This document shows positions 1 to 64,000 of a stretch of 64,000 bases of DNA, piece after piece. The DNA is taken from NCBI GenBank assembly GCA_003427395.1, contig BFEA01000037.1, positions 273,862 through 337,861 of the forward strand, given 5' to 3'. Under the pieces are notes generated by a model. The model had not been told where the DNA came from and searched no databases. It saw only the letters and a list, made by a program, of their open reading frames with translations. A program made the translations under genes and the position numbers. How positions within the stretch are numbered: position 1 is the first letter of the stretch; every line of letters starts with the position of its first letter. This DNA is from Chara braunii. Lineage: Eukaryota > Plantae > Charophyceae.

Positions 1-682
1 GCGAACGAGCCGAAAGTGCTTTAAGACTGATTACTCAGGAGAGGCATGCGAGATAAAACAGAGACGAGTCACTTCTGGCGAATACTCAAGGAGTCACGGA
101 GGNTGGTTGCTCTGGCGTGNCACAGAGGCTCGTCNTGGCTTATCAGTCTCGAAGTACTCTGAGCGAGCGTGAAGACAAACAGTTGACCGGCATGTCACGG
201 AGGTTCGCCGCGGCTTATTAGTAACGAAGTACTCTGAGGCAACGGTTGAAGTCAAAACAGACATTGCAGTCTGAGCACCTCCCTCACGCTCGTACGCACC
301 GCCAATTACAATCACTTCTCTGGCTCGTCGCACACGCTGCAGTTTAGCTGACATCACCATCTCAGCACGCGCGCTCAGTTCCCCCCTCTACCTCTTCCGT
401 TGACCCTCCTTCTCTGTTAACTTACTTAGCACGCGTTAGCCTTCTGCTTCATGCCTAGCAGCTTCCAACCCAGAACGACCCTCGCTAGTAGAGTCTCTCA
501 AGAAAAACGATGCCTCACACGATGACCGGATGAGTCTCGCGAGCGTGGCGTTCTCCGTCGCTCCCGCAGAGATGAGGGTGACATCAACAGGTAATTCCTC
601 TTCCTCGCCCGCTGACCTCTCTCTCGCTGCTGTCGCTTGTGGTACCCGCCTCTCTCCTCTCCGTCGGCGGGCGACTTCGGCT

Positions 683-1108
683 CTAAGGGCCCGCCTTGTA
701 TCGTTCCCGGTCACGCCAGGCCTGAGCAGCGCTTGCGTCGCTCATTTCCGACTCTCCCTCTGAGTCTCTTTCGAGGTGCTGCTCTTCTCTCGCAGTGGTC
801 CTAGTAGATGAGTCATCTTCGTGGTAAGTGACCGTTACCCGCATACCCGCCGCGGTCACCCCATCGCGCCTGCACCTTCTCTTCGCCCTGTTATGCGCCT
901 CCGTAATTGCAGCCTGCAACCCTCTATCCATCCTCATCTCCTGTTCACCGTGACCACTAACATTAATTTTTAACCTCGCTCCGTCAGTAGGCTTACCATA
1001 GGTTAAAACAACTTCCACCACAGGCCCCTTTTCATCCTCACACTCCCACATCCACGAGTACCTCATGTACCGTGCTCTGTACCCGTGCAGGCCATTCCGG
1101 TCTGCCAT
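683..1108 (-). CDS. LTR-encoded protein of unknown function (intact copy, 141 aa)
   Basis: Near-gapless protein alignment with 33322-33813, 36797-37324 and 55686-56213 (NGLxGYRxR...RLKINV.G..EQEMR.D..LQAAITEA..RA.RRCRRDGVT...VTVTYHE...R.EQ.L.RDSE.ESE.S). Confidence 0.65.
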   Translation of the reverse strand: MADRNGLHGYRARYMRYSWMWECEDEKGPVVEVVLTYGKPTDGARLKINVSGHGEQEMRMDRGLQAAITEAHNRAKRRCRRDGVTAAGMRVTVTYHEDDSSTRTTAREEQHLERDSEGESEMSDASAAQAWRDRERYKAGP

Positions 1109-1256
1109 GGTTACCCAAATGACCCGACCTCGTTCGATAGACAGCGCAGCGCTAAGCCTTCAATTTCCAATGCCACGCCACTCCCTGCCAGAGCCCACAG
1201 CGCAGACGGTGCCCCGCCAAGATACAGGCTGCGGACAATATCCCGACTTTCGAAAA

Positions 1257-1664
1257 NNNNNNNNNNNNNNNNNNNNNNNNNNNNNNNNNNNNNNNNNNNN
1301 NNNNNNNNNNNNNNNNNNNNNNNNNNNNNNNNNNNNNNNNNNNNNNNNNNNNNNNNNNNNNNNNNNNNNNNNNNNNNNNNNNNNNNNNNNNNNNNNNNNN
1401 NNNNNNNNNNNNNNNNNNNNNNNNNNNNNNNNNNNNNNNNNNNNNNNNNNNNNNNNNNNNNNNNNNNNNNNNNNNNNNNNNNNNNNNNNNNNNNNNNNNN
1501 NNNNNNNNNNNNNNNNNNNNNNNNNNNNNNNNNNNNNNNNNNNNNNNNNNNNNNNNNNNNNNNNNNNNNNNNNNNNNNNNNNNNNNNNNNNNNNNNNNNN
1601 NNNNNNNNNNNNNNNNNNNNNNNNNNNNNNNNNNNNNNNNNNNNNNNNNNNNNNNNNNNNNNNN
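1257..1664. other. Assembly gap (N run)
   Basis: Continuous Ns. Confidence 1.
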
Positions 1665-2284
1665 TAATAATAATAATAATAAGGCGCTTCAGGTTTCATC
1701 GGTGCAGCGGCTCCGTCCGAATAGTGGAGCAAGTCCTCGCACAAAACTAAAACCCGAGGCCTNTCCTTCTTTCTTTCTTTTTCTTACTCCCTCTTTTCCC
1801 AGACATTACCGTATCTACCCCTAAACTCNGCTACTATCCNTGTACCTGGCCCAGATCACGACCATTAGGGCCANACGATCCCTTTCGACCCCAAGCAGAC
1901 CCGGTTAAAATGACAGCGACCAAGGCTTGGAAACTGAACCGCTGGCCTCCTCCATGAAGTGACAGGACCCCAACAAAAGGGAAAGTAGCTGGATTACTCC
2001 GGCCTAAAGCAATGGCCCTGATCCACGCGCTGATCACGCTTTCTGTTCTCTTTCTCTTTTTATGTTTTTATTTCCCTTTTATCCCTTTTATCCAGTTTTT
2101 GCTTTTTGACATCAACCTGTTTTTCACGCATCTAACCCATAACTTAGGCAACGAGGCACTGCAGGCTAAGGCACCGACGAGAGGGACTGTACCAAGCAGG
2201 GACTTGGTGCACGGAGGAGGGTCGGGACACCGCGCCCTCCGACAGCGTGTGTGCAATCTCAATATCGACAATCATTAGCTCACC

Positions 2285-4260
2285 CTAAGACTTCGCTTTC
2301 TTAGCCCACAAACTCCTTAAAGCTATAAGTTCGTTTCCGAGTTCGTCAAGGGAACCGTCGAGTGAGACAGAACATAAAACTGTATCAAGGTGTTTTGGAC
2401 AACGGGCCGAGGAAGAGCCATCCTCTGCCGTATGAGTAGAGGGGTTGAAAGGGGTGATTGGCACCTTACCTTTGTCTGAACCCCTCAACTCAGTAGGAGC
2501 AGATGCTTCTCCTACTGGCTGCTCCCTTTTGGGTTTCAAATGAGAGGGCACCATGCTATGACATGCCCTGCAATGCCACATTTCAAGCACTGCCTGTTAC
2601 CCATTCATTCCTCTGCCACTCTTCCCCTGACAGACCCATTTTTTCCCAAGGTTTTCCGGCTCCAATGTCGGGGTGCTCGGGAAAGGAGTGTGGCATCTTC
2701 TTCTTGTTCCAAGGTTTGACGCCACCCTTGTTGGCCACCACAACAGTGACGTCACCCTTTCCTAACTCACTGTTGTTAGTCCCATCGCCCTCGGCCTCAT
2801 CAAGGGGCAGTTTCTCCATCGTGTCACCATCAAACACGACAAGCCTGTGGTCCTGTCGCTTTTGCCGCCACAGGACCCGCTTCCCATACCCGCCAACCGG
2901 ACTACTCTTCACAACAGACACATACGTTCCTTTTACCTGTGCAGTCATTTGCTCCCTCTGGGGCGCGGGGTCATGAAACTGCCTATAATTATATTTAACA
3001 GATTTAAACTCAGCCACGAGATGTCCAAGGATGGGTTTTGGCAAAGCTCGAGAGAAGATATGAAGGACTTGATTGTCCTGCAGGTTCAGCCTCGATACCT
3101 ACAACAACCGATCAACTTCACGAGACAATGCCTCCACAGTCGTCCAAACGCTTTTGGCCAATGGTAGTGAGCTCGTCAAAGGCCTTATCGACCATCATGT
3201 TGTCTAGGAATCGCTCCGAAAACTTTTGGAGGGATTCCCGGAGGGTCAAGGTTTTAGCCCACTCACCTATGTTCTCGAAGTCAACAGCGTTAGCTTCAGA
3301 CAATACCCATTCCTTGGTTGTCTCACCTAGACATGAAATCGTGAAAGCCACTTGGCTTTCGGGCTCCACGGTCCAGTCCCACAATATGTTTGGATCTCAG
3401 CGATCCAAAGCAACAAACGCTCACCTCTCTTTCCGTTGCAGATAAAGGGAGGTTCCATTTTCACCTTTTGTTTTCTTTACGCCTTTTCAACTTCCTTGGC
3501 CGGTTCCTGCGTAACGAGTTTTTCTTTCTTTCCCACCGGTTTCTCAATTACTTTCTTCGAACTTTCGGGGGTTTCCGGCGTTATGCGTTTCATTGCATCC
3601 TTCATGAGCTTCTCATGGGGTTCTTTTTTTTCTTCCCCCTTAGCCTCCTCTTCAATCACCACATTCTCCTTACCTTTAATGAGTCTGGTCACCGTCTACA
3701 ATGCGGCAATGTTGCTGTCAATTTTCATCTCTAGGTAGGCAAGGCAGGCGATCATCTTGTTAAGAACGAATGCGAGGTCAGATTCTGCTCCTTCAATGTG
3801 AAATTTCTGTTTGAATTCTTCAACTTTCTTCTCTTGTTGTTCTTTCTCCCTTTTCCTTCTCCGGTGCTCTTGCATCTTCCTTCTTTCTTCCCGCAAGGCT
3901 TCTTCAAATTGTTTGATGTTTTGCAACATGATTTCTTCAAACAATTGTGGTTCTTTCTCTTCACTTCGTTCTCCCTGTTCTTCTCCTTTCTCCCTGCTCT
4001 TGGCTATCTTTGACACTAGATCAATGATGACCTGCCGTACATGAGCATTGGTTTCCATCATTTGAATAGTTGTGTCAGCCTGCTCTAGTTCGCTTTCTGC
4101 TGCCCGCAAATCGAACTGGTTACGCACTTGCTGTTCAGCATTGGCTCTAACAACATGTAAGTCGGTGGTCAACTGACGCAGAGGGCCCAAAATCTCTTGA
4201 CGTTTGTTTTCAATCTGGCCACGGGTTCTCAATGCACTTCCTTCCTCATCAACAAAGAAG
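2285..4260 (-). pseudogene. gag: Ty3/Gypsy gag, disrupted by stops and frameshifts
   Basis: Chained minus ORFs 3696-4385, 3477-3692, 3118-3384, 2583-3044. A coiled-coil N-terminus is followed by capsid-like KVKMEPPFICNGKRGERLLLWIAEIQTYC...VAFTISCLGETTKEW...FSERFLD...AFDELTTIGQ. It lies downstream of the minus-strand PBS at 5400-5411. Confidence 0.75.
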
Positions 4261-4799
4261 GTAAGGGAGACAGGGTAAAAGAAGTGACGGACGAAACGAG
4301 TCAAGACAGAGAGGCGCAAAGAATTCCGAAGGTAGGACATTGTCACAATTGTGTGTTTGACGCACAACAAATAATTACAAGACAATAATTAATTCCACGG
4401 CCACACTTAATTTCAATAGCCTATAGCAAGAAATAACTAACATAAAATAAACAAGGAACAAATTTCAATTTTTCCTTGTTCTAACTTCAGCTGATTGTCC
4501 TATGTGTGATGACGTCTTAACGAGTGTACAGGTACCGCAGCCACGACCAGGATGATCAAGACACAACAAAACAGGTGAGTATGCACAGCAACCGCAGAAC
4601 AACCAAGACAAGTGAGTAGAGTCGGCCAACAACAACAGTCAATCAATCAATCGTCAGCAGCTCGTGCTCTACCGGCTTTCACCCTGCGAATACCATTGCA
4701 GCCAGGCACAAAGGCCGGCTCGTGGCACTACAGCCAATCGTGAAGTTGTACCGCCCGCAAGCGCACAAGTGCAAGTACCAACACCTCACCCACGACAAC

Positions 4800-5920
4800 G
4801 TACAAACATGCCACGTGTCACCCCTGGAATGCTAACGCAACACGTGCCACGTCAGTGTCAAGGGCCAGCAAGGCCTTCAACTGGGATGCCACAATAGCAA
4901 TGCCTTAACCGCCAAGTCATCTACCACTCGTATGCCACGTCAGATCGAAGCAGCACCGCTGGTGTGTGGAGCGCCACGTCAGCAGGTAAGTCGCGACACA
5001 GGTACGTGCCACATCAAAACAATACCCTGCCAATTCTAGGATGCCACGTCAACACCCCTGCGCTATGCCACGTTGGCTGCACGCCACGTCAGCAACCTCG
5101 ATACGCACTTTCTCTCTCTCTCACCAGCGCCAAGTCAGCCTACAACCAACAATGCTTTCGCCAGTATCTTGCCAGGTCAGCAACAACGCGCCACATAAGC
5201 AATGTCGCCATCTTCACTTCAAGGTGTCCACGTCATCATCTTCAAGGGAGCATGCGCACGCGTGTGGAAGTCAATGTCTAGACTCGCAGTAATAATCGCG
5301 CGCGTTAATTAACGTGTTTCTCTCCTATCATGCGTAGCACCTCCCACTTACCTGGGCACCGCGTGGCCCCTGACAAGCAGATCTCGACGAAGAAGGTATG
5401 CTCTGATACCAATTTGCAATGAACCCAGTCTACAGGATACTCGTCAAATGTCGAAATACAAGAGATCTTAGTTATGGATAATGTCTCCAAATAATCGTGA
5501 ATGTGATCTGTGAAACAATGTCTGGTAACGAATAGACGAAGAGAGGAAAGGGGGAATAGACAGATTAGAGGGTGGAAGAGATATCCATCAATGACCACAG
5601 AGAGAGCACCCCAACAATACCCTCTCCTTCTCCGGGCTTCTCTCTCTCCTCCACGTCAGTACATGCGTCCAATAACGAGTCAGATAGGCAAGATCACATC
5701 AAAAGTGCCACGTGGCACAGTTCTCTCGCAGCGCACAGTATCGACATCAACCACAGGTGAGTATCTCGTTCTCTCTATCCACAAATCTCGATCTCCCTCC
5801 TTGTCGCCTCCAACTCAGCAATGAAGACTGTGTGGCAAACACCACGTCAACAATGAAGACAAAGTGGCATGCGCCACATCAACAATGTCGACGACAGCGT
5901 GGCCTCGTGCCACGTCAGCA
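4800..5920. promoter_or_regulatory. Cluster of (G)CCACGTCA(G)/G-box-like bZIP motifs in the retroelement leader and LTR end
   Basis: More than 10 copies or near-copies of GCCACGTCAG/GCCACGTG, e.g. near 4810, 4847, 4934, 4972, 5043, 5083, 5227, 5650, 5707, 5841, 5908. Confidence 0.4.
5400..5411 (-). promoter_or_regulatory. Primer-binding site, tRNA-iMet type
   Basis: The reverse complement is TGGTATCAGAGC, 3 nt from an LTR end (...CATTGCA on minus at 5415). Confidence 0.9.
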
Positions 5921-7311
5921 AAGACTGGAGCAGAAGCAGGAAGCGCCAACATACAAGCAAGCAGCAGTCGCGCGCCGCTGTCCACAGTGCCATCGTCAAG
6001 CCAGCGTCAAGCCAAAGTCTAGCCAGCGTCAAGCCAGCGTCAAGTCAGCATAACAAGACTGAATGTTGACTCCCTGCAGGTCTGGCTTTATGTAGTGTTT
6101 GACGAGGCTGACCGTCCTCAGGTCTCCCACCCACAGTGGTTTAGACTGACTCACAACCAAGGGCCTAGATTGCATACAGTTGCAAACTTCCACCTGGTCC
6201 GAATGCTGTTTTGGTACCTACATACAAACAAGTGTGTGTGTCTGACCGACGGCCTGAGCTGGGTCCATGCAGACTTTGACTCTTGGGCCTTGGGCAGTTC
6301 ACCGAAGTCAACTGTCGGGCGCTCAAGCCATGGAGCCACTTTGAAGGGGTCTTTTGCCTCTTCGCAACTCACGGCCTGAAGCCGGGTCGCGACCAGGCCA
6401 GGCCCTTAGACTTTCCACGAGACATATGGAGCAGGTTACTGCAATGGGGACAACACTGAAACAATCTTGCAAACCGCCTTGATGAACGCGGTAATGTTGT
6501 CCTCTCGCCACTCTAGCCAGGTGCACCAGCCGTACTTCCCGCAGTCTCCTACGACAGGATAGGTTCCCACAAGGCACAACTTAGCTTCCCCAAGGGGTTG
6601 TCACCACCTTTAGGGGCGTATCGCTACCGAACTACTAATCCACGTGCGAAAGCTTTTATATGCAATTGCAAAGGACGTTTGCTCGATTCGCTGCAGTATG
6701 GGAAACGCTTGGTTAAACACCAAGTGGACCCGGACGTCGTCCGTCCCTTAATGCGCTGATCTCCTAAGTACCGGTCCCAACCAAGTGTGAAACCCACTAA
6801 ATAATCCTAGTCCCTTAGACGCTAATCGAAGAAAGTGATAATAATTGCACTCAATTACATCACTGAATAGATCATAGCCGATAGGCATGTATATATCATT
6901 AAACATAAGTTGAAACGATAATTGAAAGTACCCGAGCAACACATGGTGGAACCACTAACACAAATTCGAAATAAAACCTAACCACCTCGGGTCGAACTCG
7001 ATAAACAAAAATAGACTAAGCCGCCAACAGGGAGCTGGATCCGACAATAACTTCAATGCAGCTGACAAGGTAGTCGGACTGCCTCTATTTTAACTCGATG
7101 AGACACGCTGCCAAAGGGCCCAACCTCTGCCTGTTTAGGTTGTTGAGGGAGAGAGAAACTATCTTTCGACGACAAGGTTGATGCCAGATGTTTGGGACTT
7201 CTGCGGCAATCATCTTTCTATTTGGTTGGAACATTACTTGGCTTTCTTGAGTGAGACGATCTAAACTTCACTCGAGGTCAATTGAATGACTCTGACTCCC
7301 CTTTACACATA
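5415..7311 (-). mobile_element. 5' LTR (partial) of a tRNA-iMet-primed Gypsy element whose gag lies at 2285-4260
   Basis: Ends in CA next to the PBS. The distal boundary is set by insertion of another LTR at 7312. Segments recur at 31120-31235 and (inverted) 32593-33000. Confidence 0.6.
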
Positions 7312-8566
7312 TGTAATGACCTGCCAAACACGGATTGAGACACACAACTGATTTCTGAGTTTTGCTCATGGAATGGATGCCTTACTCAGTTTCCCGCTTG
7401 TTGCTGAGTTTCGTAAGTCTGTGTGGGTGCATGCTTGCTGGTCTGCATGCCTGTCTAAGTGTTTGTCGGCTTGAGCGTGTGTGTGACCCGCAAGGGCACT
7501 TGGTTGTTCGGAAGGCCTGAAGGGACAATACTTACCTATGGCCGTAACATTGAGGGTTGCTGTGGGGAAAACACTCAAGTGGCGAAGAAACAGGCCCGCG
7601 GCACATAGAACAATGGAAAACACTCAAGTAGCAGGTAGGTCGGTACCACACCAAGTAGAGGTAGATGTGTCGAGTGCTCGAGGCCGAGTAGATGACGACA
7701 AAAGTTGGCATTAGTTGTAGGCTAGGTCTAGGCGGGTACCTGTCCAACCAATCTGAGTCAAGGGCTTGTACAACCAATATCAAAGTCTACAATGATGTGT
7801 CCCTCCGAAAGCAAGGAGGTACCGGTTGCTTGGAGGCCGCGTGGCCTAGGAAGTCACTCGCCAAGAGGCAAGCAGGCCGCTATATCTCCAGGTAGAGCAA
7901 GGTGCTCCTCATTATTGTTGTGCAAGTTTGGCGACACATCGATTGGAGCGCTAGCTTGAAGTAGCGTTGTTGGGGAAGGAGCAAAGACAAGAGGAGGAAG
8001 ACGACCAGGACTAGGAAGGGGGAGAGCCAGAGGTACGTACCTGGCTATGGTGGTTGCCATCTTCATCACCTTGGTGGCGTTGCAGCAAGGCGGCCCCAAC
8101 GGGGGTAGAGCTACACCAAGAAGGTTCGAGGCAAGGTCAGGCATGGCGGCCTGAGCTAAACTAGCCACAGATGCTTGACTTGTCTAATGCACATCAGGGC
8201 AAGGCCCTAGCAGTCCGCCATAGCCTAGGCCTTCGAGAAGAGGACGGAGGGTGCCACGGCTATGGTGGACCTCATGTGATACCTGCAGTAGAAGAGGGAT
8301 TCAAACATTGATTCTGGTTCAGCCCTTCAACATTATTATTATTATTATTATTATTATTTCTTGATTGAATAAGAGGGGAGGTGATAAGGAGGAGAGTGGT
8401 TGGCGAAGAAGAAGAGCATTATCATTGGTCTATGCTGGTGTACATCATCATCTTCTTCTTCTTCTTTCCCTCTCTCTCCTCTCAAGTTCATTCATTTCTT
8501 TTTGCAATTGGACGGCATGGTACTTTCTAATGAATGTGTACTTCGAAATTGGCCAGGATCATTACA
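7312..8566 (+). mobile_element. LTR (1255 bp) of a second tRNA-iMet-primed element
   Basis: Starts TGTAATGACCTGCC and ends GGCCAGGATCATTACA (terminal inverted repeat); immediately followed by a PBS. Confidence 0.8.
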
Positions 8567-8567
8567 T

Positions 8568-8579
8568 TGGTATGAGAGC
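8568..8579 (+). promoter_or_regulatory. Primer-binding site, tRNA-iMet type (1 mismatch)
   Basis: TGGTATGAGAGC vs canonical TGGTATCAGAGC, 1 nt after the LTR CA. Confidence 0.8.
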
Positions 8580-9189
8580 GGATTCTACTTGTTGGTGAGA
8601 GTTGACTTACCCACTAACCCTTACCTAAGTGGTTACGCCTGACCACTCAGGGTTAGGGTTGGTCCGAAGTGGGAAGTGGGGAAGTGTGGCGGACCCACCG
8701 AATGAGGTGCTCCGCCTGGGATAGAGATGGAGATGGAGGGTGAGGGTGGAGCAGGATGACACACCGCAACTCCCACGCAAGACTCCAGCGCACGTACTCC
8801 AAATTGTGCGAATGTAGAATGATCCAAGTACAAGCTCTGGCTGGGGTATACCCCAACAGACTGACTGGACTGGACTGGACTGGCTGGTACCGACAGAGGT
8901 ACCGGCCTGGACTGGACTACCCCGAATACAACATAGGCCTGTGGGAACAGGCCAAGGGGCTGGTCTCACAGGCCAACCGGAGGTCCGCTACACGATCCTT
9001 GGCCTGTGATGGATCGCCTAGATACAAGCACGCTTCCACCAAGAAGTGGAACTCTACCAAAGAAAAAGAAAGAAAACCCGAGTAGTCTGGGATGTGGAGC
9101 AAGCTCCATGTTGAGTCCATGAAATGCAACCTAGGCTAGAAGATGTCACAAAAGTAGCAATGTCACAGCTAACAGCCTAAGTGAAAGCC

Positions 9190-9375
9190 GAAAGCAACTA
9201 ACTAGTATACATGTCCTAGGAAAGCAGAAAGTAATGGCAACTAAATCCTAGAAAGTTGGAGGCAGTAGCCTCGGTCAAGAAACAGTTGACTAGTGTACAA
9301 GTCCTAAGAACAGCAAAAGCAAAGACAACTAAATCCTAGAAAGGTCAGAGGCAAAGGTCTCAGTCTGAAAGCAAC
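9190..9375 (+). repeat. Degenerate tandem repeat, ~88-bp unit x2
   Basis: ACTAGT.TACA.GTCCTA.GAA.GCA.AA...CAACTAAATCCTAGAAAG occurs twice. Confidence 0.6.
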
Positions 9376-9650
9376 AAAACAATAACAAGACAACCATATG
9401 TCACAGGAAAGGTGTGTCGCAAACCACAAGGTGGGATGGTCTCTGAGGGTGGCAAATGCAGCCTAAGGGTCGATCAACTCCTAAGGGCATCCAGACATAA
9501 TGACAGGGAGACACATGTCATCAGGCTCAATGAGGGTAGGGAATTGGGAGCGAACAGAACCAATGACCCTAACAGATAGGCCATCAGGGCGGGTACTGCT
9601 CGGCTAAAGGGGTGACCGCTACGTAAGGTCGACCATGTAAGGGAGTAAGG

Positions 9651-9985
9651 NNNNNNNNNNNNNNNNNNNNNNNNNNNNNNNNNNNNNNNNNNNNNNNNNN
9701 NNNNNNNNNNNNNNNNNNNNNNNNNNNNNNNNNNNNNNNNNNNNNNNNNNNNNNNNNNNNNNNNNNNNNNNNNNNNNNNNNNNNNNNNNNNNNNNNNNNN
9801 NNNNNNNNNNNNNNNNNNNNNNNNNNNNNNNNNNNNNNNNNNNNNNNNNNNNNNNNNNNNNNNNNNNNNNNNNNNNNNNNNNNNNNNNNNNNNNNNNNNN
9901 NNNNNNNNNNNNNNNNNNNNNNNNNNNNNNNNNNNNNNNNNNNNNNNNNNNNNNNNNNNNNNNNNNNNNNNNNNNNNNNNNNNNN
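9651..9985. other. Assembly gap (N run)
   Basis: Continuous Ns. Confidence 1.
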
Positions 9986-10272
9986 AGATGAAGCATGCAA
10001 GGCTGCCTAACTAGGACGTGAGGGCCGACAGAGGGAAGAAAAAGTGATGGGTAAGGGAATCATGCAAATGACTCCTAAAGTGAGGGCAAGATAATACGCC
10101 GTCGGTCATACGGTCCCGATGCCTATGCGTATACCAAGGGAGAGCCCAACTCAGAGGAACCGGGCTAAGGGAGACCATCAGGTGACACGACCAGGGTACT
10201 ATACAGTGGTAAGAGAGTAACGACGTCTGAAGTAGGCAGAGCTGGTCGTGATGGAGTCCGTGGAGCTGCCAA

Positions 10273-13200
10273 TTACGTCCATGAAGAGAAGTCCGGAATG
10301 AGCCGCAAAGTCGATGAGCTGAAGTAGCAAAATCGGAGTGGATGGAATACTGAGAAGTCAAAGACGTGGGAAGAGAAGTCGGAGTCAGTCGTTGTATCCA
10401 CAGGACGACGACGAGTGCGTTGTGGACGCTCAGAAGCATCTGGCTGGTGCTGAAGGCCTGCCTCAGATGGAGTAGGCTCCCCTTCAACGATCTTCTCAAC
10501 CGAGGGAGAAGGAAGAGGGTTAGTGGGTTGAGGAGGAGCAGTCAACCCAGCACGATGAGCACGGTCATAGGCACGCACCAACATGCGAGCGTGCTGCAAG
10601 TGCTCGAGGGGCTCTCAAGTAGCCTCCTCATTAGGGTAACCTTCCAATGTGTGAGGTACTTGACGTGAGGAGGGTTGTCGTCGGTGACTCGGCGGCCACT
10701 GATATCTGAAACGAGGAACTCCTCGTGGCCGTCCACCATGATGGGTGGAGGGCACTCGTATGGTCGTCCAGTGAAACGCTCAGACGGTCTGGGGTAGGGA
10801 CGTAGTAACGAGGCGTGGTAGACATCGTGCACACGAGCCTGGTGTAGGTAGTCGAGCAGCTTCACACGGAAGTTGACCCGGCTAGATGTCGTATGAGAAC
10901 CGACAGCCTGGAGAATGCAGCAGGGGCCAAAGAAGCGACGTCGAAACTTGCGAAGCGTGTCCGCTTCGAGCTGTAAGTGGCGGGCATCGACAAGCACATC
11001 ATCACCAACTTTGAATGGATGATTCATCCTCAATCGGTTCACACATGCGGCCATGCGAGTTTAGGAAGCGGCTATGTGCTCATGCGTGGTTTGGATGATC
11101 GACGTCATGTGTGCAACCCAATCATCCAACGCGGGACAACTCGTGTCGGGATGCATCTTTGACGGTCGAAGGAAGTTTGTGGGAACACGAGGGTGATAGC
11201 CGAGGTCGCAATGGTAAGGCGACATCCCCGTGGCTGGCGAGATGACATGGTTGTAGGCTATCTCCGGGTGGGCAAGATGGAGATCCCACTGCTAGTCGTC
11301 ACGAACAATATTTCGAAGAATATCTCTGACAGTCCTATTCGTGACCTCAGTCTGACCATGAGTTGGGGGATGGTAAGACGAGGAGAAGCGGAGCTAGGTG
11401 TCGTACACCTCATGGAGCCGTCGCCAGAATTGGCTGGTAAAGCGCGGGTCACGATCAGATATGATGCTCAGGGGTAAGTCGTGGTCACGCACGACTCGGT
11501 CAAACACGATGTCGGCGACCTCACGTGCACTGATGGCATAGCGGCACGGAACAAAGCGTGCACGCTTCGTGAAGCGGTCGACGACGACCAGGATAGCATC
11601 ATGACCACGGGGGGTCGGAGGACGAAGAGGACCGATAAAGTTCGTCGAGATCGACTGCCAATGACCCTCAAGGATAGGAAGAGGCTGGAGCAAATCATAA
11701 GGTAGGTGGTTCGCACTATTCAAAGCGTGCGTGCTTCGTGAAGGTGTGGACGACGACCAGGATAGCATCATGACCGCGGGGGGTCGGAGGACGAAGAAAT
11801 CGACTGCCAACGACCCTCAGGGATAGGAAGAGGCTGGAGCAAATCATAAGGCAGGTGGTTCGCATTGTTCACCTCTTGACAGGTGGGACACTGCGACGTA
11901 GTCCTTCACAAAGTCCTTGCACTTCGGTCAGACGTACAGGTGGCTCACACGAGCCAACGTCTTGTGGAAGCCCATATGACCGGCAACTGCCTGGTCATGG
12001 AACTCTGCCATTGCCCGGTAGCTGTCAGGTGGAGGGAATGCAAATGTGGGGTTCTTTGGTGCCCTGTGAACCGTGCCAGTACACAAGACCGTTGTCCCTG
12101 AGAGAGGAGTTCGGGACGGTCTTGCCACTTCGAAGGGTCACATGGATGTCGCGATAGTCGGGGCAGTGGCGGTACTGAGTGCGAAACTCGTTGGTCACCG
12201 AGTAGTGGATGATGGTGACCGAGATGGCAGCGAGCTAGATCTGCTCCAGATCATGGTTTGGGTGTCAAGATAAGGCATCTGCAACCCGATTGATCTCACC
12301 CTTGATGTGCTCAGTGGTGAAACTAAACTCGGACAGATCGCGCCACCAGTGAGCCTGTTGAGGAGTGAACTTCCGCTTTGTGAGAAAAGCCTGGACAAAA
12401 GAATTGTTTGTGCGCACTGCAGGTAGTGACGCCAGTCCCGAGTGGCATAAACTACTGCGAGGACCTCACGTTCATCAGGAGTGTAGTTTATCTGGACGGG
12501 CAAGAGCTGACGGGAGTGGAAGGCTATCAGACAATCACATGAGCGAGACTCAACATACAATCCTCGGCGATGGTAGGAGAATAATTAATAGAAGGCTCGT
12601 CAGTAGTCGGACGAGTAGGCGTCAGGCAGGAAGCAATGGTAGGGGTAGGAGGTGGGAAGTGAGGGATGTGAGGATGAGAGGAATCAGGAAAGGAGGGAAA
12701 AATATGAGAGAGCACTGCTCCTACAGCAAAGTCGGACACATCAGCAAGGATAAAAGGGCGATCAAAATCGGATAGAACCGGTGCAAATGTCACCGCCTTC
12801 TTGAGGGCGCGGAAGGTGTTCTCGTGGAGAGGTGTCCAAGCTCATAGCTGGTTCTTCCGGAGGAGGGTAAAGGTAAGGACATGCGAGTAGGAGGCATAAG
12901 CTCGGATGAACTTACTATAACTCATAAGTCCAAGATAACTGCGAAGCTGCTTTCTTGGGGTTAGGCCAATCCGCGATAGCAGTGATCTTCGAGTCGTCCA
13001 TGTGGAGACCCTAGTCAGACACATAGTGTCCTAAGAAATCCACTTTGCGCTGGGCAAAACGACACCTGCTCAGCTTGGAGTAGAAACCATGTCTGTGCAA
13101 GCGGTCAAGGACGTCGCAGAGATGTCTGAGATGTTCCTCAAGGGTACGACTGTAGATCAGGATATCGTCGAGGTAGACGAGAACGTACTGCTCTAGGATG

Positions 13201-13750
13201 TCCCTGAAGATGTCGTTCATCACCGTTTGGAAGGTAGCGGGTGCGTTAGTGAGGCCAAATGGCATCACCATAAACTCATAGTGGCCGAAGCGCGATCATA
13301 ATGTTGTTTGCGGTTGGTCCACTGCAGCGACGCGGATCTAATGGTAACCGCTACGAAGATCGATCTTCGTAAAGAAGTGGTTGCCTGCTAGGCGGTCGAA
13401 CAGCTTGTCGGAACGAGGCATGGGGTAACTGTTCTTAACCGTGTAGCGGTTGAGACCGCAATAATCGATGCAGGGACGAAGACTTTCATCCGCTTTGTGA
13501 GCAAAAAGGACGGGTGCACCCCACAGGGAGTTGCTGGGTTTAATGAAACCCAGTCTCAGGAGCTCCTCAAGCTGACGCTCGAGTTCAGTGGCCTTGGGGA
13601 TCGAGAGTCTGCAGGATGCCTAGTGAACACAATAGTCAGGCACAAGCTGGATGGAATGCTTGACGTCGTGCATCGATGGGATGATGGCGTACGAGAACGA
13701 CGATGGGAAAACGTCGTGGTACTCTCGAATGAGGTCACGAACTGCAAGGC
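10273..13750 (-). pseudogene. pol: Chromovirus-type Gypsy pol fragment: RT - RNase H - integrase - chromodomain, frameshifted and 5'-truncated
   Basis: RT VMPFGLTNAPATFQ...YLDDILIYS (13011-13271); RNase H DVSDFAVGAVLS...EREVLAVVYA; integrase HDQAVAGHMG, VVVDRFTK, IISDRDPRFTSQFW, FFGPCCI (GPY/F-like); chromodomain-like EEFLVSDI...KYLTHWK. Confidence 0.92.
11552..11867. repeat. Tandem duplication of ~165 bp within the integrase
   Basis: 11552-11717 is repeated at 11721-11867 with an internal deletion of about 20 bp. Confidence 0.8.
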
Positions 13751-13751
13751 T

Positions 13752-14927
13752 CGAGTTTGTTGAAGGCACTATCCATGACTTGAAAGTCTATCTAAAAAAA
13801 GGCAAGGAAACTCACGAGCACTTCGACTCTGTCTGGATCGCAGCGGCCAAACATCTTGAGGAGAACGAGAGGGAACTCAATGAGGGTGGTGTCAGATTGG
13901 TCCGGAGCTTGGGGCCCAAGCTCTATATTGACTACCAGAGACCTCCAGTACCTTCTTTTCTCACGGATGGCTCCTATTGGGGTGGCTTGGTTGATCTAGC
14001 CAAAAGGTACATTTCTCCAGCAGAGATTGACTACGAGGCAATGACCGAGGCATCTAAGTTTCGGCATCTCAGGCAAGGGATTTTCTCTCTGTTGTATCTC
14101 CCTACACTATGGGAGGAATTTTGTCTTATGGTTGCATTTCGTACCATGGGCCTCGGATGGAAGTGCTCAGAGCTTGCAGGCTTTAGGTGGTTCTACATTC
14201 AAAGGCCACAATCTCAGGAGGTACACAGGCATGGCTCGAGGCACGGGAAACGCACAACCAAATAAGGAACCAATGATGGGGCTTTAGAGGGATGAGTGCG
14301 ACTCTAGACTGGTGTTGGTCGTGCCTATTCACCTGTACTTTCTTGAGATTATTACGAGTTCTCATTCTTCCCTCATTTATCCTTGTCACTGTCTTCATTT
14401 GCTTTGACTCCGCTTGATGATTGTGATTTCTGATGATTTTGTCACAGTTCTCAAAATTAATAAATTAGCAAAATTGATACACAAGGGGTGGTACATCCTT
14501 CCTACCGGAAGTAATCAATGTCGTTCACTCGGGCCTCTCAACCATAATGGGGAGGAGCGTGGGGTGAGTCAACCTTGTATTATTCATTGACTTGCCGGGG
14601 GAATAGGAATCAGACTGTCGCTTCCCACAATGGTAGGAGCCAGAGCCAAGAGGTTCTGAAAAAAAAATAAAAAATTGACGCACCAGAATTTCATGTTTAT
14701 TATTTGTATGATCTTCTGCTGTTCCAAATTAAAATAAAAGATTCCAAAGATCGAGGACCGACGAAGACCGTAATTGAAGGGTCTCGCTCGAAGCCGGAGG
14801 CATACAACAGGAAGGGAATATGCGTTAATATTTTATTTTATTTATTGCAAGCAACATTCAAAATCCTGCGTGACAGCCTGTTCGTTTTCTGGTCGCCCAA
14901 AGTGGGCTGACTAAAAAAAGTGCGACA
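13752..14927 (+). repeat. 3' part of element A 5' LTR
   Basis: Aligns to 41799-42788 and ends GTGCGACA before the PBS. The left end abuts the chromovirus RT with no LTR terminus. Confidence 0.8.
13753..14265 (+). CDS. LTR-encoded accessory-domain protein (5'-truncated, open for ~170 codons)
   Basis: EFVEGTIHDLKVYLKKG...VWIAAA...PPVPSFLTDGSYWGGLVDLAKRYISP...RTTK* aligns to 41656-42309. Confidence 0.6.
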   Translation, partial: EFVEGTIHDLKVYLKKGKETHEHFDSVWIAAAKHLEENERELNEGGVRLVRSLGPKLYIDYQRPPVPSFLTDGSYWGGLVDLAKRYISPAEIDYEAMTEASKFRHLRQGIFSLLYLPTLWEEFCLMVAFRTMGLGWKCSELAGFRWFYIQRPQSQEVHRHGSRHGKRTTK

Positions 14928-14931
14928 AAAT

Positions 14932-14949
14932 TGGCGTCGTTGTCGGGGA
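14932..14949 (+). promoter_or_regulatory. Primer-binding site, tRNA-Asp type
   Basis: TGGCGTCGTTGTCGGGGA, 16/18 identical to TGGCGCCGTTGCCGGGGA (plant tRNA-Asp PBS), 4 nt after the LTR CA. Confidence 0.75.
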
Positions 14950-15249
14950 CATGAAAAATTCTCGTGTCTGGAACGAGTCTGGGTCAGCATTAGCTTTGAG
15001 TTTTGATTAGGACATGAGAACTATTGACAATGTTCTTAACCATCAAAACCACTTATTATCCCCATTGAGCTATAATTCTCCTGGGAATCCCAGTTGGGTC
15101 TTATTTTTCATGTGTGAGGCACCACACTGGACTGGAGAAGGAGACTGGCATTATTTATTAGAGAGAGTCAGGCTTGATCACAAGTATGTTCTACGAACCT
15201 CTGACAATTGTGAGAAACTCGAAGAGAAGAGAGCAAATTAGATTCGGGC

Positions 15250-17610
15250 AATGTTAGTCGACAGTGCATTGAAATAACTTTCTAAACTCGCTTTTAAAAG
15301 GTTACTCCTTTATCAATTTGAGCATATTTCGGTCTACCATTTTGGCGATTCGACCATCTGTGTAGTGTTGGCTCGCTTCTTGGAGGGAGATATCTATGAT
15401 ATCCGTCTTTATGTCAAGAACGGAGGTTGCAATGATGGTGAGAACTTTAACTGGTTAAAGGGCAGATCTATTCAAGCAAAAAAAGAAAGTGGAACGAGGG
15501 TTAATGCTTGTAACCTATGAGACAATTCCAAGTCCTCCTATCCCTAACAGCTACTGTAACGGAAGTAACTGGTTGCCAATCATTAACATGGTATTGAAGT
15601 GGGGGAAATGGGTGGGCTGTCATGAGAACGAAAAAAAATTCAGCTGAGGAAATCAGGCAGCGAAGATCGGAATTTGGTACGAGTGTCTCCTGAGATCATT
15701 GAATGTTTTAAGAAAGAGAGAAGTGTTCTCATATGAAGTTGTCAAGTATGAGATAAAAGTGGATGGGAGCAGAAACGATTCTATATTTTAACATTTTACT
15801 TCACCGGGCTAGATACATATGATGTGAGGATCTATATTCCCAAAGAAAGAAGTGTTAAGGCTGTGTATGAGAGACGCTGGAGATTCGCTGAGGAAGTTGT
15901 GTTGAAAGAGAAAGAGAGACTTGAGAGGGAAAATAAGTGCTTCATTGGATCCACTCAGCTTGCTGTCTTTGAGGGATTCCCGACTCCTCCTTTACCTGGT
16001 ATCAGTCTGTCAAGGAACAATTCGTCTGCTGTGATTAAGTTTGCACTGAGAGTGAGAGGGGAAGATTAAAGGCACTAATGAGTCATCCGTACGTACCTCC
16101 AAAAGCGAGACTCTGGTTTAGGTTAGGAAGAGGACATGGAAGGTTGAGTAAGGAAGAGTCAGAGAAGCTACTGAATCCCCTTAATTCCATAACGAGGAGA
16201 GTCGTGTTTCCTTAAGGGATCGTGAGATATGAGGCACTAAAGAATCTGGGGGATGGGAACATGACAGTGTATATTGTCCTTACCTCCTACTTTATTGATC
16301 TCGATAAGTTTCATATTGGAATCTATGTGCCACGACAGAGGCTTGAAGGGTGTAGACGTGGCTGATGCTGGGAACGAGCAGTCGACATTGTATACAACGA
16401 AAGAACAAGGCTTGAACAAGAAGGGAAAAGTTTTTCTTGGATTACTTATGCTAGACCTTTCACAGGGATACCATCTCCTCCTATTGAAGGGCTTACGCTT
16501 TCGAGGGACAATTGGTCATCCATGGTAGATTTTGTATGGAAGGTGAAGAGGGCTCACGAAGAATACTCTAAGCAGCAAACATAACTGTTGTGAGAGGCAG
16601 ACTTTATGAAGTGACTAGGTCCGATAACCCCTTTATAATTCTGAGATATGAGACTTGTGTAAGAGGACGCATAATATTTCACATTCCAGTGGTCAAATTC
16701 CTGAATACCGGCAGCTTGGACATGAGAATCTACGCCCCAGCATGCCAAGAGAAGGAGGCTGATTATTTGGAATGCCGGATGGGGGCTTATGTCAGTCTTA
16801 TAAGGACGAAAGAGTGGCTTGAAAAATTACAGAGAAAAGTAACTTGGGGATATTAAGTAAGGCAGTTTGAGAGACTTCCTAGTTTTTCAACTACTGATGG
16901 TTTTGATGACAAGAGAGACTGGATGCCTCTGCTGGAGGTCATTGCCATAGTAGGTAAAGCAAGGGAGACTAACTCCACAGTGGTAATAAAGTCGTTTTTC
17001 CTGAATACCTTCGAACATCAGTTCGAGATCCCTGACAGCATTCATCCGGAGATTTACCTTTCCTGTATAATAATGAATAATGTCCAGTACGGTTGAACAG
17101 CTAAGGGTAGTCAAGACAGAAGGGACTTTTCGAATCTCAGACAAGAGTCTCTTTACTTTGGATGAGCTTGAGCTTTTGCAACCTTTCTTTGATCGGATGA
17201 GAGCCTCTGCTTTGAGAGTCGTCACTGACCAGACTGAGATCAACTATTTGCTGAAGGTTGTGAAAGTGGGGACCATTAAGAGAGTGTCTTATCACTCCTC
17301 TAGAGAATGAGTCTCTTGCCAAGAGAATCAACATTGGTTCATAAGTAATGCAATTTGACTATGAGATTATAGACTCGACACAGTACTTCATGATTCGAAC
17401 AGTGAAATGATATAACAGAAGACAGGGTAGGGATGATGAGAGGGAACTGATTAAGGATTATATTGCAAGGCTGAGAAGAATTGCGTTGCCCTTGATCACC
17501 ACTCAGTCTATTATTGCCTACACTCTCTGCGTACATAATTCTCAAGGGGAGGAGCAAACAAGACAGAAGAGAGACAAGTTTGTTTCTCTTTCGAGAAGAC
17601 TAAGGGATTG
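15250..17610 (+). pseudogene. Array of decayed accessory ORFs upstream of gag (four copies of the repeated domain plus two unrelated short ORFs)
   Basis: Domain copies at ~15260-15600, 15620-16069, 16150-16585 and 16590-16990; short ORFs 17080-17310 and ~17348-17600; homologous to 43111-45068. Confidence 0.65.
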
Positions 17611-17673
17611 AAAGTAGGAAAAAAGAGGTCAAAAGTGACAAGAAGAGAGAGGAGAGAACATTAGGGAAGGTTC

Positions 17674-19345
17674 ATGGTCAAAATGGTTGGACGAGGGAAA
17701 CCTAGCTCCTCTGCAGGGACTCGTGACGAGACCTTAGTCGGTGTCATACGGGAGTTGGCCGAAAGAGTTGACACAATAAAAGGAGGGTCAAAGAGGCTAG
17801 ATGAAAGGATTTCATGCTTCGGAGGGCCTCAGATAAATGATTTTCTGGATGAATATGAATTATTTAAGACTCCTTTATGATTGGTCAGACAAACAGCGAC
17901 TTAAGCACCTTCTACCATATTGTGACACTGACTCAAGGTTGGTTGTTAGGGCCACTACATGGAAAGAAGTCAAGGAAAGAATGACAAGGGAATTTGAGAA
18001 AGATCATGTTCCAACTACTACCAAGGATCTCCTCAATATCACGAGAGCTAAGTATGACACTTTCAATGTTTTCCTCCAAACGTTTATCAGAACAGCCAGA
18101 AGAATTCCATATTTGGATGGGGCTAAGAAATGTCATATTTTTCTATTTGATTTCACTGATAATGAGAGACCGACTGTTCTCAATCAAGCACAACACTACC
18201 CTTTCAGATGAGATGAAATGGTTCAATAGTTAGAACTTTACCTATGGTTTCACACAAGAAGTGGTCACTAGATCACATCGATACGTTGACCAAAGCCTAG
18301 GAGACCGAGAATGGTATGAATAGAGGGAACAATCTAAGTGCCGAAAATATTATTCAACGAGTTATGGTCAATTACATGCCTGCTAATCATGTTGTGGATG
18401 AGAAAGGAAAGAAGAAGGCTGAAACTGGGAATGAAGAGGATGACGATGATGATGACTATGAGAAAAGAGGAGATTCCTCCGGATCTAGAAGGAATGGAGG
18501 GAATGGTGAAAAAAAAAATCAGAGAAAAAAAAAAGTATGATGACCGTCCGAGGAAGAGTTTTGTCTGCTATCTTTGTTGGTGAAGGGGGTCATACTACCA
18601 CCTACTATAAGCCTCTGAAGAGGATGCGAGAAGCGGGGTAGCAAAGAAGGATGCAATGGGTCATGTTTGTGATAGTTCATGGAACAAATTGGATCCCAGA
18701 CATCCTGGAGATATGAGACTTCTTGCCCTTAAACATGAAGAAAAGATGAAGAAGAAAAAAAAGACAAAAACTAATGTGAATATTCACTTTCTTATCGGTG
18801 AACTGCCTCAAGAACATGTGCAGAAATTTGATGATCCTTCCACCGTGATTGAATTGCCTTTAAGATCCCTGACGTTAATGGAATACCTGTCTGACAAGGT
18901 TTCCCCAAGCGAGCCTTTATTAAAAGAAAATTCTACTTCCCAGACTTCCTCTGAGTTGGTAATATTTTCTTCTAATAGGCCCGCTTGTTCGGTCAACATG
19001 ATGTCGTTTGAGGGTGACTACCACCAGAGCTCGTCATGGAGCCCAGTATAGTGATTCAAGAAGTAAGAAATATTCAAGCACGCCTAACGCCTCAAATGAT
19101 AGAGGAAAAGAAGAGAAGAAAGGCCGAAGAGACTCTAAATGACATTCTTGATGATCAACAACCAAACGCTCCAACTAGAAAGAATGAATAAGGAAGCTCT
19201 TGTTCTCAAGAGCAAGTTGGAAGGTGTAACTTTAATCACTGATGTAATTACAAAGATGCTAGAGGAAACAAAAATAACAAAGAAGCAATGACTCTAGCAC
19301 CTAAGTTTAGGGAAGAGTTAAACAAATTGATTGAAAAAAAAAAAA
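17674..19345 (+). pseudogene. gag: gag of element A (frameshifted)
   Basis: MVKMVGRGKPSSS... matches the 45102 ORF; zinc-knuckle remnant CYLC..GGHTTTY. Confidence 0.85.
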
Positions 19346-22300
19346 CGGAGGTTAACTACTTGGGATCCGTCTTCCCCAGTCAGATGAACAGATCATTACC
19401 AGATTGTAAGATGAATGGAAGTCGTCCAATTCTTAAGTCATGAAGGGTCATCTTGGATCGGTCTACAGGATCCAGAGACTGCCTAGGAACAGACCTTTAT
19501 GGTTTGTACTAACCACAATCATAAGCATCAGTTGTCGGCCAACTCAATTAGAAGGGAAAAATTTGTTGAGAGGACAAGGAAAATCAAATGGAAAGACAAG
19601 CAAGAAGTCAAAGAGGAAGCCTCAGTGGACATCAATCAGATTTCGAAGATGATGAAAGTTTTTGGCAAACTCAAAGATTAAGATGGACAAATTGAGGCAT
19701 TCAAAAAGGCTATTGAAGCTGCTAAGGGTGAAAAAATGAAATTAAAAATTGCATTCACTCATCCTTTTTTAGGAAAATAGTCATTGGGTCAAAGAGGACG
19801 TACAAGCCCAAGGGGGTGAAAAAGAACCTAATAAAAAAAATTATGATGAGGCATTGGAAAAGGAGAGGAGAATCATTAAGGCACTATGGGAGTGAACAAA
19901 ATTGGGGAATCGAGTCACTAGAGAAATATTTGACACAATGAAGATAGACTCAGACCAGTTCATCAAGCCTAAAGAGAAGGAATATATCTTCAAAGTGTAT
20001 CAGAAATTCTCGGGTGCATTCTCCTTTAATGATGAAGAAAGAGGGCGGTTGGACGTGGATATGATCAAAATGGCAAAGATCTAGACGATGGATCATATTC
20101 CATGGAATGACAGACCAACCAAGTATGGTCTGAAGAAAGAGGTGGGGGTGGTAAAATATCTTGACAAGAAAATCACCTCTAATGTTGCTGAACCTGCTGA
20201 TGGACCGCACACTAACCACTAGTTTTGCTTGTGGAGACCAGGGGGTGGACTGAGATGGATACAGAATCTTCAGAAGCTCAACTCAATGACGGTGCGTGAT
20301 GCAAGTAGTCTTCCTAATGCTGATCTCCTTTCTGAATCTTTTGCTGGTTGATGCATTTATTCTTTGATTGATTTACATCCTGGTTATGATCAGTTTCTCA
20401 TTGATCCTACTAGAAGACCGATGACTGCCATGCACACGCCAAGTCGGGTCATTCATATGTGCGTGGTACCTCAAGGTTGGACCAATGGTGTGACAGTGGT
20501 TCAAAGGGATATGATCCAGGTCAAGCAAGATATTTCTCCTGAGATAACCAGCCCCTATATTGATGATAACCTTATGAAAGGACCCATAGTAAGAGATGAG
20601 ACATTGGTAGCTGATGGAGTCAGAAAGTTTGTCTGGGAACATGCAGAAGGAATAAAGATGATCCTAGAGAGACTTCAGAAATATAACATGAAGTCTCTTC
20701 TTTTTCAAGCAAAGGTAACCATCTTGGGCTTTAGATGTTTCTCCAAGGTTAGGAGTCCCGACCCCAAGAAAATAGATAAAATTTTAAACTGGCTTTTGTC
20801 TCTCAAGTGAGTGACAAACGTTAGAAGCTTCTTGGGCATTTGTGGATTCTGGAGGATTTTTATTTCTCATTTTGCTACCCTTGCAGAGACTCTGAGAGAG
20901 ATTGTAAGGCAAGGGGCTAACTTATCATGAACTGAGAAAAGACAAATTGCTGCAGAGACTTCAAGAAAAATTAAACAATGGAGGAGTAGTGTTGGGAGTG
21001 CCTTTCTACGATGATGAGGAGGGAAGACCCTTCATCACCGTAGCTCTATGTGGTGTACTCTTTCAAAAGAGTGGGGACGGGAAAGAGAGACCGCTAAGGT
21101 TTGAAAGTAAGACTCTTAACTCTACAGAAAGAGGCTACACCCAATTCAGAAAGAGTTACTGACAATCATCCACTGTCTCAGGTGCTCCAGGCATTATATA
21201 CTTGGAAGGAGATTCATCATCAAGACCGATGCATCTGCTGTGATCGGTGCTATTAAAAAGTATCAACAAGTGGATCCAACAGTAAGCATATGGATTACCT
21301 TCACTTGGACTTTTAATTTTACACTTGAAAAGATTCCCACAGAAAAGAACCGGGCAGATGGCCGAAGCTGAATTGAATGGAGAAAAGATGAAGATAAGGA
21401 TGTTGATGGGGCAATCGAAGAATCTGCCTTGTTGATAACTTATTGAATGAGGAAGACGATGAAGATTGTAAGGCTCCAAGTTCCTATAAGTGGAGCTTAT
21501 GGCCTGAAGAAAAAGATAATTGGGGAGAGATCCCTGATGCTTATGTCTATGAGTTACTTCTTGCAAAGGAAGAGGAGGAAGAACAAAACGATTGGTATGC
21601 CAAAATCAATGTAGCAGCGGTAGTTGCTCATGAACTAGGAGAAAGTTCTGAGTCAAAGAATGAGGAAGAAGCTGGAAAGAAAGAAAGAAAAAAATTCTTT
21701 CATTTTTTAGGAATACGATGGAAGTTGCCAAGAGATTGGGAAGAAGATGGAAAGAGAACAGCTAAAGGAAAATAATCTAAGAGTTGTGTGTGGGAAAAAA
21801 AGATAGCTAAAAATAATTGTTGCTCTACATGAGGGGGTTGTTGGTGGCCATAGCAACCTACTCTAAGACAGTTAAACTTTACTTCTGGCCTGGCATGAGA
21901 GACATGATTTACAGATTTTGTAAGTCATGTGTGTTACGTTAGAAGAGGTCTACAACGAGGATGATTGAGCCTTTATTTCCTACTATCCTGATAGAGTCAG
22001 GAAGTCGAGTTCACTTGGATCTCATCACCATGCCTTTAGGCAAGGGAGGGATGAGGTACATATTGAATATGAAAGATAATTTTTTGGATATGTTGAGGCA
22101 AAGGTCTGAAGAGGAAGACGGGTAAGCAAGTGGCTGACTGGATAAAGGAGGTTTATCTCGTATATCCCTTGATCAGAAAGTGTGTTTTTGACAGACGATC
22201 TGAATTCAGAAATGAGATTGTAAGGAGAACCACTCTCAGACAAGGTGTCACAATTCGACACGTAACCATTTATCATCCTCAAGCAAATGCGCCTGTCGAA

Positions 22301-22870
22301 AGAGGTCACAAAACTTTGAAAGATTCATTTGGCTAAATGATGTGAAGGGAACCTCAGTAACAGACCAAAAGTACTAAGATTTGCAGTTTATTCTGATAAC
22401 ATTACTGTCAAAAACACCACTGGTTATGCTCCATTCACACTGTGGTATGGTCGGTACTTTACCTATTGAGAGTATAATCAAGACATGGTAGAGTCAAGAG
22501 AGTGACAAAGAATACTCAATTTCATAACTTCTTCAGATCAGAATGAGGCAGATATCGGAGGTTGATCAGACAGTAATGGATCCCGCAGAGAGAATGGCAA
22601 CCAACAGATTGTCAGACCAAGAGAGATGGAACCAGAAGAGATATATAAGGAAAACAAAATTAAAGGTTAGTGATGTTGTCCTCCTATTCGACAATTTCCT
22701 TGAGACTTAGTGGACAAAGTGATTGGAGCCCAGATGGCTCGGTCCCTACAGAATTACAGGTGAAGCAGAGGGCAAGGTCTATGAGATATCAGAGATAGAT
22801 GGTTCAAGAGTTCATGGTATGGTGTCAGGGTCAAGGGCTTCGTAAGTTTATCTTCAGGGACCCTGACCTA
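19346..22870 (+). pseudogene. pol: pol of element A (protease largely deleted; RT, RNase H, integrase with many stops)
   Basis: PQGWTNG...YIDD (20364-20810); ERPLRFESKTL; HVTIYHPQANAPVERGH; collinear with 46773-50670. Confidence 0.9.
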
Positions 22871-24626
22871 ATCCCTATAATGATCACAAAAAAAGGGAAG
22901 AAAAGCTAAGCATCCAATAAAGAAGCAGTTGAAAAAAACGAGAGAAGTATAATAAGACAGTGAGGCAACTGTGAGAACGAGAACCTCAGCAGACTTTGAC
23001 TACTCTTACATTGCCAACTCAGTATGTCAATTTTCAGCATGTCAAGTTCTGACATGAAAGACTTGAGAAAATTTTTTAGAATGACCCATATTCGTTTCTA
23101 CATCAGAGTTAATTTTCTTATTTCTGCATGTGACAGAGCCAATGAGATCAAAGTGTCACTGATGTGGAGCCACAATCGCTCCACGAGTATTAGATCCTTG
23201 AGTGGCGAACAACTGTAAGGTGCAGCTGCAGTGAGAAAAGTGATGAGAGATCATCCTTCTGAGAATTGATGCAGTATCAAGTTCAGAGAACTCGTGGTTG
23301 TAGCACATCAAAGAAAAATCGGTATTAATTTCTTGTAACTCAGAGAAAGTCCGACAGACATAAAGAAGTCCAGCTCTACTTGACTAGAAAGTTGTCAGTG
23401 GAGGGACTTCGTGTCTTCTGACTCAGTTGCCTGTCTAAGAGAATTATCAAGAAGATAAGCATAAAGAAGTTCGGCCTTGCTTGACCAGAGAGTTGTGAAC
23501 AGGGGGACTTCGTGTTTCTTGACTAAGTTGCCTATCTTTTGTTTCAGTTGAGGGAAGGGACCTCCATGGGGCCAGTATCTATATACTTCCTTGAGACTGG
23601 CGGGAGGTCTCTTNGAAGTATTCTCAGATGAGGGAAGGGACCTCTCTGGGATCAGCGCTCTGTATTTCCTGAGGCTGAACGGAGATCTTTAGGAAATGCA
23701 CATTCGATTGTTTGTTGTTGCTGTTTAGTGCCTCACGAGATCGAAGGGACGTCTCTTGAAAAATGTTTGTTTCGTTATTTGGAGCATGAGTTGTCTGACT
23801 GTGGGCTTGATATGTTTCGTTGACTGTCTGTGCCTTGGGTTTTCTTCTCTAACCTAAAGATGCATTGATTGTCAGGGCTACCAGAGCCTTACGGCAGTAG
23901 GTTGCAATCTGGAGGGGTCAGCAGGTCCACAACACGAGTGTCGAATTCCGTAGTTGACTGAGGCTAAGACTCCAGGGGTCTGGCCTGTGAGGTCAAGAAG
24001 TGTCAGTTGGAACCTTGCCGCAATCAAAGGATGCAATCCAGTGAGGTTCACCAAAGCCTAGAATCGTGGTTACACCGGGTCCCACATTCAGAAATATGGG
24101 TGGGGCGGCCAGCGCCCTAGACCAAAAACTGGTGGCTGAGCCGGTCCCCGACCGCAATGGTCAAATCTGGGTACGGAACAGTTGGACTGACGGGAGTTCT
24201 ACTGTCATAGGGTGACCAGACCCGCTATAGTTTGGGTGTCCTGGCGTGAGGTGCGCCAAAGGATCGTCGTACTCGAGTAGTGGGTATGGTGGTCCTGACC
24301 TAGAGGCAGGTTAAAGGGGTTGTAAAGACAAATGGTCTGACTAGTCCTGGCCTGAGGCGGGCCGAACAAGGGTTGTCAGGTTGACGGGAGGTCTGTCACC
24401 CCTGGCCAATGGTAGGCCAAAACCAGGGCAACCAATAACTCTTGGGTGGGAAGGACCGTTTACGTTACTTTACTTATTATTTTATTTTGGGTTTTCATTT
24501 TATTTGTTTTATTTAATTATTGCATGATGATTGCTTGTCAGGGGATTTGCATGTTGAGATCACGCTTGGTGGGTTATGAAACTTGTTGTATTAAAGGGTC
24601 ATACAAATTTATCTAAAGTTCCCAGA

Positions 24627-24800
24627 CCAGAGAAAGAGAATGGGGTTTGGTATCTCCCTTTATTCGTCTGAGAAGTTGAGGGTACGCCTCACTCAGGTCA
24701 GAGAAAGAGAATGGGGTTTGGTATCTCCTCCGTTTGCTTGAGAAGTTGAGAAGATGTCTCACATAGATCAGAGGAACAAGAAAAAGGGTTTGGTATGTCT
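24627..24800 (+). repeat. Three purine-rich direct repeats ending GGGTTTGGTAT
   Basis: CAGAGAAAGAGAATGGGGTTTGGTATCTCC x2 plus one variant; equivalents at 52229-52395. Confidence 0.7.
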
Positions 24801-24983
24801 CGCCAATGATATTGCTGACAGGTAGTGTCCACAGTGTTAACACCAGATTGATGATATCCCTGGAGACACTATCAAAAGTGGAACACGAGGTAACTTCTCC
24901 ACTTAAAAGGTAAAAAAAACAATAAAAAGTCAAGGCCAAATTGTAGATGAAACCTGAGAGGTAATCCTTCTTAAATTTTATTT

Positions 24984-25064
24984 GGTGGCCGATAGAGCGG
25001 CCTGGTTCACGAAGAACCTGCATCCCCGGCTTCAAGGTAATTAAATGCTTTAGCCAGGGACGCT
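24984..25064 (-). other. Conserved three-hairpin structure (copy A)
   Basis: Stems are conserved with 52550-52630 while the loops differ. Confidence 0.5.
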
Positions 25065-25784
25065 ATGAGGTATGAAATAAGAAGAGAGATTAAGAAAAGA
25101 GAAGTCAGGAAAATTCAAGGAAAAAGATCATGTTTACACGACAAATAAAAGATAGCCATGAACTTGACCTGGAGCAGAGCAAAAAGAAAGAAAACGTCAA
25201 GGAGAGCGCAGTTGTTAAGATGAGAGTGAGAAGGGGTGGTGTAGGTAACTGAGGGAGAAGGTACAGGCACTAGGGCCTTATTGGTCAAGGGATTGAACCC
25301 TTAGCTAATGGGAATTGAAAATTGATGATGGCCCGATGGGATTGAATTCATTGATTGCTCTAGCTTACTGAAACCTCACGGAGCATAAGTTTTATTTCCT
25401 TCTTTGCTCGATTATGTAATCAATCGCTTATCTTATTTACCTACGGACAAGCTATCGGTACCTTTATTTTATTTTATTTATGGTAAGTCCCCAGACATCC
25501 CTGCTTGGGATGATGATATAGTTTGAACTTCATGGCGACACGAAGGAGGAAAAAAAGTCGTTTCATAACCAGTCAAAATATTGGCTATTTCTTCAAAATT
25601 GGTCACTCCTGTAAATCCATAAATCATTGAACAACACACATGTTTTAGTGCCTACTACTAGGAAAAAACTATCTTCAATTTTTTGATATAACCAAGGTAG
25701 AATCTTTGTAAAAACCATCAGTGCATAAGACTCCCTTCCTGTCCTGGAAGCATGATACTCCCAGTGGATGCTTTTCGTTATTCC

Positions 25785-26046
25785 CAGGAGAGGAAGCATT
25801 GGGCGCGCCGTAACGCGCGTCAAATTTCTTTTGATAGTACACCATCCTTGTTGGGGATGGAGTCCTTTCGTACGACCCAACGAAGGAGGGGCGGGAAAAG
25901 GGCCTTGTCTGAGCACTATAACCCTGAGCTTCTTCTTCCTCTTCCTCTGAACTATACTCGCGCCATGCACGAGCAGGCGGCTCCTCACGGGCCTTCCCTC
26001 CTCTTCCACCTCTCCCTCTTCCCTAACCTTGACGTGCCTCAGGCAT
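25785..26046 (-). pseudogene. Antisense RGG/acidic ORF, copy A (one premature TAG)
   Basis: MPEARQG*GRGRGGRGGKAREEPPARAWREYSSEEEEEEAQGY...YERTPS...KKFDARYGAPNASSP, aligned to 52669-53145. Confidence 0.7.
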
Positions 26047-26268
26047 AGTGTAAGGAGATTCCCCCAGAGCTCCAGACACTCCCTCTGTGTGACGGAACAA
26101 GAAAAGTGTGTTGCGAGCTGCGGCAAACATGAGTGAACAGCTGGCACAAAGTTGCGATGAAAACGGTGCTATGGGTCGAGGAGGTAGTGAATCCTGACCC
26201 GCATATGTTTTACACTAGTTGTCTACTGTGTGTTTTGGCGCAGCGGGAACGCTGGGCGGGGGTTTGGT

Positions 26269-27250
26269 ATCCCGACCCTCGGCTGTGTACCGAATGCCTG
26301 CTCACGAACTCCTGCTGCGTACCAGGCGTCTGCTCATTTACCTTCGCTGCGAACCAGATACCAGTCCACAAGGTCATGTGGGATGCCAAGCTTCGCTGCT
26401 GGAACCACGCAAGCTCGGCGTCTTGCCATACCATAGACTGACCTGTGGCTGAAGTAACCGTCGGGTCCGCCAAGGGGCGCGATTGAAAAAAGCGTAGCGC
26501 AGACTACTCAGCCGCATGCCGGGCCCCGATGGTCATGTTCTAGGCTAGGTGCAGAGGGAAGGAAGGAAAATAAAAAAACGGTAAAAGTCGCATATCATAT
26601 CTGCACCTCGAATCAGTTCGCCGTTTCCACCTGGAGCGAACTAGTGGTCCCAAGTTGTAGTGTCGTTATGACCCTTCCCTTCATTATCGTTATTACTATT
26701 ATTACTGTTATCATTATTATATTATTAAGTGGTCCTGAGAGTTCCCTCTCTTCTTTGTCACTTCGAGAGGGAGGCTAACGGTTCGATTACGAACAGTGGT
26801 TGCAGGCGGGCAGCTTAGGCTGGTTTGGCCATGAAGTTGGAATCGCTAGTAATCGCTAATCAGCCCATGCCTTGCTTACCGTCAGCATCCTCTAAGTACC
26901 GCGTTGTGGGTCTTCAAAATGGGACCGCCCGTGGCCGCGTTGGTAGGAAGCTTATCACCTTCAATGGGAAGGTCATAAGCCCCCTCCTTACCATCCGACA
27001 CGGGTACCCTTGAGGGGTAGATCGATGGCCTTCTTTTGAAAGGAGGGGCGCGTCCTTCCGTATCCCGTTATGGGACCACTATGACGAGTCTGCTGTCATT
27101 TCATGCCGAATATGAAGGGACTAGTGACTGATAGTGAAGTGAGCCTCTTGTGTTACAACCCTTGAAGTTCGGCCTTTCATTTTCTCTTTAATTTATTTAT
27201 ATTATTTTATTATTTTCTGAATTCACAGATCACAAAAATATTGGATTCAA
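26269..27250 (+). repeat. 3' LTR of element A (terminus deleted, diverged, end unresolved)
   Basis: Follows the PPT-like GGGCGGGGGTTTGGTA. 26960-27080 matches 36315-36440 (GGTCATAAGCCCCCTCCTT...ACACGGGTACCC...TATCCCGTTATGGGAC). Confidence 0.65.
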
Positions 27251-28199
27251 AAGTTTCCTAGGTCCCATGTTGAGAGCACGGGAACTGCTGCCCGGTGTTA
27301 TTAAATGTCGGACGATGTCCAACTTAGTAAGGGTTCTCTAGGCTTCATAACTTGATGAGATGGGTTATCTGCCGAAAGTTAATTCAGACCTGACCTGTGC
27401 CTGAGAGACAAAGTTTTTGAGCTTAGTCTGAACGCTTGTAGCGTCCAAAAGTAACGACAGTAACTGGCAGTGTTCCACTTTTGTCGAGGCCACAGAAGCG
27501 TGCGGACATGGGAATGCCGAAGTTAAATCTATCCTACCTAAAATAGCAGCCGCGTGATTCAGAGCCTAAGTAAGTTAAAAAGAACAGTCGCGCCACGAAT
27601 TGGGTCGCGACACAGGAGAAATGGGGTGCTTATTTAATTATTTAATTATTTGGCCCGCATGGTTTGATTCCACACCGAGGGCCGGGAAACTTGCACTGTG
27701 GCCTACCCAGTTGGGTGACCGTCGAGCCGTGGCCATGCGGATATTCGACGGGGAATAGGCCAAAAAGCAAGGCCAGTAGGCCTTGAGTAGGCCCTGTTGG
27801 GCCACGGGCAGGAGAGGTGCCAAGGGCAAGCTCCTCATATAGACGAGCTACTCCTCTTCTCGTAGTAGGAGCTAGCCCAATAGGTGGAGTTCAGGCTCAT
27901 ATGCCGCAGACGCAGACATCGAACCCGACATACCAAAATTGGGCTAGCTCCTTTTGTCGGAGTAGCCTGATCTCGGAGAAGAATGGCGCGACCAATTTCG
28001 ATTGTGCGATCATCGAGATCGCGCGACTAAAATTAGTCACGCCGTAGTTCAGCATGGCCCCTGCGCAAGGATGATAAGCATAAATCGAGAGATGGTCCAA
28101 AACTCCGTGGGGATTTGAACTCGGGTCTGTATTTCAACGGATCGTGTATACCACGATGTGACTTGTGATGTAGCCGTTGCCATAAGCCAACGACATTGG

Positions 28200-29430
28200 G
28201 AAAAAAAAAAAACTAACTAAAAAGGACGCGCCATGTAGCGCATGGAGATCTGACAAGGACTTTCAGTCCCTGAAGAGGAGGAAAACGCCTGTTTCTGGGA
28301 CGTATGCTCGTATTCAGGTAACTTCTTTCGTTCTCGTTTTTCTTATTTTTTGTTTTTTTAGATTTTTGGTTGAGAATTGTTTTTAGATTTTTTCTTCTTA
28401 GATTATGCCTCGTCTACGCATTCGTTCATTTTGATGAACGAACTGCTGGGCCGAGGTCCCACTAGCAAAAATGATAGGATCAAGCTCCTGATTCGGATGT
28501 GTTTTAGGCACAGATGTAGAAAAGCAGTTCAATCTCAATTTCCTGCACATCCCCATAACCTCGTCCAAATTCAGGCATTCGATTCGATCCTCCTTGCTAG
28601 TGGAACCACGACCTTGGGGTATGTGTGCTAACGTGACCGCTGGCTACAACCAACAAAGAAAAAAAAAAGGAAAAAACTAACACTAAAACTAAACTGATAG
28701 CGACGCGCCAAATGGCGCAGTCTGAAGAGCCTGGAGCGTCTAAGTCCCAGTGCACCTGACGGTGCCCGATTTTAACGGGCGACCGTTTTGGAAGGTAGGC
28801 TGTATTTTTTTTTCTTTAGATTTTTTAGTTTTATTGTTAGATTTGTTTTAGATTTTTTATTTAGATTTCTTTTTAAATTCTTTGTTCTAGATTTTTTTTT
28901 TTCTTCCTTATTCAGGTACCCGTTTGATTTGACGAACGGGCTGGTTCCTGCAACTGCAGTATGAGCAAATCGAATGAATTTTCCCCTAGAACGGAGCATT
29001 ATTACACTCCAACGCTACTACTACAGAGGGAAAGAGAGAGAAGAGATCTTACCTGCTGGGCGGTTGAATCCACGACAACGAGGAACGCTACGGCCAACAG
29101 GTAAGTCTTCAACCTTGCAGCTGGCTATTCGTGGCACTTCCATCGATAGGATGAGCGAAATCGAATGAATCTTCCGCTAGAACATGGAAATATACACTGT
29201 CGCACTGTCCCCACCCTTTTCCATCGTTAAGGAGCCCACATGCGCCTGTTCGTTTTGTTGAACGGGCTGCAAATAGGCGCCCGAACCTGGCGCTTATGGC
29301 CCCTAGGTACGAACGCGCGTGAGGGAGGGGGGAGAAAGAAAACCCTTATGAGCTTGACACTAGCTCGACACTGTGAAACGACTGCGGGGAGGGGGCGCCT
29401 GTTCATTTTGAATGACAGGCTGCCCCATAT
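28200..29430. repeat. Degenerate internally repetitive region related to the MITE at 53846-54611
   Basis: Two ~460-bp similar blocks (GACGCGCCA..GCGCA, TTTTAGATTTT runs). TTTG..GAACGGGCTG-like motif x4. GAATCTTCCGCTAGAA.ATGGAAA.ATACAC at 29167 is shared with the MITE. Confidence 0.45.
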
Positions 29431-32400
29431 ACACAGGGAAAACGAGGGGGAAAAAGGTAAAAAGAAAGAAGAAGACAGAAAAGAGAGGAAAGGAAGGAAA
29501 AAAAAAGCGAAACGACCGCAAATTTGGTCGCGGCCTGGAACAGGTGCAGCCCCTAGAAGGTTCTAGGGGGTGAAGTGATTGCACCTGCTTGTTTTGAGCA
29601 AGCAGCAGTAAGTGGCTCAATACAGCCATCTCCAGGAGCACCTAGCCTGAAAAAATGGCCACGTACTCCTGGGGATCGAAGACCTTGGTCCTCCTGGGGG
29701 AGAACCAAGGCACTGAGCTCCCGGCCATCGATTTAGGTCAAGGGCCAGGAACACCCACAAATTTTTACCTGGTTGTGGGCAAAGCAGCTGCCCAAATGCC
29801 TTCGGCTAGCTATAAAGGCCAACACTCCACCCAACAGCCTCACACTTGTGGTTGTGCCGTTGAGCCATTCAATTGAGTGAATACTGGCTGGCTGCTACTG
29901 TGAGGCCGTGCTGCTGGTGGAGAGTTGGAGGTCTGCAGGGTGAGGGGAAACATTGTTGGAGTTCTGTAGTGGGTTAGAGGAAGAGAAGTGCGGCAGCCAT
30001 AGCCGAGGTTGGGAGCTCACTGCCCCACCTCTGCATGGGTTTCGCGGCCAGTGGGATGCGTCAGGGCTGGACGGTGCGGCAAGCGGCAAGGGTTGTCAAG
30101 GGTTATGTTGCCGAAATTTTGACTCAGCAGCGGTTTTTCTTGGCACGGCGACATCGGCAATGTTGGTGGGGAGATGCTGACGCGGCAACAAGACCTTACT
30201 AAGGGAAGGTGCTGCCGGATTTTTGACGCGCGGCGCCGGTGTTTTTTTTAAATGTGAGTGTGGGCAGGTGCTGCTCGATCAGCAGCACGGCAACCACAGT
30301 GTAGTCAGTGGGATCATGCTGTCGAAATTGGCAGCGGCGTCGATATTTTTCGCATAGGGAAGTGTTGTCTGGTTGGCGGCACGTCGACGGTTATTTTTCT
30401 GAGGGGCAGTGTGCAAGATTTTTGCGGTGCGGTGAATCAGTCATTTGGAAGCGTGATCAGGAGGTGGTGCCGCACAGCAGCCGTGGTATCGGCTCTGACG
30501 GCGCGGCGAGCAGTAGTCCTCCGTTGCTCTTTTTGTGGTGCGCAACAACTATGGTGGATTCCAATGTGGCCTGGAGGATGGACAAACAGTGGCGCACGTT
30601 TGGGACTGTGCAATGGTGCGTGAACCGGCGGTATGAAGAAAGTGCAAAGTGGATGCACGCGGCTAAGTAATTATTGGGCTCACGACACATGCGACTTTTA
30701 GCCAGGGCCATCTTTATTTTTTGCGGCGCACTGAGCAAGCGGATTTTAAGTTTGGGACGATACGGTACTTTGGCGGTAACGTGGGACCACTTAGGACCAT
30801 TTCTGGACCAAGTGGGATTGATTTGGGATTGGGACCGGCATGATGGCATGACTATTGCGAGCGGACGTGGTGAGAGGTGACATGGACTTGTGGCTGGTTG
30901 GGGAGTATCCTTAGTGGTCAAGGTGCAATTGAGACTGTGTCAGGACGGTACGGGATGTTGGAATGATGTGGGACTGGATCTTAGGAGCACCCTCCGGGAG
31001 GGTTATCCCATTTGAATTATCTCAGTGAAACCGACCTTGGTGCGGTTGGGCGCTTGGAGAAGGACGCGGACCTTGATTCAGGAGAGAGGCCACAACTTCT
31101 CGAGTTGTGAGCGGCATATTCTACGGCGATCATTTTCTTTTGATTGGAATATTACTCGAGCTTTCTGGAGTGAGCCGGACTAAACGTCACTCAAGGTCAG
31201 TCAGTTGATCGACTCAGATTTCCCTTCACACCTGTGTGAACCCACACTTGCTTGACCCTATTTATTGAATGTTCGTTGAAAAGGCAAAGGAAATGTGTTC
31301 GCATGTGAATGGAAAGGTCCGACTTGGATGGGGTTGTATTGGTTTCCTTTGAACTTGTTTGTTTTGCTTTGCGGTCTGTGCAGTTAGGTAGAAGGATGCT
31401 TGCGAAGAAGATTGATTATGCCTGGTGGAGAAAAGGAAAAGGATTGTTTTTTTTTACTTCTCACCTGCTTGCATGTACAAAAAAAAAAGGATTCGTTGTT
31501 TTAAAAAACTTTGGTTTTGTGTGCATCATAAAATGAATTCAATTGAAATGAAGCAAATAAGGTTAAACGAATTTGGCTTTCTCCCCATGATTGACTTTTT
31601 CTATCCCGAATGACCTTATCTACCTATACATGTCCAAATGATTCTCGTAATCTATCTCCTTCAGTTTCTTTTTCACCTAAGTTACCCAAAACTCAAGAGT
31701 AATGAGAATAAAAGAAACCTACTCGTGGTGAGCACAATCTTTCTCTCTAGGAAGCATCCAAGGCGGGGGTTCGTATGCTTTCGGAGCCGACCCTGTTATC
31801 GACTTGGAGTGGACCCGATTCTTCGGGGGTGGTACTTTGCCGATTCGGTGGTGACGGCCCAACCTCTGAGATCCGAGTCTCCAGGCTCGGGCGAAGGGAA
31901 CGAGTATCCACAGACCACTTCCTAGAGGGATGGGGGTGTGACGGCGCAGAGTTGACTAACCCTCGCCGAGTCCTGGGCGACGAGGGGACGAAATTAATAT
32001 CCTCGCGGGTGGTCACCTTAGGTGTCACCATTAGAATTAAAAGTTGGAGACAGAATCTCCAGCCGTAAGAAGAAGAAGGTAATAAAGGTGATGGTTCTCT
32101 CGGCGCAGCGAAAACAACTGCCGTTTTCGTTTTGAGGAACCTGATGCTGAAGATTGGTACTTAATCATTCAAGGAAACGAAAAAAGTAATTATTGCTCAG
32201 GAGGGCGACGCGACCAACAAAATTTTTATTTGCTAGATAATACTTTCCTCCAAGCAAGCCGCATATGATACGGAGGTGTGGTCGAACCGAGAGTTCAAAC
32301 TTCGGCCAAAAACCAAATCACTTGTTGATCTGCATGGTAGCAATGAAATTTACTTGCAGAAGTCATTCTTGAAAGGGTTGGTAGGTGTCGACAGACCCAA

Positions 32401-33321
32401 CCGTAAAAGGTTGAGTTGTCCTTCTTAATCTTTCGTCAATCTTCGCCTTGGAAGCGGCGGTATAATAGTCTCTTCAGTCATATAGGCTGGGAAGAATAAC
32501 TTTGGCAGATCATCTCATCAAGTCAAAAACCCTGTCTTGTGTGATTTGATAAAAAGTGTACTGATTTTATTTACATTGTGATCAGAGAGTTCTAAAGGGA
32601 CTAGGATTATATTGTGGGTTTCACACTTGGTTGAAACCGTCCTAGTCGACTGACGTTTGTTTCGTACCTAGGAGATCAACGCCCTAGGGAACGGACAACG
32701 TTCGGGTCCACTTGGCGTTAACCAAGCGTACCTATACTCCAGCGAACAAGCAAGCGCCCTCGGCTGATCTACCTCTGCGATTGCATGTAAAAGCTTTCGC
32801 ACGTGGGTCAGTAGCTCAGTAGGGATACGGCCCTGAGGGTGGTGACAACCCCTTAGGGAAGGTAAGATGTGCCCTGCGAAAACTTATCCTGTCGTAGGGG
32901 ACTGTGGATGTACAGCTGGCGCACCCGGCTAGAGCGGCGAAAGGAGCGATGCAACCGCGTCCGTCTCGGCGGCTCGCGAGATTATTTATGCATCGTCCTA
33001 AGTTGTCTCTTGATTTTGGTTTTATTTTACTCCTGCGTGACATGGCTGGGAGGGCTCCCGCACTTTGCAAAAAGGTGGGAGCCGATGCACTCGACAACGG
33101 CGATCCTATAACGAGTGAGGGAGGCAGGCTTTTTGCTACTTGGGCATGAGCAACCTCACCACGCCGAGTACTACCGAATTGAGGAGAGAGGGCTAGGCGG
33201 CGTGGTGAATGTGCGGGAGACCATCTGTGCGCGCGTGCTCATGCTCTGAGTGTTCGGCCCTAGCTATCTCGAAACTTTGTGGCCTGGTATCGTGTACGGT
33301 TCAATTGAGAGGGCCTCAACC

Positions 33322-33813
33322 ATGGTATGTAGCAATGGGTTGTACAGATATAGGCCGAGATACCTCCAATGTCTCTGGAGGTGGGAGTGAATATTAGGGG
33401 AGGGGCCGATGGTGACCACCATCCTGGAATACAGCCGCTGCAATCAGGAGGTCAGGCTGAAAGTGAATGTGGAAGGGGGGAAAGAGGAGGAAATGAGAGC
33501 GGACCAGAAGTTACAAGCTGCCATTACTGAAGCCAAGGACCGGGCAGAGAGAAGGTCCAGATGGGACGGGGTCACAGACGAAATAAAGGTGACTGTCTCA
33601 TACTCGGAGGGGGAGACCTCGAAAGGCACGGCGGAGAGGGAACAACGGCACCTGGACCGTGACACAGAGGCCGAGAGCGATGCCAGTGATCTGGTTGCTG
33701 AAACCCAGTCCTGGCACGGACTGGACCAGTGGCGGCGGGACCACCCACCCGCCGAACCTATGGAGAGTGGCCCAGAGGCCAACTTGCGACGACGAAAAGA
33801 CCAAAGACACTAG
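33322..33813 (+). pseudogene. LTR-encoded protein homologue (one internal TGA)
   Basis: MVCSNGLYRYRPRYLQCLWRWE*ILGEGP is in frame with the 33409 ORF and aligns with 683-1108; TATA-like CCTATAACGAGTGAGG at 33105. Confidence 0.65.
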
Positions 33814-33870
33814 GCTGCAAGGCGCGGGGGTCAACATGTAGGGACAAAAGAATGGAACAGCGAACGGTTA

Positions 33871-33876
<6 letters not shown>

Positions 33877-33908
<32 letters not shown>
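33877..33908 (+). repeat. (AG)n microsatellite
   Basis: About 15 AG units. Confidence 0.95.
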
Positions 33909-33914
<6 letters not shown>

Positions 33915-36660
33915 AGGGAGACATGGGCAGTCATGACATAGAGAGAGAAGGCGAGAAGGGAGGAGACACACAAAAGTCAAACGTGAGAGAGAGAACCGGG
34001 CTTTTCGCTCCTTCACTATTGGCGCCATTTGCTAAAGGCGGCCATCCCTCCGCCACGCTCTGAACACAACGTCGTTGACAGAGGTGCTCGACAAGGAGTG
34101 GTACGCACAGGGAAGAACGGGTGACCAAGGTGTGTGTTGAGAGCGATTGACTGTTGATGTCAATCACTCATGCTTGAGCTCGGATGCGAGAGATAGTCAT
34201 CACCTACCTGTGACTTGTGCAATGCTTGGAGGGGGATGTCGACTCGCCCTCCGAAGACGAGAGATCCGGCATGTAGAGTTCGTGAGAGCGGGATCATTGA
34301 GCTGGTGAGCTCGTGGAAGATGCCCCAGGGGTTACCCCACGAGGGCAGCGCGGCTAGGGTCGCAAGAGAGTAGTGGACAAGTGGTGGCGAGGATCAGACC
34401 AGTTTGACGAGATTAGCGGCCTTGATCAGGGTGACATTGCGAAGTTGGGGCTGTGAGTGACTTACTCACCCGCACGTGAGCTCTTCGTTGGGCTTGTAGT
34501 GGCCAAGGTCTATCCTCTCGGTGGTTGTTATCTCCTTCGGATGTCCATAGTTGGACATGTCCGCCTCTATTGTTCTTTGATTGATCTTGGAATGGCAAGG
34601 GTGTGCCGCTACGTGCCCTCCGCTCCCATGTATGTAACCTGCGTCTGCGGCCGCTTTGCCAAGTTTAACGAGCACAAGTGTGACTCGCTCAAGAAGAGAG
34701 TGTATGCGTGAAAGTGTGTACAGGGCCAACTGTGTGGTAGTGATCCGTTGACGTCATCTGTGATTCCTGTCAGGCTGAATACTGTGAAGAGTCTCATGTA
34801 ATTCGAAGTATAGAGCCAGAGGATTGTCTTGACCAGAGAGAGAGATATATATAAAGAGAGAAAGGTGAATCAAGGGAGGATATTGAAAAGGAGTGAGATA
34901 AATTACACAATCAAGTCTCGTTGGCGTCATCACTGGCGCAAAGTCAGCTCCTCTAAGCGAGAGCCTGTGAGATCACTACGCATTGCAAAGAGAGAGGGAT
35001 GGCACACAAACTTTTGTTGTTGTCGACGTCATGACCTACGCGGGGATCGTTGTCCCGAGCGGAAGCCTATGAGATCACTACGAGCTGTTGGAGTAAGGGA
35101 AATCAGACCCCATGCTAGTAACATGAGTTCGGGTTTAAGCGGTGCAGTCACGCGGGCTTGACTACGCCCGTGATGGATTGAGAGGAGACTGTTGGGTCGA
35201 TGTCACCTGCTCACTCATTCCTCGGTGCTGCATTCGCCAATCGCCCACTTTGAATGCGGTAGTTGTCAATCCTGCGCGGTGTCGGAGGGCGCGGTGTCCC
35301 GGCCCTCCTCTGTGTATCGAGTCCCTGCCTAGTACCGGTCTCGTGTTCTGGTGTCGCAGCCAGTAGTCATCTCTACGATCCCTAGAACCCGGGCTGTACC
35401 GTGACGTGGACCGGGTCTGCTGGTGCCTGCCTTGGCAAAAGGTGCGCCACAAAGCTTTCCTTTGGTCCACCCAAGCTCGGCGCCCTGCTGTACAGCAGAG
35501 CACAACCGGCCTGTAGCCGTGGTAGCCGCTGGGTTCGCCCTGGGACGCGAAAGTATAGGGACGGGCACTGCTTTATCTATTGCGCGCTGAGTCCCCATTT
35601 GCCAGGTTATGGGTCAGGTATACATGGGACCAAGAAGAGAAAAGTAAAGAAAAAAAAAATATGAAAAAAAAAATGTAAAAGCTAACTGTCAAGCCTATGC
35701 AGTGACCTGAGCATTTGCCTTAATTCGGGGATGTCCTGTGGCTCAATTTATGAGTCTTAGTTGCTATTGGGTAACCCGATCTGCATGGAGTTGAAAGGAC
35801 CGTCTGGTCCTGATGGTTGTGATTCGGGCTAAGTGTAAGGGCGTGATGAGGACCCGTGCAGACATTTCAATTGCGCACTGGACACCTAGTAGCTGTGTTT
35901 GGGGGTAGATACAGTGGTGTCTAAAAAGGGAAAGTGTGAAAAGGAAAGAAAAAGGGAAAAGGTTGAAGGTCGGGCTTTAGATTTGTGCGTGGGCTCGTAT
36001 CGCCCTTCGGGCGAGGCTGCTGCGAGGAGGAATTTTGAAACGCCATCTTTTCCTTTTCTGTAAATACTATTATTATTATGGTTTATTGATATTATTATTN
36101 AGTTTTNTTTTCGCTCGATTGTCANATTCGGTTTACCTTTTAGNCTGTCATTTCGNNGGAAAGCCAACGNTTGGAAATCCGGACTTGAGCTATGTTGTGC
36201 GGCCTAANTGGGCCGACCCCTCATATATCGCTTGCTCCGAGCTTGTTCGANTGAGTGCCGCGCTGCAGGACCTCAAAAGANNGGCGACCCNCGGCCGCAT
36301 TGGTANGGANCCTATCACCCCCCCCGTGGAGGGTCATAAGCCCCCTCCTTGCTGTCGGACACGGGTACCCGTCGGGTATAGGCCAACGCGCGCGTTTTGA
36401 GGGAAGGAAAGTGCTTGTCACTATCCCGTTATGGGACTTCAGTTTTTGGGCAGTAGTCACATCGTGATAATTAGTGACTTGACAGTAGCACAGTGATTTC
36501 GAACCGTATCTCGACTGTTGAGTTTTCGGTTTCTGAATTATTTAGTTTTTATTTTGCTTTATATTTTTGGAATATTAAAACTACTAATGTGAGGGAAATT
36601 CGGAAAAGGCTAGAGCTGAACTCTTCTTTTAGAGCGCGGGGTCATAGCGAGGGGTGAGCC

Positions 36661-36666
36661 TATAAA
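36661..36666 (+). promoter_or_regulatory. Candidate TATA box for the U3 ORF
   Basis: CCTATAAAGAGGTGAGG ~135 bp upstream of ATG 36797; a similar motif precedes the 33322 homologue. Confidence 0.45.
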
Positions 36667-36796
36667 GAGGTGAGGCAAACGAGTCTTTGGCAGCGAGTCC
36701 TCTTTTGCCATGCTAACGCCGTTGGTCTGAGAAAATAGTGGATAGTCTGCGTGCACGAGTGTTGAGTCTTGAGCTGTGTCTAACTGGTTAGCGACT

Positions 36797-37324
36797 ATGT
36801 TACGTAGCAATGGCCTTTTTGGTTATAGGCCAAGGCACTTGAGGTTTTACTAGAGTTGGGCACCTATGTGTGAAGAGGGTGTTGCAGTGGATGTCTGTCT
36901 GAGTTATAGCAAGAGTGAAGGACAGGCTAGACTGAGAATCAATGTCTATGGGGGAAAGGAGCAAGAGATGAGGGAAGATGCGAAAATACACGGTGTGGTC
37001 ACCGAGGCTCGTAGCAGGGCGGAACGAAGATGCCGACGAGATGGGGTGACCGCGGCATTGCGAGTTACCATTACGTACCATGAGGAGGAGACCTCCACGG
37101 GTACGACAGAGAGGGAGCAACAAGAGCTGGACCGGGACTCAGAGGCGGAGTCCGAAGCTAGCGAGGACCTGACCCAGTCCTGGCACGGGCTGGAGCAGTG
37201 GAGGAGAGAGCACCCGCCAGCTGAGTCGGTAGAGGACGGACCCGAGGCCAGTTCGGCCCAGGGCGGAGCAAGGCCGACAGAGGCTAGGCTATCGAGTGCG
37301 GAGGCGAGTAATAGGCGGGACTGA
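36797..37324 (+). pseudogene. LTR (U3)-encoded protein, 175 codons with one TGG>TAG stop
   Basis: MLRSNGLFGYRPRHLRFY*SWAP is in frame with the 36866 ORF; family alignment with 683-1108 and 33322-33813. Confidence 0.7.
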
Positions 37325-40187
37325 ACCTAAAAGAAGGGGGGATATACGCGGGGGACAAGGGGACCCTCGGGGGTGCGGGTGAGGAGAAGAGGCGGATGTG
37401 CGCGCGTGTAAGGGCCAGTGAGTGCTCAGAGTGCTGACGTCATTTTTGACTTCCGCGAGCGAGAGGGAAAAGGGCGAGTACTCGTGAGTGGACAAAGGGT
37501 GAATTTTTGTCGGGGAATTGAGAGGGCGGACATTTACGGATCAAGAAAGCTCATGGCAGTTGCGAGCGGGGACGGGAGCAGTCCATGCGTGGCACTCCAC
37601 ATCGATTGAGTCGCTATGAGTTTTCATGACGGGGAAGGCTTCTCATGTGGCTATATACTTGTTGATGTCAACCATGCTTGCACCGCTTGCGTCTTTAGTT
37701 TCGGTGTGTGCCTCACGTTCTGGGGAGAAGGGAAGGTAACCAAGATTCGAAGGAGGTATGACGATGAAGACAGCCTTCCTCTTCAACTCCTGAGAAATCG
37801 TCATTCCGTGTGGGTTGCATCTGACGCCGAGGGATCTAGACGAGCTCAACTCGAGTTTACCCGAGCGGGGTGGGCTTCTCACCGGTTGAGGTACAACATA
37901 CGGTTGTTTGCTCACTAATCTGGGGCTTAACTTTGGCTGCTGATCATGGTGCACGAGCCAGGCCTGCTGAAAACACCTGGAGAGTCGCAAGGGCAAAGGA
38001 AGACGCTGAGACATTTCGGCTTCGCACCTATTATGTTGGTCTTCTTCGTCCCGTCTCGGTGACTGATCAGATGAAAATGATGACTACGATCGACGTGAAG
38101 TTTGCTAAACTTCGGCTAGCATTGCATGATCGTTCGTAGAGGAGACGGTTCTCGAACTTATCTGAGGGATTCTGCACGGGACGGGGTGCGAACTTACTGA
38201 TCAAAACTCGAGTGATATGTTACTGCATCAAGCGTTTGGCTCAATCAGAAACTGCTTGGTGAGGTCGTGTAAAAAGAAAATTAGTCGCTCTGCATTCACT
38301 CCCTTCAGTCTGGTTATTGCTTCTTGGCAAGTCCTCCCACGTAAAAACGGACTCAAGTCTAGCGTGATAACTTCAAGCGTGGTGCCATTGTCGAAGGGGG
38401 CTACTCAACCCAAATGCTCTAAACTGTTGTCACTAGTGGTTATAGTTCAGGAAGCGCTGGTAACGAGGGAAAAACAGGTTGATAGGGAAAAGGTGAGGGC
38501 AGTGTTTTTTAGAGTTCTAATAAACATCCAGTAATCATAGGGCACTCGTTTTTAGTATAGTGTTCTCCAGACGGTAAAATCGTTCTTAATGGAAAAGTTG
38601 TCTGTTGCAGTTTCGCTACCCCTTTTACACGTTGGACATCCTTTTACTCTTACTCTTGCCTCCCCGATAATGAAGAGTTAGTCGGCTTGATTTGATTAGC
38701 GCTAGCTGACGTTGAAGTACTCGTTGGCACAACGCCGGTGCCAGATCGTATCGAGTAGAAGAAAGGGGGGAGGGAGGTGGTAAATAGGTGAATCACGTAG
38801 CGAGGGGGTCTGACTCATTGCATGATGAATATACGATTGATTGTTGATTTGTGACACTCGTGTAATGTGTTAATCCAAGGTGAGACTCTTGGAGTGCATG
38901 ATCCACACTAGTTGGCAAGGCTGGAGTGGCCACCAAGAGACGTCATGATTTCGTTGTACTTAAACTTAATGTACCATTTGTATCTATGAGACCTATTAAC
39001 GGTTTGATGGGGCCAAATCTCCAGCTTCCCTCGCGTGGTGTGTTTGACAAAAGAATCCTTCTCGAAGCGGCTAACTGCAATTGCTCGTTCTTTCTGCAAA
39101 TGCCTGATCAGTGAAGCATAAAAGTTGGCCTCAGAAACCTGGTTTCTTGATAGAATGTTTGGCTGAGATGCTGTTTTATGGGATTAAGGCTTTCTCCTCT
39201 CAGAGGGTATCCGTGAGCTCGCTCGAGATGGGGAGGCTGGTTCTAGAAGGCTGGTCAGAAATTAGTGAATGGGCCAACAAAGCATCATGACTAAGTGCTA
39301 TTAGTTTTAACTAGAAGTACCAATCAGAGACTATGTTTGGTATGTAGGACTACAGGACAATAAGCCTGGAAAAGGCATACGGGGACCATTAAATTGCTTT
39401 TTTTTTGGGAATTCTGACATATAGTTCAATGAGCAGACAGCAAAAAGCCCTAAAGAAAGTTGCCTACTTGTTAGCCAAGTTTCTGTTGGATGGAGACTAA
39501 ATTGCACTACCATCATTACCTTTTCTTACCCATTTGACACAAATCTGGTTCTGCGCGAGCCCCCCCCGGGGCTAAGCAAATCAAGTGCGTAACCTTCTAG
39601 CCCTGGAAACAGCCTGTCATTGGTAAGTTAACTGACTCCTCATTTGTTGTGTGAAGTGACTTGGACTTTCACGGAGAAGCCTGAACCACTTCGTACTGTA
39701 GGAGAGATGAGTCCGTTACTAGCCAGTAATTGCTCACGGCATGAGCCAAGCTTGTCCGGGGTGATAAGCTCCTCATTACAAGGGTGCTGATTGCAGCGGA
39801 CATGCGCAGTCAGGCATCTGGGAAGAGAGCTATTATCAGTGGTGATAGGTGCGATTGGTCGTAGGTATTGTCGGCTTGTTTATGGTTGAAGGTAACTCCA
39901 GGGAACGCTTTATCTCACAGACAGTGTGTGGACTTCCCTGAGGGGAATAACTGACGACTCGGCACCTAAAAGTATGGTAGTATGTGCCGCCTGCAGAATT
40001 TCTTGGCAATCTTCGAGTCCTATTCAGTGACACACTCACCTACCCTATAAGTGGGTGTTGTGATCAGAGATTTTCCAAATGATACGAGCAATGGTTTGTG
40101 TAAGTTTTGCCTGAGAGGAAAATTGTCAACTTGATAAAAATCATTTATCCCGCCGTCAGGGTCAGCCATGGGTGGAAGTTCAATTCT

Positions 40188-40196
40188 CTATAAATA
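40188..40196 (+). promoter_or_regulatory. Candidate main LTR TATA box (CTATAAATA)
   Basis: Canonical plant-LTR TATA sequence; also present in the inverted copy near 62080. Confidence 0.55.
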
Positions 40197-41655
40197 CCTA
40201 AGGGCTGGTGGTGTGAGATACGTTTTCTGTGGGGTAGGAACACATGAATAGTATGCAAACGTACGGTATCTGGTTTAGTGAGCCTATAGTGAACCTGAGT
40301 ATGTGCAAGAGCGTCTCACTTCAAACTCGGCACAACCGGTGAGTCGTCGTCATCAGGATAGATGAAGGGAGTCCTATGGCATATTATTCCGTCTATCTCA
40401 CATGAGATAGCTCTAAGTGTGTACAAACCCAATCTCCNCAAGAGGCCACCGGGACAGCAAAAATACTACTCTGAATCACTACTCCGATTGACTTGAAAAG
40501 TGTTAGAGATATTTGCTCATGTGGTGGCAAGGCCAGAGAGAGTTCGAGAACAACTATACCCGTAAAATGAATCAATGTCCTCTTCAGCTCCCCACCGTTT
40601 GGCTGTGGGTCTGAGCAACCCTCCAAAAAGTTCTGATTGATGAGAGATGTCATTTACGCCCGTTGGTTTATGACCCTAAACCAATACGAAAGACGTTTGC
40701 AGAAAGATGGAAGGGGAGGATATACTGAGAGTGACCTACTCAATGTGTCGAGATAAAGCCAAAGGCTTGGAAGGAAGTTTGGTTCAGGACATCCACTGTT
40801 ATATAGAGCTTTTGATGGAGAAGGCGTTAAAGTTAGTGAAAAATCAAAAACATGTCGAGTACATCTTCTACATTCCTGGGTCAGACGGGAGATTACACAG
40901 TACCCTCTCGTCGATAGGATCCGTTGAGGAGGCAAGGAGAAAGGTTACTGGAAATCAGTAAAAGAGTTTAGACATCCACTCCGAGAGAAGCAAAATCACA
41001 TAAGGCATAGACATGGTCAGAGAAAATGAACCGGCTTCAGAAACATATCGCAACAGGACACACAGTATATCGACAAAACACGAACAACAATTGCATCAAT
41101 CAACACCTGATTAGTAATCACAGTTCCTAGATCAGTAGCCAGTCAGTTTCTCTGGACTACAGCTAATCAGTTTCATAAAAAAACATTTGAAATCGCACTC
41201 AGTTCAGCAGCAGTCAATACACTTTCACTTCAATCAGCAATCTCAGCAGATAGCAATCTCAGCAGATTTTGTACTAAGTAGACTTTGCCCTCAACGGTCT
41301 TTGCACTCGGCATCCAACAGTTATAACCAACGGATCAGTAATGAGTTGTACTATAACTACGATCATGTGTAATTTTCCTGTGGATGGTAATACCTTCGAA
41401 ATTTTACCACCGAGTGACCTGTGGGCAACAACAGTACCATCTTAGCAACGTTCAGTTTGGTACTATTTTGTTCCCAACTAGCAATTAATCAACGTTTGAT
41501 TGGCACTTGGTCAGCGCTCCGACAGATTCAGGAGCTAGCTCAGCAGCTACCTCTGCCTATTTAGCAGATTACAGTTGACCCGGCCTATAACAGACACTTG
41601 CTGGTAAAAACCAGCTTCTTCTCAGATTATCGGAGAGTAATCAATTCTCAAATAC

Positions 41656-42309
41656 ATGAGAGAGATCAACCCCATCACGGTTGACCAGTCGGTCCTTGAC
41701 AAACTCAACCTGATTGCTGCCAAGGAGAGCTTCCCCTACAAGTACGTTAGGATTGATGGGTTCAAGCGAGAGGACCTGTCAATTTTCATCGCGCTTACTG
41801 AGTTCGCTGAAGGAACAGTCAGCGACTTACGGATCTTTATGAAAAAGGGGAATGAGAAACACCCTCACTCTGATGCGGTGTGGGCAGCAGCAGCCGGGTA
41901 TGTGTAGTGGAAAGTTGAGAGGCTCCAAGAGAATACCAAGTTAGTCTATAGCTTTGGCCCTAAGCTTTTCACTGACTATCCCAAGCCTCCAGTCCCCTAC
42001 TACCTTACTGACGACTCTTATTGGGGTGGATTGGTGGACTTGGCCAAGAGGTACATATCGCCGGCAGTAATCGACTACGAGGCAGTGATCGAGCCCTTTC
42101 GGTTTCCTCATCTCAGGAGGGGCATTTTCTCTCAGCCCTATCTCCCAACTCTATGGGAGGAGTTTTGCGCCATGCTTGACTTCCGTATCATGGGACTTGG
42201 CTGAAAATGTTTGGAACTAGTAGGTTTCAGGTGGCTTTACATTCAGAAGCCACAACCTCAGAGAGTGCGGAGACTTGGCAAGAAGCCCAAACGACGGACA
42301 ACAAAGTGA
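41656..42309 (+). pseudogene. LTR-encoded accessory-domain protein (217 codons, two internal stops)
   Basis: The frame continues through TAG 41905 to RRTTK*; aligns with the open copy 13753-14265 and with the leader ORFs. Confidence 0.7.
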
Positions 42310-42792
42310 GAGACAAAGTGAAGTTCAGAGGGATGAGTGAGGACTCTTGATTGGTGCTGGCCAAGCTCTCTTCCATATGTACTCCCTTAGACTATTATGA
42401 GTTCTCATTCTTCCCTTATTCAATTGCTCCAATCGTTGCTCCTTGCATTGTTTTCGCTTGATGATTGTTTCCTTGGATGATTCTATCACAGCTCTCAAAA
42501 ATCAGATTGACATAATTGATGCATGCATAGCACTCCATAATTTTATTATTATTATTTGCATGATTTTATGTTGTTCCGAATCAAAATAAAAGATTCCTAA
42601 GACCGGGGACCGGTGAAGACCGTAATTGAAGGGTCTCGCTTGAAGCCGGACGCACACAACAGGAAGGGATTTGCATTATTTATTTTATTTTATTTATTGC
42701 TATCAACAACAAAATCCTGCGTGACAGCCTGTTGGCTTTTCGGTCGCCAGAAGCGGTCCAAAGTAGCCTGACTGGAAAAAATGCGACAAAAA

Positions 42793-42810
42793 TGGCGCAG
42801 TTGTCGGGGA
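42793..42810 (+). promoter_or_regulatory. Primer-binding site, tRNA-Asp type
   Basis: TGGCGCAGTTGTCGGGGA, 16/18 to the plant tRNA-Asp PBS, 4 nt after the LTR CA. Confidence 0.75.
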
Positions 42811-43110
42811 CATGAAAAGATTTTCGTTTCCGGAAAGAGCCTGGGTCATCATCTTTGAGCTTTGATTAGGGCGTGATAACTGCTGACAATATTATGAGCT
42901 TCATATTAAATTTATTATTTCCATTGAGTCTCGATTCTCTTGAGAATCACAGCTGCTAACTGTATCTTATTTATTCCTTGTGTGAGGTACCACACTGGAT
43001 CGGAGAAGGAGATTGATATTATTGACAGAAAATCTGACTTGAATTCAGGTATGCCTCGTGAGCCTATGATGTCCTTTGAATATTGAGAAGAGAAGAGAAG
43101 TATCAAGAGC

Positions 43111-43620
43111 TTGGAGATTTCATCAAGAATGCCAACTTCAGATGCATTGAGAGAACTCTCGAAAGTGACTATCAAAGGAATATTTCGCTATCAATATGAG
43201 CATTGCTGGGTCTATCATTCTAGCAATTTGGCCATCAGTGTAATGCTGACTCGCTTCTTGGAGGGAGATATTTATGATATCCGTCCCTATGTCAAGAAGG
43301 GAGACTGTGAGGATGGTGAGACCTTCAACTGGCTATGGGAAATTGCAATCCAGTCTCTTTATGATGAGAAGGCAGAATTAATTAAGCAGAAGAAGAAAGT
43401 GGAATGGGGTTTAATGCCAATGACATATGAGACTGTTCCAATCCCCCCTATACCTAATAGTTATTGCGATGGGACTAACTGGCTGCCAATAATCAACATG
43501 GTATTGACGAGGCAGAAAAGAAACAGTGGTCATGAGAACCGAAGAGATTTTAGCAGAAGAAATCAGGCAGAGAAGGCAGAAATTCGGCAGAGGTTCAGGC
43601 CCAAGTCAAGACGACGTTGA
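43111..43620 (+). CDS. Accessory ORF 1 (repeated unknown domain)
   Basis: Conserved with 15260-15600 (RFLEGDIYDIR.YVK.G...PPIPNSYC.G.NWLPIINMVL). Confidence 0.65.
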   Translation: MEISSRMPTSDALRELSKVTIKGIFRYQYEHCWVYHSSNLAISVMLTRFLEGDIYDIRPYVKKGDCEDGETFNWLWEIAIQSLYDEKAELIKQKKKVEWGLMPMTYETVPIPPIPNSYCDGTNWLPIINMVLTRQKRNSGHENRRDFSRRNQAEKAEIRQRFRPKSRRR

Positions 43621-43975
43621 GTGTCTCCTAAGGTCACTGAACAATCTAAGTAAGAAAGGGATGTTCCCATATGAGGTTGTCAGATATGAGATGGTCGAAA
43701 GCGGATGGGAGCAGGAACGGTTATGTGTACTGACATTCTATTTCACTGATGCAGTGTATGGGAGATGCTGGGGATTTGCTGAAGAGGTGGTACTGAAAGA
43801 GAAAGAAAGGCTTGAGAGGGAGAACAAATGCTTCACTGGATCTACTCGATTTACTGTCTTTGATGGACTCTCAGCCCCTCCCTTACCTGATATCAATCTA
43901 TCTAAAAACAATTGGTATACTATGATAAAGTTTGCATGGAAAGTGAAGAGAGTCCAAAAAGAATACTCTCAGTAG
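43532..43975 (+). CDS. Accessory ORF 2 (repeated unknown domain; internal deletion)
   Basis: MRTEEILAEEIRQRR...FPYEVVRYE...W.FAEEVVLKEKERLERENK...PPLP...NNW; conserved with 15620-16069. Confidence 0.65.
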   Translation: MRTEEILAEEIRQRRQKFGRGSGPSQDDVECLLRSLNNLSKKGMFPYEVVRYEMVESGWEQERLCVLTFYFTDAVYGRCWGFAEEVVLKEKERLERENKCFTGSTRFTVFDGLSAPPLPDINLSKNNWYTMIKFAWKVKRVQKEYSQ

Positions 43976-43989
43976 CCAGGATAACTACC

Positions 43990-44403
43990 GTGAGGGGCAA
44001 ACTCTATGAGGTGATAGGGTGTGATAATCCTTTTGTGATCCTGAGATATGAGACTTGTGTGAGAGGGCCCATAATATTTCACATCCCAGTGGTCAAATTC
44101 CTGAGTACTGGCAGCCTCGACGTAAGGATTTATGTACCAGCAGGCCTAGAAAAGGAAGACGATTACTTGAAGTGTCCGACAAGTGTTTATATTAGTCTCA
44201 TAAAAACCAAGGAGTGGCTTGAAAAGTTAAAGAGAAAGGTAACCTGGAGGAAGGAAGTAAGGCAATTTGAGAGGCTCCCTGAGTTATCAATTGCTAAGGG
44301 ATTTGAAGACATGAGAGATTGGGTGCCTCTGCTGAAAGCTATTGCCGAGAATGGTAGAGCAAGAGAAAAAGACTCCACTGTGATGATAAAATCCTACTTT
44401 TGA
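43990..44403 (+). CDS. Accessory ORF 3 (divergent copy of the repeated domain; GTG start candidate)
   Basis: RGKLYEV...NPFVILRYETCVRG.IIFHIPVVKFL.TGSLDVRIY.PA conserved with 16590-16990. Confidence 0.6.
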   Translation: MRGKLYEVIGCDNPFVILRYETCVRGPIIFHIPVVKFLSTGSLDVRIYVPAGLEKEDDYLKCPTSVYISLIKTKEWLEKLKRKVTWRKEVRQFERLPELSIAKGFEDMRDWVPLLKAIAENGRAREKDSTVMIKSYF

Positions 44404-44485
44404 GTACCTTTGAACACAGATTCGAGATCCCTGATTATGTCCAGCCTGAGATCTACCTTTCAGATATTGCTTATGATACTTAGCA

Positions 44486-44788
44486 ATGCCCAACTTGACT
44501 GAACAGCTAACACTACGAGTTGTGTTGGAAGGTAGAATAGTCAAGGTAGAAGGGACTCTTCGGATCTCTGACAGGAATCTTTCTACCTTGGATGAGCTTG
44601 AGTTTTTGCAGCCTTTCTTTGATCACATGAGAGATTCTGCCTTGAGAATTGTCACTGACGAAACTGAGATAAACTATTTATTAAAGGTGGTGAAAGTGGC
44701 AACTACTGAAGAGTATCATACCACACTTCTCGGGAACGGGTCTCTCTTGCAAGAAGGATCAATAGCGGCCGTAAACAATGCAAATTGA
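44486..44788 (+). CDS. Accessory ORF 4, unknown
   Basis: VK.EGT.RISD..L.TLDELE.LQPFFD.MR.SALR.VTD.TEINYLLKVVKV conserved with 17080-17310. Confidence 0.6.
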   Translation: MPNLTEQLTLRVVLEGRIVKVEGTLRISDRNLSTLDELEFLQPFFDHMRDSALRIVTDETEINYLLKVVKVATTEEYHTTLLGNGSLLQEGSIAAVNNAN

Positions 44789-45068
44789 TTATGAGATTAT
44801 AGACCTAACTCGATATTTTATGATTCGGGGTACTATAAAAGGGTATGATAGAAGATTGAGTAGAGATGATGAAAGAAAATTGATTGAAGATTACATTGGA
44901 AGGCTGAGAAGAATTGCACTGCCCTTGATCACTACCCAATCCATTATTGCTTATACTCTATATGTACAAAACTCTCAAGGGGTAAAACAGAAGAGAAGAG
45001 AGAAACGAGCCTGTATCCCTTGCGAGAAGAGAGAGATTGAACGGCAAGGAAGAAGAGGACGAGAGTGA
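44778..45068 (+). CDS. Accessory ORF 5, unknown
   Basis: MQ.DYEIID.T.YFMIR...RDDER.LI.DYI.RLRRIALPLITTQSIIAYTL conserved with ~17348-17600. Confidence 0.6.
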   Translation: MQIDYEIIDLTRYFMIRGTIKGYDRRLSRDDERKLIEDYIGRLRRIALPLITTQSIIAYTLYVQNSQGVKQKRREKRACIPCEKREIERQGRRGRE

Positions 45069-45101
45069 CAGGAAGAGGGTAGAGAATATCCGAGAAAATC
45101 T

Positions 45102-46772
45102 ATGGTCAAGATGGCAGGACGAGGAAGACCGAGTTCATCTGCAAGGACCAATGAAAAGGCCTTGGTTGGGGTTATACGGGAATTGGTCGAGAGAGTAGAC
45201 ACTATAAAAGGAGGGTCAGATATTGCAAGAGCAAAGAGGCCAGATGAGAGGATTTCATGTTTCAGAGGGCCTCAGGTTAATGATTTCTTGGACGAGTATG
45301 AATTATTTGGACTCAGTTATCGCTGGACAGATAAGGAACGGCTTAAGCATCTTTCATCTTACTGTGATACTGACTCAAGGTTGGGTGTTCAGGAACTAAT
45401 GGAAGGTCCCACTACATGGGAAGAGGTCAAGGAGAGAATGAAAAAGGAATTTGAGAAGGACTCAGTCCCAACTACAACCAAGGATTTACTCAACATCAGG
45501 AGAGCCAAGTATGACACTTTCAATGTTTTTCTTCAGACCTTCATCCGAACAGCAAGAAAAATTCCATATTTGGACGAAGCCCAGAGATGTCATATATTCT
45601 TAACAAATTTTACTGACACTGTAAGAACTCTACCTACAGTCTTTCGCAAGAAATGGTCACTAGATCAGATCAGTACTTTGGCTAAGGATTGGGAGACTGA
45701 AAACGGTATGAACAGAGGGAACAATCTGAGTGCTGAGAATATTTTTCATAAGGTAATGGCTAACTTTATGCCTGCAAAGCCTGCAATACATGTTGTGGAT
45801 GACAGAGGGAAGAAGAAAGTTAAAAGAGAAGAGGATGAGGACGATGATGATGATGAAAGCTATGGTAAAAATGGGGATTCCTCCAGATCCAAAAAGAATG
45901 GAAAGAATGGTGATGGAGAAAACAGAGAAAGAAGAAAATATGATGAGCGTCCTAAGAGGAGTTTTGTTTGCTACTATTATGGTGAAGGAGGTCACACTAC
46001 CACCTATTGCAAACCCCTTGAGGAGGATGTGAGGAGTGGGGTGGCAAAGAAGGATGCAATGGACCATGTCTGTGATAGCTCATGGAATAAATTGGACCCC
46101 AAACATCCAGGAGGTATGAGGCTTCTTGCTCTTAGACATGATGAAAAGATGAAGATTAAGAAGAAGAGAAAGGCTATTCTGAATGTTCATTTCCTCATTG
46201 GAGGATTGCCTAATGAACTAATACAGAGAACAAGCGACCTTCATACCACGAATGGGCTATCTTTGCAGTCCTTGACGTTGACAGAGTGTGTGCCCAGTGA
46301 GACTTCTACAAGTGAGTCTCCATCAGAAGAGAATCCTACTTCTCAGAATTCTTATGAATTAGTAGAATCCTCTTCCAATGAGAGGGATCGCCTTCTGGCT
46401 AACATGATGTCGTTTCATGGCGATTTACCCCCAGAACTCGTCATGGAACCTAGTGTCCAGATTGGTGAAGTGAGAAACCTCCAAACTCGTATGACGCCTC
46501 AAATGATAGAGGAAAAGGAGAGGAGGAAGGCTAAAGAGTCATTGATTAACATCCTTGATGACCCTGACCAGGAATGTTCACAAGGAAAGAATGAACAGGG
46601 GAGAAAGAGGAAATTTATTCTCAAGAGTGACTTGGATGACGGGACAGTGATTTCTGATGTAATTGCTAAAATACTGGAAGAGACGGAAGTGACATTGTCT
46701 TTCAAGGAAGCAACGACTCTAGCACCCAAACTGAGAGAAGAGTTAAAAAAGTTAATCGAGAAGAAAAAGTAG
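45102..46772 (+). CDS. gag: Gag of element B (556 aa open)
   Basis: Long ORF after the PBS and before the protease; capsid-like FRGPQVNDFLDEYE...TWEEVKERMKKEF; degenerate knuckle CYYYGEGGHTTTYC. Confidence 0.88.
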   Translation: MVKMAGRGRPSSSARTNEKALVGVIRELVERVDTIKGGSDIARAKRPDERISCFRGPQVNDFLDEYELFGLSYRWTDKERLKHLSSYCDTDSRLGVQELMEGPTTWEEVKERMKKEFEKDSVPTTTKDLLNIRRAKYDTFNVFLQTFIRTARKIPYLDEAQRCHIFLTNFTDTVRTLPTVFRKKWSLDQISTLAKDWETENGMNRGNNLSAENIFHKVMANFMPAKPAIHVVDDRGKKKVKREEDEDDDDDESYGKNGDSSRSKKNGKNGDGENRERRKYDERPKRSFVCYYYGEGGHTTTYCKPLEEDVRSGVAKKDAMDHVCDSSWNKLDPKHPGGMRLLALRHDEKMKIKKKRKAILNVHFLIGGLPNELIQRTSDLHTTNGLSLQSLTLTECVPSETSTSESPSEENPTSQNSYELVESSSNERDRLLANMMSFHGDLPPELVMEPSVQIGEVRNLQTRMTPQMIEEKERRKAKESLINILDDPDQECSQGKNEQGRKRKFILKSDLDDGTVISDVIAKILEETEVTLSFKEATTLAPKLREELKKLIEKKK

Positions 46773-49700
46773 GAAGTTAATTACTTGGGATCAGTCTTTC
46801 CCAATCAGGTGAACAGATCCCTACCAGGTTGCAAGATGAGATTCACAACCATGGGATGTGGACACCTTACAATTCGCATTAATCAAGTGAAGATTCTAGC
46901 CCTAGTGGACTCTGGGGCAGAGATTATACTTCTTTCACGAAGAACGATGGAGGCATGTAATTTGATTATTGATAGGCTTGCCCAAAATGTACTGAGCAAT
47001 ATTGCAGGAGAGTTGTTTGTGGCAGGCTTTAAAGACAATTTGTCTGTCCGAGTTGGGACAATGACTGTGGAATTACTGGCCGGATCTGGACCATGACTGT
47101 ATATTGGGAACTCCATTCTTGCATAGGATGGAGGCAGTCCAATTTTTCAGTCATGAGGGTTCATCTTGGATCGGTCTACAAGATCCTGAGACTGCTCAGG
47201 AACAGACCTTTATGGTCTGCACAAAGAGTGATTTCAAGCATCAACTGTTTGCAAATTCAATCAGAAGAGAAGAGTCTACTGAAAAGATTAGGAGGCTAAA
47301 AGCAGAAGGAAAACCAGAAGTGAAGGAAGAGATTTCGCTGGGTATCAACCAGATTTCAAAAATGATAAAAGCCCTTGGTAATCTCGAGGACGAAGATGAA
47401 CAAATTGAAGAGTTTAAAAGGGTTGTAGAGACTGCTAAGGGAGGAAAGATGGAATTAAGATTTGCGTCGACTCACCCTTTTTTAGGAAAATAGCCACTGG
47501 GTCAAAGAGAAAATACAAGCCCAAGGGAGTGAAGAAAAACCCGGTGGCAGTCGTAATAGAAAAGGATTATGATGAAGCATTGGAGAAAGAGAGGAGAATC
47601 ATAAAAACATTGAGAGAATCGGCAAAATTGGGGAATAGAGTCACCAGAGAGAGATTTGAGACAATGAAGATAGGTTCGGATCAGCTTATCCTGCCTAAAG
47701 AGAAAGAACATATCTTCAGTATGTATCAGGAATTCTAGAGTGTTTTTTTCTTTAACAATGAAGAGAGAGGACGACTGGATGTGGACATGATCAAGATGGC
47801 CAAGATTTGGAAAGTTGATCATGTTCCATGGAATGATAGGCCGACCAAGTATGCCTTGAAGGAAGAAGCAGAAGTTGTAAAATATCTTCATAAGAAGATT
47901 GCATCTAATGTTGCCGAACCTGCTGATGGACCGTATGCTAACCACTGTTTTGTTTTTGGAAACCAGGGGGCGGGCTTAGATGGATTCAAAATCTTCAGAA
48001 GCTCAATTCTGTGGCTGTACGTGATGCACGTATTCTTCTTAATGCTGATCTCCTCTCTGAATCCTTTGCTGGTCGATATATTTATTTTTTAGTTGTTCTG
48101 TATTCTGGCTATGATCAGTTTCCCATTGATCCCACTAGCCGACCAATGACTGTCATGCACACGCCAAAGGACGTTCAGATGTATGTGGTACCTCAGGGTT
48201 GGACTAACGGTGTGGCAGTGGTTCAAAGGGATATGATCAAGGTCATGCAAGATATTTCTCCTGAAATAACAAGCCCCTACATTGATGATAATCCTGTAAA
48301 AGGACCTTTGGTAAGAAATGATACTTTGGTCGCAGGGGGAATTAGAAAGTTTGTCTGGGAATATGCTGAAGGGGTAAAGATGGTCCTAGAGAGACTTCAG
48401 AGATACAATCTGACTGTCAGTGGACCAAAGTCCCTTCTCTTCCAGCCAGAAGTAATTATTTTGGGCTTCAGATATTTGTCCAAAGGTAGGAGTCCTACCC
48501 CAAGAAGATAGATAAGATCTTAAGCCGGCCTCTACCTCTCAAAAGAGTGACAGACGTCAGGAGCTTCTCGGGTGTCTGCGGATTCTGGAGGATTTTTATC
48601 CCTCATTTTGCTACCCTTGCAGAGCCTCTGAGGGAAATGGTAAGGCAAGGGGCTAACTTAGCATGGAATGATAAAAAACAGGCTGCTGCAGAAACATTAC
48701 AAGAAAAACTAAAAGATGGTGGTGTAGTGTTGGGAGTGCCAAATTATGATGATGAGGCAAGGCCGTTCATCATTGAGGCGGATGGGGGACCAGTTGCTCT
48801 GGGTGGAGTGCTCATTCAGAAAGATGAAAATGAGAGAGAGAAACCTTTAAGATTTAAGAGCAGGACTCTCAATTCAACAAAAAGGTGCTACACCCAATTC
48901 AGGAAAGAACTATTGTCAATCATCCATAGCCTCAGGTGCTTTAGGCACTACGTACTAGGAAGGAGGTTCATTCTGAGGACTGATGCATCTGCTGTGATTG
49001 GTGCCATTAAAAAGCACCAACAGGTAGATCCAACAGTCAGCAGATGGATCACCTTCATCTCGACATATGATTTTAAGCTGGAAAAAATCCCCACTGAGAA
49101 AAACAGAGCGGATGGCTTAAGCCGGATTGAATGGCAAGGAGAAGAAGAAAATGTGAATGGAACGATTGAAGAATCTGCCTATGTTGATAGTTTCCTTAAT
49201 GAAAAAGATGACGAGGATTATGAAGCACCATGCTCCTACAAGTGGAGTTTGTGGCCAGAAGAGAAAGAAAGATGGGGAGAAATCCCAAGTGCATACGTTT
49301 ATGAGTCGATTCTAGAGAAAGAAGAAGAGGATGAACCAAATGATTGGTATGCTAAAATTAATGTGGCAGCAGTGGTTGCTCATGAAATTGGGGAAAGCTC
49401 TCGCTCAAAGGAAGAAAAAGAAAGTGAAAAGAAAAATATTTTTCTTCTTTGAAGAATATGATGAAAGTTATCAAGAGATTGACAAGAAGATGGAAAAGGA
49501 ACAGTTAAAACAATATTATTGTAAAAATTCAAGGAAGAAATTCAGACTAAAAAAATGGCATCTCTTTGTGGATGGTAAGGGAGGCCTACCTCCACTAAGA
49601 GTGGTCTGCGGAAAAGAGAGGCAGTTAGAGATAATTGCAGCTCTACATGAGGGGGTTGCTGGTGGCCACAGGGCTACTGAGGCACCCTACTCCAAGACTG

Positions 49701-50670
49701 TCAAACTCTACTTCTGGCCTGGCATGAGAGACATTATTTTCAGATACTGTAAATCATGTGTGTTATGTCAGAAGAGGTCTACCACAAGAATGATTGAACC
49801 TTTATTTTCTACCATTCTGGTAGAGCCAGGCAACAAAGTTCATCTAGATCTCGTCACTATGCCACCAGGCAAAGGTGGAATGATAATTTTTCTGGATATG
49901 TCGAGGCAAAAGCTCTGAAAAGGAAGACAGCCGAGATAGCGGCTGACTGGATAGAAGAAGTTTATCTCAGGTATCCTTTTATCAGAGAATTTGTCTCAGA
50001 CAGAGGATCAGAATTCAGAAATGAGATTGTCAGAAGAACCACATTCATGCTGGGTGTCAGAATTCGGTATGTGCTTCTTACCATCCTCAAGCGAATGCAC
50101 CTGTTGAAAGAGGTCACAGAACCTTGAAAGATTCATTGGCCAAGTGGTGTGAAGGAAATCTCAGCAACTGGCCAAGAGTATTAAGAGCTGCTATGTACGC
50201 TGACAACATCACAGTCAAGAGAACTACTGGCTATGCGCCATTTACTCTGTGGTATGACCGATATGCTACATTGCCAATTGAGAGTATTGTCAGGACATGG
50301 TCAAGTCAAGAAAGCGACAGAGACTATTCCATCTCAGAGTTCCTCCAGATCAGAATGAGACAGATATCAGAAGTTGATCAGGCAGTGATGGATGCTGCAG
50401 AAAGGATGACATCCAGCAGGCTATCAGATCGAGAAAGATGGAACAAAAAAATATATATAAGAAAAGATAAACTGAAGATTGGAGATATTGTCCCTCTGTT
50501 TGACAGTTCCCTTAAGACACAAGGGCCCAGATGGCTTGGTCCTTACAGAATCACTAGAGAGGCAGAGGGCAAAGTTTATGAGATTTCGGAGATGGACGGA
50601 TCCAGGGTTCATGACATGGTATAAGGTTCCAGACTTTGTAAGTTCATATTCAGAGACCCAGATCTGATTC
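46773..50670 (+). pseudogene. pol: Pol of element B: protease, RT, RNase H, integrase (several frameshifts and stops)
   Basis: PR ALVDSGAEI; RT PQGWTNG...YIDD; RH EADGGPVALGGVL...KELLSII...RRFILRTD; IN LHEGVAGGH...CKSCVLCQ, DRGSEF, RWLGPYRI. No chromodomain. Confidence 0.93.
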
Positions 50671-52228
50671 CTACAATAACCTCAAGGAGAGGGAGGAGAG
50701 GTCAGTCATCTAAGTGAGAGAACAGTCCCAGAGAACGTAGAGAAAAACTACAGTAAGACAATGAGACAGCAAGACTGAATTTTCAAGAGGCTGTGATCGT
50801 TTGTGCATGGTTAATTTAGCATTTCAATTTCTCAAGCATGTCAGTTAATTTTCTGTTTCAGCAAGCAGCAAAGTTAATAAGACTATATCTTTGATGCAAT
50901 GCTACAATCAATCCATGAGTCTGAAGTCCCAGAGAGTGGGAAATAACTTAGAAGATACTGTTTTCGAGAGCATTGACGCAGTGTCAAAGATCTGGAGAAC
51001 TCATGGTTGTGGTATATCAATAGATGTGTTCGGTATTCTTTTTCTGATAAAGAGAAAGCATGATAAGCATAGAGAAGCTCAGTTCTATCTGACTAAGAGT
51101 TGTCAGCAGAAGAGCTTCGTGCCTCTGACTAAGTTGTCAACCCTCACTCAGAAGAGGGAAGGGACCTCTTTGAGATCAGCCCTTCAGTATTTCGTTGGGA
51201 CTAACAAGATGTCCCTTGGAAAAGAAAATTCCCAATTGGGGGAAGGGACCTCTCTGGGGCCAGCACTGAGTATCCTTCTTGAGACTGGAGGGAGGTCTCC
51301 TGTAAGGGCTTGGTGTTGGATATCATGTTACTGTTCAGTGCCTCTTTAGACTGACCGGACGTCTCTTGAGAAGTGCTTGTCCTGTTATGGGGCGCGAGCA
51401 GTCTACTTGTGGATTATGATATGCTTGCCTGATTGTCTGTGCCTGGGGTTTTCTTCTCTAACCTGAGGATGCATTGATTGTCGGGGCCAGCCAGAGCCTT
51501 AACGCAGTAGGTTGCAATCTGGTGGGGTAAGCAGGTTCCCGATGCAAGTGTCAAATTCCGTAGTCGGCCGAGGCTAAGGCTCCGGGAGCCTGGCCTATGA
51601 GGTTGAAAGGGGTCAGTTGGAACCCTACCGCAGTCAGAGGATGCAATCCAGTGAGGTTCGCCAGAACCTGGAACTGTGGTTAGACCGGGTCCCACGTTCA
51701 AAAATCTGGGTGGGGATGCCAGCGCCCTTGGCCAAAAACTGGTAGGTGAGTCGGTCCCTGACCGCAGTGGTCAAATCCGGGTTCAGGACAGTTTGACTGA
51801 CGGGACATCTACTGTCATAGGGTGACCAGACCCGCTATAGTCTGGGTGTCCTGGCGAGAGTGCCAAAGGGTTGCCATACTTGAGTAGTGGGTATGCTGGT
51901 CCTGAACTGGAGGCACGTCAAAGGGGCTGTCAAGACAAATGGTCTGGTTAGTCCTGGCCTGAGGCGGGCCGAATGAGGTATGTCAGATTGACGGGACGTC
52001 TGGCATTCCTAGCCAGTGGTGGGCCGAAACCAAGGCAATCAATAAATCCTGGGTATGAAGAGTTGTTATGTATTAATTATTAATTATTATTTATTATTTT
52101 TTTTATGGGTTTTATTTCGTTTACTTGTTGCCTAGTTGATAACTGTTGTGGGGCCTGCTTGCTAGGGCATAGTTTGGTGTGGAACTCGTTTTGCAGGTAT
52201 ACGAAGAGGCTCATTTGAAGTTCCCCAG

Positions 52229-52395
52229 ACCAGAGAAAAGGAAAAAGGGTTTGGTATCCCCTTTTCCCTATCTGAGAAATTAAGGCCTCACTTAGACCAG
52301 AGAAAGAAGACACGATTTGGTATCCCCTGAGTCACTTGAGGAGATGAGAAGATAACTCACGCAAGCCAGAACTAGAAAAAGGGTTTGGTATGGTC
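52229..52395 (+). repeat. Three purine-rich direct repeats ending (GGG)TTTGGTAT
   Basis: CCAGAGAAAAGGAAAAAGGGTTTGGTATCCC and two variants. Confidence 0.7.
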
Positions 52396-52549
52396 CATCC
52401 CTGGCATGGTAGACAGAGCGAGTGCCCTCGTTACTGGGACAGCATCTCTGGCACAGAAGCCTGATCAAGAGCTAAGGTAACCTTCATACGAAAAATCAGC
52501 AGCAGAACGAGTCAAACAAGTAAACAAAAATCCTTCTTAAAATTTGTAT

Positions 52550-52630
52550 GGTGGCCGATAAGCGGCCTGGTTCACGAGGAACCTGCATCCCCGGCCTTAA
52601 GGAAGCCAAACTCTCAAGCCCGGGACGCTA
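52550..52630 (-). other. Conserved three-hairpin structure (copy B)
   Basis: GGCCG-loop-CGGCC, GGTTC-loop-GAACC and a ~12-bp stem, shared with 24984-25064. Confidence 0.5.
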
Positions 52631-52668
52631 TGGAGAAGACAGTGAACTGAAAATTTTATGAGCCGAAA

Positions 52669-53145
52669 TCAGGCTAAAAAAGCTGAGAAGAAATCATGCT
52701 TGTATAAGACGTAAAAGACGGTCATGAGCTCAATCTGGAAAAGGCAGAGAAGAAAGAAGATATTGAAGAGAATGCAATGACTAGGGTGATGAGGAGATGA
52801 GACAGCACATGGGATGGAGGAAGGCGGAGCTGGTACTATGGCCTTGCTTATGGCAGGGGTGGAAGGAGCCCTGGGGATATAAGGAGGAGAGGAAGCACTG
52901 GGCGCGCCGTAGCGTGCTTCGAATTTTTTTCGAAAATACTGCATTTTGTCTGAAGATGGAGTTTTCTCGTACCATGATGACGGCAAGTGGCGAAGGTAAG
53001 GTCGTGAATGAGTGCCATAACCATGTGGCTCCTCCTCCTCCTCCTCAGAACTATAATCGCGCCGTGCGCGAGGCGGCGGCTCCTCCCTAGCTTTACCCCC
53101 TCTCCCTCCTCTCCCTCTACCCTGTCCACGACGTGCTTCAAGCAT
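52669..53145 (-). CDS. Antisense accessory protein with RGG box and acidic tract
   Basis: MLEARRGQGRGRGGRGGKAREEPPPRARRDYSSEEEEEE...KKFEARYGAP; differences from copy A in the RGG segment are largely synonymous. Confidence 0.7.
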   Translation of the reverse strand: MLEARRGQGRGRGGRGGKAREEPPPRARRDYSSEEEEEEPHGYGTHSRPYLRHLPSSWYEKTPSSDKMQYFRKKFEARYGAPSASSPPYIPRAPSTPAISKAIVPAPPSSIPCAVSSPHHPSHCILFNIFFLLCLFQIELMTVFYVLYKHDFFSAFLA

Positions 53146-53382
53146 TGTGCAGAGATGAGAGACAAGCAAAAGAAGACGGAAGAAGGAAGCAGTGCAGGTT
53201 GAAAAGGGCTACTGTGTACTTTAAGAAGAAGAGTGCGAGTGAAGCGGACGTGTGGAAAGTCAGGACAACGCAAAACTATTGCGCGAGCGTCGCCGCAAGT
53301 GGCGATGAGAGTGAGTGAGTCTACCACTAGTCTAGACTATTTTATACTGGCTGATCAAGCATTTCCACCAAGCGGGGACGCT

Positions 53383-53401
53383 GGGTGGGGGGTTGGTATT
53401 A
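53383..53401 (+). promoter_or_regulatory. Polypurine-tract-like sequence before the 3' LTR
   Basis: GGGTGGGGGGTTGGTATTA directly before TGTCGG; equivalent at 26253-26268. Confidence 0.65.
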
Positions 53402-53845
53402 TGTCGGAGGGCGCGGTGTCCCGGCCCTCCTCTATGTATCAAGTCCCTGCCTGGTACCGGTCTCGTGTTTTGGTGTCGTAGCCAGTAGTCATCTCTACGA
53501 TCCCTAGAACCCGGGCTGTACCGTGACGCGGACCAGGTCTGCTGGTGCCTGCCTTGGCAAAAGGTGCGCCACAGAGCTTTCCTTTGGTCCACGCAGGCTC
53601 GACGCCCTGCTGTACAGCAGAGCACAACCGGCCTGTAGCCGTGGTAGCCGCCGGGTTAGCCCTGGGACGCGGAAGTATATGGACGGGCACTGCTTTATCT
53701 ATTGCGCGCAGAGTCCCCATTTGCCAGGTATGGGTCAGGTACACATGGGACCAAGAAGAGAAAAGTAAAGAAAAAAAAAATATGGAAAAAAAAAATGTAA
53801 AAACTAACTGTCAAGCCTATGCAGTGACCTGAGCATTTGCCTTAA

Positions 53846-54611
53846 ACCACCGCTCCCCCCCGCACCCTAAAGTAAGGGGGACCGGTAGGGCGATTTTTGG
53901 AATAGGCGGCTGACCTACCGGTAGCAGGGACTGCCACGACCTGTGGAGGGGTCTGAAACGTGCCATTATGTAAAGCGCCCGTAGAAAAAGTTTTTTTTTT
54001 TTTTTTTTTTTGAGAAGCATTTAAAAAAAAATAATAATAATACAAAAAAAAAGAAAAAAAATGCTTCTCCAAAAAAGAAGCATTTCGAAGTGGCTGCCCA
54101 CTGGTTCAGCAACGTACGTTTTGCCCACGTCGACGGGATGATTCGGAGCATAGCTGCACTACTTTCGAAATTCGCAAAACGAGAGTGAATCTTCCACTAG
54201 AATATGGAAAGATACACCGCCATGAGTTTTGTCTGTTGTGCATGTCGGGAGTACTCTCGAAATTCGCAAAACGAGAGTGAATCTTCCGCTANTCGGGAGT
54301 ACTCTCGAAATTCGCAAAACGAGAGTGAATCTTCCGCTAGAATATGGAAAGATACACCGCCATGAGTTTTGTCTGTTGTGCATGTCGAGGCCCTCTCTCT
54401 TGTTTTGGACAGGAGGGATTCGTGGAGCGAAACCCGCACCGTTTCACAGTGGTACCCCATCAGTCCTACAGTCACCCAGGTAGGCCGAAATCGTGAACTT
54501 TTTTGCTCTTTTTTTTTTTTTTGCCCTTGTGAAATTGTTCGGCGACCCCCCTCCATTTCCGGCCCTAACTCACCGGGAAGTCGACTTTAGGCAATGAGGG
54601 GGAGTGGTGGT
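53846..54611. mobile_element. MITE / non-autonomous DNA transposon (766 bp), TTAA (or TA) target duplication
   Basis: TIRs ACCACCGCTCCCCC / GGGGGAGTGGTGGT (imperfect out to ~27 bp). TTAA on both sides; a single TTAA at the empty site 35720-35723. Confidence 0.9.
54160..54388 (+). repeat. Tandem repeats inside the MITE
   Basis: TCGAAATTCGCAAAACGAGAGTGAATCTTCC x3, with a longer unit present x2. Confidence 0.85.
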
Positions 54612-55685
54612 TTAATTCGGGGATGGCCAGTGGCTCAATTTACGAGTCGTAGTTGCTATTGGGTAACCCGATCTGCATGGAGTTAAAAGGACCATCTGGT
54701 CCTGATGGTTGTGATTCGGGCCGAGTGTAAGGGCGTGATGAGGACCCGTGCAGACATTTCAATTGCGCATTGGACACCTAGTAGCTGTGTTTGGGGGTAG
54801 ATACAGTGGTGTCTAAAAAGGGAAAGTGTGAAAAGGAAAGAAAAAGGGAAAAGGTTGAAGGTCGGGCTTTAGATTTGTGCGTGGGCTTGTATCGCCCTTC
54901 GGGCGAGGCTGCTGCGCGGAGAAATTTTGAAACGCCATCTTTTCCTTTTCTGNAANTANTATTATTATTATGGTTTATTGATATTATTATTNAGTTTTNT
55001 TTTCGCTCGATTGTCANATTCGGTTTACCTTTTAGNCTGTCATTTCGNNGGAAAGCCAACGNTTGGAAATCCGGACTTGAGCTATGTTGTGCGGCCTAAN
55101 TGGGCCGACCCCTCATATATCGCTTGCTCCGAGCTTGTTCGANTGAGTGCCGCGCTGCAGGACCTCAAAAGANNGGCGACCCNCGGCCGCATTGGTANGG
55201 ANCCTATCACCCCCCCCGTGGAGGGTCATAAGCCCCCTCCTTGCCATCGGACACGGGTACCCGTCGGGTATAGGCCAACGCGCGCGTTTTGAGGGAAGGA
55301 AAGTGCTTGTCACTATCCCGTTATGGGACTTCAGTTTTTGGGCAGTAGTCACATCGTGATAATTAGTGACTTAACAAAACAGTGATTTAGAACCCTATCT
55401 CGACTGTTGAGTTTTTGGTTTCTGAATTATTTAGTTTTTATTTTGCTTTATATATTTGGAATATTAAAACTACTAATGTGAGGGAAATTCGGAAAAGGCT
55501 AGAGCTGAACTCTTCTTTTAGAGCGCGGGGTCATAGTGAGGGGTGAGCCTATAAAGAGGTGAGGCAAACGAGTCTTTGGCAGCGAGTCCTCTTTTGCCAT
55601 GCTAACGCCGTTGGTCTGAGAAAATAGTGGATAGTCTGCGTGCACGAGTGTTGAGTCTTGAGCTGTGTCTAACTGGTTAGCGACT

Positions 55686-56213
55686 ATGTTACGTAGCAAT
55701 GGCCTTTTTGGTTATAGGCCAAGGCACTTGAGGTTTTACTAGAGTTGGGCACCTATGTGTGAAGAGGGTGTTGCAGTGGATGTCTGTCTGAGTTATAGCA
55801 AGAGTGAAGGACAGGCTAGACTGAGAATCAATGTCTATGGGGGAAAGGAGCAAGAGATGAGGGAAGATGCGAAAATACACGGTGTGGTCACCGAGGCTCG
55901 TAGCAGGGCGGAACGAAGATGCCGACGAGATGGGGTGACCGCGGCATTGCGAGTTACCATTACGTACCATGAGGAGGAGACCTCCACGGGTACGACAGAG
56001 AGGGAGCAACAAGAGCTGGACCGGGACTCAGAGGCGGAGTCCGAAGCTAGCGAGGACCTGACCCAGTCCTGGCACGGGCTGGAGCAGTGGAGGAGAGAGC
56101 ACCCGCCAGCTGAGTCGGTAGAGGACGGACCCGAGGCCAGTTCGGCCCAGGGCGGAGCAAGGCCGACAGAGGCTAGGCTATCGAGTGCGGAGGCGAGTAA
56201 TAGGCGGGACTGA
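55686..56213 (+). pseudogene. U3 ORF copy in the 3' LTR (same TAG as 36797)
   Basis: Translation identical to 36797-37324. Confidence 0.7.
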
Positions 56214-58611
56214 ACCTAAAAGAAGGGGGGATATACGCGGGGGACAAGGGGACCCTCGGGGGTGCGGGTGAGGAGAAGAGGCGGATGTGCGCGCGTGTAA
56301 GGGCCAGTGAGTGCTCAGAGTGCTGACGTCATTTTTGACTTCCGCGAGCGAGAGGGAAAAGGGCGAGTACTCGTGAGTGGACAAAGGGTGAATTTTTGTC
56401 GGGGAATTGAGAGGGCGGACATTTACGGATCAAGAAAGCTCATGGCAGTTGCGAGCGGGTACGGGAGAAGTCCATGTGTTGTACTCCACATCGATTGAGT
56501 CGCAATGAGTTTTCATGACGGGGAAGGCTTCTCATGTGGCTATATACTTGCTGATGTCAACCATGCTTGCGCCGCTTGCGTCTTTAGTTTCGGTGTGTGC
56601 CTCACGTTCTGGGTAGAAGGGAAGGTAACCAAGATTCGGAGGAGGCATGACGATGAAGACAACCTTCCTCTTCAACTCCTGAGAAATCGTCATTCCTGTG
56701 TGGGTTGCGTCGAACGCCGAGGGATCTAGACGAGCTCAACTCGAGTTTACCTGAGCGGGGTGGGCTTCTCACCGGTTGAGGTACAACATACGGTTGTTTG
56801 CTCACTAATCTGGGGCTTAACTTTGGCTGCTGATCATGGTGCACGAGCCCGGCCGGCTGAAAACACCTGGAGAGTCGCAAAGGCAAAGGAAGACGCTGAG
56901 ACATTTCGGCTTCGCACCTATTATGTTGGTCTTCTTCGTCCCGTCTCAGTGACTGATCAGATGAAAATGATGACTACGATCGACGTGAAGTTTGCTAAAC
57001 TTCGGCTAGCATTGCATGATCGTTCGTAGAGGAGACGGTTCTCGAACTTATCTGAGGGATTCTGCACAGGACGGGGTGCGAACTTACTGATCAAGACTCG
57101 AGTGATATGTTACCGCATCAAGCGTTTGGCTCAATCAGAAACTGCTTGGTGAGGTCGTGTATAAAGAAAATTAGTCGCTCTGCATTCACTCCCTTCTGTC
57201 TGGTTTCTGCTTCTTGGCAAGTCCTACCCCGTAAAATTGGACTCAAGTCTAGCGTGATAACTTCAAGCGTGGTGCCATTGTCGAAGGGGGCTACTCAAAC
57301 CAAATGCTCCAAACTGTTGTCACTAGTGGTTATAGTTCAGGAAGCGCTGGTAACGAGGGAAAAACAGGTTGATAGGGAAAAGGTGAAGGCACTGTTATTT
57401 AGAGTTTTAACAAACATCTAATAATCATACGACGCTCGTTTTTGTATAGTGTTCTCCAGACGGTAAAATCGCTGTTAATGGAAAAGTTGTCTGTTGCAGT
57501 TTCGCTGCCCCTTTTACACGTTGGACATTCTTTTACTCTTACTCTTGCCTCCCCGATAATGAAGAGTTAGTCGGCTTGATTTGATTAGCCCTAGCTGACG
57601 TTGAAGTACTCGCTGGCATAACGCGGGTGCCAGATCGCATCGAGTAGAAGAAAGGGGGGAGGGAGGTGGTAAATAGGTGAATCACGTAGCGAGGGGGTCA
57701 GACTCATTGCATGATGAATACAAGGTGAGACTCTGGGAGTACATGATCCACAAAAGTTGGCAAGGCTGGAGTGACCACCAAGAGACGTCATGATTTCGTT
57801 GTACTTAAACTTAATGTACCATTTGTATCTGGGAGACCTATTAACGGTTTGACGGGGCCAAATCTCCAGCTTCCCTCGCGTGGTGTGTTTGACGAAAGAA
57901 TCCTTCTCGAAGCGGCTAACCGCAATTGCTCGTTCTTTCTGCAAATGCTTGATCAGTGAAGCATAAAAGTTGGCCTCGGAAACCTGGTTTTTTGATAGAA
58001 TGTTTGGTTAAGATGCTATTTTATGGGATTAAGTCTTTCTCCTCTCGAAGGGTATCCGTGAGCTCACTCGAGATGGGGAGGGTGATTCTAGAAGGCTGGT
58101 CAGAAATTAGTAAATGGGCCAACAAAGCATCATTACTCAGTTCTATTAGTTTTAACTAGAGGTACCAATCAGAGACTATGTTTGGTATGTAGGACTACAG
58201 AAGGCATACGGGCACCGTTAAATTGTTTTCTTTTTTGGGAATTCTGACATATAGTTCAATGAGCAGAAAGCAAAAAGCCCTAAAGAAAGTTGCCTACTTG
58301 TTGGCCAAGTTTCTGCTGGATGAAGACTAAATTGCACTACCATCATTACCTTTTCTTACCCATTTGACACAAATCTGGTTCTGCGCGAGCCCCCCCAGGG
58401 GCTAAGCAAATCAAGTGCGTCACCTTCTAGCCCTGGAAACGGCCTGTCATTGGTTAGTTAACTGACTCCTCATTTGCTGTGTGTAGTGGCTTGGACTTTC
58501 ACGGAGAAGCCTGAACCACTTTGTACTGTAGGAGAGATGAGTCCGTATTCAATTCCAATAAAATAATTGAATTATAATTTAATAACATAAATTACTCTAA
58601 ATTAGTCTATC

Positions 58612-61600
58612 CAGGTTTGCCAGGCCGAACGTCTGGAGGCCCCTAAGCTGACCCTCGAACGTTCGGGCGTTCGGGTCCCCGTACGGAGCCCGAACCTGTC
58701 CCCGTACGGACCCCGCAAAAACATATTTTGGCACCTAAATATTATTATTTATTTCTGAATTTTTTTGTGTGAGTTATTTGTGATGTAAGGTATCTCCCTG
58801 TTAATATTGAAGCCATTCTGTTAAGCCAAAAAAAACATGAAAAATCGGCAAAGATGGTGGTGTCAAAACTTGCTTGCTTACAGAATCTCAATCTAATACA
58901 ATATTTATCATAATATTTATTAACACGATAAAACCAAAGGCTGACTAGCATGAAACTAACCATCACTTTGCTAAGATCTCACTTAAATATAACCGGTGAA
59001 TGCCTGGTCGCTAAAGCCGACCCAAAGGGTCGTGTCTCTTGTACTTTTCGTAGTTGTCTAGTAACGTCTGTTTGATTGGGATTTCGCAAGAATCTATCGG
59101 ATGGCCCGATGACTGCCCAACACAGCCCGCACTTCCAATGGTCCCTGTCCTAGTGTCTCTGTCCCATCGAGCATTGCATGATTTTGCCCTCCTTTCCGCT
59201 TTTCTGCAAACCAATCAGGGACAAAGACATAAATTGACAACTCCTATTTCTTCACCCTAGGAAAAGAAGTGTACAAATATCGTTTTCAGGTGTCGGTACA
59301 CGATTGTTAAAAAAAAGGGAAGCTCAATCTTTCCTTCTACTTATGCACTGGTAGCATATATTTCACTAACTGAAATTGCAAGCAATTAGTGAATCGTTGG
59401 CCTAGGTGGTGCAGTGACAGAGTGTCGCATCCTTGCAGGATAAAGGGAGACTTTGTGAAGACTAGCTCTCGTCAGTCCCCCTTTCTCACTCACACCGTCA
59501 CAACTGTTGTCGCACTTTTTCCAGTCAGGCTACTTTGGACCACTTCTGGCGACCGGAAAGCCAACAGGCTGTCACGCAGGATTTTGTTGTTGATAACAAT
59601 AAATAAAATAAAATAAATAATGCAAATCCCTCCCTGTTGTGTGCGTTCGGCTTCGAGCGAGACCCTTCAATTACGGTCTTCGCCGGTCCCCGGTCTTAGG
59701 AATCTTTTATTTAAATTCGGAACAACAAAAAATCATGTAAATAATAATTATAAAATTATGGAGTGCTATGCATGCATCAATTATGTCAATCTGATTTTTT
59801 GGAACTGTGATAGAATCATCCAAGGAAACATCAAGCGAAAACAATGCAAGGAGCAACGATTGGAGCAATTGAATAAGGGAAGAATGAGAACTCATAATAG
59901 TCTAAGGGAGTACATATGGAAGAGAGCTTGGCCAGCACCAATCAAGAGTCCTCACTCATCCCTCTGAACTTCACTTTCCGTCGTTTGGGCTTCTTGCCAA
60001 GTCTCCGCACTCTCTGAGGTTGTGGCTTCTGAATGTAAAGCCACCTGAAACCTACTAGTTCCAAACATTTTCAGCCAAGTCCCATGATACGGAAGTCAAG
60101 CATGGCGCAAAACTCCTCCCATAGAGTTGGGAGATAGGGCTGAGAGAAAATGCCCCTCCTGAGATGAGGAAACCGAAAGGGCTCGATCACTGCCTCGTAG
60201 TCGATTACTGCCGGCGATATGTACCTCTTGGCCAAGTCCACCAATCCACCCCAATAAGAGTCGTCAGTAAGGTAGTAGGGGACTGGAGGCTTGGGATAGT
60301 CAGTGAAAAGCTTAGGGCCAAAGCTATAGACTAACTTGGTATTCTCTTGGAGCCTCTCAACTTTCCACTACACATACCCGGCTGCTGCTGCCCACACCGC
60401 ATCAGAGTGAGGGTGTTTCTCATTCCCCTTTTTCATAAAGATCCGTAAGTCGCTGACTGTTCCTTCAGCGAACTCAGTAAGCGCGATGAAAATTGACAGG
60501 TCCTCTCGCTTGAACCCATCAATCCTAACGTACTTGTAGGGGAAGCTCTCCTTGGCAGCAATCAGGTTGAGTTTGTCAAGGACCGACTGGTCAACCGTGA
60601 TGGGGTTGATCTCTCTCATGTATTTGAGAATTGATTACTCTCCGATAATCTGAGAAGAAGCTGGTTTTTACCAGCAAGTGTCTGTTATAGGCCGGGTCAA
60701 CTGTAATCTGCTAAATAGGCAGAGGTAGCTGCTGAGCTAGCTCCTGAATCTGTCGGAGCGCTGACCAAGTGCCAATCAAACGTTGATTAATTGCTAGTTG
60801 GGAACAAAATAGTACCAAACTGAACGTTGCTAAGATGGTACTGTTGTTGCCCACAGGTCACTCGGTGGTAAAATTTCGAAGGTATTACCATCCACAGGAA
60901 AATTACACATGATCGTAGTTATAGTACAACTCATTACTGATCCGTTGGTTATAACTGTTGGATGCCGAGTGCAAAGACCGTTGAGGGCAAAGTCTACTTA
61001 GTACAAAATCTGCTGAGATTGCTATCTGCTGAGATTGCTGATTGAAGTGAAAGTGTATTGACTGCTGCTGAACTGAGTGCGATTTCAAATGTTTTTTTAT
61101 GAAACTGATTAGCTGTAGTCCAGAGAAACTGACTGGCTACTGATCTAGGAACTGTGATTACTAATCAGGTGTTGATTGATGCAATTGTTGTTCGTGTTTT
61201 GTCGATATACTGTGTGTCCTGTTGCGATATGTTTCTGAAGCCGGTTCATTTTCTCTGACCATGTCTATGCCTTATGTGATTTTGCTTCTCTCGGAGTGGA
61301 TGTCTAAACTCTTTTACTGATTTCCAGTAACCTTTCTCCTTGCCTCCTCAACGGATCCTATCGACGAGAGGGTACTGTGTAATCTCCCGTCTGACCCAGG
61401 AATGTAGAAGATGTACTCGACATGTTTTTGATTTTTCACTAACTTTAACGCCTTCTCCATCAAAAGCTCTATATAACAGTGGATGTCCTGAACCAAACTT
61501 CCTTCCAAGCCTTTGGCTTTATCTCGACACATTGAGTAGGTCACTCTCAGTATATCCTCCCCTTCCATCTTTCTGCAAACGTCTTTCGTATTGGTTTAGG

Positions 61601-62985
61601 GTCATAAACCAACGGGCGTAAATGACATCTCTCATCAATCAGAACTTTTTGGAGGGTTGCTCAGACCCACAGCCAAACGGTGGGGAGCTGAAGAGGACAT
61701 TGATTCATTTTACGGGTATAGTTGTTCTCGAACTCTCTCTGGCTTTGCCACCACATGAGCAGATATCTCTAACACTTTTCAAGTCAATTGGAGTAGTGAT
61801 TCAGAGTAGTATTTTTGCTGTCCCGGTGGCCTCTTGTGGAGATTGGGTTTGTACACACTGAGAGCTATCTCATGTGAGATAGACGGAATAATATGCCATA
61901 GGACTCCCTTCGTCTATCTTGATGACGACGACTCACCGGTTGTGCCGAGTTTGAAGTGAGACGCTCCTGCACAGACTCAGGTTCACTATAGGCTCACTAA
62001 ACCAGATACCGTACGTTTGCATACTATTCATGTGTTCCTACCCCACAGAAAACGTATCTCACACCACCAGCCCTTAGGTATTTATAGAGAATTGAACTTC
62101 CACCCACGGCTGACCCTGACGGCGGGATAAATGATTTTTATCAAGTTGACAATTTTCCTCTCAGGCAAAACTTACACAAACCATTGCTCGTATCATTTGG
62201 AAAATCTCTGATCACAACACCCACTGATAGGGCAGATGAGTGTGCCACTGAATAGGACTCGAAGATTGCCAAGAAATTCTGCAGGCGGCACATACTACCA
62301 TACTTTTAGGTGTCGAGTCGTCAGTTATTCCCCTCAGGGCAGTCCACACACTGTCTGTGAGATAAAGCGTTCCCTGGAGTTACCTTCAACCATAAACGAG
62401 TATGGGCAGTACCTACGACCAATCACACCTATCACCACTGATAATAGCTCTCTTCCCAGATGCCTGACTGCGCATGTCCGCTGCAATCAGCACCCTTGTA
62501 ATGAGGAGCTTATCACCCCGGACAAGCTTTGCTCATGCCGTGAGCAATTACTGGCTAGTATTCTCTATTATGTAAGCTACAAATATATAAATTTTCATGA
62601 CATTTGTCACATCCCAAAAAAAACGAGAAATCGCCAAAGATGGTCGTGTCAAAAACGTGCTCGCCCACTCAATAATTTCATTCTCATTTTTTTTCCCCTA
62701 ACTTTTATCATTATTATTTATTTTTAGTTATTGATTTTTATTTCAAATTTGGTAAAGAATTTGGATGTTACTATAAGGCAAATGTTGTTTAGCTTATTCT
62801 TATGCATAACATATATAATTTTTATATTTTTTGGAATTCTTTTTTTTTTTTTTTTTTTTTTTTGGTTGGGGGGGGGGGGGGGGGGAGCGCGTTCGGCCAA
62901 ACGGCCGAACGTGTCGAGAATGGGTCTCCAACGTTCGGGCGCTCAGGTTCGGGCGTTCGGCCCGTCACGAACGCCGACAACCCTG
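58612..62985. mobile_element. Non-autonomous hAT-like DNA transposon enclosing an inverted LTR segment
   Basis: 8-bp TSD AGTCTATC (58604-58611, 62986-62993); TIRs CAGGTTTGCC / GACAACCCTG; subterminal CCGAAC/GTTCGG repeats at both ends; no transposase ORF. Confidence 0.75.
59508..62560 (-). repeat. 3' LTR of element B, second part, inverted
   Basis: Reverse complement of 39717-42788, ending GTGCGACA at 59508; ORFs 60368-60619 and 61314-61568 mirror 41656 and 40707. Confidence 0.9.
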
Positions 62986-63300
62986 AGTCTATCTATATTC
63001 TATTATTTACAGATATAAAAGAAAAAGAATGAATTCTATTGGGAAATATTAGACATTACACAAAAAATATGTATTTTTTTGAATAAAAAGATACATGATA
63101 TAATCAACATATATATTGTCACACTGGAAATCGGAGCGCAAAGGCAGAAAAAGACAAAACAAGAAAAAGAAAAAGAAGGAAGGAAGGAAAGCCCCTACTA
63201 TTTGTCACCTCTTGAGTACAAGGCCAGCCACGTGGATGACAGGTTGAGCGTTGGCTGCCCCCATCTCCGTGTGTCATAAGGACCCAATTGCACGCAGCCA

Positions 63301-63454
63301 AAAAGGCAAAGAGGTAAAGAAAAGGCGGAGGAAACCAAACCTCACAGAAGAAGAAAGCCTATTAAACAGACGAAGCAAAAGGCAAAGAGGTAAAGAAAAG
63401 GCGGAGGAAACCAAACCTCACAGAAGAAGAAAGCCTATTAAACAGACGAAGCAA
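63301..63454 (+). repeat. Tandem repeat, 76-bp unit x2
   Basis: AAAAGGCAAAGAGG...AAACAGACGAAGC is duplicated exactly. Confidence 0.9.
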
Positions 63455-63621
63455 GTGACACATCCCACAGATAATCCAATTACCATCCCACATAACATTT
63501 TTTTTTTTTTCTCAGGTTTTTTTTTTGGTGTTTTTCCTTCCTTGGTTTCTATTTTTATTTCTTTATTTTTTATCTTTTTACTCGGTTTCTTTCTTTATCT
63601 GTTTCTTCTACACTTCATTTG

Positions 63622-63996
63622 TCACCCCCTCGGCGGATGTTCACAGGGATACCCAAGGAGAGTTGCGTTAGTACAGCATTCAGCCAGACGGCTAGCACGA
63701 ACCATCTCGTCGAAACAATCCCGACATAGGACATGTTGCCCACATGTCAAGAAAACAGCACGACGTTCGTCACAGTGCGGCATCATGCAGTTCTGATAGC
63801 GTCCTTGGGAACAAAAAGAACAACGTACATCTGGGTGATAGGGATGTGCACAATGAGGAAATGTTAAACACCCTTCCGCACATACGGCGGCAGTCGCAAT
63901 GGATTGATCATGGTGCTGACACAGATAATGCACTCCACAACCAAGACACACCACGTCTCTATCCCGATAAATGTCGCACGAGAGACACTCAACAAT
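63622..63996 (-). CDS. Cys/His-rich zinc-finger ORF with RING-like C-terminus (probably a terminal exon or fragment)
   Basis: IVECLSCD...CLGC...CQHH...CSFC...CMMPHC-x9-CGQHVLCRDC-x12-CC. The frame is open back to a TAG at 63997-63999 that could be a splice acceptor. Confidence 0.5.
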   Translation of the reverse strand: MVECLSCDIYRDRDVVCLGCGVHYLCQHHDQSIATAAVCAEGCLTFPHCAHPYHPDVRCSFCSQGRYQNCMMPHCDERRAVFLTCGQHVLCRDCFDEMVRASRLAECCTNATLLGYPCEHPPRG

Positions 63997-64000
63997 CTAG

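What the first reader, a model, noticed from the sequence alone, without database searches (positions are those of the whole stretch)
41656..45068. Operon-like array of accessory ORFs built from one unrecognised ~120-aa domain upstream of gag
Seen: five closely packed or overlapping ORFs lie between the PBS and gag, and each is conserved at protein level in the diverged element A. Three of them, plus the ORF inside the LTR (41656), share a pattern visible by eye: L..L....(F)PY..VRY...lt.F..G..(Y/S)D(I/L/V)RI(Y/F)...W..A....EK.RL.......P.PP(I/V/L)P......(N/Y)W..(I/L). Known: plant Gypsy elements with an extra 5' ORF (Ogre, some Tat) typically carry one. I do not recognise this domain or a paralogous array like it. 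Inference: a diversified, retrotransposon-encoded accessory protein family (e.g. anti-silencing or host-interaction factors) expressed from a polycistronic or spliced leader. This is the best candidate for an undescribed system here.
Basis: partly seen in the sequence, partly recalled or inferred. Interest (0 to 1): 0.88.

Follow-up and report, generated by a model that had tools for sequence, protein, structure and literature searches.

The report
Accessory gene cassette in Chara retrotransposon
A giant Ty3/gypsy retrotransposon of the stonewort alga Chara carries, between its 7.5-kb LTR and gag, a tightly packed train of small genes built from two protein domains with no known relatives. The genes were kept by selection, which is unusual because eukaryotic retrotransposons normally carry at most one or two extra genes.

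Summary
Element B has four copies of a ~125-aa domain (D1): one in the LTR at 41656 and three between the candidate PBS and gag. The diverged element A has five. Paralogues match at phmmer E 1e-5 to 1e-10.

The last two ORFs before gag share a second, unrelated ~60-aa domain (D2; BLASTP E 2e-7).

A third copy in the Chara braunii assembly (L005) has the same layout. All six internal ATGs are conserved in the three copies (73-79% nucleotide identity).

dN/dS is 0.07-0.42 in frame, against 0.11-0.20 for gag and 0.5-1.8 off frame.

D1 has no match in Pfam, PDB sequences or Rfam. A profile search of 1.84 billion proteins found only eight hits: four Chara braunii gene models and four contigs of one metagenome. 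A confident AlphaFold model (pLDDT 88) matches no solved, viral or Atlas fold convincingly.

One of three oligo-dT RNA-seq runs covers the cassette through gag without splice joints.

Copy B itself is defective.

Best reading: a selected, multi-cistronic accessory cassette of a Chara-specific gypsy lineage. Its function is unknown and its translation mechanism is only inferred.

The scan's first readers noted 34 or more similar cassettes elsewhere in this genome (unchecked). I found no paper describing them.

The parts
35280..42788 (+). 5' LTR of element B (7,509 bp, TG...CA). Its last 1.1 kb carries the first D1 gene.
   Evidence: Self-BLAST: 35280-39716 matches 53402-58546 directly at 95%, and 39717-42789 matches 62560-59507 inverted at 98%. 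Termini and flanks were read.
41656..42309 (+). D1a (B1-type): D1 domain plus a ~95-aa C-terminal extension, inside the LTR. Broken in B by in-frame stops at 41905-41907 and 42202-42204.
   Evidence: dN/dS against A is 0.145. Intact 224-aa orthologue at L006:12701-13375. The same two stops occur in the inverted LTR copy.
42572..42748 (+). Most conserved stretch of the LTR end (putative U5). RNA-seq depth peaks here.
   Evidence: 80-84% identity across A, L003 and L005 against ~73% elsewhere. Depth peak and loose ends. No convincing covariation.
42792..42810 (+). Candidate primer-binding site (starts TGGCGC, 3 nt after the LTR end).
   Evidence: Position and conservation in A and L005. No tRNA was available to test complementarity.
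43129..43620 (+). D1b (B2) cistron, 163 aa from the conserved ATG, with a basic tail.
   Evidence: AlphaFold model pLDDT 88. dN/dS 0.26-0.28.
43532..43975 (+). D1c (B3) cistron. Its ATG lies 89 nt inside the B2 tail in another frame. In B it lacks 18 aa including strand beta3.
   Evidence: dN/dS 0.13-0.32. The B3-type clade has 100/100 support.
43936..44403 (+). D1e (B4) cistron. Its ATG overlaps the end of B3. In B it is truncated by a 1-nt deletion near 44392; the frame kept in relatives runs to about 44481.
   Evidence: 10 of 20 RNA reads carry an extra base after 44392. A and L005 keep the longer frame.
44486..44788 (+). D2a (orf5), 100 aa, acidic (pI 4.8).
   Evidence: dN/dS 0.26-0.42.
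44778..45068 (+). D2b (orf6), 96 aa, basic (pI 10.0). Its ATG overlaps the orf5 stop by 11 nt.
   Evidence: dN/dS 0.07-0.28.
45102..46772 (+). gag (556 aa), starting 33 nt after the orf6 stop.
   Evidence: Pfam Retrotrans_gag. Downstream pieces are PR, RT, RNase H and integrase zinc domain.
59507..62560 (-). Inverted copy of the last 3 kb of the LTR (the missing end of the 3' LTR), with a second D1a copy at 60074-60634.
13651..17638 (+). The same cassette in diverged element A: A1 13651-14265, A2 15251-15644, A3 15622-16066, A3b 16216-16581, A4 16536-17093, orf5 17080-17310, orf6 17348-17638. Several have stops or frameshifts. gag starts at 17674.

Best explanation
This is a real accessory gene cassette of a giant Ty3/gypsy LTR retrotransposon lineage, so far seen only in Chara (Charophyceae).

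Layout. In its working form the cassette has five cistrons of one orphan domain (D1, ~125 aa). The first sits in the 3' end of the 7.5-kb LTR and the other four follow the candidate PBS. Two cistrons of a second orphan domain (D2, ~60 aa plus a tail) come next, directly ahead of gag.

Origin (shown). The paralogues arose by old tandem duplications. Each type has since been kept by purifying selection in several diverged element lineages.

Expression (inferred). The cistrons are separate translation units with their own conserved ATGs. They are packed end to end with short gaps or overlaps, including a shared-base TGATG junction in L005. I infer that they are read from the unspliced genomic RNA by termination-reinitiation or a similar coupling mechanism. 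Leaky scanning, programmed frameshifting and splicing look less likely.

Function (inferred). The conserved residues of D1 are structural: a hydrophobic core, the YD(I/V)R(I/L)Y strand, two Trp and a PxPPxP loop. There is no catalytic-looking constellation, and several cistrons end in basic tails. I therefore infer non-enzymatic binding or adaptor proteins that serve the element's replication cycle (particle assembly, RNA handling, or dealing with host factors). Which of these applies is unknown.

State of these copies (shown). Copy B and copy A in this window are decayed and not functional themselves.
For: Homology among copies:
- phmmer and jackhmmer on six-frame pieces.
- D2 paralogy: BLASTP E 2e-7 and jackhmmer.

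Selection:
- dN/dS A-B is 0.13-0.26 for the D1 ORFs, 0.40 and 0.13 for the D2 ORFs, 0.146 for gag and 0.11-0.23 for pol. Off-frame controls give 0.5-1.7.
- The three-way comparison with L005 gives 0.07-0.42 in frame against 0.5-1.8 off frame.
- 13 of the 22 listed RNA-read variants inside cassette ORFs are synonymous.

Architecture:
- The same order (D1 x5, D2 x2, gag) is found in the Chara braunii locus L005.
- All six internal ATGs are conserved in A, B and L005.
- Junctions are tight or overlapping.
- In the metagenome contig L002, the B2-type ORF (35-39% identical to B2) ends in a stop, and a B3-type ATG follows in another frame.
- Paralogue types form 100/100 clades that span element lineages.

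Orphan status:
- Pfam finds nothing.
- The profile search of 1.84e9 representatives gives 8 hits, all from Chara braunii or one ENA metagenome.
- PDB sequences give nothing.

Fold:
- AlphaFold pLDDT 88, pTM 0.78.
- Foldseek PDB best E 0.028; VIA-align best Z 5.2; Atlas TM below 0.5; BFVD best E 2.4e-3 with TM 0.26.

Expression:
- 752 reads of oligo-dT RNA-seq run X8 cover about 41.9-47.0 kb continuously, with no splice joint in the cassette.

Mechanisms excluded:
- ATG count is 48 against 41 expected, so there is no AUG depletion.
- The only slippery-like site at the B3/B4 junction is not conserved in A.
Against: - No protein-level evidence exists.
- RNA coverage comes from one of three runs. 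It has no strand information and consists mostly of reads 90-95% alike, that is, from relatives. Genomic DNA contamination of that library was not controlled.
- Efficient reinitiation after ORFs of 100-190 codons is not normal in eukaryotes. No TAV-like factor was found in the ORFs scanned.
- Depth of about 10x could miss rare spliced or subgenomic RNAs.
- Both window copies are broken, so no intact cassette was seen in one piece. B transposed, or was copied, with an already broken LTR gene, because the stops are shared by both LTR copies. The D1a gene is therefore not needed in cis.
- D1 also occurs next to DUF7869 and Mutator-like ORFs with no retroelement nearby (L004). The domain is therefore not exclusive to this gypsy lineage.
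- dS is near saturation for the A-B and B-C pairs.
Confidence: 0.6

Rival explanations
1. The cassette is expressed through spliced or internally promoted subgenomic mRNAs, one or a few cistrons each, as retroviral accessory genes are. It is not read from a polycistronic genomic RNA.
For: This is the usual eukaryotic solution. The RNA-seq was shallow (about 5-15x), unstranded and mostly from relatives, so rare joints could be missed. The LTR copy D1a has a TATA-like motif about 70 nt upstream of its ATG.
Against: No joint with 3 or more reads was seen within 41100-47000 apart from one strand-switch artefact. ORFs overlap or abut, leaving no room for acceptor-plus-leader sequences. Overlapping stop/start junctions are more typical of coupling.
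Confidence: 0.2
2. The ORFs were originally one long repeat protein, or are fused by programmed frameshifting. The separate overlapping ORFs are products of decay in dead copies.
For: Both window copies are decayed. Frames alternate 0/+1/0. Overlaps of 40-90 nt at B2/B3 and B3/B4 would allow a frameshift.
Against: Frame changes, stops and ATGs sit at the same aligned positions in three copies that are 73-79% identical, and in a far more distant metagenome relative. Each frame carries its own purifying-selection signal up to its stop. The one slippery-like heptamer is not conserved.
Confidence: 0.08
3. D1 belongs primarily to another mobile element or to the host. The gypsy lineage merely captured it as cargo with no role in retrotransposition.
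For: In L004 a complete D1 ORF and a degenerate second copy lie just after a DUF7869 ORF, with a Mutator-like ORF about 7 kb downstream. There is no gag/pol there and no DNA similarity to the window.
Against: In three diverged gypsy copies the genes hold fixed positions and are as constrained as gag. All four Chara braunii gene models that carry D1 are transposon chimeras. No free-standing host gene was found among 1.84e9 representatives.
Confidence: 0.08
4. These are chance ORFs, or an assembly artefact in repeat-rich DNA.
For: The assembly shows an odd inversion of the 3' LTR end and scattered N.
Against: There is significant paralogy, low dN/dS, an independent copy in another assembly and in a metagenome, and a confident fold prediction.
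Confidence: 0.01

Closest known systems
Ogre (and Retrosat2) plant Ty3/gypsy elements with an extra ORF upstream of gag
   Same: They are giant elements with very long LTRs. [quoted passage not shown] Retrosat2 has LTRs over 3.2 kb and an ORF0 found in no other organism (PMC3485330). In both, a sense-strand orphan ORF lies 5' of gag-pol.
   Different: Here there are six to seven cistrons from two paralogous domain families rather than one or two ORFs, and one of them lies inside the LTR. Junctions are overlapping or abutting. No land-plant protein appeared among the profile hits. The host is a charophyte alga.
Caulimoviridae (e.g. CaMV) polycistronic pregenomic RNA
   Same: These are reverse-transcribing relatives of Ty3/gypsy. 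A row of small, closely spaced or overlapping ORFs precedes the capsid/pol genes, and they are translated from one RNA by reinitiation (review PMC5902531, and my own knowledge).
   Different: Caulimoviruses have no LTRs and no integrase. They depend on the TAV transactivator, and no Pfam-recognisable TAV was seen in the ORFs scanned. Their upstream ORFs (movement, transmission and virion-associated proteins) are unrelated to each other, not tandem paralogues. Reinitiation is only inferred here.
Stop/start coupling in non-LTR retrotransposons (SART1 UAAUG, LINE-1 ORF1-ORF2)
   Same: A eukaryotic retroelement translates a downstream ORF after terminating the upstream one at an overlapping or adjacent stop/start (my own knowledge, not checked in a paper here). 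The L005 junction TGATG is of this type.
   Different: Those elements are bicistronic. Here up to seven cistrons would have to be read in series.
Accessory ORFs of giant or complex LTR retroelements (planarian Burro, bdelloid LTR elements, foamy-like fish ERVs)
   Same: They are LTR retroelements whose coding capacity has been enlarged by accessory genes (PMC6431247, PMC5408684).
   Different: Their extras are mostly recognisable captured domains (BIR, MATH, dUTPase, esterases, env), and are placed 3' or fused into the polyprotein. Here the domains are orphan, tandemly duplicated and 5' of gag.
Genes embedded in retroviral LTRs (MMTV sag, part of HIV nef)
   Same: A protein-coding gene lies inside the LTR (my own knowledge). 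D1a lies in the last 1.1 kb of the LTR.
   Different: Those genes lie in U3 and are read from 3'-terminal mRNAs. Whether D1a lies in U3, R or U5 is unknown. It is a paralogue of the leader genes.

Membership tests
Ty3/gypsy (Metaviridae) LTR retrotransposon | Direct long terminal repeats with TG...CA ends | tested here: met
   35280-42788 matches 53402-58546 directly, plus an inverted remainder at 59507-62560. Termini are TG and CA.
Ty3/gypsy (Metaviridae) LTR retrotransposon | gag followed by pol in the order PR-RT-RNase H-IN | tested here: met
   Pfam finds Retrotrans_gag, Asp_protease, RVT_1, RT_RNaseH and Integrase_H2C2 in that order, on fragmented frames.
Ty3/gypsy (Metaviridae) LTR retrotransposon | PBS complementary to a tRNA 3' end next to the 5' LTR, and a PPT before the 3' LTR | tested here: inconclusive
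   A TGG-initiated conserved motif lies 3 nt after the LTR, and a G-rich tract precedes 53402. No tRNA gene was found in the held sequence for comparison.
Ogre/Retrosat2-type 5' additional ORF | Sense ORF between the 5' LTR and gag | tested here: met
Ogre/Retrosat2-type 5' additional ORF | Sequence homology to the land-plant ORF1/ORF0 proteins | tested here: not met
   The profile search of 1.84e9 representatives returned only Chara braunii and one metagenome. Reference ORF1/ORF0 sequences were not compared directly.
Caulimovirus-type TAV-dependent polycistronic translation | Series of closely spaced or overlapping ORFs on one RNA | tested here: met
   Junctions run from a 33-nt gap to an 89-nt overlap, with TGATG in L005. 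Read coverage is continuous with no splice joints.
Caulimovirus-type TAV-dependent polycistronic translation | Element-encoded transactivator (Pfam Cauli_VI) | tested here: not met
   No such hit in the 18 window ORFs scanned.
Caulimovirus-type TAV-dependent polycistronic translation | Demonstrated reinitiation | not testable with these tools
   Needs Ribo-seq or reporter assays.
RTBV-type leaky scanning | Upstream cistrons free of internal AUG | tested here: not met
   48 ATG in 43129-45101 against 41 expected.
Programmed -1/+1 frameshift fusion | Conserved slippery site in the overlap | tested here: not met
   The only candidate (TAAAAAC at 43902) is not conserved in A.
Gelsolin/ADF-like or Crl-like fold (best structural rows) | Structural match clearly above background (Z 8 or more, or Foldseek E below 1e-3) | tested here: not met
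   Best is Z 5.2 (3rpj) and Z 4.5-5.1 for gelsolin domains. Foldseek best E is 0.028 with TM 0.33-0.36.
Any Pfam-A family | Score above the gathering threshold | tested here: not met
   No hit for any D1 or D2 sequence, even at E up to 5.

The most novel reading that the evidence does not exclude
Chara genomes may harbour a whole lineage of 'complex' Ty3/gypsy retroelements. Their 5' leaders would be true polycistronic gene trains (6-11 cistrons, by the scan's other notes), translated by serial termination-reinitiation and encoding protein folds not seen elsewhere. That would be an operon-like, virus-grade gene organisation inside a eukaryotic LTR retrotransposon, not described in the literature I could search.
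Probability: 0.35. Interest if true: 0.85.

Novelty: new variant of a known kind. Interest (0 to 1): 0.66.

Why it matters
LTR retrotransposons are textbook two-gene elements (gag and pol), and extra ORFs are rare and usually single. A selected train of six to seven small genes from two orphan domain families, with conserved start codons and overlapping stop/start junctions, raises three points.

- Charophyte retroelements would have reached a coding complexity comparable to complex retroviruses or caulimoviruses.
- It would give a natural eukaryotic system for studying serial translation of long cistrons from one mRNA.
- It would add two protein domains of unknown fold class whose role (particle building, RNA handling or countering host silencing) can be tested.

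It also matters for annotation. In the published Chara braunii gene set these ORFs are merged into chimeric 'reverse transcriptase domain-containing' gene models spanning up to about 95 kb.

Tried and rejected
Searches that returned nothing:
- The search for homologous proteins returned nothing with the B2 ORF, with the 17-sequence D1 alignment, or with the D2 alignment. The exhaustive profile search did find relatives, so these blanks only reflect the word index.
- The search for related loci on JGI metagenomes first failed for lack of a conserved block. With the B3-type alignment it then found no relative.
- ESM Atlas feature search: best score 0.87, phage hypotheticals, below the useful range.
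- PDB sequence profile searches for D1 and D2: nothing meaningful.
- Rfam on 41000-46000: nothing.
- ARAGORN on all held sequence found no tRNA, so the PBS could not be matched.
- Literature searches for Chara plus retrotransposon, polycistronic or additional ORF found no description. The Chara genome paper (Cell 2018) is not held.

Comparisons and models that gave no signal:
- hhalign of D1 against D2 and of D1 against gag: unrelated.
- The D2 structure model is poor (pLDDT 58), so I ran no fold search on it.
- RNAalifold on the conserved LTR end gave no convincing covariation.

Complex prediction for the acidic orf5 with the basic orf6: no verdict (score 0.01). This is neither for nor against binding.

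Readings I rejected:
- Leaky scanning.
- Conserved programmed frameshift.
- A DIRS-like reading of the inverted repeat. The integrase zinc domain and ordinary LTR ends argue for an inversion or misassembly instead.


Full report
**Setting**

The window holds two diverged Ty3/gypsy-type elements. Element B has a 7,509-bp LTR (35280-42788, TG...CA). Its 3' partner is 53402-58546, in direct orientation at 95%. The remaining 3 kb of that partner is present but inverted (59507-62560, 98%), with breakpoints that correspond exactly to 39716/39717. I read this as an inversion or an assembly error, not a different element type.

A TGG-initiated motif 3 nt after the LTR end is conserved in A and in a Chara braunii copy. 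It is the candidate PBS, but no tRNA was available to confirm it. Downstream come gag (Pfam Retrotrans_gag) and fragmented PR, RT, RNase H and integrase pieces.

Element A (about 13650-26050) is 72-77% identical to B over the internal region. It lacks recognisable LTRs in the window.

With stop-free natural pieces as queries against all 1645 six-frame pieces of the window, paralogous copies find each other at E 1e-5 to 1e-10. I call this domain D1.

B has four copies:
- D1a at 41656-42309, inside the LTR, with a ~95-aa extension and two in-frame stops.
- D1b at 43129-43620.
- D1c at 43532-43975.
- D1e at 43936-44403.

A has five copies.

The two ORFs next to gag (44486-44788 and 44778-45068) do not carry D1. 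They are paralogues of each other (33% identity over 52 residues, E 2e-7). They form a second family, D2, again with two copies in A. Profile comparison shows that D1 is unrelated to D2 and to gag.

**The frames were coding and were selected**

- Between A and B, dN/dS is 0.145 (D1a), 0.26 (D1b), 0.14 (D1c), 0.21 (D1e), 0.40 (orf5) and 0.13 (orf6). This compares with 0.146 for gag and 0.11-0.23 for pol pieces.
- The same codon columns read one or two bases out of frame give 0.5-1.7.
- A third copy from the public Chara braunii assembly (L005) is 79% identical to A and 73% to B. It gives 0.07-0.42 in frame and 0.5-1.8 off frame.
- dS is near saturation for the pairs involving B. The A-L005 pair (dS 0.35-0.99) is the more reliable one and gives 0.22-0.32, against 0.20 for gag.
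- 22 of the variants listed from RNA reads of closer relatives fall in cassette ORFs, and 13 of these are synonymous.

**The architecture is ancestral, not decay**

L005 has the same order: D1 x5, D2 x2, gag. All six internal start codons (D1b, D1c, D1e, orf5, orf6, gag) are ATG at the same aligned positions in A, B and L005.

Junctions are tight:
- D1c starts 89 nt inside the D1b tail, in another frame.
- D1e starts about 40 nt before the D1c stop.
- In L005 the D1e stop and the orf5 ATG share a base (TGATG).
- orf6 starts 11 nt before the orf5 stop.
- gag starts 33 nt after the orf6 stop.

In a metagenome contig whose B2-type protein is only 35-39% identical to B2, that ORF ends in a stop and a B3-type ORF starts about 30 nt later in a different frame. 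In a tree of the domain copies, the B1-type and B3-type copies form clades with 100/100 support, and both clades contain copies from different elements. The duplications therefore predate the divergence of the element lineages.

**Copy B is defective**

- D1a has two stops, and they are shared by the inverted LTR copy. They were therefore most likely present when the LTRs were last copied from one template.
- D1c lacks 18 residues including the most conserved strand.
- The fifth D1 copy is missing.
- D1e is shortened by a 1-nt deletion near 44392, where half the RNA reads from relatives have an extra base.
- pol is in pieces.

Intact versions exist elsewhere, for example a 224-aa D1a-type ORF at L006:12701-13375.

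**Identity of the domains**

Pfam finds nothing for any copy, even at E up to 5.

An exhaustive profile search of 1.84 billion cluster representatives found eight proteins:
- Four are Chara braunii gene models. Three are chimeras with RVT_1 and one has a weak Mutator-like hit.
- Four are stand-alone 121-161-aa ORFs on short contigs of one ENA metagenome assembly.

The host is therefore Chara or a close relative. The sequencing-run search agrees: DNA runs of a single coded organism from 2018 hold the stretch.

With 17 sequences, AlphaFold gives a confident D1 model (pLDDT 88, pTM 0.78). The topology is helix, three-stranded meander, long helix, hairpin, PxPPxP loop, helix. No library gives a convincing match:

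| Library | Best result |
|---|---|
| Foldseek PDB | E 0.028, TM 0.33-0.36 |
| VIA-align, 48,161 chains | Z 5.2 (Crl); gelsolin domains Z 4.5-5.1, below the tool's own background of 7-8 |
| ESM Atlas | TM below 0.5 |
| BFVD viral | E 2.4e-3 at TM 0.26 |

I treat the gelsolin, Crl and GNAT resemblances as unproven leads. The D2 model is poor (pLDDT 58; strand-strand-helix-strand plus a disordered basic tail).

**Expression**

Of three oligo-dT RNA-seq runs of the same species label, one (X8) laid 752 reads on 41100-47000. They cover about 41.9 kb through gag at roughly 5-15x. The other two runs laid 17 and 9 reads. Most reads are 90-95% alike, so they come from related copies.

No splice joint was found in the cassette. 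There is no strand information, and no start or end pile-ups. Coverage begins where conservation among family members begins (about 41950), so it does not locate the transcription start.

**How it most likely works**

- Shown: a conserved, selected, multi-cistron layout, and transcription of the family in at least one sample, most simply as unspliced RNA.
- Inferred: translation of the cistrons from that RNA by termination-reinitiation or coupling.
- Against leaky scanning: ATG is not depleted (48 against 41 expected).
- Against programmed frameshifting: the only slippery-like site is not conserved.
- Not excluded: splicing or internal promoters.
- Function: open. The conserved D1 positions look structural and several cistrons end in basic tails, so I favour non-enzymatic binding or adaptor proteins serving the element.
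- A test of orf5-orf6 pairing, suggested by their opposite charges, gave no verdict.
- A complication: a complete D1 ORF plus a degenerate second copy lie beside DUF7869 and Mutator-like ORFs in another Chara braunii locus without any retroelement genes. D1 has therefore moved between mobile-element contexts, or that locus is debris.

**Comparison and novelty**

Additional ORFs in LTR retrotransposons are known, upstream or downstream of gag-pol (PMC7264820). Ogre carries 1-2 extra ORFs and LTRs up to 6.5 kb (PMC6431247). Retrosat2 has an orphan ORF0 (PMC3485330). Planarian and rotifer elements carry accessory genes (PMC6431247, PMC5408684).

New here:
- The number of cistrons.
- Their origin by tandem duplication of two orphan domains.
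- One cistron lying inside a 7.5-kb LTR.
- The operon-like junctions, whose nearest functional analogue is the caulimovirus pregenomic RNA (PMC5902531).

I found no paper describing this in Chara. The Chara genome paper itself is not in the library.

The scan's first readers noted 34 or more similar 'operon-like' cassettes upstream of gag on other pieces of this genome, one of them with 'two unrecognised paralogue families'. These notes are unchecked and I did not count them as evidence, but they suggest the feature is genome-wide.

**Verdict**

This is a real feature and a new variant of a known kind (LTR retrotransposon with additional ORFs). The function is unknown and the translation mechanism is unproven. 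The copy in hand is dead, so interest lies in the family rather than in this locus.

Noticed in passing
window 58547-62560 (breakpoints 58546/58547 and 62560/62561; equivalent of 39716/39717): The last 3 kb of the 3' LTR is present in inverted orientation after about 960 bp of unrelated sequence. It is 98% identical to the 5' LTR end, against 95% for the direct part. This is either a real inversion or a misassembly.
   Followed up: partly
window 42572-42748 (also 14720-14930; L003 7970-8148 and 10831-10999; L005 45298-45532): The end of the LTR is far better conserved (80-84%) than its surroundings. It shows a sharp RNA-seq depth peak with many reads that run off into unlike sequence, so many element families share it. 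RNAalifold gave no convincing covariation.
   Followed up: partly
L004 11480-13932 (Chara braunii BFEA01000279): A complete D1 ORF (12943-13491) and a degenerate second copy follow a DUF7869 ORF (Pfam E 1.3e-25). A weak Mutator-like ORF lies about 7 kb downstream. There is no gag/pol and no DNA similarity to the window, so D1 also occurs outside the gypsy context.
   Followed up: partly
L003, L005, L006 (Chara braunii GCA_003427395.1): The published gene models GBG69355, GBG64722 and GBG80537 span 38-95 kb. They splice D1 ORFs to RT fragments of other elements. These are annotation chimeras in transposon-dense DNA.
   Followed up: partly
window 41583-41590: A TATA-like motif (CTATAA) lies about 70 nt upstream of the D1a ATG inside the LTR. 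It could be a promoter for the LTR gene or for the element. This was not tested.
   Followed up: no
window 45102-46772 vs 18338-18583: The gag zinc knuckle of B has lost its second cysteine (C-Y-Y-Y... where A has C-x-x-C). This is one more defect of copy B.
   Followed up: no
window 12842-13271 (minus strand): A reverse-transcriptase fragment of another element abuts the degraded 5' end of element A. A appears truncated or interrupted there, and no LTR pair was found for it.
   Followed up: no
window 36866-37324 and 52669-53169(-): Other ORFs of element B have no Pfam match: a 152-aa ORF in the LTR and a 166-aa antisense ORF between pol and the 3' LTR. The giant LTR may carry further genes.
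   Followed up: no
runs X7, X8, X9: There is an about 80-fold difference in reads on this element family between RNA-seq samples of one study. This is either sample-specific transposon expression or DNA contamination of one library.
   Followed up: no
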